IMG/VR virus record: IMGVR_UViG_3300045988_010311
Coordinates: 1-64,000 of that record
DNA: 64,000 nucleotides
From: a virus
Reading direction: 5' to 3' (one strand)
Shown: one piece after another, positions 1 through 64,000 of the stretch
Layout of the letters: every line of letters starts with the position of its first letter
Numbering within the stretch: the first letter of the stretch is position 1
The notes under the pieces: model-generated
The model's database searches: none
Seen by the model: the letters and a program-made list of their open reading frames with translations, nothing else
What the model was told of the DNA's origin: nothing
Program-made: the position numbers and the translations under genes

Positions 1-3000
1 GATACATCTAGTCAGTCTGGATATATCATCAATGAGCACGAAGGCAGATGGACAAGAGATGAAGTTGAAAATGACCCTAGAACACTATATATCTTCACTG
101 ACAACACTGACAGAACATCTGGAGGTGAGGAAATAGGTGATGGATGGTACGCTGAAAAGTATGGTAAAGGCGGATTTGGCACAGTCAATAATCCTACCTC
201 TGCTGTCATTAGAGGCTTACCTAATGCTGCTCCTATAAGTACTATGAAGTGGTTCTATAGAGAACATGGAGTATCTGTAGAGCAAGCAAGGTGGGCAGAC
301 TCTGACCTTGATGAATTCAAGGAAGTCATTGATGATGAGATTGAACAAATCAAGCAGCTCTGGGACAGCGGTAACTTTGATAGTATAGAGCTTCCCCAGA
401 ATGGTATATTCGGCAAGAGCATAAAGAGTGATAAGGATAGAGGTATATCTAGACTTACAGCTACCAGAACTCCAAAGCTATACCAGTACCTTAACAAGAA
501 GTTACAGGAGCTATCAGAGTATGTGCAAGATACCAAGAAGGCTAAGGAATATGAGAGTGAGTCATCCAGTATAGATGAGAGCAACTGGCATAAGGCTGAC
601 GCTGAGTTTACCTCTATTAAAAAGAGGCAAAGGATTAATCTTATCAATGACTTGTTCACACAAGAAGTTGAGAAATCCCAGGAAGCTACAGTTGCAAGGT
701 TGAATGATGAGATGGCTAAGGCAACCACTATTGGTGAAAAGCTGGAGATAGCTAAAGCTATCAAGAATCTTAGACCTTTTGTAGTAATCAAACAGGAGAA
801 ACCCTTCAAGCTATTTGATAAGGTAAGGGCAGTGTTTGAGGACTTGCTCTATGCTGCTGAAAACAACAGACAAGCTCTTGTTGATAGGGAAGTTGCCAAT
901 ATGGAGAATACCAGAGAGGCTAAGCTGCCTTTGGCAGTCAGAAGAAACCTTGCTGAGAATAGAATCAATTATCAGATTGAGGCTTATAAGCAGATACTTG
1001 ATAACTGGAATGACTTGGTAATGGATGCAGCCAATACTTACAGTTATGACCACGGAGTAATCATGGATGTTACTGCCAATGGTATTGAGGAGGATATTGA
1101 TAATACTCCTACTGATGATGAGGGTAACAACCAGAATGAACAGATAGCTGATGAGAAGGAGGAGACCCCCTATAAGGAAGGCTGGCAAGTAAAGGTGAGG
1201 GAACTCTCAGCATTTGAGAGTATGACCAATCAGGTAAGGGAAGCTATTGGCAGGATATATAGGAGAGGCAGGAATGGTGACATAGTTGTGGATGACTTAG
1301 GTTTTCCACAGAAGTTACAGCAATCCTATGTATTTGCTGAGCTAATCTCTGCTCTTAGAGATATGACTAATGCCAAGCAGATGATACCTATGCTTGAGGC
1401 ACTACAAGCCAGAAAGCCTTGGGCTGTTCAGATAGTTGATGCCATTAAGAATGATGAGAGACTCTTCACATCATTCTATAGAGTATTCAGAAAGGACTAC
1501 TTGAATATGTGGATTCAGATTGAAAGCACTGCTCCTGATGGCAGTGTTACTATAAAGACCCACAATATCAACAAGCCTGCTGGCACTGCCCATTACTTTG
1601 ATGAATGGAGGGATAACTTTGAGTATGGTATTACCCTTGATGAGGACAGTATCTATGACCATAATGGTGAGATAAGGCTGGATAAGGCTGAGCTAGGTCT
1701 TAAACTGGTAGATACAGTTATGGATAAGTTCAGGGGACTAAAATCCAAGGAAGAGAAGCAACAAGTAATACTTGAGAATGTGGAGAGCATCCACAAGCTA
1801 TTGAGTATGCTTGGTATCTTTGTTACTCCTGACACACTGAATGATATACTTATATTCAATGTGAACTTGAATAACAAGGCAGAACTCCCTGGCAGTATAG
1901 TACTTTCCAACCTTAGAACCATCTTCAAGGATATGCCTACTAATGATGGTATCAAGAATGGTGAGCCTGCTGACCTAATCAATATATATGGTAGAGCCTT
2001 CAACAATATAGCTACTGCCATTAACAATGTTGAGGAGGATGAAGTGGAATCATCAGTGAGACAAGGTAAGAAAACTCTCTATGCACATACAAGACCTTCC
2101 TATGCTACTACTCTAGTGAAGAAGCTGAGAGGTCCAGAGTTCAAAGAGTTCATTGAAAGTGAATATAAACCTGTTGACTTCTTGTATGACAAGGAACAAG
2201 GCAGGTGGCTCAATTCACTTATTGATGACTTGGAGAATGATGCTGATGCTAGGGATAAATTCAATCATATAGTAGTGATAGAACATAACAGAAAGGAATA
2301 CCAACAGTGGACTCCACTTGACACATTCCTTACTTTGTTTAATCAATATAATGCAGAACCTATAAAGGGTGGTGAAGGATATGCTTGGTATCAGATGCCT
2401 CTGTTATCAGATGCAACCAGTGCTGAGTTCCTTAGAGCCAAGAGAGTCAGGAAGAACTATGAAGAATTACTTCTTGACAAGTTTGCAGATGTTGTAAGAC
2501 AAGAGTATAATAGGATTATAACAGTCAAGCAGAGAAACAATACTCCCAATATCAAAAAGATTGCCTACTATGACATGACTGATGATAGTGAGGGAGGTGC
2601 TAAATTCCACTTCTTCCCTAAGCTGAACACAGAAGCCTTCAATAAAGATGGAAAGACATTCTTTGAGCAGTTGGCTGAGGTAGCTGATGATACAGATGCT
2701 TTCAACCAAAGAGCTAAGGAAGCTGTACAGACTATTATGAATGAGGACTTTATAGCTGCACTTGACAACTGGGCATCTATTGGAGTGTTTGATAAAGTGG
2801 ATGAGAACAACGAGAACTCATCATTCAGATACTTCAAGCAGAGAACCAGAGAGAATGTAGAGGCAGCCCTTAGAGAATACTACTGGAACACTACTTATAT
2901 GCAGTCTCAAATCATACAGCTAATGACCACTGACCTTGCATACTATGGTGACTATACTAACTTTACCAAGAGAGCATTGGAGTTTCACTCTCCTACAGAG

Positions 3001-6000
3001 AAGCTGAATACCCTTGCAAAGTGGAATGGTGAGTATGTGCTTGCAAGTGAGGATGAGAATGGCAATGTAACTGTAAGACCCGAAAGAGTTATCTATCTGA
3101 CTGATGAGGTCAAGCCTTCTAACTGGATGAAGGACGTTGAGGAAATCATTGACCAGAAGATAGCCAAAGGGGAACTTACAGAGTATGATAAGACTGTCAT
3201 ACTTAAGAAGTGGGGTGATACTAATGTGGCCGATGCCCAGGCATTCAGAACATTGAAATCCTTTAGGGCAACCCAGATAGCTGCTGATATGTGGAGTGAT
3301 GATGCTGAAACAGCCTACAATAATATAAGGAATAACACATGGACTGCACAGGACTTTGTGGTTCTGTGGAATACCAGAAAGCCTTATCTTTATACTCAGG
3401 TTAACCAATCAGACAGGGTTGGTGGCATTATGAGACTGGCTGTACAGCATAAGAACTCTGAAATGATAATGCTCACACAAGCTATATTTGGTTCTATACT
3501 TCATCAATCTGGTAAACTTAAAGGTTTATCAGAGTTCATGGAGGATAGCAATAATAACATAGATGTAGCTATGTTTGGTACAGCAGTTAAGGTAGGGGGC
3601 CAAAGCTTCATAGACCTTAATGGTATCGAGAATGCAGAAGATGTTAAGAGTAAACTCCAGAAGGAAGTCTATATAGGAGGAACTGATGCTGTAAACCCTG
3701 AGGTTGTACATGAGTATAACTGGGATGATTATGGTATTCAGGTTGCTACTCCTGAGCATGGTATCAATGCCATTCAGCTTGTAGGTACTCAGATTAGAAG
3801 ACTTATAGGCACTGATATGGGGGCTGATGCTGTATTTAAGGTGGGTAATAAAAGTCTTACTAGAGACCAATGGAAGGACTACTTCAATGCAGTCAATACA
3901 GCTAATATAAGAGAAGCCTTTGAGAAGCTGGATAAGGAGTTCAGAGACCCTAAGAAGATTTCTGACTTGCTTATTAGTGAAATCAAGAGTAACTCTAGGT
4001 ACAGCAATGACCTTATAGAGGCTGTAACACTTGATGAGAATGGGCAGTTCAATATACCTATCTTTGACCCTTCACAGAGTCAGAAGATACAGGAGCTGCT
4101 TAACAGTATAGTTAAGTCTAGGATAGTGAAACAAAAGATAAATGGAGGTTCACTTATCCAAGCTACCGCATGGGCATTGAATGAGAAGGATAGACCTCAG
4201 ATTGTGTGGGGCACAGACAAGAATGGTCAGAAGTATATAAAGTATATGGAAGCTTACATTGCTTGCCCTGATGACAGACTGTATGAACTCCTGCTTGAAG
4301 ATGATGGAAGCATCAACATAAACAAGAAGGATAGTAAAGGCAACTACATTGTACCTGCTAAGTACAGAGAGGCTATTGGCTATAGAATCCCAACTGAGGA
4401 TAAGTACTCAATGATACCTATAAAGGTCAAAGGGTTCTTACCTAGACAGGTTGGTTCTGTAATCATACTTCCAGAGGAAATCACTACCACTACTGGTTCT
4501 GACTTTGACGTGGATAAAATCTACATGATGTATCATAGCTTGAACTTCAAGGACATCTATGACATCAAGGCTGCTTGGGATGCTTTTTATAAGAGCCACC
4601 CAGACATAGTAGAGTCCATTGAGGAGTCAAAGAGAGCGAACTTCAAGAGAGCTATGGACGAAGCTATTGAGAAGAATCCAGAAGCTGATTTGAGTCAGTA
4701 TGATATGGAAGAGTTATTTGAGAACTTCACCAGACCATACAAGAACTATGAGTGGACTGAAGATGCAAAAGAAGCATTCTCTGCTTGGTTCAATCCTATC
4801 AAGGATAGATACCTAAGCCATAGGTCTGTAGAGGTAGTTACTTATAATGACGCAGATATAGACCTCAGTGATTCTAATGAGAACAGAAAGGTTGATATAT
4901 ACAGACAAGCCAAAAAGAATACTAAATCTCAGAGAGACAGTATGATGATTGACTTGATGTGGTCAGTATTGACCAACCCTGATACTGTTGGAAAGATGAT
5001 TAATCCTGGTAACTTCGATGAGCAAAAAAGAAATGCCAGAATAGTCAATCTTCTAGACAGTCTTTCATTAGATGAGATTGATAAGCTGGGTGGTATTGAC
5101 AAGATACTTAACCTAAGTCTCAAAGAGGCTGACAAGATGTTGGAGAGGTATGGTAGGATTGTAAATCCTCTTACTCCTGATACTTGGATTACTTATCAAC
5201 AGAGGAATATGTCTGGTGCAGGTCTTGTGCCTATGGCAGCTACTCAGAATGCCTCTCATGCCTTAACGCAGTTTACTAAGAACTTTGGTTTGAAGAAGCC
5301 TTATAGGTTTATATTCAATGGTAAGAGATTAGGTTCTCTCAACTCTGTAAAGGATGCAGAGGGCAAGTTCATCTCTAGAAATGTATGTAGTTATCTGACT
5401 GCTTTTGTTGATAATGCCAAGGACCCTGTAGCAGGTGACTTGAACATTAACAACACTACAGCTAACCTAGCATTCCTATTGCTTAGAATTGGTAATTCTC
5501 CTATCACTACCAGTCTTATATTAAGACAACCTGCAATGATGAAGGTTATGAGGTATGTGAATAGTGGAAGATACTCAATGAGTCAAGCTATTGAGGAAGC
5601 TATGGAGGACTATAGAAAGAAAAGAGGTGACTCTTCTTATGGTGGTAAAACCATTAACTTCAACTTCACTGATGAGTGGTTAGCAGCTAACATAGCTGCT
5701 GAGAAGAATGGTGGTGATATTCACTCAAGCCATATAGAAGAAATGGACTTTGCAGTCAACCAGATAAAGGTTCTTGTCATGTTGAAGCAGATGAATACTG
5801 CTGCTGATGCTCTGGGAGATGTGGTAAGAGGAATAAGAAGTGACTCCCAAAGTGGTGGTGCTGGTGGTTCTATTGCTGCTGGTAATGGTAAGATAGATGG
5901 TCTCGAGCATATCCTAGATACAGCTGCTACTGATGCCAACTATCCTTTGCAGGGTCTTGACTTCATCAATGAGATGTACATGAGCACCAGTGAAGAGGAA

Positions 6001-7296
6001 ATCATCAATAGTACACTTCCTATCCAGACTGCCACATTCCAATGGGGCCTGAAGGCTACACAAAACTGGTATGCCAGTTTGTTCCCTCAAGTGTCTGAAC
6101 AGTTTAGAAGAGTAACAGATTTGGCTAAGGATTTCACAACCTATGGTAATCTTGATGATACTACTATCAACAGGATTTATAGCCAGTATCTGGTATATCT
6201 TATGACTGGCATCTCTAATGACTTTAGAGGTGATGCAGATACAAGAAACTACTATATCAATGAGTTTCCTGCTGAGTTCAATGAATTCAAGTCAAAGAAC
6301 CCATACCTGATTGAGAGTGTACCCCTCCTAAGAAGATTGAGAGTATTATTCTCAAACAAGTACAATGGCTCTCCTACTATTGTGTTCAGTAATGTTGGTA
6401 AGGTAACTGATATTCAATCTGAGGATTACAGAAGTGATTTCAGAAACCTACTAGCTAACAAGAGTACAAGGGATATGACAGCCAAGTTACTAAGGTATGC
6501 TTTCTATAGAGGTCTTGGATTTAGTCCTAGTGGCTTCTCAAACTTGATTCCTACACAGTTGAAGATGAGTGATGTTACTGATTATGTTGTTACATTGAGA
6601 GGTGTTCTTAGTATGAATATTGATAGTGGAGATAATTTCCAGTTCATGTATCAATATATAAGGAACAACATGGATGACAGAAGGTTTGTACCTGAGGTAT
6701 CAATGACTGGTATCTTCAAGGGGGAGCCTGAAGACAGCTTCACTGTTACAGTAACCAAGAACTCCTCTCAGGACATGAAGAGATTCATATATCCTATAAA
6801 GAATGAGGAAATCAAATACAGAGAGTTTGTATGCTATACATATAAGGGTGGTAAGTACTACTATGCTTATGATAGCACAAGCAATACCTATAAGAGAATA
6901 AAATCTCTTGGAAGTTCTCAGTATCAGGAGTATGACTACAATGCTATGGGACTTGTAATGGAGACCCAGATTAAGGAAGCTAAGCAGAAGGGCTTTAACT
7001 TTAGGGATGACTATAGAGCTGCAAGTATTATGGAGTCTATAGAAAATAGTGGCATCCCCGAGGAGGCTTATAAGAGTCTTCCTATGGAGAATATACCTAT
7101 CTCTCTTGATGATTTATACATGCAAGATAGAGAACAGAGATATGCCGCTATGGCTTCCCAATTTGCAGAAATGGATAAACTAAGGGGAGAACCCTCATCA
7201 GAAGACTTAGGCAGACTTGATGCAATGGAACAGTTTGATAACTTCAGTAGACTTGATGCAATGTCTCAAGACTTAGAAGGTAATGATAAATGTTAG
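1..7296 (+). CDS. virion-packaged DNA-dependent RNA polymerase, crAss-like (phi14:2 gp66 type), 5' partial
   Basis: Frame 1 is open from nt 1, so the track ATG at 244 is internal and no stop lies upstream; 2431 codons are visible. SDFDVDK at nt 4498-4518 resembles the NADFDGD/DxDxD metal loop of two-barrel RNAPs. Its size and giant-gene neighbourhood fit a Crassvirales vRNAP. Confidence 0.72.
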   Translation, partial: DTSSQSGYIINEHEGRWTRDEVENDPRTLYIFTDNTDRTSGGEEIGDGWYAEKYGKGGFGTVNNPTSAVIRGLPNAAPISTMKWFYREHGVSVEQARWADSDLDEFKEVIDDEIEQIKQLWDSGNFDSIELPQNGIFGKSIKSDKDRGISRLTATRTPKLYQYLNKKLQELSEYVQDTKKAKEYESESSSIDESNWHKADAEFTSIKKRQRINLINDLFTQEVEKSQEATVARLNDEMAKATTIGEKLEIAKAIKNLRPFVVIKQEKPFKLFDKVRAVFEDLLYAAENNRQALVDREVANMENTREAKLPLAVRRNLAENRINYQIEAYKQILDNWNDLVMDAANTYSYDHGVIMDVTANGIEEDIDNTPTDDEGNNQNEQIADEKEETPYKEGWQVKVRELSAFESMTNQVREAIGRIYRRGRNGDIVVDDLGFPQKLQQSYVFAELISALRDMTNAKQMIPMLEALQARKPWAVQIVDAIKNDERLFTSFYRVFRKDYLNMWIQIESTAPDGSVTIKTHNINKPAGTAHYFDEWRDNFEYGITLDEDSIYDHNGEIRLDKAELGLKLVDTVMDKFRGLKSKEEKQQVILENVESIHKLLSMLGIFVTPDTLNDILIFNVNLNNKAELPGSIVLSNLRTIFKDMPTNDGIKNGEPADLINIYGRAFNNIATAINNVEEDEVESSVRQGKKTLYAHTRPSYATTLVKKLRGPEFKEFIESEYKPVDFLYDKEQGRWLNSLIDDLENDADARDKFNHIVVIEHNRKEYQQWTPLDTFLTLFNQYNAEPIKGGEGYAWYQMPLLSDATSAEFLRAKRVRKNYEELLLDKFADVVRQEYNRIITVKQRNNTPNIKKIAYYDMTDDSEGGAKFHFFPKLNTEAFNKDGKTFFEQLAEVADDTDAFNQRAKEAVQTIMNEDFIAALDNWASIGVFDKVDENNENSSFRYFKQRTRENVEAALREYYWNTTYMQSQIIQLMTTDLAYYGDYTNFTKRALEFHSPTEKLNTLAKWNGEYVLASEDENGNVTVRPERVIYLTDEVKPSNWMKDVEEIIDQKIAKGELTEYDKTVILKKWGDTNVADAQAFRTLKSFRATQIAADMWSDDAETAYNNIRNNTWTAQDFVVLWNTRKPYLYTQVNQSDRVGGIMRLAVQHKNSEMIMLTQAIFGSILHQSGKLKGLSEFMEDSNNNIDVAMFGTAVKVGGQSFIDLNGIENAEDVKSKLQKEVYIGGTDAVNPEVVHEYNWDDYGIQVATPEHGINAIQLVGTQIRRLIGTDMGADAVFKVGNKSLTRDQWKDYFNAVNTANIREAFEKLDKEFRDPKKISDLLISEIKSNSRYSNDLIEAVTLDENGQFNIPIFDPSQSQKIQELLNSIVKSRIVKQKINGGSLIQATAWALNEKDRPQIVWGTDKNGQKYIKYMEAYIACPDDRLYELLLEDDGSININKKDSKGNYIVPAKYREAIGYRIPTEDKYSMIPIKVKGFLPRQVGSVIILPEEITTTTGSDFDVDKIYMMYHSLNFKDIYDIKAAWDAFYKSHPDIVESIEESKRANFKRAMDEAIEKNPEADLSQYDMEELFENFTRPYKNYEWTEDAKEAFSAWFNPIKDRYLSHRSVEVVTYNDADIDLSDSNENRKVDIYRQAKKNTKSQRDSMMIDLMWSVLTNPDTVGKMINPGNFDEQKRNARIVNLLDSLSLDEIDKLGGIDKILNLSLKEADKMLERYGRIVNPLTPDTWITYQQRNMSGAGLVPMAATQNASHALTQFTKNFGLKKPYRFIFNGKRLGSLNSVKDAEGKFISRNVCSYLTAFVDNAKDPVAGDLNINNTTANLAFLLLRIGNSPITTSLILRQPAMMKVMRYVNSGRYSMSQAIEEAMEDYRKKRGDSSYGGKTINFNFTDEWLAANIAAEKNGGDIHSSHIEEMDFAVNQIKVLVMLKQMNTAADALGDVVRGIRSDSQSGGAGGSIAAGNGKIDGLEHILDTAATDANYPLQGLDFINEMYMSTSEEEIINSTLPIQTATFQWGLKATQNWYASLFPQVSEQFRRVTDLAKDFTTYGNLDDTTINRIYSQYLVYLMTGISNDFRGDADTRNYYINEFPAEFNEFKSKNPYLIESVPLLRRLRVLFSNKYNGSPTIVFSNVGKVTDIQSEDYRSDFRNLLANKSTRDMTAKLLRYAFYRGLGFSPSGFSNLIPTQLKMSDVTDYVVTLRGVLSMNIDSGDNFQFMYQYIRNNMDDRRFVPEVSMTGIFKGEPEDSFTVTVTKNSSQDMKRFIYPIKNEEIKYREFVCYTYKGGKYYYAYDSTSNTYKRIKSLGSSQYQEYDYNAMGLVMETQIKEAKQKGFNFRDDYRAASIMESIENSGIPEEAYKSLPMENIPISLDDLYMQDREQRYAAMASQFAEMDKLRGEPSSEDLGRLDAMEQFDNFSRLDAMSQDLEGNDKC

Positions 7297-7305
7297 TAAC
7301 AAAAG

Positions 7306-10300
7306 ATGAGTACAAGTTGTGTATTACATCCTAGATTGAGCAATGGGGAGAAATCCCCATTGTTCTCTAGGTTAAAAGATTTTCTAGGTGACAGGAAGTC
7401 AGCAGAGGATGTATATTATAGGGTTATTAATCCAGCATTCAGAGGAGCATTCCCTAATGTAAGGTTTGACCATAATGGGGAACCATTGCTTGAAGACCTT
7501 ATAACTCAGTGTGGCATTGGCCATGATAAGAGTGATGAGGAAATGCTTGATTACCTTAATAGTGAGTATGGTACTGAGCCTGTACCAAAGACTGTACAGT
7601 CAGTCATAGAACTACAGAATAGAGCAGCTTCTTTCAATATCAGCAGCCCCCTAAATAGGAGATACTCTGCTGAATTAACCTCTTCTGGACATGATGTGTC
7701 TATGGAGATAGTTACAGCTACAGGTAAGGAGAGGAGCTTAGGCAGACAACAGAGGTTTAATGCTGAGCTTAATAATCAGTTAGTCAAGCTATTGAATAGC
7801 TGGGGTGCTGATGTTGCAGCTCTAACTGAGCTTGAAGAGGCTAGCAATGTCAATGGAGTCATGGACTTAAGTGCTGGTATCAATGCTGCTACAGGATTAA
7901 AGGAAGTTATTAGAATATCTAAAAGGCATAAATGGTCAAATACACCTGCAAAACAGAGTGTACTTACAGAGGAAGAGCAGAGAATATTAAAAAGTGCCCC
8001 TAGAAATAGTAAGGGTCAGCTGCTTGCTCCTAATGGTAAAGTTTCTAATCTTACTGAAAAGCAATATGCTCAAGTAAGAACTAAAGCATTTAAGGAATGG
8101 TTTGGTGATTGGGAAAATAATCCTTCTGAAGCAAGCAAAGTAGTTGATGAAAATGGTGAACCATTGGTTGTTTATCATTATACAGATAATGAAGGTTTAA
8201 CTAAATTTAGTACAGAGTTTGATAATTACTTTTCAAAAGCAGGAGGTACTAAGAAGGCTATATTCTTTACTACTGATAATGTTGAGCCTGGTAGTGAAGA
8301 TAACTTTTTAACAAGTAGAAAAGCTAAGTTATCAGTATTCTTAAACATAAAAAACTTAGAAACATTCAATGGTACTAAAGATGACTTACATAAACAAGGA
8401 ACTTCTTATAGAGAAGTAGTAAATAAATCATCTGAAAGAGAAGGTTCTGAAAATGGTATAGTCTTTACTGGCTTTGATGATAATAGAAAAGAGAATCAAA
8501 CTATATACATTGTTCATAATTCTAATCAAATTAAATCTGCTACTGATAATATTGGAACATTCTCTAGAACTGATGATAATATAATTGATGATACATATGA
8601 TTCTAATATATTAGCAGAAGAGTGGGGGCACTTTGTAGTTGATGCTGTAAAGGACAGCCCATTAAGAGATAGGATGCTTAACTCATTGAAGAATGAGGAA
8701 GTATTACAAAGAGTGCTTGGTAGTGAGTATGACAGATACAATGAAGTTTATAAAGGTGATATAGACCTTATGGCTAAGGAAGCATTGGGTAAGATGATGG
8801 CTCAAGTGCTTAATAACTATGATACTGAAGCTCCCAATGACAGGCTCTTTGAGAGATACAAGAAGAATGTCTTGGACTTCTTTAGTAAGAGGGATGCTGA
8901 TGAGATTGATGAGATAATCAACAAAGTCAGAGAACAGGTATATGAATTTACTACCAATGCCTTTAATGGCAAGTATCAACTTGATATTAGCAGTAGAGAT
9001 TATAACAAGAGGTTATTTAACCTTGGCAATGATGTATCAAGGGACTATAATATCTTGAAGAGGATTATTCAACAAGAGAAGAAAAGATTAGCTATCTATG
9101 GTAAGGGAGCTAAGGCTACTGCTAGGGAAAGGGAGGAGAAGAAAGGCTCATTCGATGAAAAGCAGAAGCTCTTCATAAATAAACTAAGCAATGACCTTGA
9201 GAATCATAGGGAACTGGAAGGTATATACGCATACCTGACAGAGGCTGTCAGAATGTTGAGGCAACTTAGTGATAAACTTGATGCTGTGCATAGTTCCCAG
9301 ACTAGCTGGAAGGATAAGTTCTCAGCACTTAGAAGTATCAGAGATTACATGTCATCCTATGGTAGTATCATGGAGGAGTTGAGACAAGAGATGTATAAAG
9401 CAAAGCAAGAGGGGGATATGAGATTCAAAGAGAAACTGCAAGAGTCTCTTGATGAGTTCTCAGGTCTACTTGCCAGACTAGGCTCTGACTGGGCAGAAGT
9501 ATCTAAGGATGAGTTTGCCAGATTTCTTACTCCATTTGAAGGAGAGAGTATCTCAATGTTCATTAGAGGCGAGAGGAAGCAGTACAATATAAGAGAGCTT
9601 CTTGACTATATAGAGAAGGATATTTCTATAGTAGAAAGGTGGACTGATGCTATGGCAGACAGTACTGACCCCATACTTAGAATATATGACTCTTTGGTTA
9701 AAGACCAGAAGAACAAGGCTAGGTATAACACTATCAATAATGAAAAGGAGATACTGATGCACTCCAAGAAGCTGGAAGATGCTGGCATAGGAAACACTGA
9801 CTTCATGTATGAAAAAACCAGTGATGGCAAGATTACAGGTAATTTTGTAACCAGATACAACTGGGGAGATTACTTTGTAGCACTTAGCAAGTATGCCAAG
9901 AGCCTACCTCAGGATATGGATAGAGAGGAAAAGTCTATCTTAATCAGCAGATGGAAGAGAGCTAATACAGACAGGAATGGTAATCCTATAGAGAAGTATT
10001 ATAATCCTCAGTATGATGCTATTCAAAGGAATGCAGCTATGAAGGAGTACTATGACTTTATGATTAACCTAAAGAGGAGTCTTGACTATAGATTACCAGC
10101 AAGGTATGTAAGGTTCAATAAAGCTCCTCAAATAAGGAGAGACTTCTTGGAAAGAGTAATGGGCAGAGGTAACAAGTTCCAATACTTATGGGAGAGCTTC
10201 AAGGATAACTTGGTGAGGAGAGAAGATGATACTGAGTTTGCTTATGCAAGGCAAGACTTTGAAGGCAATCAGATATATAATCTTCCTATCTACTATACAA

Positions 10301-11889
10301 GACCTCTTAAGGATAAGAATGACTTATCAACTGACTGTACATCAACTATGATAGCTTATGCTGCTATGGCTAATGACTACGCAGCTATGAATGACATCGT
10401 AGATGCTCTTGAGACAGGAAGAACTATACTCTCTGAGAGAAAGGTGGCACAAACCAGAGGCGGTAAGATTATGAGAGAGGTACTTAACAAAGTACCTAGT
10501 AATTTGACCAAGAAAGGAGATGTGGCTAACTTTATGAACAGGCTCAATGACTTCATGCTCATGCAAGTCTATGGTGAACAGATGAAGGATGAGGGTACTG
10601 TACTTGGAGTTGATGTTGGCAAGGCTGTCAATATGCTGAACAAGCTACAAAGCTATGGTACTACTGCCCTGTCAGTGCTTACTGGTACTGCTAACTTGGC
10701 ACAGAATGTTGTGTTAAGCAACATAGAGTCTATCTCTGGTCAGTTCTTCAATAAGTCTGAGCTTGCTAAGGCTGATTGGGAGTACACAAAGTTATTACCT
10801 CAATACCTGAGTGAGATTGGTAATAGAATACAGACTAGTAAGATGGCTCTCTTTGCAGAGAAGTTTAATGTTCTTCAAGACTATAAGCAGCATGTGAGAG
10901 GGGTTGACTGGGATAGAAAGACTTGGTTCTCAAGGTTCTTCAAGGAAGATACTCTATGGTTTACTACTAGTGCAGGAGACCACTACACTCAGATGAGAAC
11001 TGGTCTTGCTTTAGCTATGAGGTTGAAGTTACAGGACAAGGATGGTAAACCTATAAGTCTTTATGATGCTCTTGAAGTGAAGTATCTTGATGAGGCTCAT
11101 CCAGAGTATGGGGCTAACCTAGTAATTAAGGAAGGAGTAACTGACCAAGATGGTAAAGTTGTGGATAACAAGTACTTCACCAGTGTCACTAAGAAGATAA
11201 GAGGCATCAACAACAAGCTGTATGGTATCTATAACCAAGAGGATAAGAATGCTATGCAGTCCAGAGCAGTAGGCAGGCTGCTTATGATGTACAGGAACTG
11301 GATGAGACCACTATGGTTGAAGAGATATGGAGTTGAGAGATACAACTATGACACTGGTACTTTCGAGGAGGGCTATTACAGAACTTTGTGGAACTTTATG
11401 AATACTCTTAGGAAGGACTTGAAGGAGGGTGAGCTTGATATAGTGAAGCAATGGCACAATCTTAATGATGCCCAAAAGAGCAACATATATAGGAGTCTTG
11501 CTGAAATAGCTACATTCCTATCTCTTATGGGTATCATCGCAACACTCAAGGGCACACCAGATGATGATGAGAAGGATGACTGGTTGACTGAGTATATTAC
11601 TTATTCAATCATAAGGTTGAAAGCTGACCTAGGCTCTCTGATGCCTGGCCCAACTATGCTTGATGAAGGTCTAAGGTTGTTTGACAATCCATTTGCAGCA
11701 GTAAGGGTTCTTAAGAACACAAGACAGTTGCTCAATCTGTTTGACCCAGATGCCTGGACTACAGAGATAGACCAAGGTATCTATAAGGGATATACCCAAG
11801 TAGGGAAGATAATGTTACAACCTATACCATTTATCAGACAATTCCAGAACTTGCTTGACCCAGAGGAGCCAGCAAGATGGTATAAATAA
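7306..11889 (+). CDS. giant virion/ejected (cargo-type) protein with internal ADP-ribosyltransferase-like (ART-PolyVal-like) segment
   Basis: 1527-aa ORF starting 9 nt after the vRNAP stop. An ART-like motif block lies at nt ~7960-8610, and there is a C-terminal hydrophobic helix (IATFLSLMGIIATL). A shared terminator follows. Confidence 0.6.
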   Translation: MSTSCVLHPRLSNGEKSPLFSRLKDFLGDRKSAEDVYYRVINPAFRGAFPNVRFDHNGEPLLEDLITQCGIGHDKSDEEMLDYLNSEYGTEPVPKTVQSVIELQNRAASFNISSPLNRRYSAELTSSGHDVSMEIVTATGKERSLGRQQRFNAELNNQLVKLLNSWGADVAALTELEEASNVNGVMDLSAGINAATGLKEVIRISKRHKWSNTPAKQSVLTEEEQRILKSAPRNSKGQLLAPNGKVSNLTEKQYAQVRTKAFKEWFGDWENNPSEASKVVDENGEPLVVYHYTDNEGLTKFSTEFDNYFSKAGGTKKAIFFTTDNVEPGSEDNFLTSRKAKLSVFLNIKNLETFNGTKDDLHKQGTSYREVVNKSSEREGSENGIVFTGFDDNRKENQTIYIVHNSNQIKSATDNIGTFSRTDDNIIDDTYDSNILAEEWGHFVVDAVKDSPLRDRMLNSLKNEEVLQRVLGSEYDRYNEVYKGDIDLMAKEALGKMMAQVLNNYDTEAPNDRLFERYKKNVLDFFSKRDADEIDEIINKVREQVYEFTTNAFNGKYQLDISSRDYNKRLFNLGNDVSRDYNILKRIIQQEKKRLAIYGKGAKATAREREEKKGSFDEKQKLFINKLSNDLENHRELEGIYAYLTEAVRMLRQLSDKLDAVHSSQTSWKDKFSALRSIRDYMSSYGSIMEELRQEMYKAKQEGDMRFKEKLQESLDEFSGLLARLGSDWAEVSKDEFARFLTPFEGESISMFIRGERKQYNIRELLDYIEKDISIVERWTDAMADSTDPILRIYDSLVKDQKNKARYNTINNEKEILMHSKKLEDAGIGNTDFMYEKTSDGKITGNFVTRYNWGDYFVALSKYAKSLPQDMDREEKSILISRWKRANTDRNGNPIEKYYNPQYDAIQRNAAMKEYYDFMINLKRSLDYRLPARYVRFNKAPQIRRDFLERVMGRGNKFQYLWESFKDNLVRREDDTEFAYARQDFEGNQIYNLPIYYTRPLKDKNDLSTDCTSTMIAYAAMANDYAAMNDIVDALETGRTILSERKVAQTRGGKIMREVLNKVPSNLTKKGDVANFMNRLNDFMLMQVYGEQMKDEGTVLGVDVGKAVNMLNKLQSYGTTALSVLTGTANLAQNVVLSNIESISGQFFNKSELAKADWEYTKLLPQYLSEIGNRIQTSKMALFAEKFNVLQDYKQHVRGVDWDRKTWFSRFFKEDTLWFTTSAGDHYTQMRTGLALAMRLKLQDKDGKPISLYDALEVKYLDEAHPEYGANLVIKEGVTDQDGKVVDNKYFTSVTKKIRGINNKLYGIYNQEDKNAMQSRAVGRLLMMYRNWMRPLWLKRYGVERYNYDTGTFEEGYYRTLWNFMNTLRKDLKEGELDIVKQWHNLNDAQKSNIYRSLAEIATFLSLMGIIATLKGTPDDDEKDDWLTEYITYSIIRLKADLGSLMPGPTMLDEGLRLFDNPFAAVRVLKNTRQLLNLFDPDAWTTEIDQGIYKGYTQVGKIMLQPIPFIRQFQNLLDPEEPARWYK

Positions 11890-11890
11890 C

Positions 11891-11930
11891 AAAATAGGGA
11901 GAGTAGAAATACTCTCCCTATTTTTTTTTT
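11891..11930. terminator. bidirectional intrinsic terminator between convergent modules
   Basis: AAAA-TAGGGAGAGTA-GAAA-TACTCTCCCTA-TTTTTTTTTT: an 11-bp stem with a GAAA loop, flanked by an A-run and a T-run. It sits between the stop at 11889 (+) and the stop at 11943 (-). Confidence 0.85.
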
Positions 11931-11942
11931 ACTATCACGAGA

Positions 11943-14900
11943 TTACTTACATGACATAATGAATGACTCTCTATAGTTAGCATCAGTGCCATCCCAATAC
12001 TCTTGTATAGCTTTTTCTTCCATACCCTCAAACATGGGGCTTACTATAGCTTTCTCAGCATCAGTCATTTCTCCCCACTTCTTTCTAGCGAGCTGACTTC
12101 TACCAAGGGCAGTACTTGTGTTTATATCTACAGTAACTTTCTCATCTTTCTCTCTCTTGTTTATAGCTTCCTGATTAGGAGCTTGTTGAGTGGGAGTAGT
12201 AGGCTTTAAGCTGTTTAATCTGTCAAGTGCATCAAGACCTCTCTTCATTCTATCATCAGGCTTAGGAGTTTCTTTAGGGGCCTCCTTAAGCTCTATTGAA
12301 TTACCATAAGGACTATTCTCCAATGGTGTAGAACTCATAGCATCCTGTATAGCAGCAGCTACATTATCAGCTTGTATGAAGTCCATGATATTATTTCTAG
12401 TCCTTCCTACCTCATCAGATACTAATGATGAGTCTATAGTCATTGACCTGCCATTAGGTAGTATTAACTTATAACCATCACCTACTTTAGCTAGATAGAA
12501 TGTCTGACCATTCTTAGTAGTGAACAACACTTGCATATCTGCTTGATGATATTCTGGCTTTCCCTTACCCATAGTAACATACTGACCCTTTACAGTTCTA
12601 AGTGATGTTGGTGACTGACTTGCTGGTGCTTCATCAGTTTTCTCAAATACACCACTCTGGTATGTCAAAGGTACATAGTCCTCTGGGTTTATCCTAGCTA
12701 TGCCTCCATTCTTCTCTCTACTGTATTTGAGTTGGAATGGTACTATAACCAGATTAGATACTTGAACACCAAAGCTATCCTCAAACAACTTAGCATAGGC
12801 ACTTAACTGTAGAGTATATTGGTCTTTGTTACTCCTAGTAAAGTATCTAGGGTTCTCAACTCTTGAGAAATCAGAGTTCTTAGTAGAGTACTTACTTGTC
12901 TTGAAGTCAAAGATACTTATCTCACCTGTGCTAGGATTATAAGCAAATACATCAAGTTCTCCTGCTATTCTTCTGCCATCAGAGTACTTATGGAATACTA
13001 CAGTCCTGTCAGTAACTAGCTTGAGACCTCTTCTATTTGCATCATCCCTGAACTTACCTAGCCCTCTCTTCAAAGCACCAAAGGCTTCATCAGACATACC
13101 CTCAGGCTTAGTTACATTAGTAGGGTCACTCAAGAATTGCCTTGCTACTTCATCTACTAAAGAACCTCTGCTTGTAGCGGCATCTCCTCTGCTTGGTCCT
13201 ATATAGTTAGAACCTATTATAGAGTGTACTCTTTGATACGCATGGTATTGGCCATCTTCCTCCTTAATCATGTAAAAACCACTGGAGGTATCTGGATTAC
13301 CATTGTCATCTCTAAGTACAAGCTTCTGAAAGGCTTGAAGGGACTTTACAGCAGAGGCTGATAGGGATGCCTTGCTCTTTCTACCTTCAAGAGTGGCTTC
13401 TAATTCTTCTACCTCTTGGGGAGATAGGTATTTGTTAGTAGCTCTGTTATAACCTCTCTTACCATACTTATCTACTATAAGTACCTTACCATTATGTTGA
13501 TTGACACCAAAGTAGCTAGTACCATAAGCAGAATTTATATAAGCAAGGTCTTTAACTTGTTGGGCATTATCACCAAGGTCTACTATAGAACCAGACTGGT
13601 CAAATATGATACCATTCCTTACAAAGTATTCCTTACCACCATACTGTACTCTAGTACCTCCCTTGGCTTGTTGTGATGCCTTAGCTCTCTCAAATGCACT
13701 ATCAGTATGAGTAGTGTTGGGTCTTTCATTCAGTAAGAACCAAGTACCTTGCATTCTCTTACCAGTAAGATAAGTAGCAAGTACATTACTGTCCCTTAAT
13801 CTATTAGCATACTCTTGACCTTTCTTGCCAGTTAGCTTCCTAGCATTAACATTGAAAGCAAGGTTAGCTTCGTAGAAGGCATCAAGCACTTGATTATATA
13901 CTTCCTCTACAGGTGCTGTATAAGGTTCAGATGCTTGTGTAGTACCAGCTCCTACATTAAGAAGTGACTTCTTTGCAAACCTCTTTAACAATATATTCCT
14001 GTTCTGTCTCTTACCATCCCTATCAGCAAAAGCTATCTGTAATGATACATCATTAGCCCTACTTATTATATTGATGTGGAAACTATCTGGTATATATAGT
14101 AACTCTATCAAGTCCATATATACATTGTCAAGAGCCTCATCAAATCCCCTCTCAAGATTGGCTATACCAGCCAAGTCATTAAAGGCTTTCTTTAAGTCAT
14201 TAGCTATAGGATTATTCTGTGTGGCTAAATCAAACTCAGTCTTATTCAGGTGTCTTATATAGACCTTCTTAGGACTAAGAGTACCTTTACTGTTAGGTAG
14301 AAGTATATATACCTTACCATCAGAGTTGGCCTCATCAAACACTGGCTCTACAAAGGTATCTGTATTAGCTTCCATAGACCTGTTCTTCATAACACCTATA
14401 GTAGCATCATCAGTACCTAGTAGGTCTCCAACTGATTGAGTCTTACTAATGTCATAGCCATACTGGCCACTCATTATCTTAGACACTCTTACTGTTGGAT
14501 TATTTGAAGCAGCTTTAGTACTACTGGAGGCTTCTTTAGCAGTTTTAGTAACAGTCCTCTGAACTCCGCCATTAGATTCAATAGACTCTAAAATACGACT
14601 ATCAATCACCCTCTCTTGACCATTATACTTGATAATAATGTCTTTCCCAGAGATTGCTGTTACAGTGGCTATTCCTCCTCCGATACCTCTAGGCATAATG
14701 AAGTTATCACCTACTCTTAAATCACTTATATTTACTAGGTCTCTTTCTACTTCAACTTCATACTCACCTTGCATACCTATAGCGGTAGCTGTTATAGTTT
14801 CCTTATATCCTGATTGTGCAGCCTTCTTAGCCTTATCCTTTATCTCTTTAACACCTTCAATAGCCTCATCAGTATTCATGTAGTTTACTAATGTGCCTTT

Positions 14901-17900
14901 ATGATAGAGTGCCAGTAACTCGGGATGCTCATCTGTAGCAGGCTCATATCTCACTTCAAGCTCATCACCTTCCTTTATATTACCCTCATTAACATAGTCA
15001 AAGGCATTCTTACCAGTCTTAGGGTCTACTTCCTTTAACTTGCTATATACATAAGAGTAACCTTGATTCCTGCTATCACCAACAAAGTCAATCAATACTC
15101 CATCCCTCTTTGCATCTAAGTCAAACTGTGGTATGACTGCCTTAAGAACTCCTGTTACTGCTGTAGGTTGATACTTACTTACCTCAGCCTCAGCTTCTCT
15201 TAATATCTCTTCTGGACTTGAAGGATTAAATGTATCAGGTTTAGACAACTCTCTTACTATGTTAATTATATCTGCCACTGAGTCATTACCAACCATAGCA
15301 GAGAGAGCATTGACCCTTCTTTGTGTCTGTCTTATAAGCCTGGGGTCTTTAGACTTATTAAGTTGCTCAATGTCTTTAACTATCTGATTAGTCAGTGCTT
15401 TAGCTTCTGTCTTAGTCTCTGGTGCTATATTGAGCTTATCAATCTTGCTAATAGCCTCCTCAGCACCGAAAGGCTTACTAACAGGTGGCTGGGCTACATC
15501 ATCCTTACCTACATTGTCAGGTCTCGTTGTTCCAGTCTTCTTGGCTTCAACATCCTGCTTCTGGCTATTACCACTGTTAACCTTATCCCTTGCTGACTTT
15601 AGTATCTCATTGAACTCACTCTCAAGAGTCTCTTGAGCTTTCTCATCCCAAGTTGTTGCTTCAAGCGGAAGCTCTGTTACCAATGCCTCATTACTCAAAT
15701 CATCATAGGTAGCATTCTCATTGAATCTCCTGTCAAGCATATCAAGAAGTTCAGACTTATGCTCACTATCAGAGCTATTGATGAACTCAGTAGCTTTCTT
15801 CTTGAATAGTGATGCTTTCTTATAGCTCCTAGCTGCGTCTGAGTTACTGCTATCCAAGTCATCCAGTGTAGCCTCACCATTGTTTATAAGTGCTTCTACT
15901 TCTTGGAAGTTAGCAGTCTTGTTCAGTGCCTCAACTTGCTTGGCTCTTGTTATTTCTGCATCCTTGTCAATGTTCTGCTTGTCAGCCTCTGCATGGTCTT
16001 CCTCCTGCTTCTTAGGATTGAAGAGATACTCAGCAAACTTATCCTGATATATCTTTGAAGCATTACCTATCCTTAATAGGTCATCAAGCTTCTTTATTAC
16101 ACTCTCCTTATCATTGGCACTAAGTACATCATTGCCAAGTTTATTAACCTGTTCCTTTAGTCCCTCAAGTATATTAGGATTTTGAGCAAGAGTAGCAGCC
16201 ATAGCATCATTATCAAGACTTCTGATAAAGTTAAGATTATCTATAGCTTTTGTTATGGATTGTATAAGCCTGTCTGCCCTTCTATAGTTCTCACTAAGGT
16301 CTGCATGAGCTGCACCTTCATGTGTTCTGATAGCCTCAGAAGCTTTCAGTTGAGAGTCAAGTCTGCCTATCACATCTCCTATGACATCTTTAACTTGGCC
16401 AGACATCTCACCAGCCCTCTTAGCCCAGTTGCTAAGTTGGGTCTGCATCCAAGTAAGTTCATCAAGCTGCTCATCAGTAAACCTCTGACCAGTCTCTTTA
16501 TCAAGCTTGTTTCTAGTCTTTACATACTCATCTATAGTACCTAGTATCTCGTCCTTTTGCTTTGTAAGCTCAGCAATCATATCCTCTTTACCCATAGGAT
16601 TACCGTTCTTATCTATGAATGGTCCCACTTTGACTTCCTTACCCTCCTTATTGATAGTAGTGGTAGTGTTGTCTATGATTGATTGAAGATTTTCATCAGA
16701 AGTATCATAGGCAGAGTCTATAAGAGTCATAAGGTCATCAAGCTTACCTGCTTTTGAGAACATTGTTATATCTGATATAAGCTGTGCATGTTCTGCATTC
16801 TTATAGTCAAATTCATCGTCTCTAAGAGTAGCACCATTCATATCATTCTGATACTTGTTATGCCTTATGAGACCCTGGTAGTAGTTTTTGAACTCAGGAG
16901 AGTTTACTCTCTCATTCATGTGATTAGCAATAGCCTGGTTTCTATCAACCTCTTGCTCTACCTTCTCCTTCAACTCCTTCCACTTTGAGAACATGTTCTC
17001 TTCTAGTACTATAGGGTTTTGAAGCTTTCCATCTTCATTCCTTATACCTCTGAATCTAGGCATGCCCATAAGGCCAGTAAGACCTCCAATAAAGAATTGC
17101 TCCCAAGTAGAGCCTTCTCCTAGTGTTCTACCTAAAGTTTCACCAAATGATTTAGTCCAGCTTAATGTCTCCTGTGCAGCATTAGGGTCTTGAAGAGACC
17201 TGTAGAAGTTATTAACATCAGTAGCATAGTAGTGCTGTGACCAGTCAGTAGCTATCTGTTGTTCAACCTCTTCAAAACCTTCAGATAAACCACCTCCAAG
17301 TATTTTACCTGCTCTAGCTGCCTTACTTAGACCTTCGGCCCTATATTTGCCTATATCTCCTACTATATCAGCAGTTCTCCTAGCAGTATTATAACCTCTT
17401 GAGTATAGTTTTCCAAACTGATAGAAGTTTGATGCAGTTAGTATAGGTATGTTCATAAGTAGGGTAGCATTACCTACCTTAGCTTTATCCTCTTCCAGTT
17501 TAGCCAGTGCCTGATTATAGTTGTTTCTCTCCTTCTCAATAGCTTCCTTATACTTTGCATAAGCAGGGTCAATATAACTACCATCAACTGACCTCTGTAA
17601 TGCTTTACCTTTACTAGCCTCATACTCAGCTTGAATAGCAGCTATTCTTTGTCTAAACTCACCATCAATGGCTGGCTTGTACTTCTCCTCAAACTCATTA
17701 GCAGCATTAAGGGCTTCTATACTTCCTTCATTGACAGCAGATATAACTGAACCTACACCAGAAGTTACCATAGCAGTAGCTTTACTTCCTGCCTTTACAG
17801 CTTGCATTATAGCACCCAGTCCCTTTGAGTATATACCACCAGAGTAGAATGCACCTACAGTAAAGCCTATGTTCTTTATAAACTTATCTCCCCAGAAGTT

Positions 17901-18443
17901 GGCTGTAAATAGATTAGCGTACCAAGGTCGATTAAGTTCATCCTGTGTATAATAGTTTGGTAGTACTTCTTCCGCTCTTTTATTGAAGGAATCCATAGCC
18001 CTTGAGAAATCATTATCCCATATTCCTGACAAAAAGCCTGTCTTAGGGTCATTATCAGCCAAGTTAGAAACGCCAGTACCTATACCCAAAGCTAGCCCTA
18101 AAGTACCATTAAGGAATGTAGTTCCTGCAAGTACTGCACCCTTAGCAAGACCTGCTCCTATCTTAGCATACCAAGGCTGGTTCTCAGCTCTTATATCTCC
18201 TAATTCCTGAAACTGTGCCTCAGTTGCAGTAGGCTCATCAAACATACTCTCACCCCAAGGTGTAGCAGTTCCAGCTAAGGAACTACTAACCATTTGGGGA
18301 GCCTGTCTATTTATATCATACTGTGATATAGTTTGAGGTCTTACAGCTGTGAAGGGGTCATTGTTTGCATCTTGAAGCTGTCTAAAGGTCATTGGACCAC
18401 TCTTAGTAATATCTATATCCTTTACTTTAGTTTCTTTTGCCAT
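11943..18443 (-). CDS. giant ejected/internal virion protein with C-terminal PD-(D/E)xK (RecB/Cas4-like) nuclease domain
   Basis: 2166-aa ORF with N-terminal Gly-rich hydrophobic helices and a long charged coiled-coil middle. Nuclease motifs are GELDVFAY...ISIFDFKTSK...YTLQLSAYAKLF (nt ~12780-12975). Confidence 0.6.
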   Translation of the reverse strand: MAKETKVKDIDITKSGPMTFRQLQDANNDPFTAVRPQTISQYDINRQAPQMVSSSLAGTATPWGESMFDEPTATEAQFQELGDIRAENQPWYAKIGAGLAKGAVLAGTTFLNGTLGLALGIGTGVSNLADNDPKTGFLSGIWDNDFSRAMDSFNKRAEEVLPNYYTQDELNRPWYANLFTANFWGDKFIKNIGFTVGAFYSGGIYSKGLGAIMQAVKAGSKATAMVTSGVGSVISAVNEGSIEALNAANEFEEKYKPAIDGEFRQRIAAIQAEYEASKGKALQRSVDGSYIDPAYAKYKEAIEKERNNYNQALAKLEEDKAKVGNATLLMNIPILTASNFYQFGKLYSRGYNTARRTADIVGDIGKYRAEGLSKAARAGKILGGGLSEGFEEVEQQIATDWSQHYYATDVNNFYRSLQDPNAAQETLSWTKSFGETLGRTLGEGSTWEQFFIGGLTGLMGMPRFRGIRNEDGKLQNPIVLEENMFSKWKELKEKVEQEVDRNQAIANHMNERVNSPEFKNYYQGLIRHNKYQNDMNGATLRDDEFDYKNAEHAQLISDITMFSKAGKLDDLMTLIDSAYDTSDENLQSIIDNTTTTINKEGKEVKVGPFIDKNGNPMGKEDMIAELTKQKDEILGTIDEYVKTRNKLDKETGQRFTDEQLDELTWMQTQLSNWAKRAGEMSGQVKDVIGDVIGRLDSQLKASEAIRTHEGAAHADLSENYRRADRLIQSITKAIDNLNFIRSLDNDAMAATLAQNPNILEGLKEQVNKLGNDVLSANDKESVIKKLDDLLRIGNASKIYQDKFAEYLFNPKKQEEDHAEADKQNIDKDAEITRAKQVEALNKTANFQEVEALINNGEATLDDLDSSNSDAARSYKKASLFKKKATEFINSSDSEHKSELLDMLDRRFNENATYDDLSNEALVTELPLEATTWDEKAQETLESEFNEILKSARDKVNSGNSQKQDVEAKKTGTTRPDNVGKDDVAQPPVSKPFGAEEAISKIDKLNIAPETKTEAKALTNQIVKDIEQLNKSKDPRLIRQTQRRVNALSAMVGNDSVADIINIVRELSKPDTFNPSSPEEILREAEAEVSKYQPTAVTGVLKAVIPQFDLDAKRDGVLIDFVGDSRNQGYSYVYSKLKEVDPKTGKNAFDYVNEGNIKEGDELEVRYEPATDEHPELLALYHKGTLVNYMNTDEAIEGVKEIKDKAKKAAQSGYKETITATAIGMQGEYEVEVERDLVNISDLRVGDNFIMPRGIGGGIATVTAISGKDIIIKYNGQERVIDSRILESIESNGGVQRTVTKTAKEASSSTKAASNNPTVRVSKIMSGQYGYDISKTQSVGDLLGTDDATIGVMKNRSMEANTDTFVEPVFDEANSDGKVYILLPNSKGTLSPKKVYIRHLNKTEFDLATQNNPIANDLKKAFNDLAGIANLERGFDEALDNVYMDLIELLYIPDSFHINIISRANDVSLQIAFADRDGKRQNRNILLKRFAKKSLLNVGAGTTQASEPYTAPVEEVYNQVLDAFYEANLAFNVNARKLTGKKGQEYANRLRDSNVLATYLTGKRMQGTWFLLNERPNTTHTDSAFERAKASQQAKGGTRVQYGGKEYFVRNGIIFDQSGSIVDLGDNAQQVKDLAYINSAYGTSYFGVNQHNGKVLIVDKYGKRGYNRATNKYLSPQEVEELEATLEGRKSKASLSASAVKSLQAFQKLVLRDDNGNPDTSSGFYMIKEEDGQYHAYQRVHSIIGSNYIGPSRGDAATSRGSLVDEVARQFLSDPTNVTKPEGMSDEAFGALKRGLGKFRDDANRRGLKLVTDRTVVFHKYSDGRRIAGELDVFAYNPSTGEISIFDFKTSKYSTKNSDFSRVENPRYFTRSNKDQYTLQLSAYAKLFEDSFGVQVSNLVIVPFQLKYSREKNGGIARINPEDYVPLTYQSGVFEKTDEAPASQSPTSLRTVKGQYVTMGKGKPEYHQADMQVLFTTKNGQTFYLAKVGDGYKLILPNGRSMTIDSSLVSDEVGRTRNNIMDFIQADNVAAAIQDAMSSTPLENSPYGNSIELKEAPKETPKPDDRMKRGLDALDRLNSLKPTTPTQQAPNQEAINKREKDEKVTVDINTSTALGRSQLARKKWGEMTDAEKAIVSPMFEGMEEKAIQEYWDGTDANYRESFIMSCK

Positions 18444-18446
18444 ATC

Positions 18447-20243
18447 TTAATACCCATAAGGATTAAACTCTTGTTCTTTTGTCTTATTCTGTACTCCTAA
18501 CTGAGAGTGGAATAAGTAAGATTCTTGGATAGTTCTGTTGTATTCATTTTGGACTTGCTCAGGAGTAGCAGTTATAGTTGTACCTATAGGTATGTTATTC
18601 AATCTTGCATAATCATCAGGTATTCTTATTCTACCCCCACTCCTGTTGTTTTGTAATACCTCAGCCCACTTCATTCTTGCATCCCTATTTTGCTCATTAG
18701 TTGTATTGATGCCCGCAGGCATTCTATATCTTCTCACATTGCCCTTGTCATCTTGTATCATTACAGTAGCACCATAAGGACTAAACCTTGTAGCAGTTAC
18801 TTTGTACTTATTACTCTTCAAGTCTTCCATAGTAATTTCCTCACCTGTATCCTTGAATTCCCTAGACTTGCTATCATAATCTACCTCTTTGAGGCTTAAT
18901 CCTCTACCAGCAGTCATAATAGCATCCTTCATATCACCCTGTTGAGCACCTGCAACAGGATAGTCAAATTCAGTAGCCATTGTAGCATCATACTTTGCAG
19001 TTTTTGCTGCTGGAGAGGCATATACATATTTACTCCAGACATTACCAAAGTTTCCAGGCTGCCAATTTCCGTTAGTTACTTTAGCTGCACCTATACTATC
19101 CATAAACTTTCTAAATTCAGATGCACTTTCTTTTCCATTAGAGGATGCGACTCTGATTGTAGTTCCTTCAGGGGTGGTCATAACTTTACCAGCTACTTCC
19201 CCATAATTTTTTCTATTATATTCTTTCCATCCTGCTTGGTTCATCCTCATTTGTCCATGACTGTCTTTATAGAAGTACTTAGAAAAATTCTCAATATTAT
19301 CCTTATACTTCTTTTCATCTTTACTCAACTCTCTATTACTATAGATATTCAGAGGATTGATAGCAAGATTATTCAGTTGAGCCTGTTCAGCAGCTCTCTT
19401 CTGCATAGCCTCTTGAGCAGCAAGTTTAGCACCATAGTCCTCATAGGTAGATACATTAGTCTGACCTATAGCACTCCACAATCCTTGTCTAGCATAGTTA
19501 TATGCCTTATCCATAGTAGGTTGGTCTGCCCAACTAGCCATATCTGATGAACCCATTACTTGTTCTACTATAGCATTAAGTACTGGCTGTGACTGTGCCC
19601 TATTAGGGTTACTGATAGCATCAAGAACTTGGTCTCTTGTAAATCCATGCTGTTGTAGGAATGTCTTAGTATAGGCATCAAGTTTTTTACCATTACCATA
19701 GTTATAGAGTTCCTTAGCTAAGTTATCAGCAGCTTGTGATACTTGCTGTGTAAGTAAAGCACCTGAATATCTCTCCCCATAGTCATAGTCTGGATTCTCC
19801 AAGAACCTATCCAATGAGCTTTCATAGCTCATAGAGTTCATGTCTCTCTGGAACATCAGAGTAGGATTCTGTAGTAGAGCCTTTCTCTGCTCATCTGCCA
19901 GTTCTCTTCTTCTAGTGATGGCATTCTGTATAGGAGTTATGTCCTTTGCATATCTGCTTTTAAGGTCAAGAAGGGATTGTCTAGAACCAGGAGTCAGACC
20001 ATTCTTAGCTAAAGCATCTGCTTGAGTTCTTAATGCTGATTCATAAGCCTTATATCTCTGATAGGTTACTGGGTCATTAGCCTCATTGGCCAGCGAGCCT
20101 ATAGCATTAGCTTGGGAATCTAACTCACTATATGCTTCCTCTACTGCTTGGTGGGCTTGAGTAGCCATTAACACAGGAGCAAGCATCTCTTGATAAGAGA
20201 AAGGTCTAAAGTTAGTTTGATTAGTATATGCAAAATTAGGCAT
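18447..20243 (-). CDS. crAss-like virion-module protein, function unknown (598 aa)
   Basis: Long ATG-initiated ORF. Its stop is 3 nt from the next gene start, and it overlaps the upstream gene by 8 nt, so they form one operon. Confidence 0.6.
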   Translation of the reverse strand: MPNFAYTNQTNFRPFSYQEMLAPVLMATQAHQAVEEAYSELDSQANAIGSLANEANDPVTYQRYKAYESALRTQADALAKNGLTPGSRQSLLDLKSRYAKDITPIQNAITRRRELADEQRKALLQNPTLMFQRDMNSMSYESSLDRFLENPDYDYGERYSGALLTQQVSQAADNLAKELYNYGNGKKLDAYTKTFLQQHGFTRDQVLDAISNPNRAQSQPVLNAIVEQVMGSSDMASWADQPTMDKAYNYARQGLWSAIGQTNVSTYEDYGAKLAAQEAMQKRAAEQAQLNNLAINPLNIYSNRELSKDEKKYKDNIENFSKYFYKDSHGQMRMNQAGWKEYNRKNYGEVAGKVMTTPEGTTIRVASSNGKESASEFRKFMDSIGAAKVTNGNWQPGNFGNVWSKYVYASPAAKTAKYDATMATEFDYPVAGAQQGDMKDAIMTAGRGLSLKEVDYDSKSREFKDTGEEITMEDLKSNKYKVTATRFSPYGATVMIQDDKGNVRRYRMPAGINTTNEQNRDARMKWAEVLQNNRSGGRIRIPDDYARLNNIPIGTTITATPEQVQNEYNRTIQESYLFHSQLGVQNKTKEQEFNPYGY

Positions 20244-22407
20244 AAGTAGTCCCTCCCTTTTTCTTTAATTTACCACCATTCTTTTTACTATTACCTTTAT
20301 AACCTACTCTACCTATCCCAGATAGATTATAGTATAAGGCAGGATTGCTATTAATCCATTCTCTCTGATAATCCTCCCATCCTATATTACCAAGGTTATT
20401 TATAAAATTATTAAGATTACTAGACCTTCTTGTATCATAGGCACTTTTGGCAGCACTTCTTAATTTAGCTACCTCCTCTGCTTGAGCCAGTCTCATCTTA
20501 GTAGCATCATTCCTAGATTGTGCATTAACTGACTGTGCTTGCATACTTTGTTTAGAGTTGAACATATCAGTCTGTCTGTTAAAGTCAGCTACTTTTTCTC
20601 TCTGAGCTTGGTTATACTCCTCTGCTTGTCTAGCCAATTTACCTAAGTTCTCACCATAGTTATAGCCTGCCGCCAATATGCCAGCTAGAGCTGCTGCTCT
20701 ATTACCACCAGAAGTATTCTGTATAGCTCTTCTACCAGCAGCAGTATTCTTATTCAACTGATTGATATAGAACATTCTGTCTAGTGGTTTATATGATAAG
20801 TACTGACCAATAGGGTCTGCACTTACAAGAGCTGGTTGAATATCTACTGATGCTATTCTATTAGCAGCACTATAATCAGGTTTACTAAATAAATCTGTGA
20901 ATGCAGATATACCTGACATAAATGCAGGTGCAAACCTTAGATATGACAGATTAGACTTATCACCTGTAGTAGCACCCTTCTTAGCAGCTCTAGTGATAGC
21001 ATCATCTATCTCCTCACTAGTACCTGTAAGAGGTATTGCACTGCCATCTATGCCTAAGTTAATCATCCTCTCTAGCTGCTCATAAGATATAGGAGAAGCT
21101 AGTGTACCATAGTCCATATAGTTGTCATCTGGTCCATCACCATCATACCTCTTACCTAACTTTCCTCCTTTAGCATATCTATTCATTTGTCTGCCCTCAT
21201 TCTTAATTCTTACCTCTTCCTGACCATTAGCCAAAGCACTCATAAATGCCTGTAATCCTCTTTTACTTATGGGGTCATTGGGTCTTTCCTCACTCTCCCT
21301 ACTTAGTTCTTTAGCTGCATCAGCAAAGGTCTCACCCTTAATATTATACTTCTCTTTGAGCTTCTTGGGTAACTTCATTCTATCACTGAATACATAGTCA
21401 TTGAAGATTACCTCTCCCTCCTCTACCAGATTAGGTACTCCTTGTGGGTCAATACCCATCTGTACTCCCTCAAATGGATTAGCCTCATGTGAGCCACCAT
21501 TATCTATATATGTAAGACCATTAGTAAAGTCTCCGCCTTGAGTATGTAATTCACCACCATCTGCATGTTTCCACTTAGCAGCATTTAATGCAAAGATAGC
21601 CATTTTCTTTTGTGCAGGAGTACCATGTTCCTTGTACCATGTTGATGACTTTCCTGTTCTTTCTTTAAGTGCAGTAAACTTGCCTCTATTCTCTGGTTTA
21701 ATGAATATTCCTCCATCTCCAAATGTATTACCAAAAGGAGACATTACTCCAGTATATCTCATAGTTATTGGACCTCCATCATTAAAAAAGTTACTTTCTA
21801 TGTTAAGGTCATTCTGTGTATCTACATCAGAGGCTCTATTTTCAAAAGACAATAAAGCTCTCTCATTAGCATCAGAAGCCTGCTGATTTAATCTTCTGGC
21901 TCTTCTCTTAGCCTTTTTATTGCCAGTTATCCAACCAGCTATACCACTACCTAAGCCTATAACAGCACCAGCAATAGCTCCTATAGGGCCACCAACAGTA
22001 GCTCCTGTCATGGCTCCCTGGGCAACTCCTCCTATGGTATTCATAGCTCTATTGGCATTACTCCCACCTCTAATATCTTTCCAGCTATAGTTATCTTTTA
22101 GCATGGATAGATGAGACCATTCATTAAGTAAGCTGGCATTATCTGATGCCCCTACTACCATATTGTTCTGTGCCTTAATCTGGTCTTGAATACTAGAAGT
22201 GTCTGCTATCTGGGCATTGTTCATCCCAGCTTGGACAATAGAAGTTACCCCACTACCTATACTACCAATAGTGCCTCCTAGATTTGAGCTATCAAAGGCA
22301 TCATTAGCTACAGCACCTGACTTCTGTATCATATTCATAGATTCTCCTTCCCCATCAAACCTATTATAAGGAAGTCCTATCTTATTTTTAACTTTTCTCT
22401 TAGCCAT
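20236..22407 (-). CDS. internal/ejected virion protein with Gly-rich membrane-active segment (723 aa)
   Basis: Long ORF with its own TAnnTTTG promoter 22 nt upstream. Contains the hydrophobic Gly/Ala run GAMTGATVGGPIGAIAGAVIGLGSGIAGWITG. Confidence 0.55.
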   Translation of the reverse strand: MAKRKVKNKIGLPYNRFDGEGESMNMIQKSGAVANDAFDSSNLGGTIGSIGSGVTSIVQAGMNNAQIADTSSIQDQIKAQNNMVVGASDNASLLNEWSHLSMLKDNYSWKDIRGGSNANRAMNTIGGVAQGAMTGATVGGPIGAIAGAVIGLGSGIAGWITGNKKAKRRARRLNQQASDANERALLSFENRASDVDTQNDLNIESNFFNDGGPITMRYTGVMSPFGNTFGDGGIFIKPENRGKFTALKERTGKSSTWYKEHGTPAQKKMAIFALNAAKWKHADGGELHTQGGDFTNGLTYIDNGGSHEANPFEGVQMGIDPQGVPNLVEEGEVIFNDYVFSDRMKLPKKLKEKYNIKGETFADAAKELSRESEERPNDPISKRGLQAFMSALANGQEEVRIKNEGRQMNRYAKGGKLGKRYDGDGPDDNYMDYGTLASPISYEQLERMINLGIDGSAIPLTGTSEEIDDAITRAAKKGATTGDKSNLSYLRFAPAFMSGISAFTDLFSKPDYSAANRIASVDIQPALVSADPIGQYLSYKPLDRMFYINQLNKNTAAGRRAIQNTSGGNRAAALAGILAAGYNYGENLGKLARQAEEYNQAQREKVADFNRQTDMFNSKQSMQAQSVNAQSRNDATKMRLAQAEEVAKLRSAAKSAYDTRRSSNLNNFINNLGNIGWEDYQREWINSNPALYYNLSGIGRVGYKGNSKKNGGKLKKKGGTTYA

Positions 22408-22429
22408 AGTATAAACTCTATATTTATTG

Positions 22430-22437
22430 CAAAGGTA
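22430..22437 (-). promoter_or_regulatory. Bacteroidota sigma-A type -7 box (TACCTTTG, extended TACCTTTGCA)
   Basis: The reverse complement of caaaggta matches the TAnnTTTG consensus. It lies 22 nt upstream of the ATG at 22407. Confidence 0.7.
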
Positions 22438-22470
22438 GCTAATCTACTTAATATAAACAAGCTTATAATT

Positions 22471-22512
22471 AAAAAAGAAAGGTCAGCCTAATTGAATTAG
22501 TTAGACTGACCT
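22471..22512 (-). terminator. intrinsic terminator after the 1458-aa gene
   Basis: Stem AAGGTCAG/CTGACCTT encloses the inner palindrome CTAATTGAATTAG. On the - strand it is followed by a T-run (plus-strand aaaaaa at 22471-22476). Confidence 0.6.
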
Positions 22513-22518
22513 TATATA

Positions 22519-25500
22519 TTAGACAAAGTAGTGTACTATCATATCGTGGAATTCCATTCTATCAGTATTCTCCTTGTTCATTGATAGCTTGACATAGGCC
22601 CAGGTGTTCCTTATTCTATCCATCTTGTTGGCTTTGATACCATTCCAGTCTGTATTAGCTCTAGGAACATTAGCTCTCCATATTCTGAACTTCTTCTTCA
22701 ATGGTGATGGCTTAGCTGCCAGACTGGTCAAGCTGGATACTCCCTTCTGATATTCATTCCATACCTCAAGAGTATCAAAAGTATGACCACTTGCAAGTAC
22801 TTCTTTTCCTGAGGTATTCTTAGTCCAACAGTCAGCTCTGAACTCTACAGTATTGAATATCTTATCATAAGGCTCATCAGAATTAGATACAAAGGTTACA
22901 CTATATGGATGGTAATGACCAAAGAACATATTGTAGTCTCCTGCAAACTGTTCCCATATATTATTATCTTTTATAGCATAGAAATCATTGTTAATATTGA
23001 ACATTGCAGGTACTTGACCATAACTCATAAATGATGTAAACTGGCCCAGCAACTCTGAATAAACCAATGCTGTATCTTTATTTACAAAGTATACATCATT
23101 ATTATTCTTATCATAGAAGGTAACAAAGTTATTGAAACCTACGGGATTCCATATATCAAGGCTATTATTTCCACCTAACCATTGTCTGAATCCTAATCTA
23201 TCAGAAAGAGATTCTATTTTACTATCAAACAGATATATACTATTGGTTATATTATCTATAAAATATAATCCAGAAGGAGTTTCTGTTATAGACCATTTGT
23301 TGTTACATCCTATACTATTGCTTATATACCTCTTACCACTTACTTTGAGTCCATTTGATATTTCAATAGGGACACCATCAGAAGTAGGAATCTGTACTCT
23401 GGAATTAAACAATATATTACTTAGCCCCTGTTTCTGAAAACAGTATATCTCATTATTAAATGTATTTAATGACACTACTTCTCCCTTATCACCATCTAAA
23501 TCAAGAGTTGAGGCCATAGTAATATTAGTCCAAGTATCTACTAAAGATGCTGCCTGCTTCTCTTTAGTCCAAGTTATAGTATTAGGAAAACTATTCAAGC
23601 TAAACTTATTATAGTCAAGTGCTTTGGCTGTAAAGAAGTTATTACTCTGATTATATACAGGATTAAATTTATTGAAGTTTGACCTGTTCATAGCCAGATT
23701 ACTTGTCTGGCCTCTGTTTCTATCATACCTGCCATCAATGTTTATTCTTGTTTCACAATAGAATGAAGGTATTTCAACTATACTATTCTTGTCTTCAAGG
23801 GTATAAGGATAAGTTTTGAGGCAGTCATATCTCTGATAATAAGTATCTCCTTCAGTATAATATACATTTATAGGCTCTGCAACTGGTATTGGAGTATCTC
23901 CATTATATCCTGTAATTAATGATATTGGTTTTCCTGCTGGTATCCATATGTTACTGTCTATTGCAGATTCTGGACTACCCCCGAATCTATTTGATACATT
24001 ATCCCTATATAATTCTGCTATCCATGAATATCCAAAATAGGGCTTCTGCATTTCATAAGTACCATCACCAAATTCAATATATCCCTGTTGTATTCTCTTA
24101 CAATCTTTATCCCAGGGTACTATTTCAGTACTTGTCAAATCTCCTCCAACATAGTTGAATATATGTTCTGGAGAATAGGCACTACCTATTTTCTTTAATG
24201 TAGGGAGAATTATTTGATTGTGCTTACTGCTGTCATTTTCATTTTTCTTATAATTAAAGGCTATCACTACATGTGGTGAGGACTTATATTTAATATTTAC
24301 AGGGTCAACACCATAAGTATATTTTATATTCTTTTCTGCAACTATAAGATACTTGCCACTTTGCAGACATCTTAATGGTACAGGAGGGCTTACAAAATAA
24401 TTATGCAGTTTTATCTTCTTAGCATCAGTAGCATCACTCAGATTATTAAAATCAAGACCTACAATAATAGGATACCCATGTTCCTTATTAAGCTTTACAT
24501 TCTTGACTATATTTACAAACTCAGTTTCAAATCCTGCTCCAACAGGAGGAGTATATTCATACTCTACAGAATCTCTTGTAGGTACTATTATTCTGTCAAC
24601 ATTACCATAATAGTTTATATCATCCAATCCTGAATTTGCTGGTGCTTTTATCTTTATCATTGTCTTTTCATCAGAATCAAACAATGCTGCACCAGAAATA
24701 CCTTCAGGGGGATACCATATCTTATTATTAGGCAAGTAATCTGTGAAGCCAGCAAATTTAAGATTTGACATTTTTTTCTTATTTAGAACAGCTGACCTTG
24801 TATTACCTTGTGTTGCCGATATGTCATTATTCAATGAGCCTTCCCTATGCCAAGGATAAACTAAAAAGGACATATCCTTTATTTTTGCTGTCTCATCATA
24901 ACTACATACTTCATCATAATAATACATACCAGATATAAGACTCTTAGTACCATTCTGGGATATGTTCTTTACTCCTACATTCTCTTTATATACCCCAGGC
25001 ATATCAGGACTGTTCTGTGGAGTAGTAGTCTGTATATCTATATCTGAAGCATTTGCAGTATATACAGCTCTTCCTACAATCCTAAACTTTACATCAGATA
25101 AATCAAGATTTGATATAGAAGTATCAAATTCTATTTCAGGAGAATGGAAAGTAACTATAGATTGGTCTATGAAGAAGTACTCTTTGTTCTTACTAATCCA
25201 CCCAGGTAATACATTATCAGATACATCTGATGTATAAGGATTACTAGGTACATTAGCCAAGCATTGTATTTCTGCATTTCTACTCCAATTATCTGGTATA
25301 GGATAATTATGTCTGAACTCTGCCCAAGCTCCCATATTGACTATATCATAATACTTACCCTCTATAGTATGATTATAGTTATACCAAGTAGTATTCCAAT
25401 CATCTATAAGATTCTTAGCCATAGTATCATCTACACCAAGATTAGGTCTTGTAAACCAAGATGCCTGTGCAAATGGTGAATTACTGCACCTGTCCTCCAT

Positions 25501-26895
25501 ATTATATACAGTAGGGCATACAATACCTTGAGCTATTACTTCCCTGTCATTTATAGTAGGAGGGACCATTATACCTCTTACTTTGACAAAGCCTTCTTCA
25601 ATAGCTATATCAATCAAATCCTTTTCTAAGGTTAACTGGGCTTGTACTACTTCTATAGGAGTTGGAGTAACAGACTCATTCTGTATATCTTTTACAAAGA
25701 ATGCTTCAGACCATTTACCATCCCTTCTCTGAAACTGTAAACCAAACCTATACCAATCAAGATGCTTGAATCCTCTTATATCAGGATTTGATAAGTGATT
25801 ATTATAAGAATAATACCCAGTAAGGCTATTATCATATTCAATCTTTCTTTTATTGAATATTATATCTTTACCTTTTAATTTTCTTGCAAATTCCCTTGAG
25901 GGAGAGTTCTTCAAAGTTATATTACCTAGAAACAATGTACTGTCTTTACTTGTCATTGTCTTAGGTATTATCTCTTCTCCTCCTATATAAAGTAACTCTG
26001 TAGGGTCTATAGTAACTCCTGTAGTGCCTGTATCAGTATATTCTATTGTAGTATTGTTTATAGTTATATCTGCAACATTGGTTACTGTAGGAACAGCATC
26101 TATTGAAGTTCTATGTATTGAGTATATTCTTAAAAAGTCAAAAGAATCATCTACTCCTGTTAGCTTTATCTTGAAGCTATTACTTATCTTGTCTTCTGGA
26201 CTTGCACCTCTGTCTTTATAAGATATATAGTTTATAGGAGTAGTATAGAATATATTACTCTCCTGACCATATAGATTATAATAAGAAAAAGCATATTGTA
26301 TTATTCCTGCTGCAAAAGTACCTCCAAACCCAAGTCTTTGTACTGAAACCTCTTCCTGTAATTTAAGTTTCTGTATAAAGTCAAAAGAATTGTCATCCCA
26401 TTTATCTCTTACTTCTTTCTTTGAAGTAATATTTATTACTCTTGCTTGATTCTTCCCATCAATCCAATATACTTTTTGAATATCGTTATTCTCAAATACA
26501 CCAAGGCTTTCAATAGGATTAGATACATCAAACTTAAGATTACCTTTATATAGGACAATACATTCAAAGTATTTCCCTTCAGTATCCTCTTTCTTAGTAA
26601 GTCTATATATTGTATCTTCCTGTTTGTTTTCTTTAATGTCAGTAGTAAATAGTGTAACATATTCATTAAGTACATTATACCCTATTACAGTACCATTGAT
26701 ACCTGTAACATCTTTATTAGCATCCTTTAAGATAATCTCATAGTTACCTTTCTCATTAGTTATAGACAAGAGAGTATTATGGTCTCTTGCGGTTATTCTT
26801 ATGTTCTGAGCATCAAAGGCAAACTCAGAGCTGAACTTACTTACTGTAAGGTCTCTTTGTATGCCTTTGATAGTGTGTGTAGAAGACTTTATCAT
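22519..26895 (-). CDS. large tail structural protein (muzzle/hub-type position in crAss-like gene order), 1458 aa
   Basis: Uninterrupted 1458-aa ORF that looks beta-rich (Asn/Tyr/Ser-rich). It lies between the neck genes and the ejected-protein genes, as in the crAss001-type order. No diagnostic motif was seen. Confidence 0.5.
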   Translation of the reverse strand: MIKSSTHTIKGIQRDLTVSKFSSEFAFDAQNIRITARDHNTLLSITNEKGNYEIILKDANKDVTGINGTVIGYNVLNEYVTLFTTDIKENKQEDTIYRLTKKEDTEGKYFECIVLYKGNLKFDVSNPIESLGVFENNDIQKVYWIDGKNQARVINITSKKEVRDKWDDNSFDFIQKLKLQEEVSVQRLGFGGTFAAGIIQYAFSYYNLYGQESNIFYTTPINYISYKDRGASPEDKISNSFKIKLTGVDDSFDFLRIYSIHRTSIDAVPTVTNVADITINNTTIEYTDTGTTGVTIDPTELLYIGGEEIIPKTMTSKDSTLFLGNITLKNSPSREFARKLKGKDIIFNKRKIEYDNSLTGYYSYNNHLSNPDIRGFKHLDWYRFGLQFQRRDGKWSEAFFVKDIQNESVTPTPIEVVQAQLTLEKDLIDIAIEEGFVKVRGIMVPPTINDREVIAQGIVCPTVYNMEDRCSNSPFAQASWFTRPNLGVDDTMAKNLIDDWNTTWYNYNHTIEGKYYDIVNMGAWAEFRHNYPIPDNWSRNAEIQCLANVPSNPYTSDVSDNVLPGWISKNKEYFFIDQSIVTFHSPEIEFDTSISNLDLSDVKFRIVGRAVYTANASDIDIQTTTPQNSPDMPGVYKENVGVKNISQNGTKSLISGMYYYDEVCSYDETAKIKDMSFLVYPWHREGSLNNDISATQGNTRSAVLNKKKMSNLKFAGFTDYLPNNKIWYPPEGISGAALFDSDEKTMIKIKAPANSGLDDINYYGNVDRIIVPTRDSVEYEYTPPVGAGFETEFVNIVKNVKLNKEHGYPIIVGLDFNNLSDATDAKKIKLHNYFVSPPVPLRCLQSGKYLIVAEKNIKYTYGVDPVNIKYKSSPHVVIAFNYKKNENDSSKHNQIILPTLKKIGSAYSPEHIFNYVGGDLTSTEIVPWDKDCKRIQQGYIEFGDGTYEMQKPYFGYSWIAELYRDNVSNRFGGSPESAIDSNIWIPAGKPISLITGYNGDTPIPVAEPINVYYTEGDTYYQRYDCLKTYPYTLEDKNSIVEIPSFYCETRINIDGRYDRNRGQTSNLAMNRSNFNKFNPVYNQSNNFFTAKALDYNKFSLNSFPNTITWTKEKQAASLVDTWTNITMASTLDLDGDKGEVVSLNTFNNEIYCFQKQGLSNILFNSRVQIPTSDGVPIEISNGLKVSGKRYISNSIGCNNKWSITETPSGLYFIDNITNSIYLFDSKIESLSDRLGFRQWLGGNNSLDIWNPVGFNNFVTFYDKNNNDVYFVNKDTALVYSELLGQFTSFMSYGQVPAMFNINNDFYAIKDNNIWEQFAGDYNMFFGHYHPYSVTFVSNSDEPYDKIFNTVEFRADCWTKNTSGKEVLASGHTFDTLEVWNEYQKGVSSLTSLAAKPSPLKKKFRIWRANVPRANTDWNGIKANKMDRIRNTWAYVKLSMNKENTDRMEFHDMIVHYFV

Positions 26896-26896
26896 A

Positions 26897-27583
26897 TCAT
26901 TGCATCTTTATATATTCCCTATCCCCCATATGTCTGAATGACTTGTTGAACTCATTGACTCTAGGTATAAGGGTATTATACATTCTTGTAAATGCCTCCA
27001 TCTCTGATACACTAGGTATCATAAACTCATTGTTACATTGACCAGCCTTGAAAGCATACTCCTGTTGGGTGTTCTGTAGCACAGCAGGACTAATCTTTCC
27101 CATATCAAACAGGATGGTAAACCATTCCTTCTTTATGTATAGCTCCAGAGTCTTTAGGAACACTGGATTATCTGGAAGCAAAGGTAATCCGCCATCATCA
27201 GTAGGGATAGCCTTGTAACTAAGCTCTATGTCTCCTGTCTTGAAGGAGGTGAATATTACAGAGCCTTGAGTTTTGAATGACAGCTCACCCTTATCCTCTG
27301 AGTGAGTACCATTGAAGTTATCAGTCATAGCTCTCAAACATACACCATTCCTGGCTAATCTTACCTGGTTTATAGCAATCAGGTCACAAGGTAAGATACC
27401 TCTAAAGTTATCTATACATATTGTAGTTACCTTATCTGCATAGATATTAGGTAATCCCATAGCAGCAAAGAAATCTAAAGTGTATTGTATAGCTGCTTCT
27501 GTTGACAAATCCTGTAGTAGTGGATGTCTTAGAAGTCTTGATAAAACCTCTTTTATAGATATATAATTAAATTCACTTACCAT
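26897..27583 (-). CDS. virion-module protein, function unknown (228 aa)
   Basis: ATG ORF. Its stop is 1 nt from the next start, and it overlaps the upstream gene by 11 nt. Confidence 0.55.
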   Translation of the reverse strand: MVSEFNYISIKEVLSRLLRHPLLQDLSTEAAIQYTLDFFAAMGLPNIYADKVTTICIDNFRGILPCDLIAINQVRLARNGVCLRAMTDNFNGTHSEDKGELSFKTQGSVIFTSFKTGDIELSYKAIPTDDGGLPLLPDNPVFLKTLELYIKKEWFTILFDMGKISPAVLQNTQQEYAFKAGQCNNEFMIPSVSEMEAFTRMYNTLIPRVNEFNKSFRHMGDREYIKMQ

Positions 27584-28133
27584 ACCTATCTCTCCTTCCT
27601 ATAAGAAGAGCATCTATGATGCCCTGTTTAATATTATGCTTAAGTCTCAGTCTTAAGTCTTTATTGAAGACCAGCTCATAGAAAGACCTATTGTTGAAGT
27701 TAACATCTTCTTTGTTATAGAGTACCTTATATATCTCCTGCTCATCAAGTCTTAACAGAGTCTTGTCTTTATATGCTTCCTCATCTTCATACCATAGCTT
27801 AAGAGTATTGTCCCAGTCTATAGGAAGGTTAGTCTTGACCTTGCCATTCTCATCTATTCTGACTGACTTCTCATACTTCCTTACTTCTATAGTACCCATT
27901 CTATGGGGTAGCTTAACCTCATTACCTGTCACTATATCATCAACAAGCAAGTTATTTATTTGCCTAATAATAGCAAAGTACTGTGACTCTGACAGTACAT
28001 ACTTCTTATCATCAGGCTTGTTCTTTCTATAGTATTTATAGCCATCATATACACCAAGACTGTTCCTTATCTTATGTTCTCTAGGCATACTGGCTCTTCT
28101 TACTCTTTTCTTAAACTCTATAAGACTCTCCAT
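27573..28133 (-). CDS. virion-module protein, function unknown (186 aa)
   Basis: ATG ORF with a 1-nt start/stop overlap with the upstream gene at 28133. Confidence 0.55.
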   Translation of the reverse strand: MESLIEFKKRVRRASMPREHKIRNSLGVYDGYKYYRKNKPDDKKYVLSESQYFAIIRQINNLLVDDIVTGNEVKLPHRMGTIEVRKYEKSVRIDENGKVKTNLPIDWDNTLKLWYEDEEAYKDKTLLRLDEQEIYKVLYNKEDVNFNNRSFYELVFNKDLRLRLKHNIKQGIIDALLIGRRDRYGK

Positions 28134-28855
28134 TACTCCAGTTGTTTAGCAAGGTTTGATTTAGAGTTTCTCCTCACAAAGTCTGCCAATGTAGCAAAAT
28201 CATCCTTAGCATTATTCTCATCATCTTCAGGAGTATAAGAAGCACTCCTTAATTCCTTCACTACCATTTGAATTAACTCTGGAATTAAAGGCTCTTCTAT
28301 AGGAAACTCCTTATCAAGTAAATCACAGGTATCATCACTATTATCACATGACAGCTCAGACATCTTTTCAGCATCCTCAAAAATAGCAGAGAATCTTACC
28401 TTTTCTAAATATAGGTATTGAGGATTCCATGACTTGAAGTACAGATAACCATCAGGTGCTATAGAACAGTAGATGATATTCTTCATCCACTTATTATAGC
28501 CTACATATCTCATCCTGTCTCTGCTTATATATGTTATCTCACCTTGATAGTAATCTATAGGATATACCCTAGGATTACCTACCATTAGAGTAACAGGTAT
28601 TTTATCTTTACTCCTCAAGTATGAGCCTCCTTCACATACTTCACCACTAATAGCTGGAACCTCTATAAGGTCTAAGCATATAGTCTGATAGTTACTCTCT
28701 GGTATCTGTCTTCTTATATCTGAATATCTTTGCTTTAATAATAGTGCTCTATATTTGCCTAATAGAAAAGCAATGTGCTCCTCTGTATAAGTGAAATCAT
28801 CTGATGAGCCTTTTATCTCATCAAGAACCATGTATATAGCTTCTCTCCACTTCAT
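28133..28855 (-). CDS. virion-module protein, function unknown (240 aa from the ATG)
   Basis: The track start at 28897 is TTG and overlaps the promoter box at 28887-28894. The first ATG (MKWREAIY) is at 28855. Confidence 0.55.
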   Translation of the reverse strand: MKWREAIYMVLDEIKGSSDDFTYTEEHIAFLLGKYRALLLKQRYSDIRRQIPESNYQTICLDLIEVPAISGEVCEGGSYLRSKDKIPVTLMVGNPRVYPIDYYQGEITYISRDRMRYVGYNKWMKNIIYCSIAPDGYLYFKSWNPQYLYLEKVRFSAIFEDAEKMSELSCDNSDDTCDLLDKEFPIEEPLIPELIQMVVKELRSASYTPEDDENNAKDDFATLADFVRRNSKSNLAKQLE

Positions 28856-28886
28856 TATATCTGTATATAAATAATTAAACCTATTG

Positions 28887-28894
28887 CAAAGATA
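28887..28894 (-). promoter_or_regulatory. Bacteroidota-type -7 box (TATCTTTG + CA)
   Basis: The reverse complement of caaagata matches the consensus. It lies 31 nt upstream of the ATG at 28855. Confidence 0.65.
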
Positions 28895-28933
28895 CAAATT
28901 ATATTATATCCCCGCAATAGGTTAAATAGTTTA

Positions 28934-29278
28934 TTATTCATTTACTAACCTAAGTAGTTCATCCTCACTGAATCTTAGTATATCATCCTCAGTTATTCTA
29001 GGAGTGACATCATTCAGTGCCTGAACTAATGAGGTATTTACTATAAATTCTGGATAAGGTATAAGACAAGTAGAGCCAAATAGACAGTATAGTATATTAG
29101 TTATTGCCTTATAATCTTCCTCACTAATGTATATACTTAAGGAACTTCTTAGTAATTCCTCTATGAACAATAGGACCAGCAGTTTGTTTACTTCTTTATA
29201 CTCTTTGTACCCGAAGGTTGACAAAGCCTTAAAATAATTGCTGACCCCAGTATAAGCCATATTATCAAGTCCATCCAT
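28934..29278 (-). CDS. small virion-module protein (114 aa)
   Basis: ATG ORF overlapping the upstream gene by 14 nt, within the structural operon. Confidence 0.5.
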   Translation of the reverse strand: MDGLDNMAYTGVSNYFKALSTFGYKEYKEVNKLLVLLFIEELLRSSLSIYISEEDYKAITNILYCLFGSTCLIPYPEFIVNTSLVQALNDVTPRITEDDILRFSEDELLRLVNE

Positions 29279-29864
29279 GACATCTGCATCCAGTATTTAT
29301 ATTTTTACTTTTAACTCCCCTAAAGAACTTATCCCAATACTTGATAGCTTGTGCATAGTGACCTGTCCTTATGCTTAACTCAAGTGCCTTGAATCTGAGT
29401 AAGGCATCTATGAAGTTCTTTGGTATCTCACATTCATTATTTACCTCCTTTATATATCCAATCATAGACTGATATATAGGATATAAGTTACATACTACTC
29501 CAAGAGTAGTAGTATTATCCATACCACAAGGAGTATCAGGAGAAGGAGTACCCTTAACTATAACATATACAAAGAACAAAGTATCATTTATGACTACTCC
29601 CAAATCCTTACTATCCAGCTCAAGTCTTATTCTCTTAGGCTTAACATTATTGTCTATAGTCACCAGGGACTCTACAGATGGAGTATCTACCTCATACTTA
29701 TATATAGGCTTTGTACTTACACCATTCTCTATATAAGTATCTTGGGAATCTATAGCTACAGCATCAATATAGACATCCTTATAATAATCTAAATTCTTAA
29801 CAGAAGCATCTATTACAAGTTTACTGCCATCAAGAGAAACCCTTAGTTCATTAAAATCTACCAT
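29265..29864 (-). CDS. virion-module protein, function unknown (199 aa)
   Basis: ATG ORF and the first gene after the terminator at 29888-29915. Confidence 0.55.
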   Translation of the reverse strand: MVDFNELRVSLDGSKLVIDASVKNLDYYKDVYIDAVAIDSQDTYIENGVSTKPIYKYEVDTPSVESLVTIDNNVKPKRIRLELDSKDLGVVINDTLFFVYVIVKGTPSPDTPCGMDNTTTLGVVCNLYPIYQSMIGYIKEVNNECEIPKNFIDALLRFKALELSIRTGHYAQAIKYWDKFFRGVKSKNINTGCRCHGWT

Positions 29865-29887
29865 ACTTAAAACATTAAAGGGTTAAT

Positions 29888-29915
29888 AAAAAAGGGAGTA
29901 TTGAATATACTCCCT
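29888..29915 (-). terminator. intrinsic terminator after the 333-aa gene
   Basis: Stem AGGGAGTAT/ATACTCCCT with a 5-nt loop. A T-run follows on the - strand (plus-strand aaaaa at 29888-29892). Confidence 0.75.
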
Positions 29916-29930
29916 ATACTTAAGTTCCCT

Positions 29931-30932
29931 TTAAGCCCAAGCAGCTATTTGCTTGTCTGTAGGCAACTTTGCATTTACAGCAGTGATAAGAGCCTTCATT
30001 GCAGTATGACTGCCATCATCAACACAAACTAGTGTAATATCCTTCTCAGACTTCTGTACACTCTCATTACTGTCAGTGAAAGCATAGTGAATGTCAAGAG
30101 TATCATACTTAGCTGTTGGGTCTACTAGATAAGCAGTCTTGATAATATTAGGATAGCCCATCATTCTATAGTGGTCTCCTCTAGCACCCATACAGAAGTA
30201 CTCAAGGTCAGCAATATTATGACCATTATCTACATAATGTGCAGGAGTGGCCTTTTCTACCTTACCCCAGATGTAATCATCTCCATTGTAAGTAATCTCC
30301 ATAGGCTGCACATCAAACTTAATGTACTCTTGGGGCATAGTACCAAGTTCCCAACTCTGGATAGCCTCCTCAAGGATAACCCCAGTGTATGTGCCTGTCA
30401 AGTCAGCAGCCTTAGTAGCCTTCTTGACCTCTGTCTCTGAGCTTTCATCCTTTAGATATACAGTAAGTAGAGGTGTAGTATCTCTGGATACACTGGCTAC
30501 TATAGACAATGCCATAGCCTTGTAGAAATCAGATGCTGACATATTGGCACCTGCCTTCACATAGCCATACTTCTGGTTTGTGTCTTCCTCACCAAGACCT
30601 ATATACTGACTGAATACTATTCTTGTAATATACTCCTCTCCAGCCACAGGAGCATCTGATACACCACCATCAAGAGTAAGAAGTACTCTCTTCAAAGGAT
30701 GTCTCAGTGCATCAGACTTAGTAGCACTGACACTTATAATCTTACTGGTGTCAATGATGTCACTTCTAACTATACCTCCAGGTGACATGTATTGAAAATA
30801 CAAATGAGTCTTTGCTGTATCTCCCTTGGGTAGGATAGAGCCTGCTGCATCTGTAGCAAGAAGATTAGCTCCAGTCTTCAAGGTCTTTGCTACATACAGA
30901 TGTCTTACTTGATTGATACTAAAATTAGCCAT
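29931..30932 (-). CDS. probably abundant virion protein (333 aa), exact role unknown
   Basis: ATG ORF that is the last gene of its operon, directly followed by a strong terminator. Confidence 0.55.
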   Translation of the reverse strand: MANFSINQVRHLYVAKTLKTGANLLATDAAGSILPKGDTAKTHLYFQYMSPGGIVRSDIIDTSKIISVSATKSDALRHPLKRVLLTLDGGVSDAPVAGEEYITRIVFSQYIGLGEEDTNQKYGYVKAGANMSASDFYKAMALSIVASVSRDTTPLLTVYLKDESSETEVKKATKAADLTGTYTGVILEEAIQSWELGTMPQEYIKFDVQPMEITYNGDDYIWGKVEKATPAHYVDNGHNIADLEYFCMGARGDHYRMMGYPNIIKTAYLVDPTAKYDTLDIHYAFTDSNESVQKSEKDITLVCVDDGSHTAMKALITAVNAKLPTDKQIAAWA

Positions 30933-30954
30933 TTCTTAAATAGTTTAATTAAAC

Positions 30955-31653
30955 TTATTGTTTTATATTCTGCATTCTACTTGTAAGAGCGTTCTGCACA
31001 GCTCTTACTAAAATCATATCTTGTAATGCTGAGTGCATCTTGCATGGATTCTCATTATACTTACCATTTATATTCAATCCATCTGGCAAGTCTACAAGTA
31101 TTATAGGTTCTGGTTCTGATAAGTATCTAACCAGATAATCCTTAATATTGTACTTTGATACCAATTCTACAATACCTTCTGATATATCCAGCCTCAGCAC
31201 TCTTCTCTCATTAGAGCTTCTAAAGGGATTATCCTTCACTCTGTGATATTCATCCTGGGTTACTGGGACTACCTGTATATTTTCCCCAGACTTACAACCC
31301 AAGGAGGAATCATCAAGATTAACTGACTCATAAGTTATAAACCACAAGTCTGAGGGTAACTTGAAAAACACAGAGTTACTGGATAATCCTGTATGGTTCT
31401 CTTTTTCTGGTGTCTTATAGGTTTTGACTAATGCCTCCAAGTATCTCCTGGCTTCTTCTGTTTTTTCAAAAGACAGCCCTGTATTGCTTCTCCCATTATA
31501 TACTTCCAAGATGATGTCCTTTTGAGCATTTGTCAAGAATATAGATTTCTCATACTCATCAAATTCTAATAGCCCAGTTGGAACATTCTTATATATGGAA
31601 GAGTAAGAAGATACAAGAGTGTCAAATTTTTCTGAAAGTTCTCTTGTACTCAT
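30955..31653 (-). CDS. virion protein, short paralog of the upstream 414-aa gene (232 aa)
   Basis: Its N-terminus (ELSEKFDTL...DEYEKSIFLTNAQKDIILEVYNG) and C-terminus align with the 414-aa neighbour. The two genes overlap by 4 nt. Confidence 0.55.
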   Translation of the reverse strand: MSTRELSEKFDTLVSSYSSIYKNVPTGLLEFDEYEKSIFLTNAQKDIILEVYNGRSNTGLSFEKTEEARRYLEALVKTYKTPEKENHTGLSSNSVFFKLPSDLWFITYESVNLDDSSLGCKSGENIQVVPVTQDEYHRVKDNPFRSSNERRVLRLDISEGIVELVSKYNIKDYLVRYLSEPEPIILVDLPDGLNINGKYNENPCKMHSALQDMILVRAVQNALTSRMQNIKQ

Positions 31654-32894
31654 CCTTTATTATTTGAAGGGATTATACCTATGTTTGTAGCACTGGCATT
31701 ACCTATAGCAAGAGTAGTATTCAAGTCTCCAGAATATGCTGATTTAGCCAATTCCACTGCTCTCTGTAGTATTTCACTATGCAATTCCTCAGCTAACTCA
31801 CACTCTGTTATTTTGTCTATACCATCTATAGTTACTCCCATATCACTAATATCATCAAGTATTATAGGCTTTGGTTTCTTCACATACCTCATTTGATATT
31901 GTAAATTACTGCCAAATTTACCTATTACTTCTGCCAATGGAAGATTAATTACTTTACCTACCAATGGATATTTTAACTCTGATACAAGTACTTTTTTAGG
32001 TGCTTCACAGTTAATAAGACCATCAGTATGTGTATAAGCTTTTTCTATATCTCCATCAGGCTGCTCTATAGGAAAGACAGTACCAGATGTCTTGAAGTAG
32101 GTATCAAATGCTTTTTTGAGTATGTCAACATAAGTTTCCAAGTCAACTTTTTCAGCACTGGCATTTGTCTTTACAGTAAATGTGACATCATAGTAAGTAC
32201 CTGAATCACCCCATCCACTATCCATAATAACTGTTACATAACCCTTCAAATCTGGATAGGGTATTGTAAGCATTCTATTATTATAAATAGTACTGTCTTC
32301 TGTTATAGGAGTACTTATATTTGCTTCTAACTTAAAATTAATATGTAATTCCCTCTTTTGGTCAGCCCAACTACTAACTAACTTAAAATCAGTAGCACTA
32401 TTGTCTATATACTCTTGAATATAGTTGCAATTCTTCTTATCAGTTATTAGTCTCCATGCTACTCTCCTAGGAGGATATGGATAAGGCTTAGTCATCATCC
32501 TCTGGTATTCAACATAGGTAATAGGCTGTACAGAGTAGAACTGATTGTTATCACTCAAGAGTTCATTCACACTCAGAAAATAATCAGATGGGAATAAATA
32601 CACCTTACTCCTTTTATCTATTTTCTCTTCAAGAGAGACTCTCTCCTTTATAGAGTTAATATCAAAAAGTTTAGCTACTCTTATCAGAACTGAGAAATCA
32701 TATTGTCTCTTTTCATCACTATCAAATCCTGCTCTGGATTTGTTTGAAGTAGGATTAAAGTAAGCCTTTACTATTTCACTCTGTGCCTTAGTAAGCAGTA
32801 CAGACTTCTCATACTCATTTACTCCAGGAGCAGCATTTGATGCAAGATTATTATAGAGTACATCAAACTCATTTGAAAACTCTTGAGTAGTCAT
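31650..32894 (-). CDS. virion protein, long paralog of the downstream 232-aa gene (414 aa)
   Basis: Shares N- and C-terminal blocks (EFSNEFDVL...NEYEKSVLLTKAQSEIVKAYFN) with the 232-aa neighbour and has an extra central segment. Confidence 0.55.
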   Translation of the reverse strand: MTTQEFSNEFDVLYNNLASNAAPGVNEYEKSVLLTKAQSEIVKAYFNPTSNKSRAGFDSDEKRQYDFSVLIRVAKLFDINSIKERVSLEEKIDKRSKVYLFPSDYFLSVNELLSDNNQFYSVQPITYVEYQRMMTKPYPYPPRRVAWRLITDKKNCNYIQEYIDNSATDFKLVSSWADQKRELHINFKLEANISTPITEDSTIYNNRMLTIPYPDLKGYVTVIMDSGWGDSGTYYDVTFTVKTNASAEKVDLETYVDILKKAFDTYFKTSGTVFPIEQPDGDIEKAYTHTDGLINCEAPKKVLVSELKYPLVGKVINLPLAEVIGKFGSNLQYQMRYVKKPKPIILDDISDMGVTIDGIDKITECELAEELHSEILQRAVELAKSAYSGDLNTTLAIGNASATNIGIIPSNNKG

Positions 32895-32898
32895 ATTA

Positions 32899-33882
32899 TT
32901 ACTTCTTTAATTTAGCCTCTATAGCAAATTTCAACTCCTGATGCTTAGGCATATTCAGATACTTTGCTGCAATGTTAAGAGTAGGCTCTTCATTATCCTC
33001 ACATAGAGGAGTACCATCAGCCTTTAAGTATAACATGCCACCTCTGTTACTGATAAGACCACCTTCAATAGCCTTCTTGATAAGAACCTTAGTACTTAAC
33101 AGAGGGTCAGTTGCTACTCTTACAAAGAGCCTAGCATCAGCTTGAATTAGCTTACCAACCTTCTCTTGCAGGAACTCAATCTTAGAGTTCTTAGATGTAG
33201 GTCTACCATCAATAGTCTCAATGATAGTTCTAAGTATATCTGCATTCTCCTGTATCTTACCAAACTCCATATAAGCCTGCATAGTTGCATTCATCTTCTT
33301 CTTAGAAGCCTGTGACTCCTCATTCTCGTGGATGATTACAAACTGGTATGTAGCTTTAGGGTGGTCTTCAAGGTCTTGAAGAGATGGTGCTATCAGGTCT
33401 TTGTTTGCTAAAAGCACCTTATATTTGATATAATCATCTGGGTCAGCTAGGTTAAGGAAGTTGTCTTGCTTAGTCAGCCTCACCTGATAATTATCCCAGA
33501 AATTATCTACCTTATTATATATTGACAGTGCATTGTACTCAAGTCCCATCACTTCCTCTAGACAAGCCTTCTCAGCATTAGTAAGTACATTTACATACAT
33601 GCCAGATGTAAGTCTAGGAACAGTAAGCCATCTTACTGCACCCTCTGCCATACCTCCATATAGGATATGCTTAGGGTCTCTTACTATACCTGTCTCTTTA
33701 GGTACATGCTTTACAATGACTCTCTCATTTCTCAAGCAGTTGACTATAGGCTCATCTACAGCAACAGATTGCTTAGCCTGTCTTCTCCTTGGTTGTTTAA
33801 CTGGTGCCTCAACTACCTCCTGCATTGGAGTCTCATCCATTATAGTATCAACATCCAGTATTACTTCTCCTTCTTTACCCAT
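32899..33882 (-). CDS. head-module protein, function unknown (327 aa)
   Basis: ATG ORF just downstream of the MCP terminator. AAGGAG lies 8 nt upstream of the ATG. Confidence 0.55.
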   Translation of the reverse strand: MGKEGEVILDVDTIMDETPMQEVVEAPVKQPRRRQAKQSVAVDEPIVNCLRNERVIVKHVPKETGIVRDPKHILYGGMAEGAVRWLTVPRLTSGMYVNVLTNAEKACLEEVMGLEYNALSIYNKVDNFWDNYQVRLTKQDNFLNLADPDDYIKYKVLLANKDLIAPSLQDLEDHPKATYQFVIIHENEESQASKKKMNATMQAYMEFGKIQENADILRTIIETIDGRPTSKNSKIEFLQEKVGKLIQADARLFVRVATDPLLSTKVLIKKAIEGGLISNRGGMLYLKADGTPLCEDNEEPTLNIAAKYLNMPKHQELKFAIEAKLKK

Positions 33883-33910
33883 TTTTGTTCTTCTCCTTAA
33901 TAGTTAGTTT

Positions 33911-33947
33911 ATAGAAATAAGGGGGACAAGGGATTACCTCATCCCCC
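33911..33947 (-). terminator. probable terminator after the major capsid gene
   Basis: On the - strand, GGGGGA...TCCCCC forms a stem followed by TTATTTCTAT. Confidence 0.45.
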
Positions 33948-33954
33948 TAATACC

Positions 33955-35466
33955 TTATCCTTGCAGTATTGCAGGAATCAATGACAATGTTCTAGTTGGG
34001 TCAAGCACACAGACACCAAGTGTTGCCATCTTGTGTATAGTAGCACTATCCTCATCATAAGACATATGTGGGTTACCCATCTGTCCTGTGAATGGATTTC
34101 TTAGACCCCATTGATAACTTCTCAGTTCATTATCACCCTTAATCTTACACTTGAAGATATTGGGTTGGTCCATAGAACCAATGTACCAGATGTCAAATCT
34201 GTATGACATTGCCACACCACCCATTGGGTGAAGAACCTTGTTTCTTACTGGGTCATCATAGAATGGGTCTACATCAAGTCTTACCCTTACTCCATTAGGA
34301 GCCTTATACTCTACAAATTGGAAACCAGCAGATAGAGCATTACTGTGAAGCTTAGATTGAGTCTTCTCAACTACCTTAGTTGAGTTGTTATCCATAACAA
34401 ATGTAGTCCAACCACTAACTGTCTGGAGAACTGCCTTGTGGAATAGGATAGCACCTCTCTCACCTGTCTTGATGACAAATAGTCTGTCATTCATACCAAG
34501 CTTAGCTGCACTCAGCTCATATAGGGCATCCTCAAGAAGCTTCAATGAGAAGTTGTTGTAATACATTACATTAGCTACCTCAGTCTGCTCAAAGATACCA
34601 GCACCTGTCTTGATAACATTACCAGACTTACCAAAGTTCATGTACTCACCATTGGCATTTCTGTTAGAAGTACCAAAAGCCATTACATTGTTCTTGTATT
34701 CAGAGAATTGGCACTCAAGCTCCCAGTCTACATAGTGCATCCACATGTTAGCTGTGTCCTTAACCTGCTTACCATCTACATTCCTTACCATAGGAATACC
34801 AAAGGCAAGCTTTTTACCCAGCTTATTACCCCATACCTTATGGTGGATTCTAATAGTAGACCACTCATTTCTCATAGATACAGGAGTACTGAATCTGATG
34901 TCACCAACCTTTCTTGAACCCTCTCTTTCTACAGGAGCATACTCAATAGAGAATCTCTCTCCAGCTAGCAGTCTCTCAGCAGGAATACCCTGAGTAAGAC
35001 CACCCATAGTCTCACACTTGTAGACTGCATTTGTACCCTCCATTCTAGCATCACCAAGGATTCTAATAGGATATACTTGGTTCAGATTACCTACGATAAC
35101 CTCGCCATCAGCAAACCAATCCTCTGGGAATACCAGATAGAAAGGTGATGTACCAATACCTACATTACCACTCTCCTCAGTAACTACTGTACCATTCTCA
35201 TCTCTTGCCTCAACAAGAGGTATATTCCTTCTTGATGAGCCAATAACATCCCAGTAGTACTCATCATCAGTCTCAAACTCCCTTACAGGGAACTGATTAA
35301 GGAATGTGTCCAGAGTCTTACCTCTATAGAAAGCTAGCAACTGAACCATAAGGTTAGTTGCCTTCTGAGGTTGCAACTGGAAGATTGAGCCAAGGTGGTT
35401 GTCACTTGTCAGACCCTTCCAATGCTGGAAGCCTAACATTTGAAATTTACCTAATTTACCAGCCAT
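33955..35466 (-). CDS. major capsid protein (crAss-like, HK97-fold expected), 503 aa
   Basis: About 500 aa and preceded by an acidic scaffold-like gene under its own promoter, with a terminator downstream. This position matches the crAss-like head module. The call rests on context and size, not on a motif. Confidence 0.65.
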   Translation of the reverse strand: MAGKLGKFQMLGFQHWKGLTSDNHLGSIFQLQPQKATNLMVQLLAFYRGKTLDTFLNQFPVREFETDDEYYWDVIGSSRRNIPLVEARDENGTVVTEESGNVGIGTSPFYLVFPEDWFADGEVIVGNLNQVYPIRILGDARMEGTNAVYKCETMGGLTQGIPAERLLAGERFSIEYAPVEREGSRKVGDIRFSTPVSMRNEWSTIRIHHKVWGNKLGKKLAFGIPMVRNVDGKQVKDTANMWMHYVDWELECQFSEYKNNVMAFGTSNRNANGEYMNFGKSGNVIKTGAGIFEQTEVANVMYYNNFSLKLLEDALYELSAAKLGMNDRLFVIKTGERGAILFHKAVLQTVSGWTTFVMDNNSTKVVEKTQSKLHSNALSAGFQFVEYKAPNGVRVRLDVDPFYDDPVRNKVLHPMGGVAMSYRFDIWYIGSMDQPNIFKCKIKGDNELRSYQWGLRNPFTGQMGNPHMSYDEDSATIHKMATLGVCVLDPTRTLSLIPAILQG

Positions 35467-35502
35467 TTTGTTAAAACTTAATTTATTAGTTAATCATTTA
35501 TA

Positions 35503-36681
35503 TCATACATCAAGTGACCAGCCTTGTCCTACATAAGACTCTGGGTCCTCTTGAACACCACCTACAAATTGTGGATTACCTTTAGGTCTATTGGTATTCC
35601 TTAGTGTATGTTCCAACTCTCTGAGACTGTTCTTGATTTCTTTCTTTACTTTGCCTTTGACAAGCATATCAAGGTTCTTGAACCCATCAGTAAGAGTAAA
35701 GATAACCCCCAGCTTCTTTCTGAACTCAACTGGGTTCTCTGTCTCATACTTCTGGATAGCTGTCAGATACTCACCATCCTCAGTCTTATAGACTGGTTTG
35801 GCAATGTTATCATAAGCTTTTTGCCTTGTTGCCTTATCCATAGTGATACCCTCAAATATTTCCTTATCTTCAAGCATCTGCTTCTTGAGGTCTTGAGCTT
35901 CTTTCTTAACTCTCCTCTTCTCATTCTCAGCCTCTTCCTGACCTTCTTTAATAAGGCCATCATATTGCTTCTTGAAGTAGGACTTGTTACTCTCTAGGGC
36001 ATCCTTAGCATCCTCTATGTCTGAGCCACTATCAAATGATTTCTTCACTTCTCTAGTTGCTCTCTCCTTTGAGAAGCCTCTGTTGATAAGGTCTTGGTAT
36101 ATCAGCTGCTTTCTAAGATTCTCACCTTTATCTGACTCATCCTTGATGGCATCCTCAGTAATCTTCTCAAGATTACCTAAGACAGCTTCATACTGTCTTA
36201 TCTCATCAGGTTCTAGTTCAGCATTAAGTGCAGCACTAATCCTCTTTTGTGTCTCATCAAGTCTGGCATTAACCTGCTTGTCTATGGCTTCTGCCAAGTC
36301 CTCTGGAGACTTAATACCCTTAACAAACTCTTCATCAAGGTCAGGGAGGACACCATCTTCTACTAAGGCACTGGCAATGGAATAGTAGAAGTTAGAATTG
36401 GGAGAAGAACCATTATCCTTATTAGAGTCAGGTGTTCCTCCTTCCTTGTCTTTCTTATCTTCTTTATCCTCACTACCTACGCTCTCTGGTCCAAATAAAT
36501 CATCAGGATTTACTTCATCCTCAGTAGTTGGTTTATCTTTGTCTTTTCCAGCCTCCTCTTCACCTGGCTTATCTTCTCCAGCAGCAGGAGGTGTCTCTTG
36601 TGTTTCATCACTACCTTCAAAGAGGTCAAGTGTATCAATCTCTTCTCCAGATAGTATAAAGCTATCATTCAAACTTTCCAT
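35503..36681 (-). CDS. acidic, coiled-coil scaffold-like protein (392 aa from the ATG)
   Basis: The track start at 36714 is TTG inside the promoter box; the first ATG (MESLNDSF) is at 36681. It has a strongly acidic, low-complexity N-terminal third and charged helices, and sits immediately upstream of the MCP. Confidence 0.5.
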   Translation of the reverse strand: MESLNDSFILSGEEIDTLDLFEGSDETQETPPAAGEDKPGEEEAGKDKDKPTTEDEVNPDDLFGPESVGSEDKEDKKDKEGGTPDSNKDNGSSPNSNFYYSIASALVEDGVLPDLDEEFVKGIKSPEDLAEAIDKQVNARLDETQKRISAALNAELEPDEIRQYEAVLGNLEKITEDAIKDESDKGENLRKQLIYQDLINRGFSKERATREVKKSFDSGSDIEDAKDALESNKSYFKKQYDGLIKEGQEEAENEKRRVKKEAQDLKKQMLEDKEIFEGITMDKATRQKAYDNIAKPVYKTEDGEYLTAIQKYETENPVEFRKKLGVIFTLTDGFKNLDMLVKGKVKKEIKNSLRELEHTLRNTNRPKGNPQFVGGVQEDPESYVGQGWSLDV

Positions 36682-36711
36682 ATTTCTTCTCCTATTGGTT
36701 ATTAAACTATG

Positions 36712-36719
36712 CAAAGTTA
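36712..36719 (-). promoter_or_regulatory. Bacteroidota-type -7 box (TAACTTTG + CA)
   Basis: The reverse complement of caaagtta matches the consensus. It lies 30 nt upstream of the ATG at 36681. Confidence 0.65.
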
Positions 36720-36795
36720 TTAACTATTCCACAAGTAGGCAAGTACCTAATATAGATAGTTGGTAAACTATAAATGAAATCCTTATTTACTGATA

Positions 36796-36831
36796 CAAAA
36801 AGAGAGGTGTAATATTACTACTACACCCCTC
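36796..36831 (-). terminator. intrinsic terminator after the 204-aa gene
   Basis: A 10-bp stem (GAGGGGTGTA/GAGAGGTGTA arms, one mismatch). TTTTTG follows on the - strand. Confidence 0.6.
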
Positions 36832-36838
36832 AAGCTTA

Positions 36839-37453
36839 TTATGCTCCCCTAAAGTACTTATATACCTTATTGTCACCACTCTTGTAGTCATCATCCTTAA
36901 ACCAGAAGTTGATTGCAGACTCAACTACTTTAGTGTCAATGTTATCACCAAACCATACTTTAAGTAGCTCACAGTAGTCATGGTACTGTGCATTGAGTGC
37001 TACATAAACATCAGCACAAGTTGCACTTTGTGGTATGATACCCCTGTATCTCTCAGCTACTTCCTTAGCTTTAGACATATCATACTTCTCACCTATAAAC
37101 TTTCTACCACCACTAGTATGGTACATCTGTGATACCAAGTACTTAGCAGTGCTCTCACTGAAGTGGTTACCCATATCACCATCTCCCTCAAGCATCATTC
37201 TGAACAGCCTATCCTTATCACTGGAGTCAAGCTCATCCATCATATCTACAAGTTGTGTATCACCATGTCTGTTAATATAGAAGTCATCATACATTTTGTC
37301 CTCAATGGGGTCACCCATAGAGTCTCTTCTCATACCTCTTCCTCTGACATACTTCTCAGGGCCAGAGACCTCTTTCATCTTCCTCATAAACTCTGAGTCA
37401 GTCATGCCGCTTCTCTTACTTCTAAGATATGCTCTCATCAAATACTCATTCAT
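36839..37453 (-). CDS. hypothetical protein (204 aa)
   Basis: ATG ORF and the last gene before the terminator. Confidence 0.55.
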   Translation of the reverse strand: MNEYLMRAYLRSKRSGMTDSEFMRKMKEVSGPEKYVRGRGMRRDSMGDPIEDKMYDDFYINRHGDTQLVDMMDELDSSDKDRLFRMMLEGDGDMGNHFSESTAKYLVSQMYHTSGGRKFIGEKYDMSKAKEVAERYRGIIPQSATCADVYVALNAQYHDYCELLKVWFGDNIDTKVVESAINFWFKDDDYKSGDNKVYKYFRGA

Positions 37454-37457
37454 ATCC

Positions 37458-37838
37458 TTACTGTTTTGAAGTTAATATTTCCCTTAATTCAACAAGGTCT
37501 CCCTCACTAAGAACTATACTCTTATCTGTAAATGGTATTCCCATCTCTATTCTGCCCCCTCCAATGAGTATATCACCCAGAGCAGGCACATTGATATGGA
37601 ATGGCTGGGTATTCATTAGAGATGCTGTCATCTCACTTATGATATTCTCAGCATCTATGTTACCACTCTCATCAGCTATTAGGTCCAGAACATTGGTAAT
37701 ACCTGACAGTTTCTTCTTTACTGCTCTGGAGACTATTGGTCTAAAGAAACTTATCACAGGATTGGTCTTAGCCATATTGCTCAGTTGTACCTCAACAAAG
37801 TACTGGAGCTTCTCTATCAACTGTATCTTGTCCATCAT
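37458..37838 (-). CDS. hypothetical protein (126 aa)
   Basis: ATG ORF overlapping the upstream gene by 4 nt. Confidence 0.5.
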   Translation of the reverse strand: MMDKIQLIEKLQYFVEVQLSNMAKTNPVISFFRPIVSRAVKKKLSGITNVLDLIADESGNIDAENIISEMTASLMNTQPFHINVPALGDILIGGGRIEMGIPFTDKSIVLSEGDLVELREILTSKQ

Positions 37839-38305
37839 AAGCTAGCTTTTATAAAATCCTCATATGTTACATCTGGGTGTTGCTTACTATATTCTCTGAA
37901 TCTATTAAACAGCTCCATCTCTCTATTAGTCTCATTGATAATCTTATTCTTTAGCTTTTTGACTATCTTCAACTGCTTTGACAGCAACTCCTTGCCCCTC
38001 TCAGTACTTTCAATTCTGCCCTTAACTAGGTTAAGAATCTCAGACTGGACTATATTCTGTAGGTCAGTATAAACCTCAGCGTACTCAGGGTCTTGAAGGA
38101 GTCTTGCTTTCTGCTCCTCTGTCATAGGTATAATCTCAGCATCAATCTCATCCCATATTAACTTTTGGGGCTGCTGCTGACCTTGCATCTGCCTAAGCTT
38201 GTTCCTATAGGCTTCCATCTTCCTTATCTGGGCATCCAGGTCATCAAGACCACTGCCCATCATAGGGTCACTTCCTAAAAATACTTGATTGATTGGGTAT
38301 GACAT
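37835..38305 (-). CDS. hypothetical coiled-coil protein (156 aa)
   Basis: ATG ORF with charged helical sequence. Confidence 0.5.
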   Translation of the reverse strand: MSYPINQVFLGSDPMMGSGLDDLDAQIRKMEAYRNKLRQMQGQQQPQKLIWDEIDAEIIPMTEEQKARLLQDPEYAEVYTDLQNIVQSEILNLVKGRIESTERGKELLSKQLKIVKKLKNKIINETNREMELFNRFREYSKQHPDVTYEDFIKASL

Positions 38306-38364
38306 AATAAACTCATTTAACAGTTAGAGTATATAAGGGGATAGTTGCCTACCCCCTATAATTC

Positions 38365-39231
38365 TTAATTATTATAATTACAAGACCCGCAACATCCACA
38401 TAAAGGATTACTTAAAGCTCTTTGTGTAGTAGCAGTACCTGTAGTAACATCAGCTATGGATACAGGGTAGAAATTACCATTCACATAATTGACTATCTTA
38501 TTGTCAGCGCAGCATCTTCTCTCAGCCTCAAGAGCTATACCAGCTTGAGCATTAGCAGCTACACCATTGATTCTCATATCAAGAACCTTAGCTCTCCAAG
38601 GCTCAACAGCATCAGCTACAGCTTGCTTAGTCTCTAAAGCACCAATCCTTGCAGAAAGTGCATCAAAATTATCTCTTTGACTCTTATATAGCCCAAAAGT
38701 ACTATCAGTAATCTTAGTATTGAGCAAATCAATACCGTCTCTTGTAGATTTATACAAGCCGAAATCAGCATCTACCTGAGACTTATAAAGATTAAAATCA
38801 GCATCAACTTGTGACTTCCAGAGCTGGAACTTCTCATTTACATCTACTTCTCTTGTAGCTCTTGCATTATCCATAGTGCTTACTTTAAGGCCCCACATCT
38901 CCTTAGTAAGAGCCAGCACATCATCACACTCCTTGTGCCAAGTTTGGAATGCAGTAGGACTAGATACTCCATTACCACTACTTAGACTAGTAGTGTTAAT
39001 GTTTACATTCTCAGGCATACCTGAATTACCAAACAGACCAATACCCATGCCATTTCTGCTAAGAGCTAGCAGACCAAGTGCTGTACCAGCAATTCCTAAA
39101 CCAAGTCCAGTACCAGCTACACCTTTAGATGCATAAGGAGCATTGTCATATCTATTATAACCACAATTATACTTATCGTGATAATAATTTACAGGAACCT
39201 CCTTTATAGTCTCTTTTTCAATAACTTCCAT
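38365..39231 (-). CDS. membrane-anchored repeat protein with Cys-rich C-terminus (288 aa)
   Basis: Has its own promoter and terminator-like flanks. Contains a Gly-rich TM segment (GVAGTGLGLGIAGTALGLLALS), tandem F-x-LYKSQ-VDAD repeats, and a C-terminal CGCCGSCNYNN. Confidence 0.6.
   Translation of the reverse strand: MEVIEKETIKEVPVNYYHDKYNCGYNRYDNAPYASKGVAGTGLGLGIAGTALGLLALSRNGMGIGLFGNSGMPENVNINTTSLSSGNGVSSPTAFQTWHKECDDVLALTKEMWGLKVSTMDNARATREVDVNEKFQLWKSQVDADFNLYKSQVDADFGLYKSTRDGIDLLNTKITDSTFGLYKSQRDNFDALSARIGALETKQAVADAVEPWRAKVLDMRINGVAANAQAGIALEAERRCCADNKIVNYVNGNFYPVSIADVTTGTATTQRALSNPLCGCCGSCNYNN
38656..38829 (-). repeat. in-frame tandem repeats (about 11-aa unit, four copies, the third carrying an 11-aa insertion) inside the 288-aa gene
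   Basis: The repeats read FQLWKSQVDAD / FNLYKSQVDAD / FGLYKSTRDG... / FGLYKSQRDNFDAL. Confidence 0.7.
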
Positions 39232-39282
39232 AGTTCTTGTTTTTTAAGTTAATTATATAATGTATTGTAAGCTTACATGTTG

Positions 39283-39290
39283 CAAAGGTA
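39283..39290 (-). promoter_or_regulatory. Bacteroidota-type -7 box (TACCTTTG + CA)
   Basis: The reverse complement of caaaggta matches the consensus. It lies 51 nt upstream of the ATG at 39231. Confidence 0.65.
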
Positions 39291-39374
39291 CTTAATAAAT
39301 GAATAAAAACACAACAATGCTAACACAGCAATGTACAAGTACTATAAAGTGTTTAATACCAAGCTATTAAAACG

Positions 39375-39404
39375 AAAAAGAGTTAGCACTTCAATGCTAA
39401 CTCT
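39375..39404 (-). terminator. intrinsic terminator after the HTH gene
   Basis: A perfect 10-bp stem AGAGTTAGCA/TGCTAACTCT with a 6-nt loop. TTTTT follows on the - strand. Confidence 0.8.
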
Positions 39405-39432
39405 TTATTGATGGTTTAATTTTCATAGATAA

Positions 39433-39732
39433 TCAGGGGGTATTTGCCTTTTTGATGCAATCATCTAAAGTCTTTTCCTCCCAGAATAACTCCTTGAAAC
39501 CTATAACTTTTTCTCCTCTAGGTATAATACCCTCCCTAACTAAATTATCAAAGGTAGCTCTGCTTACATTGAGCTTCTGGCATGCTTGATATTTACTTAG
39601 CCTTTTTGTCTTGTCTGTATATGATTTTATTACTTTGACTATTTCAATAGCCTCATCCTCTTTTATATTACTGTTACCAGCATCTATATCATCAATGATT
39701 TTCTCCAATAAGTCTCTTATAATCTTTAGCAT
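39433..39732 (-). CDS. helix-turn-helix DNA-binding protein (Xis/MerR-like HTH), 99 aa
   Basis: LSKYQACQKLNVSRATFDNLVREGIIP is a typical HTH. The gene ends an operon, with a terminator downstream. Confidence 0.55.
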   Translation of the reverse strand: MLKIIRDLLEKIIDDIDAGNSNIKEDEAIEIVKVIKSYTDKTKRLSKYQACQKLNVSRATFDNLVREGIIPRGEKVIGFKELFWEEKTLDDCIKKANTP

Positions 39733-40072
39733 GTTTATTGATAAGAATTAAAAGCATAATAAAACCAAAATATAAAGCACTTACTCTGACTTGTTCCAAA
39801 TGGTTACCAAACCCTATGTATCTCTGAATATAACTGCACCATAATATACCTATAGTGTAGAGACTGGAAACTATATGTATTAAACAGAACTTAAATACTC
39901 TAGACCATATTAATATCATTATACTTACCATTGTAAGTACAGCCAGTTCGGCAAAGCAATAATGAAATCCACACTCAAGAAAAACTACATGTAGAAACAT
40001 TAGAAAGGCACATATAACAGGTATGTATTTAAGTAATAAAATACACATCTTTTCAGCTCTACTTCTTCTCAT
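39692..40072 (-). CDS. polytopic membrane protein (about 4 TM), 126 aa
   Basis: Four hydrophobic stretches in a very AT-rich gene that overlaps the HTH gene by 41 nt. Confidence 0.5.
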   Translation of the reverse strand: MRRSRAEKMCILLLKYIPVICAFLMFLHVVFLECGFHYCFAELAVLTMVSIMILIWSRVFKFCLIHIVSSLYTIGILWCSYIQRYIGFGNHLEQVRVSALYFGFIMLLILINKHAKDYKRLIGENH

Positions 40073-40113
40073 AATATATTATTTTATAGAATTGTATATT
40101 TCAGTTAATTTAG

Positions 40114-41037
40114 CTATCTCTGGTGAATTTTTTTTGTATATCTAGTCCAGGATAAAGCAGGCTTTCCTGTGGGAGTTTCCCAATTATTTAATGCTGCATT
40201 CTTAGCAGAAAAAGGTAGTATCATCATAGTACCTTTACCATAACTACCATCGAGCACCTTGGTCAAATCATCAAAAGTTTTTATTGTTTTGGAAGAAGTA
40301 GTTTTACCTAATTCTTTATTATTTCTATCTACTATAAAAACAAATGTATAAAGAACGCTATTCTTGCCACTTGCAAGGGCTACATAATTTATAGCATCAA
40401 GATTAACTAATCTTATATAAGTAGTTCCTTTTATGCCTAATAATTCAATGAATCTTTTACGATTTTGTACAAAAGTAACGTTACTTAGACTTATTCCTCC
40501 CATATCCTCATTAAAGGATATATTATCACTTAAGTATGAAGTAATAGATATTGGGTAAAAAATAAAGGTACAATCTATATTACTATCATAATTATTACTA
40601 ATATTAAAATAATGAAACCCATGAATAAAGAAATGTAATGATTCTCTTACATTTGTTTTAGTGTTTGTTGCGTCTGAAAAATATGAAGCCCATGCACTAT
40701 CCCCAATATCAAAATTATCATTACTCTTTACAAACTCAGTAGAATTTAATATAACAGAATAAGTACTTGTAGTTCCATTAGGGTTGAAATTGTTTACTAT
40801 GCATTTACATTTACAAGGAAAAGGATTAAAAAAGCAGAAATTACACATATTTCCCTTCCTCTTTACATTAACAGAATAGCCATTAATATCATATTTGATA
40901 ATTTCCACACCTAACACATCATCTCCTAACCATGTTGTATCTGACTCCTGTGATATAGAACTAACTCTCTTTTTCTGAATATTAGTAAGCTTACTTGTAT
41001 CTCCTGTATAAGTAAGTTCTCTCTTAAATTGTCCCAT
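40114..41037 (-). CDS. hypothetical protein (307 aa), AT-rich accessory gene
   Basis: ATG ORF with about 25-27% GC by line counts, against about 40% in the core genes. Contains a Cys cluster (CNFCFFNPFPCKCKC). Confidence 0.5.
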   Translation of the reverse strand: MGQFKRELTYTGDTSKLTNIQKKRVSSISQESDTTWLGDDVLGVEIIKYDINGYSVNVKRKGNMCNFCFFNPFPCKCKCIVNNFNPNGTTSTYSVILNSTEFVKSNDNFDIGDSAWASYFSDATNTKTNVRESLHFFIHGFHYFNISNNYDSNIDCTFIFYPISITSYLSDNISFNEDMGGISLSNVTFVQNRKRFIELLGIKGTTYIRLVNLDAINYVALASGKNSVLYTFVFIVDRNNKELGKTTSSKTIKTFDDLTKVLDGSYGKGTMMILPFSAKNAALNNWETPTGKPALSWTRYTKKIHQR

Positions 41038-41070
41038 ATTATTATATTTTAATTATTTATTTCTCTGAAA

Positions 41071-41415
41071 TTAAACACTCTTTTCATTCTGTGCTTTTAA
41101 TAAATCAATACTGGTTTGCCTTAGCCTACAAGTAAGGTCTTTACAGGTTAATAACATAAGTTCAGATACCTGTTTTCTCAATTCCTTTATCTCACTTTCC
41201 AATTCATCATTTCTTTTCAGCAGACTATCAAGCCTGCCTTTATTGTCATCAGAAAGCTGCTTATAGAACTCTAAAGACTCCTTCATATTATGTATGACAT
41301 TCTCATCTACTTCACTATTATATTTCTTTCTAGTGAATAAATAAGATAGCCAACCGCTAGTTATGGAAGTGACTAATCCTATCACTCCTGTAATTATAAC
41401 CCCTAAGTCAATCAT
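41071..41415 (-). CDS. N-terminal TM plus coiled-coil protein (i-spanin-like or holin-like topology), 114 aa
   Basis: The TM segment is IDLGVIITGVIGLVTSITSGWLSYLF, followed by a heptad-like charged helix. Its start overlaps the upstream stop as ATGA. Confidence 0.5.
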   Translation of the reverse strand: MIDLGVIITGVIGLVTSITSGWLSYLFTRKKYNSEVDENVIHNMKESLEFYKQLSDDNKGRLDSLLKRNDELESEIKELRKQVSELMLLTCKDLTCRLRQTSIDLLKAQNEKSV

Positions 41416-42020
41416 TTGTAAAACTCAATAAATCTGTTATTACTCTCTTTTATATAAGGGTTCTTCTCCACCACATTAACTTCCATTACCCAATGTTTCT
41501 TCTGAAACCACCTACTGATAAAGAACTTCTTAGGAGGATTTATTGTTTCTTTCTTTCTACTTACAACTATATATTTCTCACTAATGAATGAAGGCTCTGT
41601 AATGATTCTGTTTGGATATTCCAAATCAAGCTTCATAGAATACCATTTATCTTCTATAATAGTATCTATTTTTATATTCTCTATAAATATAGTATCATTA
41701 AAGATTATAGTATCCCTCTTTTCTATTACAGAATTTATATAACTTAGTGATTTCAGCTTATTATCCTTTATATTCAATTCCTTCCTGACCTTATTCATTT
41801 CATTAAGAATAGAATCATTGAAATAATTAAGCTGGTCTATTGTAAGCTTTAAGACTCTATTTGATGTATTCAAGGAGTCCCTCATACCAAGAAGTATCTT
41901 TTGATTATTAGCTGTTATAGATATTTCTTCATTAAGTTTTATGCATTTCTTGCTTAATCCTATAGAACATATAATACCTAATAAAGCAATAATTCCTAAT
42001 ATCTGTGTACTCAGTTTCAT
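41412..42020 (-). CDS. signal-anchored/lipoprotein-like protein (202 aa)
   Basis: The N-terminus is MKLSTQILGIIALLGIICSIG. The promoter box lies only 8 nt upstream of the ATG, so the mRNA would be near-leaderless. Confidence 0.5.
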   Translation of the reverse strand: MKLSTQILGIIALLGIICSIGLSKKCIKLNEEISITANNQKILLGMRDSLNTSNRVLKLTIDQLNYFNDSILNEMNKVRKELNIKDNKLKSLSYINSVIEKRDTIIFNDTIFIENIKIDTIIEDKWYSMKLDLEYPNRIITEPSFISEKYIVVSRKKETINPPKKFFISRWFQKKHWVMEVNVVEKNPYIKESNNRFIEFYK

Positions 42021-42028
42021 TATCCTTG

Positions 42029-42036
42029 CAAAGATA
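42029..42036 (-). promoter_or_regulatory. Bacteroidota-type -7 box (TATCTTTG + CA)
   Basis: The reverse complement of caaagata matches the consensus. It lies 8 nt upstream of the ATG at 42020. Confidence 0.6.
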
Positions 42037-42087
42037 TATAAAATAAATCACTCATGCAATAGCATAAGTTGTTTAATTATGATGTGC

Positions 42088-42666
42088 TTATAAGAAATCT
42101 ACAAATGTAAATTCCTCATCATTGAACTTATGTGGCCTCTTGTAGAGTCTGTCCCACAGCCAGGGGATAGGAAGATAGGTATGCCAGCTTCTACCATCAA
42201 GAGGAAGAAAACCTTGAATACCTCCACTATATTCTTTATCTGCATATTGTATCTTGATATAATCTACTTTAGTACTTACTTTAGTAGCATATTTTGTACA
42301 TATACTACCATATATAATATTATCAAAATGCAATCTCCAAGAAGTTACTTTGGCACTGAATTTTTCTACATCCTTACATACTCCTTCATATGTTATACAT
42401 ACTTCACACCTATCCTTAAATTCATTTATTTGATTAAGTATTGATGCAGCACTTCTTTTTGATTTCCATAATCCATGAGCACAGACATATAGATGTCTTC
42501 TTTTATCCCATCTCACTCTAATATCAAAAGACCTGCAACCAGCATCATACTGCTGTTTTATAGTCTTACTTTGTGTCTTGGCAAAAGGTAATACCAACAA
42601 AGAAATCAAGCCGTGAGAGGCTTCTCCTGTGGCACTATCATGTGTTGCAATTTTTAACTTACTCAT
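42088..42666 (-). CDS. PI-PLC X-domain-like phosphodiesterase (PLC-like TIM-barrel superfamily), short form, 192 aa
   Basis: IATHDSATGE...KTQSKTIKQQYDAGCRSFDIRVRW...YVCAHGLW parallels Bacillus PI-PLC IPGTHDSGT...TQ...QMDHGARIFDIRGR...LHHG. The ATG at 42666 overlaps the upstream stop as ATGA; the track TTG start at 42684 is less likely. Confidence 0.6.
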   Translation of the reverse strand: MSKLKIATHDSATGEASHGLISLLVLPFAKTQSKTIKQQYDAGCRSFDIRVRWDKRRHLYVCAHGLWKSKRSAASILNQINEFKDRCEVCITYEGVCKDVEKFSAKVTSWRLHFDNIIYGSICTKYATKVSTKVDYIKIQYADKEYSGGIQGFLPLDGRSWHTYLPIPWLWDRLYKRPHKFNDEEFTFVDFL

Positions 42667-42968
42667 ACAAGAAGAACATAACAAAGATAACCAATAGTAT
42701 TAACTATAGCAGGCACAAATCCACCTAAAGTTGTAGCAATAACATCATCCCAACCGACAACTTCATCAATATTCTCTTTAACTACTCCACTAATGAATGC
42801 AACAACAGCACCTACAGCAGACATAATAACAAACATCAATATAGCCCCACCAGCAGTCATTGCAAAAATATTAGTAACTGCGAATGAAATATTAGCACCT
42901 ACATTAAAATGAACAAGTAGGTCACTTCTTTTCATAAGTCTATTAAAGAAAGCTCTAATCTTTTTCAT
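42663..42968 (-). CDS. small 3-TM membrane protein (holin-like candidate), 101 aa
   Basis: Has three hydrophobic segments and is translationally coupled (ATGA) to the PLC-like gene. Confidence 0.5.
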   Translation of the reverse strand: MKKIRAFFNRLMKRSDLLVHFNVGANISFAVTNIFAMTAGGAILMFVIMSAVGAVVAFISGVVKENIDEVVGWDDVIATTLGGFVPAIVNTIGYLCYVLLV

Positions 42969-42983
42969 AGTTTAATCTATTAT

Positions 42984-45209
42984 TTAATTATTAACTACTT
43001 TCTCAGTATCACCCATAAACAAAGTCCAACCTTTAGCTTTAGCAGCAGTTACTTGTGCATCAGTTATAATATCTTTACTTAATACGGTAATCGTAACTGG
43101 AGTTACAACAGTACCACTATCAGCAACAAGACTATACAACTTGATTGCCCAAGTAGGAGTAAGATTAGTCAATGTGTAAGTACCATTCTGTGTTATCTTT
43201 GTAGCAATAGTTGCATATGTACCACTACCAATACCAACAACAATATTTTCAGTAATACCTTCAACTTTTATTTTCATTTCTTTTACACTCTTTGTAGTAG
43301 TATAGAAATTAGAAGAAGTAGCTGTCTTATTAATCAATGTGGTAAGAGTAATCTTTGTAGCAGTAGCAGAATCTCCAGATTGTCCCTTAGTCAAATCCTT
43401 TGTAAAATCTATAGGATATTCCCAACCATAAGGATAATGCAGTTCAGCAGTTCTAACTTCACTAATAGCATGTTCATCATCACTACTTGTAACAGTTAAA
43501 TCAGAAAGATTGTCGATAAGGTAGTTAATACTATCTGCATCCAAAGCAGAAAGATTACCTTGAATAACACCATTGATTGCTTTCTCAGTAAAATCCCAAG
43601 AACCATGATTAAGATTCTTCAATCTCAAATCAGTAAGAGCAGTACATCCTCCAAAGATAAGATAAGCCGAAGAAGGCTTTACATATCTAAAATCAAGTAT
43701 TGGGCCAATCTTAGTAAGAGCTTTACATTGATTGAATACTTGAGGAGCATAGTCAGTAAAGGTCAATACATTTGTTTTGGCATCTCTTGTAGCACCATAC
43801 TGAGGAAGTTCTGGAAGTCTATAACAATATTCAAAAGCAAAACCAACATTAGAACATGGTGCTTTGAATGTAACAACAGTGACATTTCCACTTGCATCAG
43901 TACTATTAAAACTCCGATTACCATCACTCCAATTTATCTTAGGAAGTTTAAGAAGATTACCACAAAACTCAAAAGCACCACTAAGGTCTTGTGACCTTGC
44001 TGCATTCTCAAATTCAACTTCTCTGAGATTACCAGCTCTATAAAATAGCTCATGTAAAGAAGTAACAGTACCTGTATTTATAATAACTTTCTCAATGTTA
44101 CTATCAGCAAATTCAGCAACTCCACTTATATTTGCTTCATCAATATTAAGAGTAACTGTACCATCAATGTCAGAAGCATAGAATAAACCTTTGGTTCTAT
44201 TAGAGATATTAGTAAATGTTTGACTAATAGTATGAGTAGCAAACCATTCCTTTACTTTAGCAGCAACTTCTTTATTATTAAGAATACCATTAAATCTTTG
44301 AAATGTAACTTTTCCATCAGCAGCTTTACTATAGAAATCACTATCTTTATATACATCAAGAGTAGGAAGTTTCTTAGTTCCATCAAGACCTACAAATGAT
44401 TTAGCAATCAGTTTACCTTCTTTGCCAATAGTTTCAGTAGTAATAAGATTATAAGCATCCCAAGCATTCTCTTTAGTCTTATTCTCATGGTAAAGAACAT
44501 CACTTCCATGATATACAGTCCAGCATCTTACAGTAGAAGGGTCAACAGGTTTGTCAACTTCCTTTGTGTGAATACTGAGACCATGTACATTTGCATATAC
44601 ATTAGTAAGAAGCTTTCTTATACCCTCAAGAGTTTTTTGAGCAGCAGGTGGCTCTATATAACAAGCTATGTGATTGTTACCTACTTTATTGATAGTAATA
44701 GTCCTTTTATCACTACTAACAGTATATTCACTCCCACTACTTGCAGTAAAAGTACAATTATCAAACCTATCATCCAAGAATGTAATAGTAACAGGATTAT
44801 CTCCTAAATCAATAGCTTGTTCTGTATTACTAAAGAAAGCTACAGCAATTCTCCAAGAACCATCAGGCCAACCATTACTAGGAAATTTAGTATTCATTCC
44901 TTTGGTTATGTTCTTGTTATATCCATCTTGGATATAACCCCACCTATGTGCACCATCATTTATATCTTTAAGAGCACCACTAGGAACACCTAAATCCCAA
45001 GGCCACCAATACATGTATGTACTACAAGGAGCAAGCCAAAGACCATGAACATAATGTCCTCCAGCATCATTGGCATACTTATAATAACTCCATAAAGCAT
45101 CTCCATGCTTCCCCGTAATAGGAGAAGCAAAGAGAAGCTTATTTACAGAATTAGCACCAATATGTATTTTATTCACATTATCCATTGATATAGTATATTG
45201 TGTTAGCAT
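42984..45209 (-). CDS. tail fibre/receptor-binding protein with BspA-type leucine-rich repeats (741 aa)
   Basis: Repeats of the form (A/V/I)F-x2-C-x2-L: LFYRAGNLREV, AFEFCGNLLKLP, AFEYCYRLPELP, VFNQCKALTKIG, IFGGCTALTDLRL (nt ~43530-44190). It is the last gene of the fibre cluster. Confidence 0.55.
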   Translation of the reverse strand: MLTQYTISMDNVNKIHIGANSVNKLLFASPITGKHGDALWSYYKYANDAGGHYVHGLWLAPCSTYMYWWPWDLGVPSGALKDINDGAHRWGYIQDGYNKNITKGMNTKFPSNGWPDGSWRIAVAFFSNTEQAIDLGDNPVTITFLDDRFDNCTFTASSGSEYTVSSDKRTITINKVGNNHIACYIEPPAAQKTLEGIRKLLTNVYANVHGLSIHTKEVDKPVDPSTVRCWTVYHGSDVLYHENKTKENAWDAYNLITTETIGKEGKLIAKSFVGLDGTKKLPTLDVYKDSDFYSKAADGKVTFQRFNGILNNKEVAAKVKEWFATHTISQTFTNISNRTKGLFYASDIDGTVTLNIDEANISGVAEFADSNIEKVIINTGTVTSLHELFYRAGNLREVEFENAARSQDLSGAFEFCGNLLKLPKINWSDGNRSFNSTDASGNVTVVTFKAPCSNVGFAFEYCYRLPELPQYGATRDAKTNVLTFTDYAPQVFNQCKALTKIGPILDFRYVKPSSAYLIFGGCTALTDLRLKNLNHGSWDFTEKAINGVIQGNLSALDADSINYLIDNLSDLTVTSSDDEHAISEVRTAELHYPYGWEYPIDFTKDLTKGQSGDSATATKITLTTLINKTATSSNFYTTTKSVKEMKIKVEGITENIVVGIGSGTYATIATKITQNGTYTLTNLTPTWAIKLYSLVADSGTVVTPVTITVLSKDIITDAQVTAAKAKGWTLFMGDTEKVVNN

Positions 45210-46167
45210 CTTTAGTTGTCAAAGCATCATAAGCAGCTTGAGTAATAAACACAGTCTTAGGCATTGCATTGACTTTATTTCTTAAATCAACAAAATCAGT
45301 CTGAGTAGATTCAAGAGAACTATGTAAATCAGTAATATTATTATTGATAGTAGTAATCTCAGCTCTAGTGCCATATTTACTACTTAAATCTGGTATGTCA
45401 GTAATATCAATAACTCTAAATTCAGGGTCTCCAGCAGCATCTTTAGGAGTTGCATAGAAAAGATTTTTATTACCATATCCAATATCCCTAATTTCAACAG
45501 CACCTTCAGGAAGTTCAGCAGCAACTTCCATATTCAAAGTAGGTAAAACAGTATATTGTCCAGACATAGCTACAATTCTACCATATACTGTATCAAACCT
45601 CTCGTTCTTATAAAAAATTATAACTTTATAATTATTCTCAACGCTATTATCAATATAATAATATACCTTTTCAGTATCTTTATTGATATTATTTGAATTT
45701 TTTTTAGCATCAACAGTAATAAAGTTATTAGTTCCTGCAGCTCTAATTCTAATATCTACATTATATGATGAATATCTACATCTGATGTCAATAGTAACAG
45801 TTACAGTTTGCCAAGCTCTTATCGGTACAGGAATTGTTGCAACTTTTACATTGCTATCACCTGCATAAACATTTTTTCCATGAATATCAACCTTCTTATC
45901 CAAGTCAGCAGCAACACTATCTTTAGTAGCATAAGCAGATAAATCAACATCTGCCTTAAATACTCTCCACTTACCAATAACAGCATCAACACTATTAGAA
46001 GACTTGAACTGATATGTATTCCCATCCTCTGCACAGTAAGACAAATGTCCATCGTCAATACTTGTCTCTGGAAAAGCCTTCATAGCAGCTTTTGTAGCAA
46101 ACCTATCTCTTTCAAAGTTTGGCTGTTCTCCTTGAAAGGTAAAATTTGAGCCAATTTTAATTGCCAT
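45178..46167 (-). CDS. tail fibre protein (329 aa), shares its N-terminal module with the 411-aa fibre
   Basis: MAIKIGSNFTFQGEQPNFERDRFATKAAMKAF...HLSYCAEDGNTYQFKS aligns with the first ~75 aa of the neighbouring gene. Confidence 0.6.
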   Translation of the reverse strand: MAIKIGSNFTFQGEQPNFERDRFATKAAMKAFPETSIDDGHLSYCAEDGNTYQFKSSNSVDAVIGKWRVFKADVDLSAYATKDSVAADLDKKVDIHGKNVYAGDSNVKVATIPVPIRAWQTVTVTIDIRCRYSSYNVDIRIRAAGTNNFITVDAKKNSNNINKDTEKVYYYIDNSVENNYKVIIFYKNERFDTVYGRIVAMSGQYTVLPTLNMEVAAELPEGAVEIRDIGYGNKNLFYATPKDAAGDPEFRVIDITDIPDLSSKYGTRAEITTINNNITDLHSSLESTQTDFVDLRNKVNAMPKTVFITQAAYDALTTKDANTIYYING

Positions 46168-46179
46168 AATTCATGTAAT

Positions 46180-47415
46180 TTAAGATACTGTTTGTTTCAT
46201 ATCAGTAATAGTTGTAGCATTTGTCAGAAGATATACATAATACAATTCACCATTTACATTAAGTTCACTTCTAGTATATGATGCAAGATAGTCAAATCCA
46301 TTAGCATCCTTAATACTTGTAGCAGCACCGAAAGCCTTAGGATATGCAATACATGCCTTTTGGTTATTAAGGTTGAATGTTCTTGTACCACCTTTTCCAC
46401 TTCTTAATGTCTCTGTAAGAGCCTTTATGTTAGCTTCTGTAACTGTAAAGTTTGCTGCAACTGCACCATCATAAGATGGATTTACAAAAGTAATAGTAGC
46501 AGAACCTTGAGCACTTCTACTGTCTTTACTAACTCTAACATTATATGTTGTAGTAGTTGTTGCTGTGTCTGAATAAACATATGGTGTTGCACCATGATAC
46601 TCAGCACCGTTAATCATAATCTCATCAACATTTGTATTATCGTCTCCTATCTTTGGAGTAATTGTAACTTTGACAGGCTGTGATGTTCCTTTCTTAGCCA
46701 GTGTCTTGTCAAGACTAACTTTAACAGTGAATGGGAATGCCTTATCCATCAATTTCTTTACATCAGCACTTATTGCATCAGTTGTAGTTGTAGTAGCATA
46801 AGCAGATAAATCAGTAACACCACTAAGATTATCCCAAGCAGTACCATTCCAAGCAACATTATCTCCTGCTTTAATACCATGAGTAGCATCAGCATTGGTT
46901 ATATTCCAAACATCGCCTGTAATAACACCTGTAGTAGGAAGTTCAGCGTAAGTAGTCTTAGTTCCCTTAAACTTATACACATTACTTATATCACTCTTCT
47001 TAGCATAAGTAGTATTAGCAGTTGCAGTAGTTACATAATTATTCAATGCAGAAGCATCAGCTTTACTATTTAATTCTGTCTTAGTAGCAAGGTCATTTAA
47101 TTGAGTTTTATCTGCTTTAAGTTGAAGAGCATCATATACAGCCTTATTCTGAATAGGATTTTTAGAAGTACCATTAAGTGCAGCATCTACAACAATATCA
47201 GTCTTAAATATTCTCCACTTGCCAGTAGTAGCATCAGCAGTATTAGCAGATTTATATTGATAAATATTACCATCTTCCTCACAATAAGAAAGGTGACCTT
47301 CATCAATATTATTTTCAGCAAAGGCTTTCATAGCAGCCTTAGTCTTAAACTTATCTCTCTCAAAGTTAGGTAATTTGCCATTATAGGCAAAGTTTGCACC
47401 AATTTTTATAGCCAT
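46180..47415 (-). CDS. tail fibre protein (411 aa), chimeric with both neighbours
   Basis: Its N-terminal ~75 aa matches the 329-aa gene, and its C-terminal ~189 aa matches the 503-aa gene. It also carries the NPIQNKAV fibre-type motif. Confidence 0.6.
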   Translation of the reverse strand: MAIKIGANFAYNGKLPNFERDKFKTKAAMKAFAENNIDEGHLSYCEEDGNIYQYKSANTADATTGKWRIFKTDIVVDAALNGTSKNPIQNKAVYDALQLKADKTQLNDLATKTELNSKADASALNNYVTTATANTTYAKKSDISNVYKFKGTKTTYAELPTTGVITGDVWNITNADATHGIKAGDNVAWNGTAWDNLSGVTDLSAYATTTTTDAISADVKKLMDKAFPFTVKVSLDKTLAKKGTSQPVKVTITPKIGDDNTNVDEIMINGAEYHGATPYVYSDTATTTTTYNVRVSKDSRSAQGSATITFVNPSYDGAVAANFTVTEANIKALTETLRSGKGGTRTFNLNNQKACIAYPKAFGAATSIKDANGFDYLASYTRSELNVNGELYYVYLLTNATTITDMKQTVS

Positions 47416-47436
47416 AATGTTATAATTATTTAGTTG

Positions 47437-48948
47437 TTAATTAATGATTTGTTTGAAGTCAGTAATAGTAGTAGGACTACTAAGAAGATATACATAATAA
47501 GCTTCACCATCTATAGTTACTTCAGTTCTTATATAAGAAGTAAGATAATCAAAGTTATTACCATCTTTGATAGAACTAGCTGTACCAAACTCTTTAGGAT
47601 AAGCAATACAGCTCTTCTGATTATTAAGATTAAATGTCAATGTTCTACTTCTACCACCTTGCAAAGAAGATGTAAGTGCTTTAACATTAGCAGCATTAGC
47701 TACAAAATTAGAAGCAACGATACCACTATAAGAAAGAGCAACAAATCTGATAGAAACAGAACCACTAGCACTTTTATCTTGTTTTTCAACTCTGACATTG
47801 TATGTTGTATTAGTTGTAGCTGTAAGTTGAGTAGTATAAGGTATATTACCATGGTACTCTGTACCATTAATTATAATAGTATCAACTTGTGTAATATCAT
47901 CACCTTGATATGCTTTTACTGTAATATTAGCAGTAGCAGTAGTTCCTTTCTGAGCTAATGTTTTATCAATACTAACTGCAACCTTGAAAGGAAATACCTT
48001 ATCCATAAGAGTAGTAACATCCCTTTTAATATTAGTATTGTCTGTCTTTAAGTCAGTAACAGTACTGCCTATTACTCCTATGCTACTGTTAACATCTTTA
48101 ATGGCATTGAACACAGCTTTATTTTGTATAGCATTAGTTGAAGTGTTATTAAGCTCTGCATCAAAGGAAGTCTCCACCTCACTGTTCAATATGCTCCAAT
48201 GCCCTGAATATGTTGCACCCTTATAGTGCAAAACACTATTATAGCCTTCAACATTATCAACAGTTGTTAAATTCGTAATATCAACATCACAATTTATAAA
48301 AACTATTGGTAGGCTTGGCGATATATTGACTGAATCCCCTGCTGTAACATATCCATTGGCAATAGTAAGGTCATTACTTACAGTAGGTGTATCTTCTATA
48401 ATCAAAAGATAGCCATTCAAGTCCAAAGTTCCTCCTGTAATAGGAATACTATTCAAGTCTCCTGTGGCAATATAGTCCGCAGCAAATTTAGGTTGCTTCT
48501 TATTTAACTCTCCTGTTACAACCTTATTTTGTACAGGGTTTATACTTGTATCACTCAGACTATCATCTATAGCCATTCCTCCTACAGAACCTATAACCTC
48601 ATATTTATTAAGGTCCTGCACCCACAAATATTCAGTATATATGTTACCACTTGAGGGAGAGGTACTTGGAACTAAGTATATAATAGCAGGATTACCAATA
48701 TCAGGCAAGCTATTTACTATCCTTACTTTAAGTAGCCCCTCTTCCAAATTCTCAATTAGTTTATCTATATACTTAATACTGATTGTGTTAAGTAGTTTGT
48801 CTATAGATATACTCTTATTTGAGCCATCCTGCAATATTACTATAGAATCATTTGAATAGCACTTGTCAACTTTAGGGAAAGAAGAATCCTTCTTTCCAAA
48901 AAGTTGCAGTTTGTTCTTAATCTCATTTATTTGATTACTTGTAAACAT
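47437..48948 (-). CDS. tail fibre protein (503 aa)
   Basis: ATGA overlap with the portal stop. Carries NPVQNKVV and NAIQNKAV motifs, and its C-terminal ~190 aa is homologous to the 411-aa fibre. Confidence 0.6.
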   Translation of the reverse strand: MFTSNQINEIKNKLQLFGKKDSSFPKVDKCYSNDSIVILQDGSNKSISIDKLLNTISIKYIDKLIENLEEGLLKVRIVNSLPDIGNPAIIYLVPSTSPSSGNIYTEYLWVQDLNKYEVIGSVGGMAIDDSLSDTSINPVQNKVVTGELNKKQPKFAADYIATGDLNSIPITGGTLDLNGYLLIIEDTPTVSNDLTIANGYVTAGDSVNISPSLPIVFINCDVDITNLTTVDNVEGYNSVLHYKGATYSGHWSILNSEVETSFDAELNNTSTNAIQNKAVFNAIKDVNSSIGVIGSTVTDLKTDNTNIKRDVTTLMDKVFPFKVAVSIDKTLAQKGTTATANITVKAYQGDDITQVDTIIINGTEYHGNIPYTTQLTATTNTTYNVRVEKQDKSASGSVSIRFVALSYSGIVASNFVANAANVKALTSSLQGGRSRTLTFNLNNQKSCIAYPKEFGTASSIKDGNNFDYLTSYIRTEVTIDGEAYYVYLLSSPTTITDFKQIIN

Positions 48949-51377
48949 CAGCTCTTACTATTAGGTTTATTTATTTGTTTTCTCTTGAGTTCAGCATCTG
49001 AGGCATTCTTTGATTGAGTCTCCTTATGCTTAGCCCATTCAAGCTCCATTTTCTTATCAAATTCTCTTATCTGCTCAGCTAGCTTATCCTTAGCTTCTTG
49101 ACTATACTCATCAGGTGCTACACCATCCTCTTCAACATCTGTTGCTCTTGAGTTTGCACTAATAAGAGCTACCTGTATCTTAGTCTGATTATCTCTCTGA
49201 TTCTGTATATCCTTTTGTTGTAATTCAGCTTGCTTCTGCTCATTCTGCATTTGAGCTATCTGTTGCTGACTCTCAAGTTGCTGTTGCTGTGCCTGAGCCT
49301 GCCTCTCCCTAATATCCTTCTCATCCTTCTCTATCAATCTCTGCTTTTCAGCTAATGAGCTTGATGTGTAGAGCTTGGTTATAGTAGAGAATGACAATGT
49401 TTGAGTCTGTAATGCTGCCTGTGCCAGAGTGTCTAGCTTTGATTGAAGTTCCTGAGTACCATTGCTATTATCTACTACCAGGCCATAATCAGCCTCAGCA
49501 AACTCATCGCCATCAATATCCATTACTCTTGTTGATGTATCAGATAAGATGTATTGAAATTTCTTGCTTCTACCTCTAAGTGCTATCTTAGCTGTTTCCA
49601 AGAAGCATTCCAATGCCCTCTTCTTAACATCATCATGTACTACAAACAACCACTCTGTTATATGTGATGACTGTAATGTAGCTCTCTCCACTCCACCTAC
49701 AGTCTCTCTGTTGCTTATCTGACCCTCTCTCTGCTTGGTAATACCTGCAACCTCAGCCATCTCCATCTTGATAAACTCAAGAAGGTTGATTTGCTGCTGA
49801 ATATAGTTACCTATATTAGTTTCAAGCATTCCCTTACCTGCATTATTCAATGCACCTGCAAGTTTACCAGTTGAGGCTCCTATAGTACCCTCCTTAAAGC
49901 TATCAATAACAGCTATATGGTTAATCTTAGCATAGTACATCCACTTGTCAATAGTCCAACCCTTAGGCACTTTACTTAAGTCAAGCTCCAGGATAGAACC
50001 CCAGTTTGCAGCTAGTGCCTTATTAAGCCTGTCATGTATAGCATCATACAGATAGTTATAAGGCTTCATCATATCCACTAATGAGAAAGGTCTGCTATCA
50101 TTGAGGTTATAGATTGAACCTACTATACCAAAGTGACATCTTGATGGGTTACTTAACCTATTGTATTGTACTAGTCTAGGTCTCATATTGACAAAGATAC
50201 CATCCTTGCTATCACCTATCATAGTACCCTCCCAAGCCTCATTTATCCAGAATCTCTGAGCCTCTTCACCCCTGTCTTTGTCTATTACATAGTTCTCAGG
50301 ATAGAAGTTGTATACTTCCTCACCTGTCTCAGGGTCATAAGATTTAACTTTAAGTATAGCCCTCTTTGACTTCCAGTACATTCTAAGAACTCTAAGATTT
50401 CCTGCCAAGTCATAAGGTAGCAATGAAGATGTAACTCCCTCACTGAACAGGTTAGCTGGGTCAAAGTAGTATGAGCCATTGGATGCTGTAACCTCATCAC
50501 CTATCATACTTGTATTGATGAAGCCATATCTCTCATCAAGATTATCCATAGAGTCAGTAGCTGCCTGACCAACATGGTCAGGAAGGTTCTCTATATACTC
50601 AATGTCTCTCTTTGTAAGTACATCATAGTATGTGTCAATGACACGTCCAGGACTCCAATAATCTTCTAACAGTATGATGTCAGCATCCTCAATCCTATTT
50701 GAATAGCCTGACTTAAATACTCTAATCTTTAGAGGATTTACCCTCTCAATCACTGGCTCACCACCTACAATGTCACATTGGTAAATCTCCTCACCAACTG
50801 CCATTGCATCCATGAAACCCTGATTGAATATGAGAGGCATATTAAGCTCCTTGATATAATGGTTCAATAGAGCATTAGCTCTTATCTCTCTTATATCCTG
50901 CCATTCATAGGTGTAGTAATCATTCAGCTTCTCAAGCTTCTGGTTGAACTCATCCTCACTTGCTGAGGTATCTGATATAAGCTCTTGCAATCTTTGGAAT
51001 AGCTCAGACCTCTTGTTCTCTTCTATCTCAGATATTGCATTGGGGTTTGTTACAACAACCTTGAAATCAAAGACTCTCTTACTCTCCTCACCTCTTAAAA
51101 CATTGAGCTTAGAATTCATGATTGGGTAGTGCTGTAACTTATCAGGTATATAACCAGCCTCTATATGGTCTGGGTTAAGTACCATCTGCAAGTCTGACAT
51201 ATGCAACCTACCATTGAGCAAGTCATAGTTAATCTTCTTATGAACTACTGACTTCCTAACTAAATTATAATTGAAGAAAGTCTTCTGGTTAGCCCACAAC
51301 AGACACTCCTTTCTCCATTGCTTAGTCTTCTTAGAGAAAGGAAGCATCTGTCTGGGAAAGTTTATATTATCTGCCAT
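48948..51377 (-). CDS. portal protein (809 aa)
   Basis: Directly downstream of TerL with its own promoter. The size and Gln-rich C-terminal coiled coil are typical of podophage portals. This is a context-based call. Confidence 0.7.
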   Translation of the reverse strand: MADNINFPRQMLPFSKKTKQWRKECLLWANQKTFFNYNLVRKSVVHKKINYDLLNGRLHMSDLQMVLNPDHIEAGYIPDKLQHYPIMNSKLNVLRGEESKRVFDFKVVVTNPNAISEIEENKRSELFQRLQELISDTSASEDEFNQKLEKLNDYYTYEWQDIREIRANALLNHYIKELNMPLIFNQGFMDAMAVGEEIYQCDIVGGEPVIERVNPLKIRVFKSGYSNRIEDADIILLEDYWSPGRVIDTYYDVLTKRDIEYIENLPDHVGQAATDSMDNLDERYGFINTSMIGDEVTASNGSYYFDPANLFSEGVTSSLLPYDLAGNLRVLRMYWKSKRAILKVKSYDPETGEEVYNFYPENYVIDKDRGEEAQRFWINEAWEGTMIGDSKDGIFVNMRPRLVQYNRLSNPSRCHFGIVGSIYNLNDSRPFSLVDMMKPYNYLYDAIHDRLNKALAANWGSILELDLSKVPKGWTIDKWMYYAKINHIAVIDSFKEGTIGASTGKLAGALNNAGKGMLETNIGNYIQQQINLLEFIKMEMAEVAGITKQREGQISNRETVGGVERATLQSSHITEWLFVVHDDVKKRALECFLETAKIALRGRSKKFQYILSDTSTRVMDIDGDEFAEADYGLVVDNSNGTQELQSKLDTLAQAALQTQTLSFSTITKLYTSSSLAEKQRLIEKDEKDIRERQAQAQQQQLESQQQIAQMQNEQKQAELQQKDIQNQRDNQTKIQVALISANSRATDVEEDGVAPDEYSQEAKDKLAEQIREFDKKMELEWAKHKETQSKNASDAELKRKQINKPNSKS

Positions 51378-51401
51378 AGTCTTCCATTATTTAATCTCAT
51401 G

Positions 51402-51409
51402 CAAAAATA
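51402..51409 (-). promoter_or_regulatory. Bacteroidota-type -7 box (TATTTTTG + CA)
   Basis: The reverse complement of caaaaata matches the consensus. It lies 24 nt upstream of the ATG at 51377. Confidence 0.6.
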
Positions 51410-51448
51410 GTCAATCTTACTCATATCTACAAGTAAATAAATGAAATA

Positions 51449-53728
51449 CTAACTAGTTGCCATATCTTTTACTAAATTTACTGTTTTCTTGAACTTCTTG
51501 TCATAGTTATTGGTGAAGAATGGGTCATTGCCTATATAATCCTTTGGAGTGGCATCTTTGTCCCTACTAGGATTACCTTGATATAGTACCATCTTCTCCT
51601 CTCTATATAACATAACCATACCTAATGCCCTGATTCTATCCACATTTATCTCAGGATTGAATGCTATAAGTTCTTCTATCAAGGCTCTGTTCCTCAAGAA
51701 GAACAGGTTCTGGGTAGCTACTTCCCTCTCTGCTCCATCTATAGTAGTAATCATAGTTACAGGTTTCATCAACCAATCCCTTATAAGACCATTGGCATAG
51801 TTGTTTATAGCTGCTGTAGCATTGACACCCTTCTGGTTACTACCAAAGGAGCTGTACTTAATCATTTGCTTATCTCTCAGGTATTCAGGAGTATCAGCCA
51901 ATAAGTGAGTACAAGTCATCTTGGCAAAGTAAGCATAGATTCCCTTCTTATTGGACTCATAGAGACACTTGGCATTATAGAATAGGCATAACAATCTCAC
52001 TATCTCAAAGTTGTCCTCTGCAAATGATTGTCTACCTGTATATTCAGCTACTATCTTGTCAGTCCATAAGTCCAATACAAATGTGGATGACAGTGATGAT
52101 GACTCAGCCTGGTCATTGTCTACAGGGTCATGTCCTATTATATATCTAGTGTCAGGTACTTTACCACTCCTGTCTTTCTCAGGCAACTCAAATATCTCTA
52201 TAGCTCCTGGTGTATCATTCTCTACTCCATACTTCCTGATAGGCTCATCACTTGTAGGTTTGAACTCTACTTCCCCACTCTTATTCATAACCAGCTTACC
52301 TATATATACATCATCAAATGAGTGTACATCAGTGTCAAGCTGCTGTAGTCTTTCAGTCAAAGCTGTAACTGGGAAGAATGCTGACTTTACCTTAATAATA
52401 GCCTCAGCAGGTGTAATAGGGTCTTCTGCTATAACTCTAAGAACTGACTTAGGGTCAGCACTATACTTAGCCTTATGCCTTTGCATAAGTATTTCTATCA
52501 GTGCTTTTACTACATCAGATACCCCATCCTTGTTATAGCACCCTGCTCTATTTATATATGATGGGAAGAAATAACCAAATGTAGGCTTACCTTGCTTAGG
52601 TTTGTCATATACATTCTCTACTGAGAGTATATTATAGGCTTCAGGATAATATAGCAAGGTCTTAGCTGAGCTAAAGTCTGATTCATCCTCGGCAGCAGTA
52701 CCTACCAGATACATGGTGGCAAATGTATAGTCACCATCCTCCACTGACTTCCTAGTAATGTCATACAAGGAAAGTAGTCCTTTGAATGAACCCATCTCCT
52801 CGAATAGAATCCAACCTCTCTTACCTCTCAGCTTCTCGCTGTCATCCTTAGCTGATACTGCCAATACCTGATTTAGTGAACCTCTCTCAATACCATATTC
52901 ATCCTTATAACCCATTTGCCATGACATCTCATTAGGAGAGTTCTTCAACATAAGGTGAGGGAAAGGAGTATGGGAGAAGCTAAAGTTAATTGCAGGCTTA
53001 AACTTAGATAGTGTACCATCCTTATTATCAGATAGATATTCTTTCTGATAAGCAGTCAACACTGTAATAACCCTTCTTTTGGATTCTTCTGACTCCCCTA
53101 AGATAAGATTATGCCCCATAATTGATGACAATGAGTAGGATTTTGCGCAACCTCTCTTAGCCAGCTCAATGGCATGATGACCTTGCTCTCTGGCATTAAA
53201 TAGATAATAATATCTCCAGACATTACCCTCCTGTATGAAAGGGAATGATTCTACTCTGACAGCTTTCCTCTTGCCCTCAGTAATCTTATTGACCATCATA
53301 GGCTGATAGTTCAAGAACCAGTAGTTAAAACCTGAAATCCATGCACCATCTGAGGGTCTAATAAGACCCTCCCAACACCTTCTTCTCTCCTCATCCCAGA
53401 ACTTCCTGAACTCTGAGTTAGGGTTACTATTGGGTTTTAGAAATGTGTAGCATCCATGCTTCTGATAATGCAATGCAGCTTGTCTAAAATAGTCAGCATC
53501 TTCAAGTATAGGAGGATTAGTTATATCCACTATTGCAGCTCCTCTCTCATCCCTAGGTAAATCCTTATAGCAAAGTCTATCTGGAGATATGAGATTCTTA
53601 ATGAACTGTATATTAGTCAGACAATCCATAAGCTGCTCTGCTACCTCACTTGGTAAACTATCAAGTAGCTCCTGTGTAACAGGAGTCTGATACCTGTTAG
53701 TCTGTATTAGCACCTTTATATTTTCCAT
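51449..53728 (-). CDS. terL: terminase large subunit (759 aa)
   Basis: Has a deviant Walker A (KRGCAKSYS), a Walker B-like motif (GWILFEEMG), and a C-terminal acidic nuclease-type motif (IIGHDPVD). It sits immediately upstream of the portal. Confidence 0.7.
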   Translation of the reverse strand: MENIKVLIQTNRYQTPVTQELLDSLPSEVAEQLMDCLTNIQFIKNLISPDRLCYKDLPRDERGAAIVDITNPPILEDADYFRQAALHYQKHGCYTFLKPNSNPNSEFRKFWDEERRRCWEGLIRPSDGAWISGFNYWFLNYQPMMVNKITEGKRKAVRVESFPFIQEGNVWRYYYLFNAREQGHHAIELAKRGCAKSYSLSSIMGHNLILGESEESKRRVITVLTAYQKEYLSDNKDGTLSKFKPAINFSFSHTPFPHLMLKNSPNEMSWQMGYKDEYGIERGSLNQVLAVSAKDDSEKLRGKRGWILFEEMGSFKGLLSLYDITRKSVEDGDYTFATMYLVGTAAEDESDFSSAKTLLYYPEAYNILSVENVYDKPKQGKPTFGYFFPSYINRAGCYNKDGVSDVVKALIEILMQRHKAKYSADPKSVLRVIAEDPITPAEAIIKVKSAFFPVTALTERLQQLDTDVHSFDDVYIGKLVMNKSGEVEFKPTSDEPIRKYGVENDTPGAIEIFELPEKDRSGKVPDTRYIIGHDPVDNDQAESSSLSSTFVLDLWTDKIVAEYTGRQSFAEDNFEIVRLLCLFYNAKCLYESNKKGIYAYFAKMTCTHLLADTPEYLRDKQMIKYSSFGSNQKGVNATAAINNYANGLIRDWLMKPVTMITTIDGAEREVATQNLFFLRNRALIEELIAFNPEINVDRIRALGMVMLYREEKMVLYQGNPSRDKDATPKDYIGNDPFFTNNYDKKFKKTVNLVKDMATS

Positions 53729-54035
53729 CTAACATCAAAGTTAAGTTATCATGGTCCAGAAGAAGATTAAAGATAAGGACAAGTAGAGATTCTTCCATGA
53801 GCTTAGTCATTTCAGACTCTTCTTTTTCAGTAACTATCCTACTGGTATGAGATAGTGTAGTTACTTTGAACTTCTCTCCGTTATTTATATACCATAGAGT
53901 CCACTTATACTCTTTGTAAGCCTTACTAAAGCTGTTACACTCTATCTCTTTGTGTAGTATGAAATGTACTCCTTTCTTACATTTCATCCTTTCAAACTTG
54001 GTATTCAATACTTCTACTATTCCTACTGCATCCAT
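53697..54035 (-). CDS. hypothetical protein (112 aa)
   Basis: ATG ORF overlapping the TerL start by 32 nt. Confidence 0.45.
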   Translation of the reverse strand: MDAVGIVEVLNTKFERMKCKKGVHFILHKEIECNSFSKAYKEYKWTLWYINNGEKFKVTTLSHTSRIVTEKEESEMTKLMEESLLVLIFNLLLDHDNLTLMLDGKYKGANTD

Positions 54036-54040
54036 AATGA

Positions 54041-54574
54041 TTACATATCCTCGTAAATACTCTTCTCTTGTGCACCTCTCACCTTATCACTCTGTGCTAT
54101 CTCCTTAGCCAATGCTCTCTCAGCCTCATCTAGGTCTTTAACCATTGATGGTACTTGTTTAATAATAGCACCTAGCTCCTTGACATCCTTTACATCAAGC
54201 TCTGACATATCAGATGTAAGGTCTCTCAATTTATTCCTATAACCATCAACCAAAGCTCTAGTATCTTCCAGTAATAGAGCTGAGGTAGTCTTGAATGAGG
54301 CATATAGCTTCATGGCTTCCTTTACAGTTCCATCAGGTTGCCATGTAGACTTAAGACCTTCACCTTCTTTAATAGCCTTGCTTCTTTCATCCCTATCTAT
54401 GATGTACTGGTAATCACTTCTGGGGTCTTCCATGAAATAGCAGTATCCCAACTCCATTATAGCCCTTTCCTTAGAGGCTGACTTATCTCTTATCCATATA
54501 GCTCTAAAAGGCTTAAGAGCTAAAGCTTCCTCAGATATGCTGAGGTTATATCCTTCATATTTGAATAGTCTCAT
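54041..54574 (-). CDS. hypothetical protein (177 aa from the ATG)
   Basis: The track start at 54598 is TTG and lies inside the terminator stem. The first ATG (MRLFKYEG) is at 54574. Confidence 0.5.
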   Translation of the reverse strand: MRLFKYEGYNLSISEEALALKPFRAIWIRDKSASKERAIMELGYCYFMEDPRSDYQYIIDRDERSKAIKEGEGLKSTWQPDGTVKEAMKLYASFKTTSALLLEDTRALVDGYRNKLRDLTSDMSELDVKDVKELGAIIKQVPSMVKDLDEAERALAKEIAQSDKVRGAQEKSIYEDM

Positions 54575-54583
54575 ATACCTATT

Positions 54584-54619
54584 AAAATAAAAGCCCAATC
54601 TTGCTTTAAGACTGGGCTT
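54584..54619 (-). terminator. intrinsic terminator after the GroES-like gene
   Basis: Stem AGCCCAATCTT/AAGACTGGGCT. TTTTATTTT follows on the - strand. Confidence 0.7.
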
Positions 54620-54625
54620 ATAGTG

Positions 54626-55042
54626 TTAAACTAGAATCTTTGGCTGTTCAGTGTATATTGCAGGGCTTTCATCAAACTCCTCAACCTCAGCTACAAACTT
54701 AATATCAGAGCTTTGTAAGTACAGATGTTCAACACCATCTATCTCTACTATATCAAAGTTGTAACCTATAACTGGATTGTCCTTGATTACCCCATCTTGC
54801 AGAGACCCAGGCTTATGTTTCATTACTGCATATCTCTTAGGATTGATGAATACTGTATCTCCTACTTCTATGCCTCTTACCATAGGTCCAATTGCAACTA
54901 CAGTTTGGTATTCCTTAACTGTATTAGCCTTGCTAGCATCAATCAGATTACTACCTCTGGCTTTAACTTCACTGCCATATCTGTTCATGGTAGTGATTAG
55001 CCCATCAAACATGGGCTTAACTTTCTTTATTATTGTTATCAT
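54626..55042 (-). CDS. GroES/gp31-like co-chaperonin candidate (138 aa)
   Basis: VKPMFDGLITT...YQTVVAIGPMVRGIEVGDTVFINPKRY...LYLQSSDIKFVAEV parallels GroES IRPLHDRVIV...GEVLAVG...VKVGDIVIF...LIMSESDILAIVE. Confidence 0.45.
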   Translation of the reverse strand: MITIIKKVKPMFDGLITTMNRYGSEVKARGSNLIDASKANTVKEYQTVVAIGPMVRGIEVGDTVFINPKRYAVMKHKPGSLQDGVIKDNPVIGYNFDIVEIDGVEHLYLQSSDIKFVAEVEEFDESPAIYTEQPKILV

Positions 55043-55301
55043 CTCTTAGTTTCTTTACATGCTTATACCTATCCTTAATGGCTTTATACCTAGGGTATGT
55101 ACATGATAGTTTTCCGATGCTAGGTATATTGAAGTTAGTCCTCAACTTGTTGAACTCCTCCTCACTAAGGTCATCTTTAAGTGGTAGTTCTGATATTGTG
55201 CATCTTATATACTCCCAATAAGACTCATATGCCTCCTTGACTACTTCTCCAGGTAGTTCAAGCTTATTAGCCACATGGTCTATAGCATCTTGATAGTTCA
55301 T
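55017..55301 (-). CDS. hypothetical protein (94 aa)
   Basis: ATG ORF overlapping both of its neighbours, consistent with operon packing. Confidence 0.45.
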   Translation of the reverse strand: MNYQDAIDHVANKLELPGEVVKEAYESYWEYIRCTISELPLKDDLSEEEFNKLRTNFNIPSIGKLSCTYPRYKAIKDRYKHVKKLRDDNNNKES

Positions 55302-55684
55302 TGAAAATCAAATAATAACATCAACTTGAATGAGCCATTTTCCTCAATAACTCTAGGTATATATCTTGGATTGAGCTTACCATCTATTATAATGTTATTC
55401 TTTCTCAATTTACCCATTATGACCTGGAAGTGAGGAAGAGTTATATTGCACTCTTCCCTAACCTTCCTCTTAGTGTCTTCACTCATAACGAGTCTGTCAA
55501 GAATACCATTATCAGAGACCACCTTACTTAGTTCATATCTCTGCTTGACAAAGGAAGTGGCTACTTCCATTTCCCTTTCAGTAAGATGGTGAAATGGCTG
55601 TAAGAACATAAACCACATCTTAAAGAAAGAGTAGTCAAGCTTACATGGTATTCTCACCACATTATCCACTCCCTTCTTGACCAT
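55298..55684 (-). CDS. possible winged-helix regulator (128 aa)
   Basis: ATG ORF. The LTEREMEVATSFVKQRYEL...HFQVIMGKLRKNNII pattern is wHTH-like, but the support is weak. Confidence 0.4.
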   Translation of the reverse strand: MVKKGVDNVVRIPCKLDYSFFKMWFMFLQPFHHLTEREMEVATSFVKQRYELSKVVSDNGILDRLVMSEDTKRKVREECNITLPHFQVIMGKLRKNNIIIDGKLNPRYIPRVIEENGSFKLMLLFDFQ

Positions 55685-55686
55685 AG

Positions 55687-55992
55687 TTACTCTCCTTTAT
55701 CAGTGTTTTCTTCTGCTTGTTCTGGAGTAGCCATCAGATTTTCTATCTCAATAGCACACTGTACCTTAAAATTATGAGACAAGTAAGCATTATCCTTATC
55801 AATAACAGCAAACAGATAATCAAGTCTCTTATATAGGTTAGCCAGATTAGCTTCATTCAGTGCCATCCTTAACTGCTGGTTCTGTGTATTAAGCTGCTGA
55901 GCCTGTGCACTAAGCTGGTGACATACATTCTCCAACTCCTCATAACTAAGTTTATTCTTAGCTTCTCCCATTTCTCTAACTTCTTTTCCCAT
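55687..55992 (-). CDS. coiled-coil protein (101 aa)
   Basis: ATG ORF with Gln-rich heptad sequence. Confidence 0.45.
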   Translation of the reverse strand: MGKEVREMGEAKNKLSYEELENVCHQLSAQAQQLNTQNQQLRMALNEANLANLYKRLDYLFAVIDKDNAYLSHNFKVQCAIEIENLMATPEQAEENTDKGE

Positions 55993-55993
55993 A

Positions 55994-56206
55994 TTATTTA
56001 TTTAAGAATTTATCTCCATATTTTGCAATATATAACTTCTCCCACTCCTCTATAGTATTTTCCTCAATATCAGTATCTCCACAGTGGTCACAGTAGTCCA
56101 TACCATCAAGGGACATTATTCTAAGAGATAAACAACTTTTACAGTATTTAACTGGGACAGAGTTATACTCAGCTGTCTTGGACTCATCTCTAAGTAAGTG
56201 TTCCAT
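55994..56206 (-). CDS. zinc-ribbon protein (70 aa)
   Basis: Contains CKSC...(17 aa)...CDHC, i.e. two CxxC pairs. Confidence 0.5.
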   Translation of the reverse strand: MEHLLRDESKTAEYNSVPVKYCKSCLSLRIMSLDGMDYCDHCGDTDIEENTIEEWEKLYIAKYGDKFLNK

Positions 56207-56210
56207 ATAA

Positions 56211-56363
56211 CTATGATTTATAATAAACTAAATATATCTGCCCACCAAGAGTAAACATATTTACTATGGCCTCTCTTGGTATACCAAGTTCATTTGCCTG
56301 GCTTATTATACCCCTAATTGTCTGACCTACTATACAAGTCATTACTTTATTCTTCTCACCCAT
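56211..56363 (-). CDS. small hypothetical protein (50 aa, below the track cutoff)
   Basis: ATG at 56363, TAG at 56211-56213, 4 nt from the next gene. The translation is MGEKNKVMTCIVGQTIRGIISQANELGIPREAIVNMFTLGGQIYLVYYKS. Confidence 0.35.
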   Translation of the reverse strand: MGEKNKVMTCIVGQTIRGIISQANELGIPREAIVNMFTLGGQIYLVYYKS

Positions 56364-56381
56364 GTTTCTAACTATTTATAG

Positions 56382-56454
56382 TTTCGGGAGTAGGACTCGA
56401 ACCTACAACCTCCAGCTTATGAGGCTGGTTAGCTACCATTGCTAGCATCCCGAG
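56382..56454 (-). tRNA. tRNA-Met or Ile2 (anticodon CAT)
   Basis: By-eye cloverleaf: T-arm GTAGG-TTCGAGT-CCTAC and anticodon arm CCAGC-CTCATAA-GCTGG. The acceptor register is ambiguous by 1 nt, with a possible C1xA72 mismatch. Confidence 0.8.
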
Positions 56455-56631
56455 ATATTGCCAAGGTTTGGTATGGTACTTGGCATTGTAAGGTTAACCT
56501 TATACTTACACCCCCAATCATCTACACCTATAAAGCTGTTATTATAACAGGCCAGCTCCTGTTTGAGGCTTACCTAGTAGCATTGGGTGTTACTCTCTCT
56601 CTGTAGGTAAAACAGTTTCAGTAACTTGTAG

Positions 56632-56705
56632 AGCCTCCCCTCAGAATCGAACTGAGACTCCCTGTTTACAAGGCAGGTTTGCTAAACCATTAACACTAAG
56701 GAGGC
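56632..56705 (-). tRNA. tRNA-Thr (TGT)
   Basis: Acceptor GCCTCCT/GGGAGGC, T-arm CTCAG-TTCGATT-CTGAG, anticodon loop CTTGTAA. Confidence 0.8.
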
Positions 56706-56709
56706 ATAG

Positions 56710-56792
56710 TACCCCTGACAGGAGTTGAACCTGCAATCCCCAAGGGGCGTTGGTGTTTAAGACCAATGTGTATTCCATTCCACCACAGGGGC
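56710..56792 (-). tRNA. tRNA-Leu (TAA), type II
   Basis: Acceptor GCCCCTG/CAGGGGT, anticodon arm TTGGT-CTTAAAC-ACCAA, and a long variable arm. Confidence 0.85.
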
Positions 56793-56799
56793 ATTATAC

Positions 56800-57252
56800 T
56801 TAGTAAGGTCTCAAATCACATAACTCAAAGAGGTACTTGTATTTCAGTATATTATGTATGAATGTCTCACACTCGGACCTAATACCCGCATATAAAGTTC
56901 CTTCTGGGATATTCTCATAGAACTTAGTAGTTCCTGCCTTGACCTCATTGATGAAGTCAATAGCATTAAGAGCATCACTAGGAGTACCTTTAATCACATT
57001 AGGTTGCATATGTCCAAGCAATCCCTGATATTCCTCTGCCAATCCATCCTGATAGTCTGAGATAATACCTAGGAACTCATCTAGGTAAACATGAATATTC
57101 TTCTTAGGGGCTGCCCAATGCAGATTCTTACACTTAGTCTTCCAACCCTCCAGAAGGTTAATGAAGCTAATGAAGAATTGACTAGGGTTCTCATCTTGAG
57201 AAGGCTTGAACATCTCATCCATTAGCTGATTATCTAGAAAAACACTATCCAT
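56800..57252 (-). CDS. Dps/ferritin-like four-helix-bundle protein (150 aa)
   Basis: KNLHWAAPKKNIHVYLDEF...DYQDGLAEEYQGLLG parallels E. coli Dps [21 protein letters not shown]...LDTMAERAVQLGG, which carries the H, H, D, E ferroxidase ligands. It has its own promoter. Confidence 0.6.
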   Translation of the reverse strand: MDSVFLDNQLMDEMFKPSQDENPSQFFISFINLLEGWKTKCKNLHWAAPKKNIHVYLDEFLGIISDYQDGLAEEYQGLLGHMQPNVIKGTPSDALNAIDFINEVKAGTTKFYENIPEGTLYAGIRSECETFIHNILKYKYLFELCDLRPY

Positions 57253-57277
57253 TTCTCTTATTCTTTATTTGATACTG

Positions 57278-57285
57278 CAAAGTTA
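57278..57285 (-). promoter_or_regulatory. Bacteroidota-type -7 box (TAACTTTG + CA)
   Basis: The reverse complement of caaagtta matches the consensus. It lies 25 nt upstream of the ATG at 57252. Confidence 0.65.
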
Positions 57286-57338
57286 AGCTAAATATTTAAC
57301 CTGTGCAAGTAAATTACATTATTTAACTAAATTATCTG

Positions 57339-57421
57339 TACCCTCCAAGGGACTTGAACCCTTATGTACTTAGTACACTAGTTTCTAAGACTAGCCTGTA
57401 TACCCATTCCAGCAGGAGGGT
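57339..57421 (-). tRNA. tRNA-Leu (TAG), type II
   Basis: Acceptor ACCCTCC/GGAGGGT, anticodon arm CTAGT-CTTAGAA-ACTAG, long variable arm, T-loop TTCAAGT. Confidence 0.85.
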
Positions 57422-57431
57422 GTAAGCTCTC

Positions 57432-57845
57432 TTATAGAGAGCTATATTCTTTTGTAGCATCAAAGCTAGGGCAAGCTTTTGAGCTAAAGTCTCTGTGCCC
57501 ATGTATAGATGCTTGAGGGTACTTAGTCTTTAACTCCTTAAGTAACTTAACTAATGACTGCTTCTGCTGAGCAGTCCTAGTATCTTTAGGTGTCTTACCA
57601 TCAGAAGCACATCCTCCTATATAGCATACTCCAATAGAGTTAGCATTATGGCCAGCGCAGTGTGCACCTATAATAGACTCATATCTACCTGTATGTATAG
57701 AACCATCTCTATATATTACATAATGATAGCCTATATCAGAGAAGCCCCTTTGAAGGTGCCACTGTCTTATAGTATCTACACTATAGTCTTTACCTTCTGG
57801 TGTAGCACTACAATGTACTATTATTTCATTTATTTTTCTTGCCAT
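57432..57845 (-). CDS. N-acetylmuramoyl-L-alanine amidase, T7-lysozyme/PGRP (Amidase_2) type endolysin, 137 aa
   Basis: IIVHCSATPEG...IRQWHLQRGFSDIGYHYVI.RDGS...GAH..GHNANSIGVCYIGG...HGHRDF..KACPSFD aligns along its whole length with T7 gp3.5. The track GTG start at 57878 overlaps tRNA-Lys, so the ATG at 57845 is preferred. Confidence 0.92.
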   Translation of the reverse strand: MARKINEIIVHCSATPEGKDYSVDTIRQWHLQRGFSDIGYHYVIYRDGSIHTGRYESIIGAHCAGHNANSIGVCYIGGCASDGKTPKDTRTAQQKQSLVKLLKELKTKYPQASIHGHRDFSSKACPSFDATKEYSSL

Positions 57846-57869
57846 ACATATATTATAAAACTTATCATG

Positions 57870-57942
57870 TTCCCCCACTAGGAGTCGAACCTAGCTCTCA
57901 GGATTAAAAGTCCAGAGCATCCACCATCAATGCTTTGAGGGA
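57870..57942 (-). tRNA. tRNA-Lys (TTT)
   Basis: Acceptor TCCCTCA/TGGGGGA, T-arm CTAGG-TTCGACT-CCTAG, anticodon loop CTTTTAA. Confidence 0.8.
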
Positions 57943-58014
57943 GTGAAGCAGGGTCTTTTTAAGAGGTTTCATCTTATTCCTAGGAAAGATTTTTACCCTG
58001 CACACCCTCTAGTG

Positions 58015-58088
58015 TGCCTCCACAAGGACTTGAACCTTGAGTCCCCTGCTTAAGGGGCAGGTGCTTTAACCAATTCAGCTATAGAGGC
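58015..58088 (-). tRNA. tRNA-Lys (CTT), with unusual C at position 33
   Basis: Acceptor GCCTCTA/TGGAGGC. The anticodon arm CCTGC-CCCTTAA-GCAGG has a perfect stem, and the loop register gives anticodon CTT. Confidence 0.65.
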
Positions 58089-58094
58089 TTATAG

Positions 58095-58169
58095 ACTTGG
58101 AGGTGGGATTTGAACCCACGAATCACCAGTTTTGCAGACTGTGCCCTTAGACCACTCAGGTACTCCAAG
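58095..58169 (-). tRNA. tRNA-Cys (GCA)
   Basis: Acceptor CTTGGAG/CTCCAAG with a T73 discriminator, anticodon loop CTGCAAA, T-arm GTGGG-TTCAAAT-CCCAC. Confidence 0.8.
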
Positions 58170-58173
58170 ATAG

Positions 58174-58250
58174 TACTGGCAGAGGGACTTGAACCCCCAT
58201 GTGACCAATTACCCTTTCTAGACTGTATAAGAGTCAGGGGATATACCAGT
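58174..58250 (-). tRNA. atypical tRNA-like element (possible tRNA-Ile TAT lacking a canonical D-arm, or a pseudo-tRNA)
   Basis: Good acceptor (ACTGGTA/TGCCAGT) and T-arm (GGGGG-TTCAAGT-CCCTC). The only well-formed 7-nt loop hairpin is GACT-CTTATAC-AGTC, placed about 11 nt too close to the 5' end. Confidence 0.35.
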
Positions 58251-58257
58251 ATGCTGG

Positions 58258-58331
58258 GGTGTCTGATGGGAGTTGAACCCACACTACTTGGAGCCACAAT
58301 CCAAGGCTCTGACCAATTAAGCTACAGACAC
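58258..58331 (-). tRNA. tRNA-His (GTG)
   Basis: Acceptor GTGTCTG/CAGACAC with a C73 discriminator, D-arm GCTT-AATTGGTCA-GAGC, anticodon arm TTGGA-TTGTGGC-TCCAA. Confidence 0.85.
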
Positions 58332-58332
58332 A

Positions 58333-58406
58333 GTTCTGATGAGTGGACTCGAACCACTAGCTACTGCCTTATGAGAGCAGCTTTCTACCATTGAAATACA
58401 TCAGAA
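58333..58406 (-). tRNA. tRNA-Met or Ile2 (CAT), second copy
   Basis: Acceptor TTCTGAT/ATCAGAA, anticodon loop CTCATAA, T-arm AGTGG-TTCGAGT-CCACT. Confidence 0.8.
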
Positions 58407-58411
58407 TATAG

Positions 58412-58483
58412 TTGGCATACATGGAATTGAACCATGATTACTACCTTATCAGAGTAGCTTCCTAACCATTAGAAGATATGCCA
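58412..58483 (-). tRNA. tRNA-Ile (GAT)
   Basis: Acceptor TGGCATA/TATGCCA, anticodon loop CTGATAA, T-arm CATGG-TTCAATT-CCATG. Confidence 0.85.
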
Positions 58484-58489
58484 ATATAG

Positions 58490-58562
58490 CTAAGGTGGCA
58501 GGACTCGAACCTACAACTGCTGGTTTTGGAGACCAGTGTTCTACCTATTGAAATACACCTTA
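58490..58562 (-). tRNA. tRNA-Trp (CCA)
   Basis: Acceptor TAAGGTG/CACCTTA with a G73 discriminator, and anticodon arm CTGGT-CTCCAAA-ACCAG. Confidence 0.85.
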
Positions 58563-58567
58563 ATATG

Positions 58568-58642
58568 CTGGGATGATAGGACTCGAACCTACTGTCCCTT
58601 GATTAACAGTCAAGTGCTTTATACCACTTAAGCTTCATCCCA
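58568..58642 (-). tRNA. tRNA-Asn (GTT)
   Basis: Acceptor TGGGATG/CATCCCA and anticodon arm CTTGA-CTGTTAA-TCAAG. Confidence 0.85.
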
Positions 58643-58648
58643 ATATGT

Positions 58649-58720
58649 TGCTCCTATTAGAATCGAACTAATGACCTTTTCCTTGTAAGGGAACTGTTCT
58701 TAACCACTGAACTAAGGAGC
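58649..58720 (-). tRNA. tRNA-Val (TAC)
   Basis: Acceptor GCTCCTT/TAGGAGC, anticodon loop CTTACAA, T-arm ATTAG-TTCGATT-CTAAT. Confidence 0.8.
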
Positions 58721-58804
58721 ATTGATAGGGTAGTTTCTTTAACCTCTAACTACCAAAAGAGGGTTCTGACAAAAGCTCAACATTATGAAACACGGAAACT
58801 AATG

Positions 58805-58877
58805 TGGAGAATGAGGGACTTGAACCCTCTAATATAGCTTGCAAAGCTATCAGTTTAGCCAGTTAGCTTAATTCCCC
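58805..58877 (-). tRNA. tRNA-Ala (TGC)
   Basis: Acceptor GGGGAAT/ATTCTCC includes the G3:U70 Ala identity pair. The anticodon arm is ATAGC-TTTGCAA-GCTAT. Confidence 0.88.
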
Positions 58878-58882
58878 ATTAG

Positions 58883-58955
58883 TATGGGTACTTGGACTCG
58901 AACCAAGGACAACTACATCCCAAATGTAGCATTCTACCTACTGAATTACACCCAT
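58883..58955 (-). tRNA. tRNA-Pro (TGG)
   Basis: Acceptor ATGGGTG/TACCCAT and anticodon arm CTACA-TTTGGGA-TGTAG. Confidence 0.82.
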
Positions 58956-58961
58956 ATATTG

Positions 58962-59046
58962 CGGAGAGATGAGGTCCCGACCCCCAAGCATTTCACTGCC
59001 CCCATTGTTTTCAAGACAAGTCCCAGTCCCACTGAGTTATCTCTCC
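58962..59046 (-). tRNA. tRNA-Ser (TGA), type II, with a non-canonical T-loop
   Basis: Acceptor GGAGAGA/TCTCTCC, anticodon loop CTTGAAA, and a long variable arm. The T-loop reads GTCGGGA rather than TTCRANT. Confidence 0.7.
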
Positions 59047-59097
59047 ATTTGCCTACCTACCACTGTAGGATAGGACTTTGGTTTTGTTATAAGTGTG

Positions 59098-59170
59098 CAG
59101 ACTATGAGGGAGTTGAACCCTAACCTTCACATTGACAGTGTGATATGCAAACCACTACACTACATAGTCT
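59098..59170 (-). tRNA. tRNA-Asp (GTC)
   Basis: Acceptor AGACTAT/ATAGTCT and anticodon arm TCACA-CTGTCAA-TGTGA. Confidence 0.85.
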
Positions 59171-59180
59171 ATATAATTAG

Positions 59181-59252
59181 TACCCCCTGATAGAATCGAA
59201 CTATCATTCTAAGTTTAGAAGACTCATGTATTATCCATTATACTAAGAGGGC
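59181..59252 (-). tRNA. tRNA-Arg (TCT)
   Basis: Acceptor GCCCTCT/AGGGGGT, anticodon loop CTTCTAA, T-arm GATAG-TTCGATT-CTATC. Confidence 0.8.
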
Positions 59253-59260
59253 ATCTCTAG

Positions 59261-59332
59261 TTGGGACTAGAGGACTCGAACCTCTGCTATAAGAGCCAAA
59301 ATCTCATGTGACTGCCACTACACCAAGTCCCA
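59261..59332 (-). tRNA. tRNA-Gln (TTG)
   Basis: Acceptor TGGGACT/AGTCCCA (U1:A72), anticodon loop TTTTGGC, T-arm AGAGG-TTCGAGT-CCTCT. Confidence 0.8.
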
Positions 59333-59347
59333 TTCTTAATTACTCTG

Positions 59348-59355
59348 CAAAGGTA
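59348..59355 (-). promoter_or_regulatory. Bacteroidota-type -7 box (TACCTTTG + CA) driving the tRNA array
   Basis: The reverse complement of caaaggta matches the consensus. It lies 15 nt upstream of the 5' end of tRNA-Gln. Confidence 0.65.
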
Positions 59356-59855
59356 AGCAAATTTTTTGAATCTACCAAATTTTACTGTAATAAATTTAAT
59401 TATAAGAGTCTAGAAGAGTATTGAATTAAGGGCTTAGAGGAACGCTCAATAGCCTAATTGCTATGAGGTACAATAATATTGTCCTTCTTGATGTTCTTCT
59501 ATAGAACACCTAATACTTTCTCTGGTAATTACAATTCAATCAACTACTATTCTACTTACTTTCTTCATACCTTAATTATTAGGTATAATATATCCCCTAG
59601 CCTGTGTTGCCAAGCTTGTTTCATATTAGTTCTGCACTTCGTTGGACCCGTTCTTGGTTATACCCCTTAAAGCATATTTACCTGTACCTTTTCTCAGTAG
59701 TATTGGTTTATGCTAATCCAACTTATAACAAAACACTTTGTACCAGTATCGGGGACACCTCATTCCTATATATTGGAACTACTACCCAACTTCTGCTCCA
59801 TTACTTGATTACCTCATGGAGGATAGAGACATACTACCTATCTCTCTGGCAGGTG

Positions 59856-59863
59856 CAAAGGTA
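59856..59863 (-). promoter_or_regulatory. Bacteroidota-type -7 box (TACCTTTG + CA) reading into ~500 nt without an ORF
   Basis: The same 10-nt core TACCTTTGCA as three other promoters in the window. No ORF lies downstream before the tRNA promoter. Confidence 0.55.
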
Positions 59864-60061
59864 AGTATAAAATCTGATATAACCAAATATTTTAAGAAAG
59901 TTTAACTATACACTATGGTCTAGGTTAAAAAATTTTAATTTTTTTTTTATTTTATTTTTAAGGTGTTTCATTGGTGTGAGGGGAGTATAACCACCACTCC
60001 CTCCCTCCCCATGCCTTGAGGTTGGGATAGTCCCCCTCATAACAATCAAAACACTAGCGTT

Positions 60062-60418
60062 ATGGAGAACCAGAACGAGAGCCAGTTTGGGCAGCGCATG
60101 TCCATCGAACAATTCCTCATAAAGACGGGAGGAAAAACCCTTGATGTATACCCCAGAGCAGACAAGCCAGGGTATTACTACTTCAGCTCAGAGAATATGC
60201 TGGGCTATGTACCTCAGGAGCTTGGCAAGAAGATTGACTACATCAACGAGCACAAGACTGAGATTGAGGCAAAGAGAGCAAAAGGTGAGGAGCTTAGCGA
60301 TGATGAGAAGCTTGGCCGTCTCTTCATCACAGAGGTGACAACACCAGGGTTCACTGAACCCATGTTCATGCTCTGTGAGAGTAAGAGGGAGTCTATCCTT
60401 AGCTTCTCACTGGACTGA
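60062..60418 (+). CDS. hypothetical protein (118 aa) in a GC-rich insert
   Basis: ATG ORF with about 50% GC on line 60061, against about 35-40% elsewhere. A structured GC-rich leader precedes it and a UUCG hairpin follows. Confidence 0.55.
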   Translation: MENQNESQFGQRMSIEQFLIKTGGKTLDVYPRADKPGYYYFSSENMLGYVPQELGKKIDYINEHKTEIEAKRAKGEELSDDEKLGRLFITEVTTPGFTEPMFMLCESKRESILSFSLD

Positions 60419-60445
60419 CAGGGTGCCCTTCGGGGCATTCCTGTT
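60418..60445 (+). other. stem-loop with UUCG tetraloop at the end of the 118-aa gene
   Basis: ACAGGGTGCCC-TTCG-GGGCATTCCTGT forms an interrupted stem of about 10 bp. There is no T-run, so it is not a classical terminator. Confidence 0.5.
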
Positions 60446-60462
60446 CCACAGAGAGTTTAAGT

Positions 60463-60590
60463 AAATGACTCTTTTTACTCCTTAACTTCTTATAGCTGTG
60501 TTCCAATAGCAGCCTATCAGTGAAGAATAGTATCTGATAGTTTAGAGGTTTTGGAGTTAAAAAGAGTTAATTTACTACTCTACAAGGCTA
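60463..60590 (+). repeat. long imperfect inverted repeat (about 28-nt arms) enclosing a second 7-bp inverted repeat
   Basis: The arms are GAGTTTAAGTAAATGACTCTTTTTACTCC (60463-60491) and GGAGTTAAAAAGAGTTAATTTACTACTC (60563-60590). The inner pair is CTATCAG (60524-60530) and CTGATAG (60544-60550). Confidence 0.6.
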
Positions 60591-60597
60591 GGTGGGT

Positions 60598-60627
60598 GTA
60601 GCAAATATCCCACTTAGCCACTATTCC
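60598..60627 (+). other. 9-bp hairpin just upstream of the ATG at 60647
   Basis: CTAGGTGGG-(12 nt)-CCCACTTAG, with one G-U pair. Confidence 0.45.
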
Positions 60628-60646
60628 ACACACAAAATCTAAGAAA

Positions 60647-60877
60647 ATGAGGGAAGAGTTAGATATGCTCTTTTTGTTAGAGCACTTCAGCCTTGAAGAT
60701 TTAGTAAAGGCTGAGGAGGAGTATGTAAATTATCAGTGTAGGAACACTGATAACATAGCAGAGTCCTACACTGATGTAGCAGAGTACATAGATGATGAAT
60801 GTACCACAGCTATTACAACAAGGAGATATGATGTCTATGTTGACACTAGCTGGATGAATCTTTCATTCGAGTCATAG
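60647..60877 (+). CDS. small highly acidic protein (76 aa)
   Basis: ATG ORF rich in Asp/Glu, located in the early-type + strand block. Confidence 0.5.
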   Translation: MREELDMLFLLEHFSLEDLVKAEEEYVNYQCRNTDNIAESYTDVAEYIDDECTTAITTRRYDVYVDTSWMNLSFES

Positions 60878-60897
60878 AATAAATAACTACCACAAAA

Positions 60898-61317
60898 ATG
60901 AAAAAGTACGCTATACAAAGAATCAGCAGTGGTCAAGTAATCGACTACGTTGATAGTCCAGAACAAGCTTCTTTCTGGATACAGAGAGAAGAGGGGGTTG
61001 AGATAATACCCACCAATACCTCAAGTATTGTGGTGACTCACACAGAACTTGGTGGACCTAATGGATATGGCCATCAAGAGGAAGCTTTCACCACTTATGG
61101 TGGTATTGTGAGGTGTATTATAAACCTCTACAAATGGGCAATAAACGAAGCTTATCTTTGGGGTCCAAGCCCAAGAGACATTAGAGACTATCTTGGGAAA
61201 TGCCAAGTGACAGTGAATGGGCAAGACAAGACGAGATGGTTTCTATCCCAAGTAGATAAATTAAGCTATAATAAACCTCGCAAGAAGTCTATATGGAACT
61301 ATCAGCAGAGAAAATAG
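60898..61317 (+). CDS. hypothetical protein (139 aa)
   Basis: ATG ORF preceded by the A/C-rich, SD-less leader typical of this block. Confidence 0.5.
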   Translation: MKKYAIQRISSGQVIDYVDSPEQASFWIQREEGVEIIPTNTSSIVVTHTELGGPNGYGHQEEAFTTYGGIVRCIINLYKWAINEAYLWGPSPRDIRDYLGKCQVTVNGQDKTRWFLSQVDKLSYNKPRKKSIWNYQQRK

Positions 61318-61484
61318 CAATACACTACGAAGTGATTGCTGACACCGCCAACAAGGTTGGTAAGGTGGCAAAGGACCTCTCCATCCTATATAGAGAGTCC
61401 AGATTCAATAAAGAAAAGGCAACTCTCAGAAAAGAGAGACTGAAGGAGTGTATGAGGGCATTGGAAAGAATGCTAGAAGACTAA
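61293..61484 (+). CDS. small helical protein (63 aa)
   Basis: ATG ORF overlapping the previous gene by 25 nt and followed by a perfect palindrome. Confidence 0.4.
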   Translation: MELSAEKIAIHYEVIADTANKVGKVAKDLSILYRESRFNKEKATLRKERLKECMRALERMLED

Positions 61485-61493
61485 GCATAATAT

Positions 61494-61520
61494 AGTACCC
61501 CTACTATTAGTAGGGGTACT
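61494..61520 (+). other. perfect 13+13 palindrome (terminator or processing hairpin)
   Basis: AGTACCCCTACTA-T-TAGTAGGGGTACT, 10 nt after the stop at 61484. No T-run follows. Confidence 0.55.
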
Positions 61521-62012
61521 TAGATAAATAGCACTATTATTAAGTAGCTATACCTCAAGATAGATAGGAAGTAGAGGCTATCCTTAACGAAAATCCACTG
61601 TTGAGTGAAAGATGACGTGAAGGTCAAGCAGAAGTAGGCTCATGGAGCTGAAAGCAATACCGAGGGACTAAGTATCAAGTAGACAATACACAGTGCATTA
61701 GTAGAAAGGTTACTCTATCAGTAAAAAAGTACTTATTCTGATGAGTGGTAAAAGTAGAGGATTCCTATTAGGAAGATGATACTATCAGTTCGAGTTATAT
61801 AGTATATACGTGGTATCCCTATATAAAGAACTAGACGAGTATCTATAAACTATCCGAATATCCCAAAAGTACTGGAGGTCACTAACTTAAATAATAACAG
61901 TGCTAAAGGTGATTAGCATATATTGGTTAATGCAATAGTTATACTATGCAAATAGGCTCAAATCCTATATCACCTACTATAAAAAAAAAAATAACCACAA
62001 AATAACACAACA

Positions 62013-62189
62013 ATGGCAAGAAGAAGATTAAAAGGAGCATTTATATGCTCCTCAGAAAACTACGAACTCACCATAAGAGTTCGTAGACCCAAAAGGTATT
62101 TTATCCTATTTTGGGGTGAACTTTATGAGATTAAATTCTCTGAAGTCAAGATGTATAGGTCACATAATGTCAAAGTGATAGTAAAATGA
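62013..62189 (+). CDS. small basic protein (58 aa, below the track cutoff)
   Basis: ATG at 62013 with translation MARRRLKGAFICSSENYELTIRVRRPKRYFILFWGELYEIKFSEVKMYRSHNVKVIVK. Its stop overlaps the next ATG as ATGA. Confidence 0.45.
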   Translation: MARRRLKGAFICSSENYELTIRVRRPKRYFILFWGELYEIKFSEVKMYRSHNVKVIVK

Positions 62190-62398
62190 GAACAATTCTC
62201 ATCATAGTAGAGTCAATTCTACTGTTTCTCTCATCTGCATATATAAGAGAGACAAGAGAGGTTATAAGCTATTACAAGAAGTACTATAAAGCATCAGAGA
62301 GTCTATTGGATTCACTTGATGCACAATATAGTTGGACAGACTCTTATGATGTCTTTGACTATTATGAGTCTAAACAAAAGATAGTAGACCATGAGTAG
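62186..62398 (+). CDS. small protein with N-terminal TM (70 aa)
   Basis: ATG ORF coupled to both neighbours by overlaps. Confidence 0.5.
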   Translation: MRTILIIVESILLFLSSAYIRETREVISYYKKYYKASESLLDSLDAQYSWTDSYDVFDYYESKQKIVDHE

Positions 62399-62720
62399 GA
62401 AGTATGTCGTCTACGACACCACAGGTAATCCTGTTGGTGTACCATTCAAAACTATTAGAGAGGCTGAAGAGTATAAAGCCATCAACAGGAGATTTGATTG
62501 GACTGTGAGACTGGTAGACATAAACATATGGAGAGAGAGCACTCCTAAACAAAGGGGTGCTCTTGCTTTCTGTGAGGATGTCTTGGATATTCAATTTGAA
62601 GGCAACAGACATGATTTCTATGAAGTGTCTGACTTCTTGTCTGAATATCTTGAAGAAGCCAAGCAGACAGCTAGAGAGTTATCGTGTTTTTATTCATCTT
62701 ATACATGGAACAATGATTAA
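62391..62720 (+). CDS. hypothetical protein (109 aa)
   Basis: ATG ORF overlapping the upstream gene by 8 nt and the downstream gene through ATGATTAA. Confidence 0.5.
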   Translation: MSRKYVVYDTTGNPVGVPFKTIREAEEYKAINRRFDWTVRLVDINIWRESTPKQRGALAFCEDVLDIQFEGNRHDFYEVSDFLSEYLEEAKQTARELSCFYSSYTWNND

Positions 62721-62925
62721 AGTAAGTAAATGTGTATTATTGTACGCAACAATAATATGCAGCATCCTATTCATAGTAGGTGCTGACGTGATAATGTCAG
62801 TAGGTATTCAATATCTTCTGATATTTGGGTTAGTTTGTGTTGCTCTAATTTATCTATCTTATAAATTAATATCCAAGAAGGAGTTTGATTCCTTCACAGG
62901 ATTTAACATTATAGATAAATTGTAG
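62713..62925 (+). CDS. two-TM membrane protein (70 aa from the ATG at 62713)
   Basis: The track ORF at 62557 lies in the same frame but overlaps the 109-aa gene. The ATG at 62713 gives MIKVSKCVLLYATIICSILFIVG.... Confidence 0.45.
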   Translation: MIKVSKCVLLYATIICSILFIVGADVIMSVGIQYLLIFGLVCVALIYLSYKLISKKEFDSFTGFNIIDKL

Positions 62926-62999
62926 TTGTAGATTGGGCTTTTCTGGTTCGTGAGAATAGGAAAAGACTTTTATAGTAAACAATTAAAAACAGATTAAAT

Positions 63000-63293
63000 A
63001 TGAGAATTATAGTAGTTTTTATATTTGCTTGCATTAGTCTTATAGCTAATGCACAGCAATTCAAGCGTGAGGGTAATACCTTCGTGCAGGATACCACAAA
63101 GACTTTTAGAAAGTCTGAGGGTAAAGAGACCAAATACACATACAAGGATAAGAACAATAAGGTATATCCTATATTCATTACCTCTTCTGGAGCTGTGTAT
63201 ATAAACAAAATATCAGCAAAGACAGGTAAGGAATACAGAATGTACCTTCCCAAGGGTATCAAGGAAGCTATTGCCAAGGAGATAAAGCAATGA
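63000..63293 (+). CDS. secreted/periplasmic small protein with signal peptide (97 aa)
   Basis: The N-terminus is MRIIVVFIFACISLIANAQQ. Confidence 0.5.
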   Translation: MRIIVVFIFACISLIANAQQFKREGNTFVQDTTKTFRKSEGKETKYTYKDKNNKVYPIFITSSGAVYINKISAKTGKEYRMYLPKGIKEAIAKEIKQ

Positions 63294-63355
63294 TTATAAC
63301 AATATTTGCTTGGCTATTTGTAATAGTTTGGGTATTAAAAATGAAAGACCAATGA
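63290..63355 (+). CDS. 21-aa hydrophobic micropeptide candidate
   Basis: The translation is MIITIFAWLFVIVWVLKMKDQ, with ATGA overlaps at both ends. Confidence 0.35.
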   Translation: MIITIFAWLFVIVWVLKMKDQ

Positions 63356-63447
63356 TAATACTTGGAATTTTAGAGATAATATTCTATGGTTTTGGTACAT
63401 TCTTGTTTTGTATCTTGCTATGGCATGTCTTTTTTAACGATAAATAA
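63352..63447 (+). CDS. 31-aa hydrophobic micropeptide candidate
   Basis: The translation is MIILGILEIIFYGFGTFLFCILLWHVFFNDK. It has an ATGA overlap upstream and a 1-nt gap before the next ATG. Confidence 0.35.
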   Translation: MIILGILEIIFYGFGTFLFCILLWHVFFNDK

Positions 63448-63448
63448 G

Positions 63449-63682
63449 ATGTCTGAGCTTCTTGTTACAATCCTTAACAAACTAGGTTTGGGTAAAGGAT
63501 GTAGAGTATACAACATATCTAACATGAAAAGATATATGTATGATGTGTTTGGAGACTCTATAAAGGTAGATATAATATCTCCTATATCTGTCAGTCTTGA
63601 AGCAGGTAGTAATAAAATCATTATCATTTATGCGATAGTGAACAGTACGATAAAGAGTCTGACTATTAAAGAGGTGTTATAA
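63449..63682 (+). CDS. hypothetical protein (77 aa from the ATG at 63449; the track alternative starts at 63386)
   Basis: It is in the same frame as the 98-aa track ORF. The shorter start avoids overlap with the coupled micropeptide ORF. Confidence 0.45.
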   Translation: MSELLVTILNKLGLGKGCRVYNISNMKRYMYDVFGDSIKVDIISPISVSLEAGSNKIIIIYAIVNSTIKSLTIKEVL

Positions 63683-63689
63683 ATGGCTC

Positions 63690-63775
63690 ACTCCCTTAGC
63701 TCAGTTGGTTCCGCAAGGCTTGAGAGCATCGGACTTTTAATCCGAGGGTCATGGGTTCGAGTCCCATAGGGAGTA
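63690..63775 (+). tRNA. tRNA-Lys (TTT) with a 13-nt insertion in the D-loop (86 nt)
   Basis: Acceptor ACTCCCT/AGGGAGT, anticodon arm TCGGA-CTTTTAA-TCCGA, T-arm ATGGG-TTCGAGT-CCCAT. The D-arm reads GCTC-AGTTGGT[TCCGCAAGGCTTG]A-GAGC. Confidence 0.6.
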
Positions 63776-63792
63776 CTATTCATTTCATTCAA

Positions 63793-64000
63793 GGGGCTGT
63801 ATTTGGTTTTGACTGGTGGCTACTTGGTATGAGGACATGCAGAGACTGATGGAGAGACATCAAAACTTTAGGTGGCAACAGAATTTCTGCACCTGTAGCT
63901 CTTGCTGCTTAAGCAATCTACTGAGTTAGTCACTGACTTGGAAACAGAATAGTGACAAGACAAGATTTCTTGCATAGATAAATGCAAGTGGTGGGCTATG
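63793..64000 (+). ncRNA. ssrA: tmRNA (SsrA), 5' part, truncated by the window end
   Basis: GGGGCTGTATTTGGTTTTGAC matches the conserved tmRNA 5' end. The tag mini-ORF GGC AAC AGA ATT TCT GCA CCT GTA GCT CTT GCT GCT TAA (63874-63912) encodes GNRISAPVALAA followed by a stop. Confidence 0.75.

What the first reader, a model, noticed from the sequence alone, without database searches (positions are those of the whole stretch)
42088..42968. Phage-encoded PI-PLC-like phosphodiesterase translationally coupled to a 3-TM holin-like protein
Seen in sequence:
- The 192-aa ORF reads KIATHDSATGE...FAKTQSKTIKQQYDAGCRSFDIRVRWDKRRHLYVCAHGLW.
- Its ATG (42666-42664) overlaps the TGA of the upstream 101-aa three-TM gene as ATGA.

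Established knowledge: bacterial PI-specific phospholipase C has the same ordered motifs (GTHDS with the catalytic His, TQ, Q..D.G.R.FDIR with the catalytic Arg, and HHG with the second His) in the N-terminal half of its TIM barrel.

Inference:
- This is a truncated PLC-like enzyme co-expressed with a small membrane protein, with further membrane proteins downstream.
- The only recognisable endolysin, the amidase at 57432, lies 15 kb away.
- One hypothesis is a non-canonical lysis or envelope-remodelling module that attacks phospho-inositol or phosphodiester-linked envelope components. Bacteroides make inositol lipids and phosphodiester-linked capsules.
- I do not know of a characterised phage PI-PLC of this type.
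Basis: partly seen in the sequence, partly recalled or inferred. Interest (0 to 1): 0.7.

Follow-up and report, generated by a model that had tools for sequence, protein, structure and literature searches.

The report
Miniature PI-PLC-like enzyme in crAss-like phage
A gut crAss-like phage carries a small, uncharacterised enzyme related to bacterial phosphatidylinositol-specific phospholipase C, paired with a tiny membrane protein; in many other phages the same enzyme sits beside cell-bursting (lysis) genes, so it may be a lipid-cutting helper of lysis in Bacteroides phages, although this is untested.

Summary
A 192-aa ORF (42088-42666, minus strand) starts in an ATGA overlap with the stop of a 101-aa membrane-protein ORF (42663-42968).

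It is a real PI-PLC-type phosphodiesterase:
- A family profile matches only bacterial PI-PLCs in the PDB (Listeria 1e-10, S. aureus 4e-9, B. cereus 1e-7).
- hhalign maps H9/D10/D48/R50/H64 onto B. cereus His32/Asp33/Asp67/Arg69/His82.
- These residues are kept in 230-237 of 238 full-length relatives.
- A pLDDT-93 model finds bacterial PI-PLCs as its top 22 PDB matches.

It is not truncated. It belongs to a large, unannotated family of about 190-aa mini-barrels (872 clusters at 50% identity), found mainly in gut phages.

The window phage is a close relative of crAss001. The TM+PLC pair is an accessory insert between its tail-fibre genes and the gp27/gp28 homologues, which crAss001 annotates as lysis regulator/holin.

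In 11 of 29 lineages the PLC gene lies within 2.2 kb of endolysins, Phage_holin_4-like genes or homologues of the 101-aa TM protein.

Best reading (about 45%): an accessory lysis enzyme that attacks a phosphodiester-linked membrane lipid, by analogy with mycobacteriophage LysB. Substrate, location and timing are untested. I rate it a new variant of a known kind.

The parts
42088..42666 (-). Gene for the 192-aa miniature PI-PLC-like phosphodiesterase. It has no signal peptide or TM segment. Catalytic candidates are H9, D10, D48, R50, H64, E94 and D190.
42663..42968 (-). Gene for a 101-aa small membrane protein with 2-3 TM segments and the motifs D16xxxH20, K64-E65-x-x-D68 and D75. It is VanZ-like and a putative holin-like partner.
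42663..42666 (-). ATGA stop/start overlap between the TM gene and the PLC-like gene.
   Evidence: sequence read directly.
42050..42069 (-). Terminator-like hairpin followed by a T-run, just after the PLC stop codon. It is conserved with the element upstream of crAss001 gp27 and marks the 3' boundary of the TM+PLC insert.
   Evidence: folding z = -3.8.
41412..42020 (-). 202-aa protein with an N-terminal TM anchor. Homologue of crAss001 gp27, annotated 'lysis regulatory protein'.
   Evidence: phrog_14010; 47% identity, E=7e-59.
41071..41415 (-). 114-aa protein with an N-terminal TM segment and a coiled coil. Homologue of crAss001 gp28, annotated 'lysis regulatory protein/holin'.
   Evidence: phrog_6664; 60% identity, E=2e-38.
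42984..45209 (-). 741-aa ORF at the 3' end of the variable module between the portal gene and the gp27 homologue, the position held by tail-fibre/tailspike genes gp22-26 in crAss001. The TM+PLC pair follows it directly. This is context only.
   Evidence: only weak LRR_5/TMP_3 hits; no crAss001 homologue.
57432..57878 (-). N-acetylmuramoyl-L-alanine amidase endolysin inside the tRNA array, 15 kb from the PLC gene. This is context only.
   Evidence: phrog_822, E=7.7e-63.

Best explanation
The 192-aa protein is an active, metal-independent phosphodiesterase of the bacterial PI-PLC type, reduced to a mini TIM-barrel of about 190 aa. The inferred mechanism is two-His general acid/base catalysis, with an Arg stabilising the phosphate.

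It is made late, at the 3' end of the tail-fibre transcription unit, together with a small VanZ-like membrane protein. It has no export signal, so it should accumulate in the cytoplasm.

I propose that it is an accessory lysis enzyme. Once the membrane is permeabilised by its TM partner and/or the gp27/gp28 homologues, it would reach a phosphodiester-linked envelope lipid and cleave off the head-group. The most plausible substrates are the phosphatidylinositol or phosphoinositol-dihydroceramide lipids of Bacteroidales membranes. This would weaken the membrane and help release, in the way LysB helps mycobacteriophages or spanins help other Gram-negative phages.

Shown here: the fold, the homology, the conserved catalytic residues, the gene arrangement and the recurrent linkage to lysis genes.

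Inferred only: enzymatic activity, substrate, location, timing and any effect on lysis.
For: Identity:
- The single sequence gives Pfam PI-PLC-X at E=0.0016. 22 of 49 diverse members hit PF00388.
- The family profile matches only bacterial PI-PLCs in the PDB, at 1e-10 to 4e-6.
- hhalign against B. cereus PI-PLC gives probability 95% and E=3e-8. It aligns THDS, FDIR and HG exactly. The reference sequence was verified identical to 1gym.
- The AF2 model has pLDDT 93.5 and pTM 0.90. Its top 22 PDB matches are bacterial PI-PLCs at probability 0.98-1.0.
- Among 238 full-length relatives: H9 237, D48 237, R50 230, H64 232, E94 231, and D190 in all 230 that are not gapped there.

Lysis link:
- L008: Phage_holin_4-like gene, PLC, Amidase_3 endolysin, then a lipobox plus C-terminal-TM spanin-like gene.
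- L060: PLC directly followed by a GH24 endolysin.
- L041, L052 and L073: PLC followed by a GH108 endolysin.
- L040 and L045: PLC, Phage_holin_4_1 (24.9 bits, above the gathering score), GH108, small TM protein, spanin-like gene.
- 11 of 29 lineages have an endolysin, a holin4-like gene or a homologue of the small TM protein within 2.2 kb.
- The window's TM partner is homologous to those small TM proteins.
- The window's next two genes are homologues of crAss001 gp27/gp28, annotated as lysis regulators/holin.
- Cellular homologues carry an N-terminal membrane anchor, which points to action at or beyond the membrane.
- Bacteroides make PI and inositol sphingolipids (PMC9246714).
Against: - No experiment of any kind bears on the function.
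- In 16-18 of 29 lineages no lysis gene was seen nearby. Some copies sit among DNA polymerase, terminase, dUTPase or tRNA nucleotidyltransferase genes.
- The junction between tail fibres and the lysis cassette is a classic site for accessory 'moron' genes, so adjacency could be positional rather than functional.
- Phages with the PLC gene also keep spanin-like genes, so it does not replace them.
- crAss001 and the closer relatives cr106_1 and cr112_1 lack the gene, so it is dispensable.
- The inositol-binding residues of B. cereus PI-PLC are not recoverable. Lys115 aligns to Thr92, and the C-terminal half does not align by sequence.
- Asp33 is Asn in 104 of 238 members.
- A few distant relatives lie in contigs binned to Firmicutes, which are not known for inositol lipids.
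- A cytoplasmic lipase made before lysis would need some way to avoid damaging the inner leaflet early.
Confidence: 0.45

Rival explanations
1. It is an envelope-remodelling accessory gene that is not a lysis factor. The enzyme would strip or alter a phosphodiester-linked surface structure of the infected cell, such as a capsule lipid anchor, a phosphorylated glycan or an inositol-lipid head-group. The effect would be to block superinfection, or to destroy receptors on debris so that progeny are not trapped.
For: - The TM+PLC pair is an accessory insert in the variable receptor-binding region and is absent from crAss001.
- In the L038-L057 lineage the gene sits among tail-fibre-like genes and next to a family-2 glycosyltransferase.
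- In L032-L034 it follows a flotillin-like and NfeD-like membrane protein pair, assigned by eye.
- Loss of inositol lipids alters capsule expression in B. thetaiotaomicron (PMC9246714).
- crAss001 infection depends on phase-variable capsule (PMC8375218 abstract; PMC10136315).
Against: - Most copies have no export signal, so access to the surface still needs a membrane lesion.
- The repeated direct adjacency to endolysin and holin genes is more specific than expected for a generic accessory gene.
- Nothing matched in PADLOC.
Confidence: 0.2
2. It is a virion-associated entry enzyme. The small phosphodiesterase would be carried on or in the tail, or ejected with the DNA, and would locally cleave membrane or capsule phosphodiesters during infection. 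This would resemble the tail-borne glycerophosphodiesterases of phages that infect Gram-positive bacteria.
For: - It is encoded directly after the last ORF of the tail-fibre module, upstream of a terminator-like hairpin, so it is probably co-transcribed with tail genes.
- In L061 it overlaps the preceding 598-aa fibre-like gene by 4 nt.
- Foldseek finds large tail GDPD proteins of actinophages, but only weakly (probability 0.5-0.6).
Against: - There is no tail-attachment or fibre domain. The whole 192 aa is the catalytic barrel.
- It pairs with an integral membrane protein, which is unlikely to be in a virion.
- Many copies lie far from structural genes.
- It matches PI-PLC, not GDPD.
- No cultured phage has it, so no virion proteome argues for it.
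Confidence: 0.12
3. It is a cytoplasmic phosphodiesterase acting on a soluble substrate. It would use the two-His, RNase-A-like chemistry on cyclic or linear nucleotide signals (anti-defence), on RNA, or on glycerophosphodiesters or inositol phosphates (phosphate scavenging).
For: - There is no signal peptide.
- In several lineages the gene lies among replication and nucleotide-metabolism genes such as DNA polymerase, dUTPase, RNase H and tRNA nucleotidyltransferase.
- The substrate-binding half of the barrel is unlike known PI-PLCs.
Against: - To my knowledge no PLC-like barrel is known to act in anti-defence.
- No PADLOC or NCBIfam family matched.
- Cellular homologues are membrane-anchored.
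- The enrichment beside holins, endolysins and small TM proteins is unexplained by this reading.
- The conserved aromatic P-I-P-W-L-W segment, which looks amphipathic, suggests an interfacial enzyme. This last point is inference only.
Confidence: 0.1

Closest known systems
Bacterial phosphatidylinositol-specific phospholipase C (B. cereus/thuringiensis, L. monocytogenes PlcA, S. aureus Plc; Pfam PF00388 PI-PLC-X; PLC-like phosphodiesterase TIM-barrel superfamily)
   Same: - The N-terminal ~120 residues are homologous (profile E=1e-10; hhalign probability 95%).
- The catalytic motifs come in the same order: T-H-D (His32/Asp33), F-D-I-R (Asp67/Arg69), H-G (His82) and a Glu matching Glu117.
- Arg is kept in place of the Ca2+ site of eukaryotic PLCs, which implies metal-independent chemistry.
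- An invariant Asp on the last strand may correspond to Asp274.
- These proteins are the best structural matches in the PDB.
   Different: - It is 192 aa against about 300 aa, with fewer helices.
- The C-terminal half does not align by sequence.
- Lys115 aligns to Thr, and equivalents of Arg163 and Asp198 were not identified.
- Asp33 is Asn in about 44% of the family.
- It has no secretion signal.
- It is phage-encoded and paired with a small TM protein.
- The single sequence scores below the Pfam gathering score (18.5 against 23.1 bits).
Mycobacteriophage LysB (lipolytic accessory lysis enzyme)
   Same: This is a functional analogy only. LysB is an accessory lipid-directed hydrolase encoded in or next to the lysis cassette, alongside a holin and a peptidoglycan hydrolase. 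It is present in many but not all related phages and is thought to finish off the outer lipid layer.
   Different: - LysB is an alpha/beta-hydrolase esterase that cleaves the mycolyl-arabinogalactan ester bond.
- The fold, chemistry and host envelope are all unrelated.
- A lysis role for the protein studied here is inferred, not shown.
Tail-associated glycerophosphodiester phosphodiesterase (GDPD) domains of phages that infect Gram-positive bacteria
   Same: Both belong to the PLC-like phosphodiesterase superfamily. Both are phage-encoded enzymes aimed at phosphodiester-linked envelope polymers.
   Different: - Those are metal-dependent GDPD domains embedded in tail proteins of about 700-800 aa.
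- Here there is no GDPD Pfam hit, the Foldseek matches to GDPD are weaker (E >= 0.04), and the protein is free-standing at 192 aa without a tail domain.
VanZ-like small membrane proteins (PF04892) and DUF3943, for the 101-aa partner
   Same: The D-x-x-x-H and K-E-x-x-D...D motifs are shared, and relatives of the partner give weak Pfam hits (E=5e-4 to 1e-3).
   Different: - It is much shorter than VanZ, and all hits fall below the gathering score.
- It matches no recognised holin family.
- The holin role is inferred from the position of homologues between endolysin and spanin-like genes.

Membership tests
Bacterial PI-PLC / Pfam PF00388 (PI-PLC-X) | Sequence match to the family model at the curated threshold | tested here: inconclusive
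   The window protein scores 18.5 bits (E=0.0016) against a gathering score of 23.1. 22 of 49 diverse relatives match at E<0.01, the best at 8e-7. The family profile matches PDB PI-PLCs at 1e-10. Homology at superfamily level is secure, but curated-threshold membership is not met by the single sequence.
Bacterial PI-PLC | General-base His (B. cereus His32) in a T-H-D motif after strand 1 | tested here: met
   hhalign aligns T8-H9-D10-S11 with T31-H32-D33-S34. H9 is present in 237 of 238 relatives.
Bacterial PI-PLC | Phosphate-stabilising Arg (Arg69) in F-D-I-R, in place of the Ca2+ site of eukaryotic PLC | tested here: met
   F47-D48-I49-R50 aligns with F66-D67-I68-R69. D48 is present in 237 of 238 and R50 in 230 of 238.
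Bacterial PI-PLC | General-acid His (His82) in an H-G motif | tested here: met
   A63-H64-G65 aligns with H81-H82-G83. H64 is present in 232 of 238.
Bacterial PI-PLC | Asp274 on the last strand, hydrogen-bonded to His32 | tested here: inconclusive
   D190, in V-D-F-L on the predicted last strand (E187-189), is present in all 230 sequences not gapped there.
Bacterial PI-PLC | Inositol-binding residues (Lys115, Arg163, Asp198) and a barrel of about 300 aa | tested here: not met
   Lys115 aligns to Thr92. The HMM alignment stops at about residue 120. Length is 192 aa across the family. Query-normalised TM-score to PI-PLCs is only 0.44-0.55.
Bacterial PI-PLC | Secreted enzyme with an N-terminal signal peptide | tested here: not met
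   The catalytic His is at residue 9 and no hydrophobic N-terminal segment exists. Only rare cellular relatives carry an N-terminal TM anchor.
Bacterial PI-PLC | Cleaves PI or GPI to diacylglycerol plus cyclic inositol phosphate | not testable with these tools
   This needs an enzyme assay.
Glycerophosphodiester phosphodiesterase (GDPD, PF03009) | Match to the GDPD model or fold as the best hit | tested here: not met
   No GDPD Pfam hit was found in the window protein or in 49 relatives. GDPD structures rank below all PI-PLCs (E >= 0.04).
Holin (for the 101-aa partner) | Small protein with at least one TM segment | tested here: met
   Two strong hydrophobic segments and one weaker one.
Holin (for the 101-aa partner) | Encoded beside the endolysin in a lysis cassette | tested here: inconclusive
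   In the window the amidase is 15 kb away. Homologues (hhalign 94%) lie between GH108 endolysin and spanin-like genes in the L039/L040/L045 lineage.
Holin (for the 101-aa partner) | Match to a described holin family | tested here: not met
   No holin family matched in Pfam, PHROGs or NCBIfam. There are only weak VanZ/DUF3943 hits for relatives.
Phage lysis-cassette accessory enzyme (LysB-like role) | Recurrent genomic linkage to holin, endolysin or spanin genes | tested here: inconclusive
   A lysis-type neighbour lies within 2.2 kb in 11 of 29 lineages, and an endolysin or holin4-like gene is directly adjacent in 5. This is enriched over a rough 2-3% expectation for direct adjacency, but it is absent in most lineages.

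The most novel reading that the evidence does not exclude
The protein represents a new class of phage lysis effector for Gram-negative Bacteroidota. It would be a miniaturised, metal-independent PI-PLC-type lipid phosphodiesterase, released or activated by a VanZ-like mini-holin. It would cleave inositol phospho- or sphingolipids of the host membrane to complete envelope rupture. If so, this would be the first lipid head-group-cleaving lysis enzyme of a Gram-negative phage that I know of, and the first phage function tied to bacterial inositol lipids.
Probability: 0.25. Interest if true: 0.8.

Novelty: new variant of a known kind. Interest (0 to 1): 0.6.

Why it matters
**Open question addressed.** How crAss-like and other Bacteroidales phages breach the host envelope is poorly understood. 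Reviews mention only predicted spanins and lysins (PMC10136315).

**A missing annotation.** This work defines a large phage protein family: at least 872 clusters at 50% identity. It has no hit in PHROGs or NCBIfam and no precomputed Pfam domain. It turns out to be a compact PI-PLC-type enzyme with an intact active site, repeatedly placed in lysis cassettes.

**If it cleaves Bacteroides inositol lipids or another envelope phosphodiester:**
- It would add a lipid-directed step to Gram-negative phage lysis.
- It would link phage biology to the inositol sphingolipids that affect capsule and host fitness in Bacteroides (PMC9246714).
- It would provide a very small PLC scaffold for enzymology.

**If it proves to be a surface-remodelling accessory gene instead,** it is still a candidate factor in the interplay between crAss-like phages and the Bacteroides capsule.

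Tried and rejected
- **Nucleotide match.** A megablast of 40000-46000 against GenBank phages found nothing. Identity had to be worked out at protein level.
- **Family libraries.** PHROGs, NCBIfam and PADLOC gave no hit for the PLC-like protein.
- **First structural model.** The AF2 model built from 30 close homologues was poor in the C-terminal third (pLDDT 79.5). I replaced it with a model from 49 diverse representatives (pLDDT 93.5).
- **TM-anchored phage variants.** The apparent 228-aa variants in L010 and L030 are most likely artefacts of my longest-ORF rule. Only the cellular relatives P0154 and P0169 have convincing N-terminal anchors.
- **Promoter motif.** The Bacteroides -7 motif TAnnTTTG was scanned for upstream of genes. 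It occurs 64 times against 35 expected on the minus strand, but it does not mark gene starts consistently, so I did not use it. The sigma-70 scan was no better than shuffles.
- **Spanin in the window.** No convincing unimolecular-spanin architecture (lipobox plus C-terminal TM) was found in the window.
- **Literature.** Searches for crAss or phage together with PI-PLC, phospholipase, PLC-like phosphodiesterase or lysis cassette returned nothing on this family.
- **'Truncated half-barrel'.** Rejected. Family length is uniform, the C-terminus is conserved, and the model has pTM 0.90 with about eight strands.
- **GDPD membership.** Rejected.
Full report
**1. Observation**

The minus strand of 42088-42968 holds two tightly packed ORFs.
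- The 101-aa ORF (42663-42968) ends ...GTA TGA.
- The 192-aa ORF begins at the ATG embedded in that stop (ATGA, 42666-42663) and runs to 42088.
- The mechanical ORF list extends the second ORF to a TTG at 42684. Homologues begin within one to three residues of the ATG, so the ATG is the start.
- The quoted peptide strings are present.
- Four-base overlaps also occur at four or more other gene junctions in this window. The overlap shows tight packing, not a special coupling.
- The 101-aa protein has two strong hydrophobic segments (41-59, 83-101) and a weaker one near 20-38.

**2. What genome this is**

- No nucleotide match exists in GenBank phages.
- The major capsid protein is 86.5% identical to that of Bacteroides phage crAss001 and 90.7% identical to that of cr106_1.
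- Terminase and portal are 81% identical to crAss001 gp19 and gp20.
- The window is therefore a Kehishuvirus-like crassvirus (Steigviridae).
- Gene order on the minus strand is:
  - a tRNA array with the amidase endolysin (57432-57878; phrog_822, E=8e-63) and a Dps-like gene;
  - TerL;
  - portal;
  - four large ORFs in the position of the crAss001 tail-fibre genes gp22-26;
  - the 101-aa TM gene;
  - the PLC-like gene;
  - the 202-aa and 114-aa genes;
  - further genes, then the major capsid protein.

**3. Identity of the 192-aa protein**

- Alone, it hits Pfam PI-PLC-X weakly (E=0.0016; 18.5 bits against a gathering score of 23.1). It hits nothing in PHROGs, NCBIfam or PADLOC.
- It belongs to a large family.
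  - The 5.8-billion-protein collection holds 616 relatives, all about 190 aa and none with a precomputed Pfam domain.
  - A profile search finds 872 clusters at 50% identity with E <= 1e-3, nearly all full-length ones 175-200 aa.
- A profile of 49 diverse members (alignment A2, 29-48% identical to the query) matches the PDB significantly only at bacterial PI-PLCs. The values are Listeria 1.1e-10, S. aureus 4e-9 and B. cereus 1.2e-7.
- 22 of those 49 members individually hit PF00388.
- hhalign of A2 against B. cereus PI-PLC gives probability 95% and E=3e-8. The residue correspondences are:

| Window protein | B. cereus PI-PLC |
|---|---|
| T8-H9-D10-S11 | T31-H32-D33-S34 |
| F47-D48-I49-R50 | F66-D67-I68-R69 |
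| H64-G65 | H82-G83 |
| T92 | K115 (hence E94 = E117) |

- By established knowledge of B. cereus PI-PLC, His32 is the general base, His82 the general acid, Arg69 the phosphate-stabilising residue, and Asp33 and Asp274 their partners.
- Conservation across 238 full-length relatives:
  - H9 in 237.
  - D48 in 237.
  - R50 in 230.
  - H64 in 232.
  - E94 in 231.
  - K125 in 227.
  - D190 in all 230 sequences not gapped at that position.
  - Position 10 is Asp in 132 and Asn in 104.
- An AF2 model built on A2 is confident (pLDDT 93.5, pTM 0.90).
  - Its strands fall at 6-8, 44-54, 59-64/67-72, 87-96, 117-126, 138-141, about 150 and 187-189.
  - It has only four longer helices.
- Foldseek places bacterial PI-PLCs in the top 22 PDB ranks (probability 0.98-1.0, E from 3.5e-5).
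  - Up to about 150-170 columns align at rmsd 5-6 A.
  - Query-normalised TM-scores are 0.44-0.55.
  - Eukaryotic PLC X-domains and GDPDs rank lower.
- In BFVD the best match is an uncharacterised 195-aa protein of crAss-like phage cr128_1 (TM-score 0.72). PI-PLC and GP-PDE proteins of giant viruses follow.

Conclusion for this section: the protein is a real member of the PLC-like phosphodiesterase superfamily and sits closest to the metal-independent bacterial PI-PLCs. Its catalytic set is intact. It is a miniaturised complete domain, not a truncation. The C-terminal third, with G-G-x-Q-G-F, P-I-P-W-L-W and V-D-F-L, is specific to the family and cannot be aligned to known PI-PLCs. The substrate pocket therefore cannot be read off.

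**4. Local context**

- The 202-aa and 114-aa proteins downstream are homologues of crAss001 gp27 (47% identity, E=7e-59) and gp28 (60% identity, E=2e-38).
- The crAss001 record annotates these as 'lysis regulatory protein' and 'lysis regulatory protein/holin'. Both window proteins have an N-terminal TM segment.
- crAss001 has no TM+PLC pair. Its last tail gene, gp26, is followed directly by a hairpin plus T-run and then gp27.
- The same element is conserved in the window just after the PLC stop codon, with pair-preserving changes and a folding z-score of -3.8.
- The TM+PLC pair is therefore an accessory two-gene insert at the 3' end of the variable tail-fibre module. It lies immediately upstream of the boundary to the predicted lysis genes.
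- Of GenBank phage genomes, only cr85_1, cr118_1, ctcc615 and bajarodcaudo virus 1 carry a homologue, and all are uncultured. In bajarodcaudo virus 1 the gene is labelled 'PI-PLCc protein'. No paper on this family was found.

**5. Context elsewhere**

I examined 64 IMG/VR loci and 7 genome-collection loci. Contigs range from 2 to 353 kb, so the family is not confined to crassviruses. Clear cases of linkage to lysis genes are:

| Locus or lineage | Gene order |
|---|---|
| L008 | Phage_holin_4-like, PLC, Amidase_3 endolysin (phrog_435, 2e-38), lipobox plus C-terminal-TM protein (unimolecular-spanin architecture) |
| L060 | PLC, GH24 endolysin (phrog_7, 2e-57), HExxH membrane protein |
| L041, L052, L073 | PLC, GH108 endolysin |
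| L040, L045 | PLC, Phage_holin_4_1 (24.9 bits, above the gathering score), GH108, 86-aa TM protein, spanin-like gene |
| L044 | PLC, 99-aa TM protein, then Amidase_2 about 2 kb further on |
| L054-L056, L072 | small TM protein, spanin-like gene, PLC |

- After clustering the PLC proteins at 70% identity there are 29 lineages.
  - 7 have a recognised peptidoglycan hydrolase within 2.2 kb.
  - 11 have an endolysin, a holin4-like gene or a relative of the small TM protein within 2.2 kb.
  - 5 have an endolysin or holin4-like gene directly adjacent.
- My rough expectation for direct adjacency is 2-3%. This is an estimate, not a computed null, and the lineages are not fully independent.
- The remaining lineages show other neighbours: DNA polymerase, terminase, dUTPase, RNase H and tRNA nucleotidyltransferase.
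- The association with lysis genes is therefore enriched but not universal.

**6. The membrane partner**

- The 101-aa protein has only close relatives (24 proteins, at least 85% identical).
- Its profile nevertheless matches the small TM proteins listed above (hhalign probability 94%, E=1.4e-7).
- They share the motifs D-x-x-x-H, K-E-x-x-D and a later Asp.
- Members give weak VanZ and DUF3943 Pfam hits (E=5e-4 to 1e-3).
- The position of these proteins between GH108 endolysin and spanin-like genes is the evidence for a holin-like role. No described holin family matches.

**7. Location**

- The phage protein has no signal peptide, and the catalytic His is at residue 9.
- Two cellular relatives (P0154, P0169) carry a positively charged N-terminus followed by a TM anchor.
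- P0154 sits in a bacterial-looking contig next to acetolactate decarboxylase and CesT-family genes.
- This suggests that the family acts at or outside the cytoplasmic membrane.
- The apparent TM extensions on some phage copies are probably artefacts of ORF calling.

**8. Mechanism proposed**

- Inferred chemistry: the conserved His/Arg/His set implies PI-PLC-type catalysis. A hydroxyl next to the phosphodiester is activated by His9, which is held by Asp190. Arg50 stabilises the phosphate. His64, paired with Asp or Asn at position 10, protonates the leaving group.
- This chemistry needs a head-group with a vicinal OH, such as inositol or glycerol.
- Inferred role: the enzyme accumulates late in the cytoplasm. 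It gains access to its lipid substrate when the TM partner and/or the gp27/gp28 homologues permeabilise the membrane. Head-group removal then destabilises the envelope and aids release.
- The closest functional analogy is mycobacteriophage LysB.
- I put about 0.9 on 'active PI-PLC-type phosphodiesterase' and about 0.45 on the lysis-accessory role. The specific inositol-lipid substrate is less likely than that.
- The rival readings are:
  - surface remodelling, receptor destruction or superinfection exclusion (0.2);
  - a virion-borne entry enzyme (0.12);
  - a cytoplasmic phosphodiesterase on soluble substrates (0.1).

**9. Novelty and verdict**

- The fold and chemistry are known.
- What is new is the miniature format, the size of the family, its absence from annotation libraries, its phage setting and its recurrent placement with lysis genes and a VanZ-like mini membrane protein.
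- I rate it a new variant of a known kind, with interest 0.6.
It is wrong on 'truncated', and substrate and role remain untested.

Noticed in passing
L010-L014, L062, L066 (e.g. L010:5576-5977) and L060:6034-6864; also cr85_1 MT774390.1 1083-1484: A membrane protein with an HExxH motif (phrog_15610, labelled 'protease', E=2e-35 for the L060 copy) follows the PLC gene with a 4-nt overlap in cr85_1-like crassviruses. In L060 it follows the GH24 endolysin. It may be a metalloprotease-like component of Bacteroides-phage lysis cassettes.
   Followed up: partly
L008:6465-7040, L039:8018-8512, L054:4474-4905: These proteins have an N-terminal lipobox (LCSC, LVSC, LSSC) and a C-terminal TM segment, which is the architecture of unimolecular spanins. 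They sit at the end of the lysis cassettes of several gut phages. No PHROG annotation covers them.
   Followed up: partly
window 42030-42085 (minus strand) and crAss001 MH675552.1 about 25020-25090: A hairpin plus T-run followed by TTTGCA is conserved between the window and crAss001, just upstream of the gp27 homologue, with pair-preserving substitutions. It is probably a terminator/promoter boundary between the tail-fibre and gp27/gp28 units.
   Followed up: partly
window 56381-59332 and 63690-63776: There is an array of 18 tRNA genes on the minus strand, with the amidase endolysin and a Dps-like gene embedded in it. ARAGORN also calls one odd tRNA-like gene with an unassignable anticodon at 63690-63776 on the plus strand.
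   Followed up: no
window 36839-41037 against crAss001 gp29-gp30: Between the gp28 homologue and the gp31 homologue the window carries seven ORFs: 307, 126 (three TM segments), 99, 288, 156, 126 and 204 aa. None is similar to crAss001 gp29 or to gp30 (L,D-carboxypeptidase). This is a second variable island next to the predicted lysis genes. A strong 13-bp hairpin terminator lies at 39377-39406.
   Followed up: partly
L032-L034 (e.g. L032:1961-4389): In one phage lineage, a 162-aa protein with two TM segments (NfeD-like by eye) and a 642-aa flotillin/SPFH-like membrane protein lie just upstream of the PLC-like gene.
   Followed up: no
L068:2641-4762 (ENA metagenome scaffold): A cellular relative of the PLC-like family has an N-terminal TM anchor (P0154, 227 aa). 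It overlaps an acetolactate decarboxylase gene by 4 nt and precedes a CesT-family chaperone gene, in a contig of ordinary metabolic genes. The organism was not identified.
   Followed up: partly
L006:3263-4558: A 431-aa ORF looks by eye like a reverse transcriptase (it contains YMDD). It lies two ORFs upstream of the TM+PLC pair in a 63-kb phage contig and may belong to a diversity-generating retroelement near the tail genes.
   Followed up: no

Follow-up and report, generated by a model that had tools for sequence, protein, structure and literature searches.

A one-piece tmRNA gene in a crAss-like phage and its relatives

The 64,000-nt stretch of viral DNA analyzed here (positions 1 to 64,000 of IMG/VR record IMGVR_UViG_3300045988_010311; hereafter, the window) ends inside a gene for transfer-messenger RNA (tmRNA, or SsrA). 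Its positions 63793–64000, on the + strand, make up the first 208 nt, counted from the 5′ end, of a one-piece tmRNA (ssrA) gene that is 320 nt long and is cut by the window end, as had been proposed from the letters of the window alone, and the complete gene could be read from contigs identical to the window end. We consider it likely that this gene encodes a functional phage tmRNA that would work with host factors, a judgment that combines high confidence in an intact tmRNA with lower confidence in the role during infection that we infer for it from sequence.

crAss-like phages rank among the most abundant human gut viruses, and the gene content of the window assigns it to one of them, in agreement with the original prediction: the Pfam matches of its open reading frames (ORFs) comprise the CrAss tail ring proteins 1, 2, and 3/4 and the tail hub proteins A and B, and its structural block shares about 79% DNA identity with that of PhiCrAss001-like Bacteroides phages.

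Completion of the gene and position of the tag frame

With the gathering thresholds of Rfam applied, tRNAs are the only matches in the window, because the tmRNA gene is cut. A permissive search of positions 63600–64000 with the tmRNA model RF00023 gave a 3′-truncated match covering exactly 63793–64000 (20.2 bits, E-value 2.4e-6), in which the acceptor strand, a D-loop-like motif, the strand of the long helix, the stem of pseudoknot 1 (PK1), and the tag region were aligned at high posterior probability. The score of this fragment lies below the gathering score of the model (47 bits) because the 3′ third of the gene is missing. A second match, to the tmRNA_permuted model (63718–63912; 26.1 bits, also below the gathering score of 47), was rejected as an artefact, as it joins the T-arm of the neighboring tRNA to the 5′ half of the tmRNA.

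The missing 3′ 112 nt lie past the window end and were read from two contigs found by an exact-protein look-up, in ENA and Logan contigs, of the 97-aa ORF at window positions 63000–63293; exact-protein look-ups of the ORFs at 63386–63682 and 62557–62925 returned no match. Both contigs, L058 (ENA ERZ27296287 k119_153294; 103,194 bp) and L059, match window positions 63000–64000 at 100% identity (0 mismatches over the terminal 1001 bases) and continue into the complete 320-nt gene, which occupies positions 4794–5113 of L058. Its 3′ end reads ...GGACAGGGGTTCGACTCCCCTCAGCTCCA, followed by CAATTAAC. The 3′ tRNA-like half had been expected outside the window, with a downstream limit of about 400 nt, and the gene is indeed completed over the next 112 nt. 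The T-arm is GGGGTTCGACTCCCC (AGGGG-UUCGACU-CCCCU, with a loop of the GGUUCGAnUCC type), and the acceptor stem has 7 bp, GGGGCUG pairing with CAGCUCC (CAGCTCC in the DNA), followed by the discriminator A. The G3:U70 pair that the original prediction had told us to look for, together with the T-arm and the acceptor partner, is thus present on the extension. No CCA is encoded at the 3′ end.

The other proposed check, a covariance model run on the extended contig, was equally favorable: the complete gene scores 95.8 bits with RF00023 (E-value 5e-37) over model positions 1–374, that is, the full model, well above the gathering score, and ARAGORN also reports a tmRNA. The gene is continuous over its 320 nt, with no group I intron in its T-loop. 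The last 38 bases of the window had no exact copy in the metagenome contigs scanned, and an exact search with 51 nt of the tag region gave 4 IMG/VR contigs of 97–101 kb, each of which has a full-length RF00023 match (83–91 bits) and none of which is identical to the window.

The elements recognized in the window, including the adjoining tRNA, are the following.

63690–63775, + strand: neighboring tRNA with anticodon loop CUUUUAA (Lys UUU); Rfam tRNA match of 66.3 bits, with a 14-nt insert.
63793–63799, + strand: 5′ strand of the acceptor stem, GGGGCUG; G3 pairs with the U of CAGCUCC-A, which lies outside the window, at the 3′ end of the gene in L058.
63807–63842, + strand: 5′ strands of the helices linking the tRNA-like domain to the mRNA-like part (RNAalifold helices 2–4).
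63847–63862, + strand: hairpin UGAUG-GAGAGA-CAUCA at the position of pseudoknot 1, aligned by Rfam to the PK1 stem.
63869–63870, + strand: UA dinucleotide at −5/−4 of the resume codon, the frame-setting signal (columns T77 and A78, invariant in phage and host).
63874–63912, + strand: tag frame, from resume codon GGC to stop codon UAA, supported by its translation and by the Rfam consensus tag.
63931–63954, + strand: hairpin CACUG...UAGUG 3′ of the tag (RNAalifold helix 8).
63969–63988, + strand: hairpin CUUGCAU-AGAUAA-AUGCAAG in a reduced pseudoknot region, read from the sequence and not formally counted.

The rechecked coordinates place the start of GGGGCTGTATTTGGTTTTGACTGG at 63793, where it had been reported. 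The 5′ strands of the linking helices correspond to gene positions of about 15–50, end in CAUGC, have a high Rfam posterior probability, and find their 3′ partners outside the window. At the site of the last hairpin (63969–63988), relatives carry CCCUGUU...AAUAGGG.

The tag frame is preceded by AUCAAAACUUUAGGU and reads GGC AAC AGA ATT TCT GCA CCT GTA GCT CTT GCT GCT TAA (63874–63912, gene positions 82–120), which encodes the peptide GNRISAPVALAA followed by a stop. A tag-like frame ending in ALAA and a stop had been noticed at this very place, and its assignment is supported by Rfam, which puts the consensus tag at gene positions 82–120, and by the UA at −5/−4, invariant in all phage and host tmRNA sequences compared. 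The frame combines a resume codon, the UA signal, an in-frame stop, and an Ala-rich hydrophobic C-terminus, and at the homologous position in the related phage cr106_1 ARAGORN reads the tag DNTYRVAA. For the window-type gene itself, ARAGORN proposes a different tag, ASGGLC, at gene positions 192–212; we rejected it as a miscall because relatives have an indel that disrupts this frame (alignment A3).

Conservation of structure and tag in a phage family

Relatives were gathered with a degenerate 31-nt motif of the PK1 region, which returned 46 IMG/VR contigs, about two-thirds of them 80–101 kb long. Among the 48 motif-bearing loci, which include the GenBank records of cr106_1 and cr128_1, 47 have a complete gene whose 3′ end complements its own 5′ end with the G3:U pair, and the remaining one runs off its end. 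Judged by these sequences, the tmRNA family is conserved in at least 47 crAss-like viral contigs. The tags fall into DNTYRVAA (15), GNTSYRVAA (12), GNTYRAAA (11), and GNRISAPVALAA (4, in addition to the window), with 5 singletons. Every tag variant ends in AA or VA, and most members of the family end in RVAA or RAAA, not ALAA. Changes in the tag region include a synonymous one in an Ala codon (GCT/GCA) and one from stop codon TAA to TGA.

The secondary structure was analyzed on 36 distinct intron-less sequences (alignment A3), with controls in which pairing partners were slid by 1–3 columns. RNAalifold predicted 68 pairs, 17 of which show compensatory changes (no more than 5 with slid partners); pairing holds in 99.0% of cells, versus about 45% in the controls, and 87 cells have double changes, versus at most 13. 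The G3:U pair is invariant (36/36), while the acceptor variants CUG/CAG, CAU/AUG, and CUA/UAG compensate for one another, so that positions 6–7 covary. Helices 2–4, which form the long helix, comprise 30 pairs, 6 of them with compensatory changes, and at least 98.6% of their cells are paired. Helix 8 (CACUG...UAGUG) has 5 pairs, 100% paired, with 1 compensatory change, and the T stem shows five pair combinations within the family, with compensatory changes at 4 of its 5 pairs. A pseudoknot near the 3′ end is supported by covariation: in its stem, ACCA/UGGU is replaced by ACUA/UAGU, with 95.8% of cells kept and 10 compensatory cases (U-A to C-G).

The hairpin at the PK1 position is invariant in the 36 sequences, and a compensatory change (A-U to U-A) is found in Kehishuvirus tikkala. 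By eye, we found a hairpin only and no second PK1 stem; a candidate pairing the loop AGAG with a downstream CUUU was dropped, as relatives do not preserve it. In the middle region, which is poorly aligned to RF00023, host tmRNAs have about 75 nt more, and the pseudoknots of the phage RNA are reduced.

Two further features of the alignment were observed. Between the hairpin that follows the tag and the next conserved hairpin, some relatives have a variable domain of 65–150 nt (L003:1548–1932, L004:3465–3867; A3 columns 178–330), whose flanks AAGGTCA...TGACCTT are able to pair; it gives rise to three size classes in the family, of about 300–320, 380, and 450 nt, and the window type is without it. 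In addition, two direct copies of RAGAC flank the PK1-position stem (window 63840–63862; A3 columns 49–67) and change jointly and in the same direction (CAGAGAC..GGAGAGAC versus CAAAGAC..GGAAAGAC), these changes not being complementary.

Comparison with host tmRNAs and with those of other phages

A scan of 185,579 species-representative genomes, with a search pattern that also fits the window-type gene, returned host tmRNAs of 395–397 nt from B. faecis, B. xylanisolvens, B. reticulotermitis, two Bacteroidales MAGs, and Muribaculum, as well as one further locus in which ARAGORN finds no tmRNA. Apart from that locus, the matches were of the host type only, and no phage-type copy was found among the 185,579 genomes. 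The phage gene shares with Bacteroides and Muribaculum ssrA (for example, B. faecis L051:4039–4433) the one-piece form, the tRNA-like domain with G3:U70, and the lack of an encoded CCA, together with CAUGCAG, AUCAAAACUUUA, UAAGCAUGU, and the resume codon GGC; its tag ends in ALAA-UAA, with the same codons as in the Bacteroides tags. The two differ in length (395 nt in the host and 320 nt in the phage) and in architecture, as the host gene has a longer PK1 region and the full set of pseudoknots, whereas the phage gene has a hairpin at the PK1 position. The host tags are GETNYALAA or GENNYALAA, and the expectation that the phage tag would depart from the Bacteroides type was correct. One detail of the original prediction was mistaken: the motif given as typical of Bacteroidota, GGUUUUGAC, is what the phage reads, whereas the Bacteroides sequences fetched read GGAUUUGAC and Muribaculum reads GGCUUUGAC.

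Overall, the identity of the phage gene to the Bacteroides and Muribaculum tmRNAs is 53–55% (about 54%), while these two host types share 73% with each other, and the longest identical runs between phage and host 3′ ends, compared by eye, are about 8 nt. These values bear on the possibility that the gene is a decaying, nonfunctional copy of a bacterial ssrA or the remnant of an attachment site, a fragment of host ssrA having been named from the start as what would overturn the tmRNA assignment. Such an origin would fit the frequent use of tmRNA genes as integration sites by mobile elements (PMC11915505), and the copy in K. tikkala does have a disrupted T stem and acceptor strand. However, integration remnants consist of 3′ segments only, whereas the gene in L058 is complete from G1 to the discriminator A, and no integrase family was found among the 41 small ORFs scanned. 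Because it is only about 54% identical to host tmRNAs, the gene is neither a recent capture from the host nor an attachment-site remnant, and because compensatory changes maintain its structure across 36 sequences, it is not decaying. This explanation is largely refuted, and we give it hardly any weight. The gene is intact and a member of the tmRNA family, and selection has preserved its structure and tag frame in a phage lineage.

Genes of this kind were already known, since phage tmRNAs have been reported and one is annotated in GenBank as "transfer-messenger RNA, SsrA" (29657–29960) in the uncultured phage cr106_1 (MT774378/NC_055871; Mahstovirus faecalis, Steigviridae). This phage belongs to the same family, and its tmRNA gene occupies the same place within a small-ORF block, with 1–2 tRNAs before it and a TROVE gene farther downstream. 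The cr106_1 tmRNA is 75% identical to the window type and falls into the same compact size class, with a length of 302 versus 320 nt, an Rfam score of 74.3 bits, and an acceptor stem GGGGCAU/AUGCUCC in place of GGGGCUG/CAGCUCC; its tag is DNTYRVAA, whereas the window-type tag is four residues longer and ends in ALAA like host tags. The window tmRNA adds to the known phage tmRNAs and is distinctive in its longer, ALAA-ending tag and its compact architecture. Our literature search on tmRNA in crAss-like phages found nothing beyond mentions of methods or tools.

Several relatives (L013, L031, L034, L044, and cr128_1, L007:3001–4317, MT774392 7824–9140) have a tmRNA gene of 1317–1318 nt, in which a group I intron (RF00028, 86 bits) separates GGGUU from CGAAU at T-loop position 3; only these cr128_1-type relatives have it. 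A 186-aa ORF on the − strand, with zf-FCS as its sole Pfam match, follows the intron core. Introns at T-loop position 3 have been reported only from the class Bacteroidia, with a maximum of 1116 bp for the intron form (PMC11915505), which the 1317-nt phage gene exceeds. The intron form is not annotated in GenBank (cr128_1), and ARAGORN makes no tmRNA call for it, nor for the copies in L003 and L004 (385–403 nt) and in L002.

In K. tikkala, a cultured phage (OQ198717, about 87740–88040, − strand; L006:3005–3305), the 5′ half of the gene is intact, with the tag DNTYRVAA; the 3′ strands of the T stem and of the acceptor are broken (...GGGTTCGAGTCCAACCATCCCCA), no Rfam call was obtained, and no 3′ exon was found within 3 kb. 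PhiCrAss001-type phages gave no match to the tmRNA gene. The broken copy and this absence of a match indicate that the gene is dispensable for at least some relatives. GenBank overlays the K. tikkala copy with two hypothetical CDS, which are spurious protein calls over a degenerate tmRNA gene. Taken as a set, the four tag families, three size classes, intron form, and broken copy are natural variants for the study of tmRNA in Bacteroides infection.

Among other phages, huge phages carry tmRNA and SmpB beside large tRNA sets (PMC7162821). The tmRNAs of huge phages and mycobacteriophages are, like the window type, phage-borne alongside large tRNA sets, whereas the genome of the window phage is only about 100 kb (PMC7162821; PMC11915505). 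A conserved, structurally maintained tmRNA in a crAss-like lineage shows that phages of roughly 100 kb, and not huge phages alone, invest in ribosome rescue; the general picture of trans-translation is unchanged. RefSeq viruses were processed for the 2025 tmRNA database paper, in which phage entries are named, including the tag-less form of DS6A (PMC11915505). DS6A tmRNA is without a tag frame, whereas the window type has a full and conserved one.

Partner protein, proposed function, and genomic surroundings

No SmpB was identified in the phage DNA examined, which amounts to about two-thirds of a genome of roughly 103 kb: none of the 41 small ORFs of the window and downstream flank has a Pfam match to SmpB, and tblastn with an E. 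coli SmpB sequence found nothing in the window or in any fetched locus. With the same query, the matches listed in the GenBank phage set (25 of 68) were prophage ends, Lak phages, and other huge phages, with no crAss record among them. Huge phages such as Lak also carry SmpB. Because no SmpB was found, we presume that host SmpB is used, and the function of the gene would then depend on the diverged phage RNA still fitting the host protein.

In the reading we prefer, the tmRNA would be transcribed together with the upstream tRNA, cleaved at G1 by host RNase P, and trimmed at its other end by host 3′ nucleases. The host CCA-adding enzyme would supply the CCA, a step proposed because neither phage nor host tmRNA genes encode it, and host alanyl-tRNA synthetase would charge the RNA with alanine via G3:U70. 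With host SmpB and EF-Tu, the charged tmRNA would enter ribosomes stalled on broken or stop-less mRNAs; translation would move to the resume codon GGC, add (A)GNRISAPVALAA, and end at UAA, which would release the ribosome and mark the peptide for proteolysis via its C-terminal LAA. The phage may benefit because ribosomes stay available during infection. Ribosome rescue during takeover and a phage-specific degron had been suggested as possible roles in the original prediction.

The same RNA might instead act mainly against host trans-translation, competing with it or reprogramming it by titrating host SmpB or by swapping the tag for one of different proteolytic fate. This is in line with the difference between GNRISAPVALAA and the host tags GETNYALAA and GENNYALAA, with the RVAA or RAAA ends, rather than ALAA, of most tags in the family, and with the failure to find a phage SmpB, which implies that the RNA must compete for the host protein. 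Moreover, expression of the minimal DS6A phage tmRNA in E. coli reportedly inhibits the endogenous tmRNA there (PMC11915505). Unlike the DS6A form, however, the present gene still has its resume signal, stop codon, and complete tag frame, and the window-type tag retains the host-like C-terminal ALAA, which argues for the ordinary degradation route. We regard a mainly competitive role as unlikely.

The small ORFs among which the tmRNA gene sits form a + strand block, oriented divergently from the structural genes and the tRNA array, which are on the − strand; the label "early strand," used in the original prediction, reflects gene orientation only. As had been noted, the tmRNA gene lies next to a tRNA gene, which ends 17–18 nt upstream depending on the caller (17 nt upstream with the ARAGORN end at 63776, leaving a 16-nt spacer) and with which it is probably cotranscribed. 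ARAGORN assigns a two-base anticodon to this tRNA (tRNA-???), which we rejected in favor of the Rfam alignment. Its D-loop holds a 12–14 nt insertion, UUCCGCAAGGCU. An alignment of the tRNAs indicates that it is the second Lys(UUU) of the window, as the 18-tRNA array (56381–59332, − strand) contains Lys(ttt) at 57869–57942 and Lys(ctt) at 58014–58088. A scan around the gene for sigma-70 promoters and intrinsic terminators found fewer sites than in shuffled sequences, the consensus used not being of the Bacteroides or crAss type.

The presence of this second Lys(UUU) tRNA with a D-loop insertion, directly beside the tmRNA and in spite of the Lys(ttt) and Lys(ctt) of the array, together with a TROVE gene about 2.5 kb downstream in L058, L057, and cr106_1, could suggest that tmRNA, extra tRNA-Lys(UUU), and Ro60/TROVE make up one early counter-defence module against anticodon nucleases and mRNA interferases. 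In other systems, phages are documented to carry tRNAs that evade defences cleaving tRNA-Lys. The association is, however, positional, the neighboring tRNAs of other family members are Arg or an odd Ile-like tRNA and not Lys, and tmRNA rescues mid-message stalls only if the mRNA is cut. We consider such a module very unlikely. A speculative proposal, to which we assign a low but somewhat higher probability, is that the tmRNA, the altered tRNA-Lys(UUU), and Ro60/TROVE might form an early-expressed island for RNA damage control that would sustain translation when Bacteroides defences cleave tRNAs or mRNAs, with tag families tracking hosts. If so, the tags GNRISAPVALAA, DNTYRVAA, GNTSYRVAA, and GNTYRAAA would reflect adaptation to the SmpB and protease systems of these hosts. 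The reading of a functional tmRNA that would rescue ribosomes with host factors remains the one we favor.

Other features of these genomes were observed. The tRNA array of the window is broken by two ORFs of about 150 aa each (56800–57252 and 57432–57878), and the small ORFs scanned include Pfam matches to HNH_3 and His-Me endonucleases. In every relative examined, the tmRNA is followed at about 2–2.5 kb by a TROVE/Ro60-like gene that includes a vWA domain (L058:7571–8294+, L057:7014+, L005:2990–3937, L001:6565–7986), and in L057 an HNH/NUMOD4 endonuclease gene is inserted directly before this TROVE gene. Relatives also have over-long tRNAs of 131–139 nt, which probably contain introns (L003:4770–4908, L004:6276–6406), and others of 86–90 nt, in which the additional sequence lies within or close to the anticodon arm (L001:3904–3991, L004:3299–3384, L006:834–923). 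Finally, a group I intron (RF00028, 51 bits) is found at L005:12282–12663, about 11 kb downstream of the tmRNA gene of that contig.
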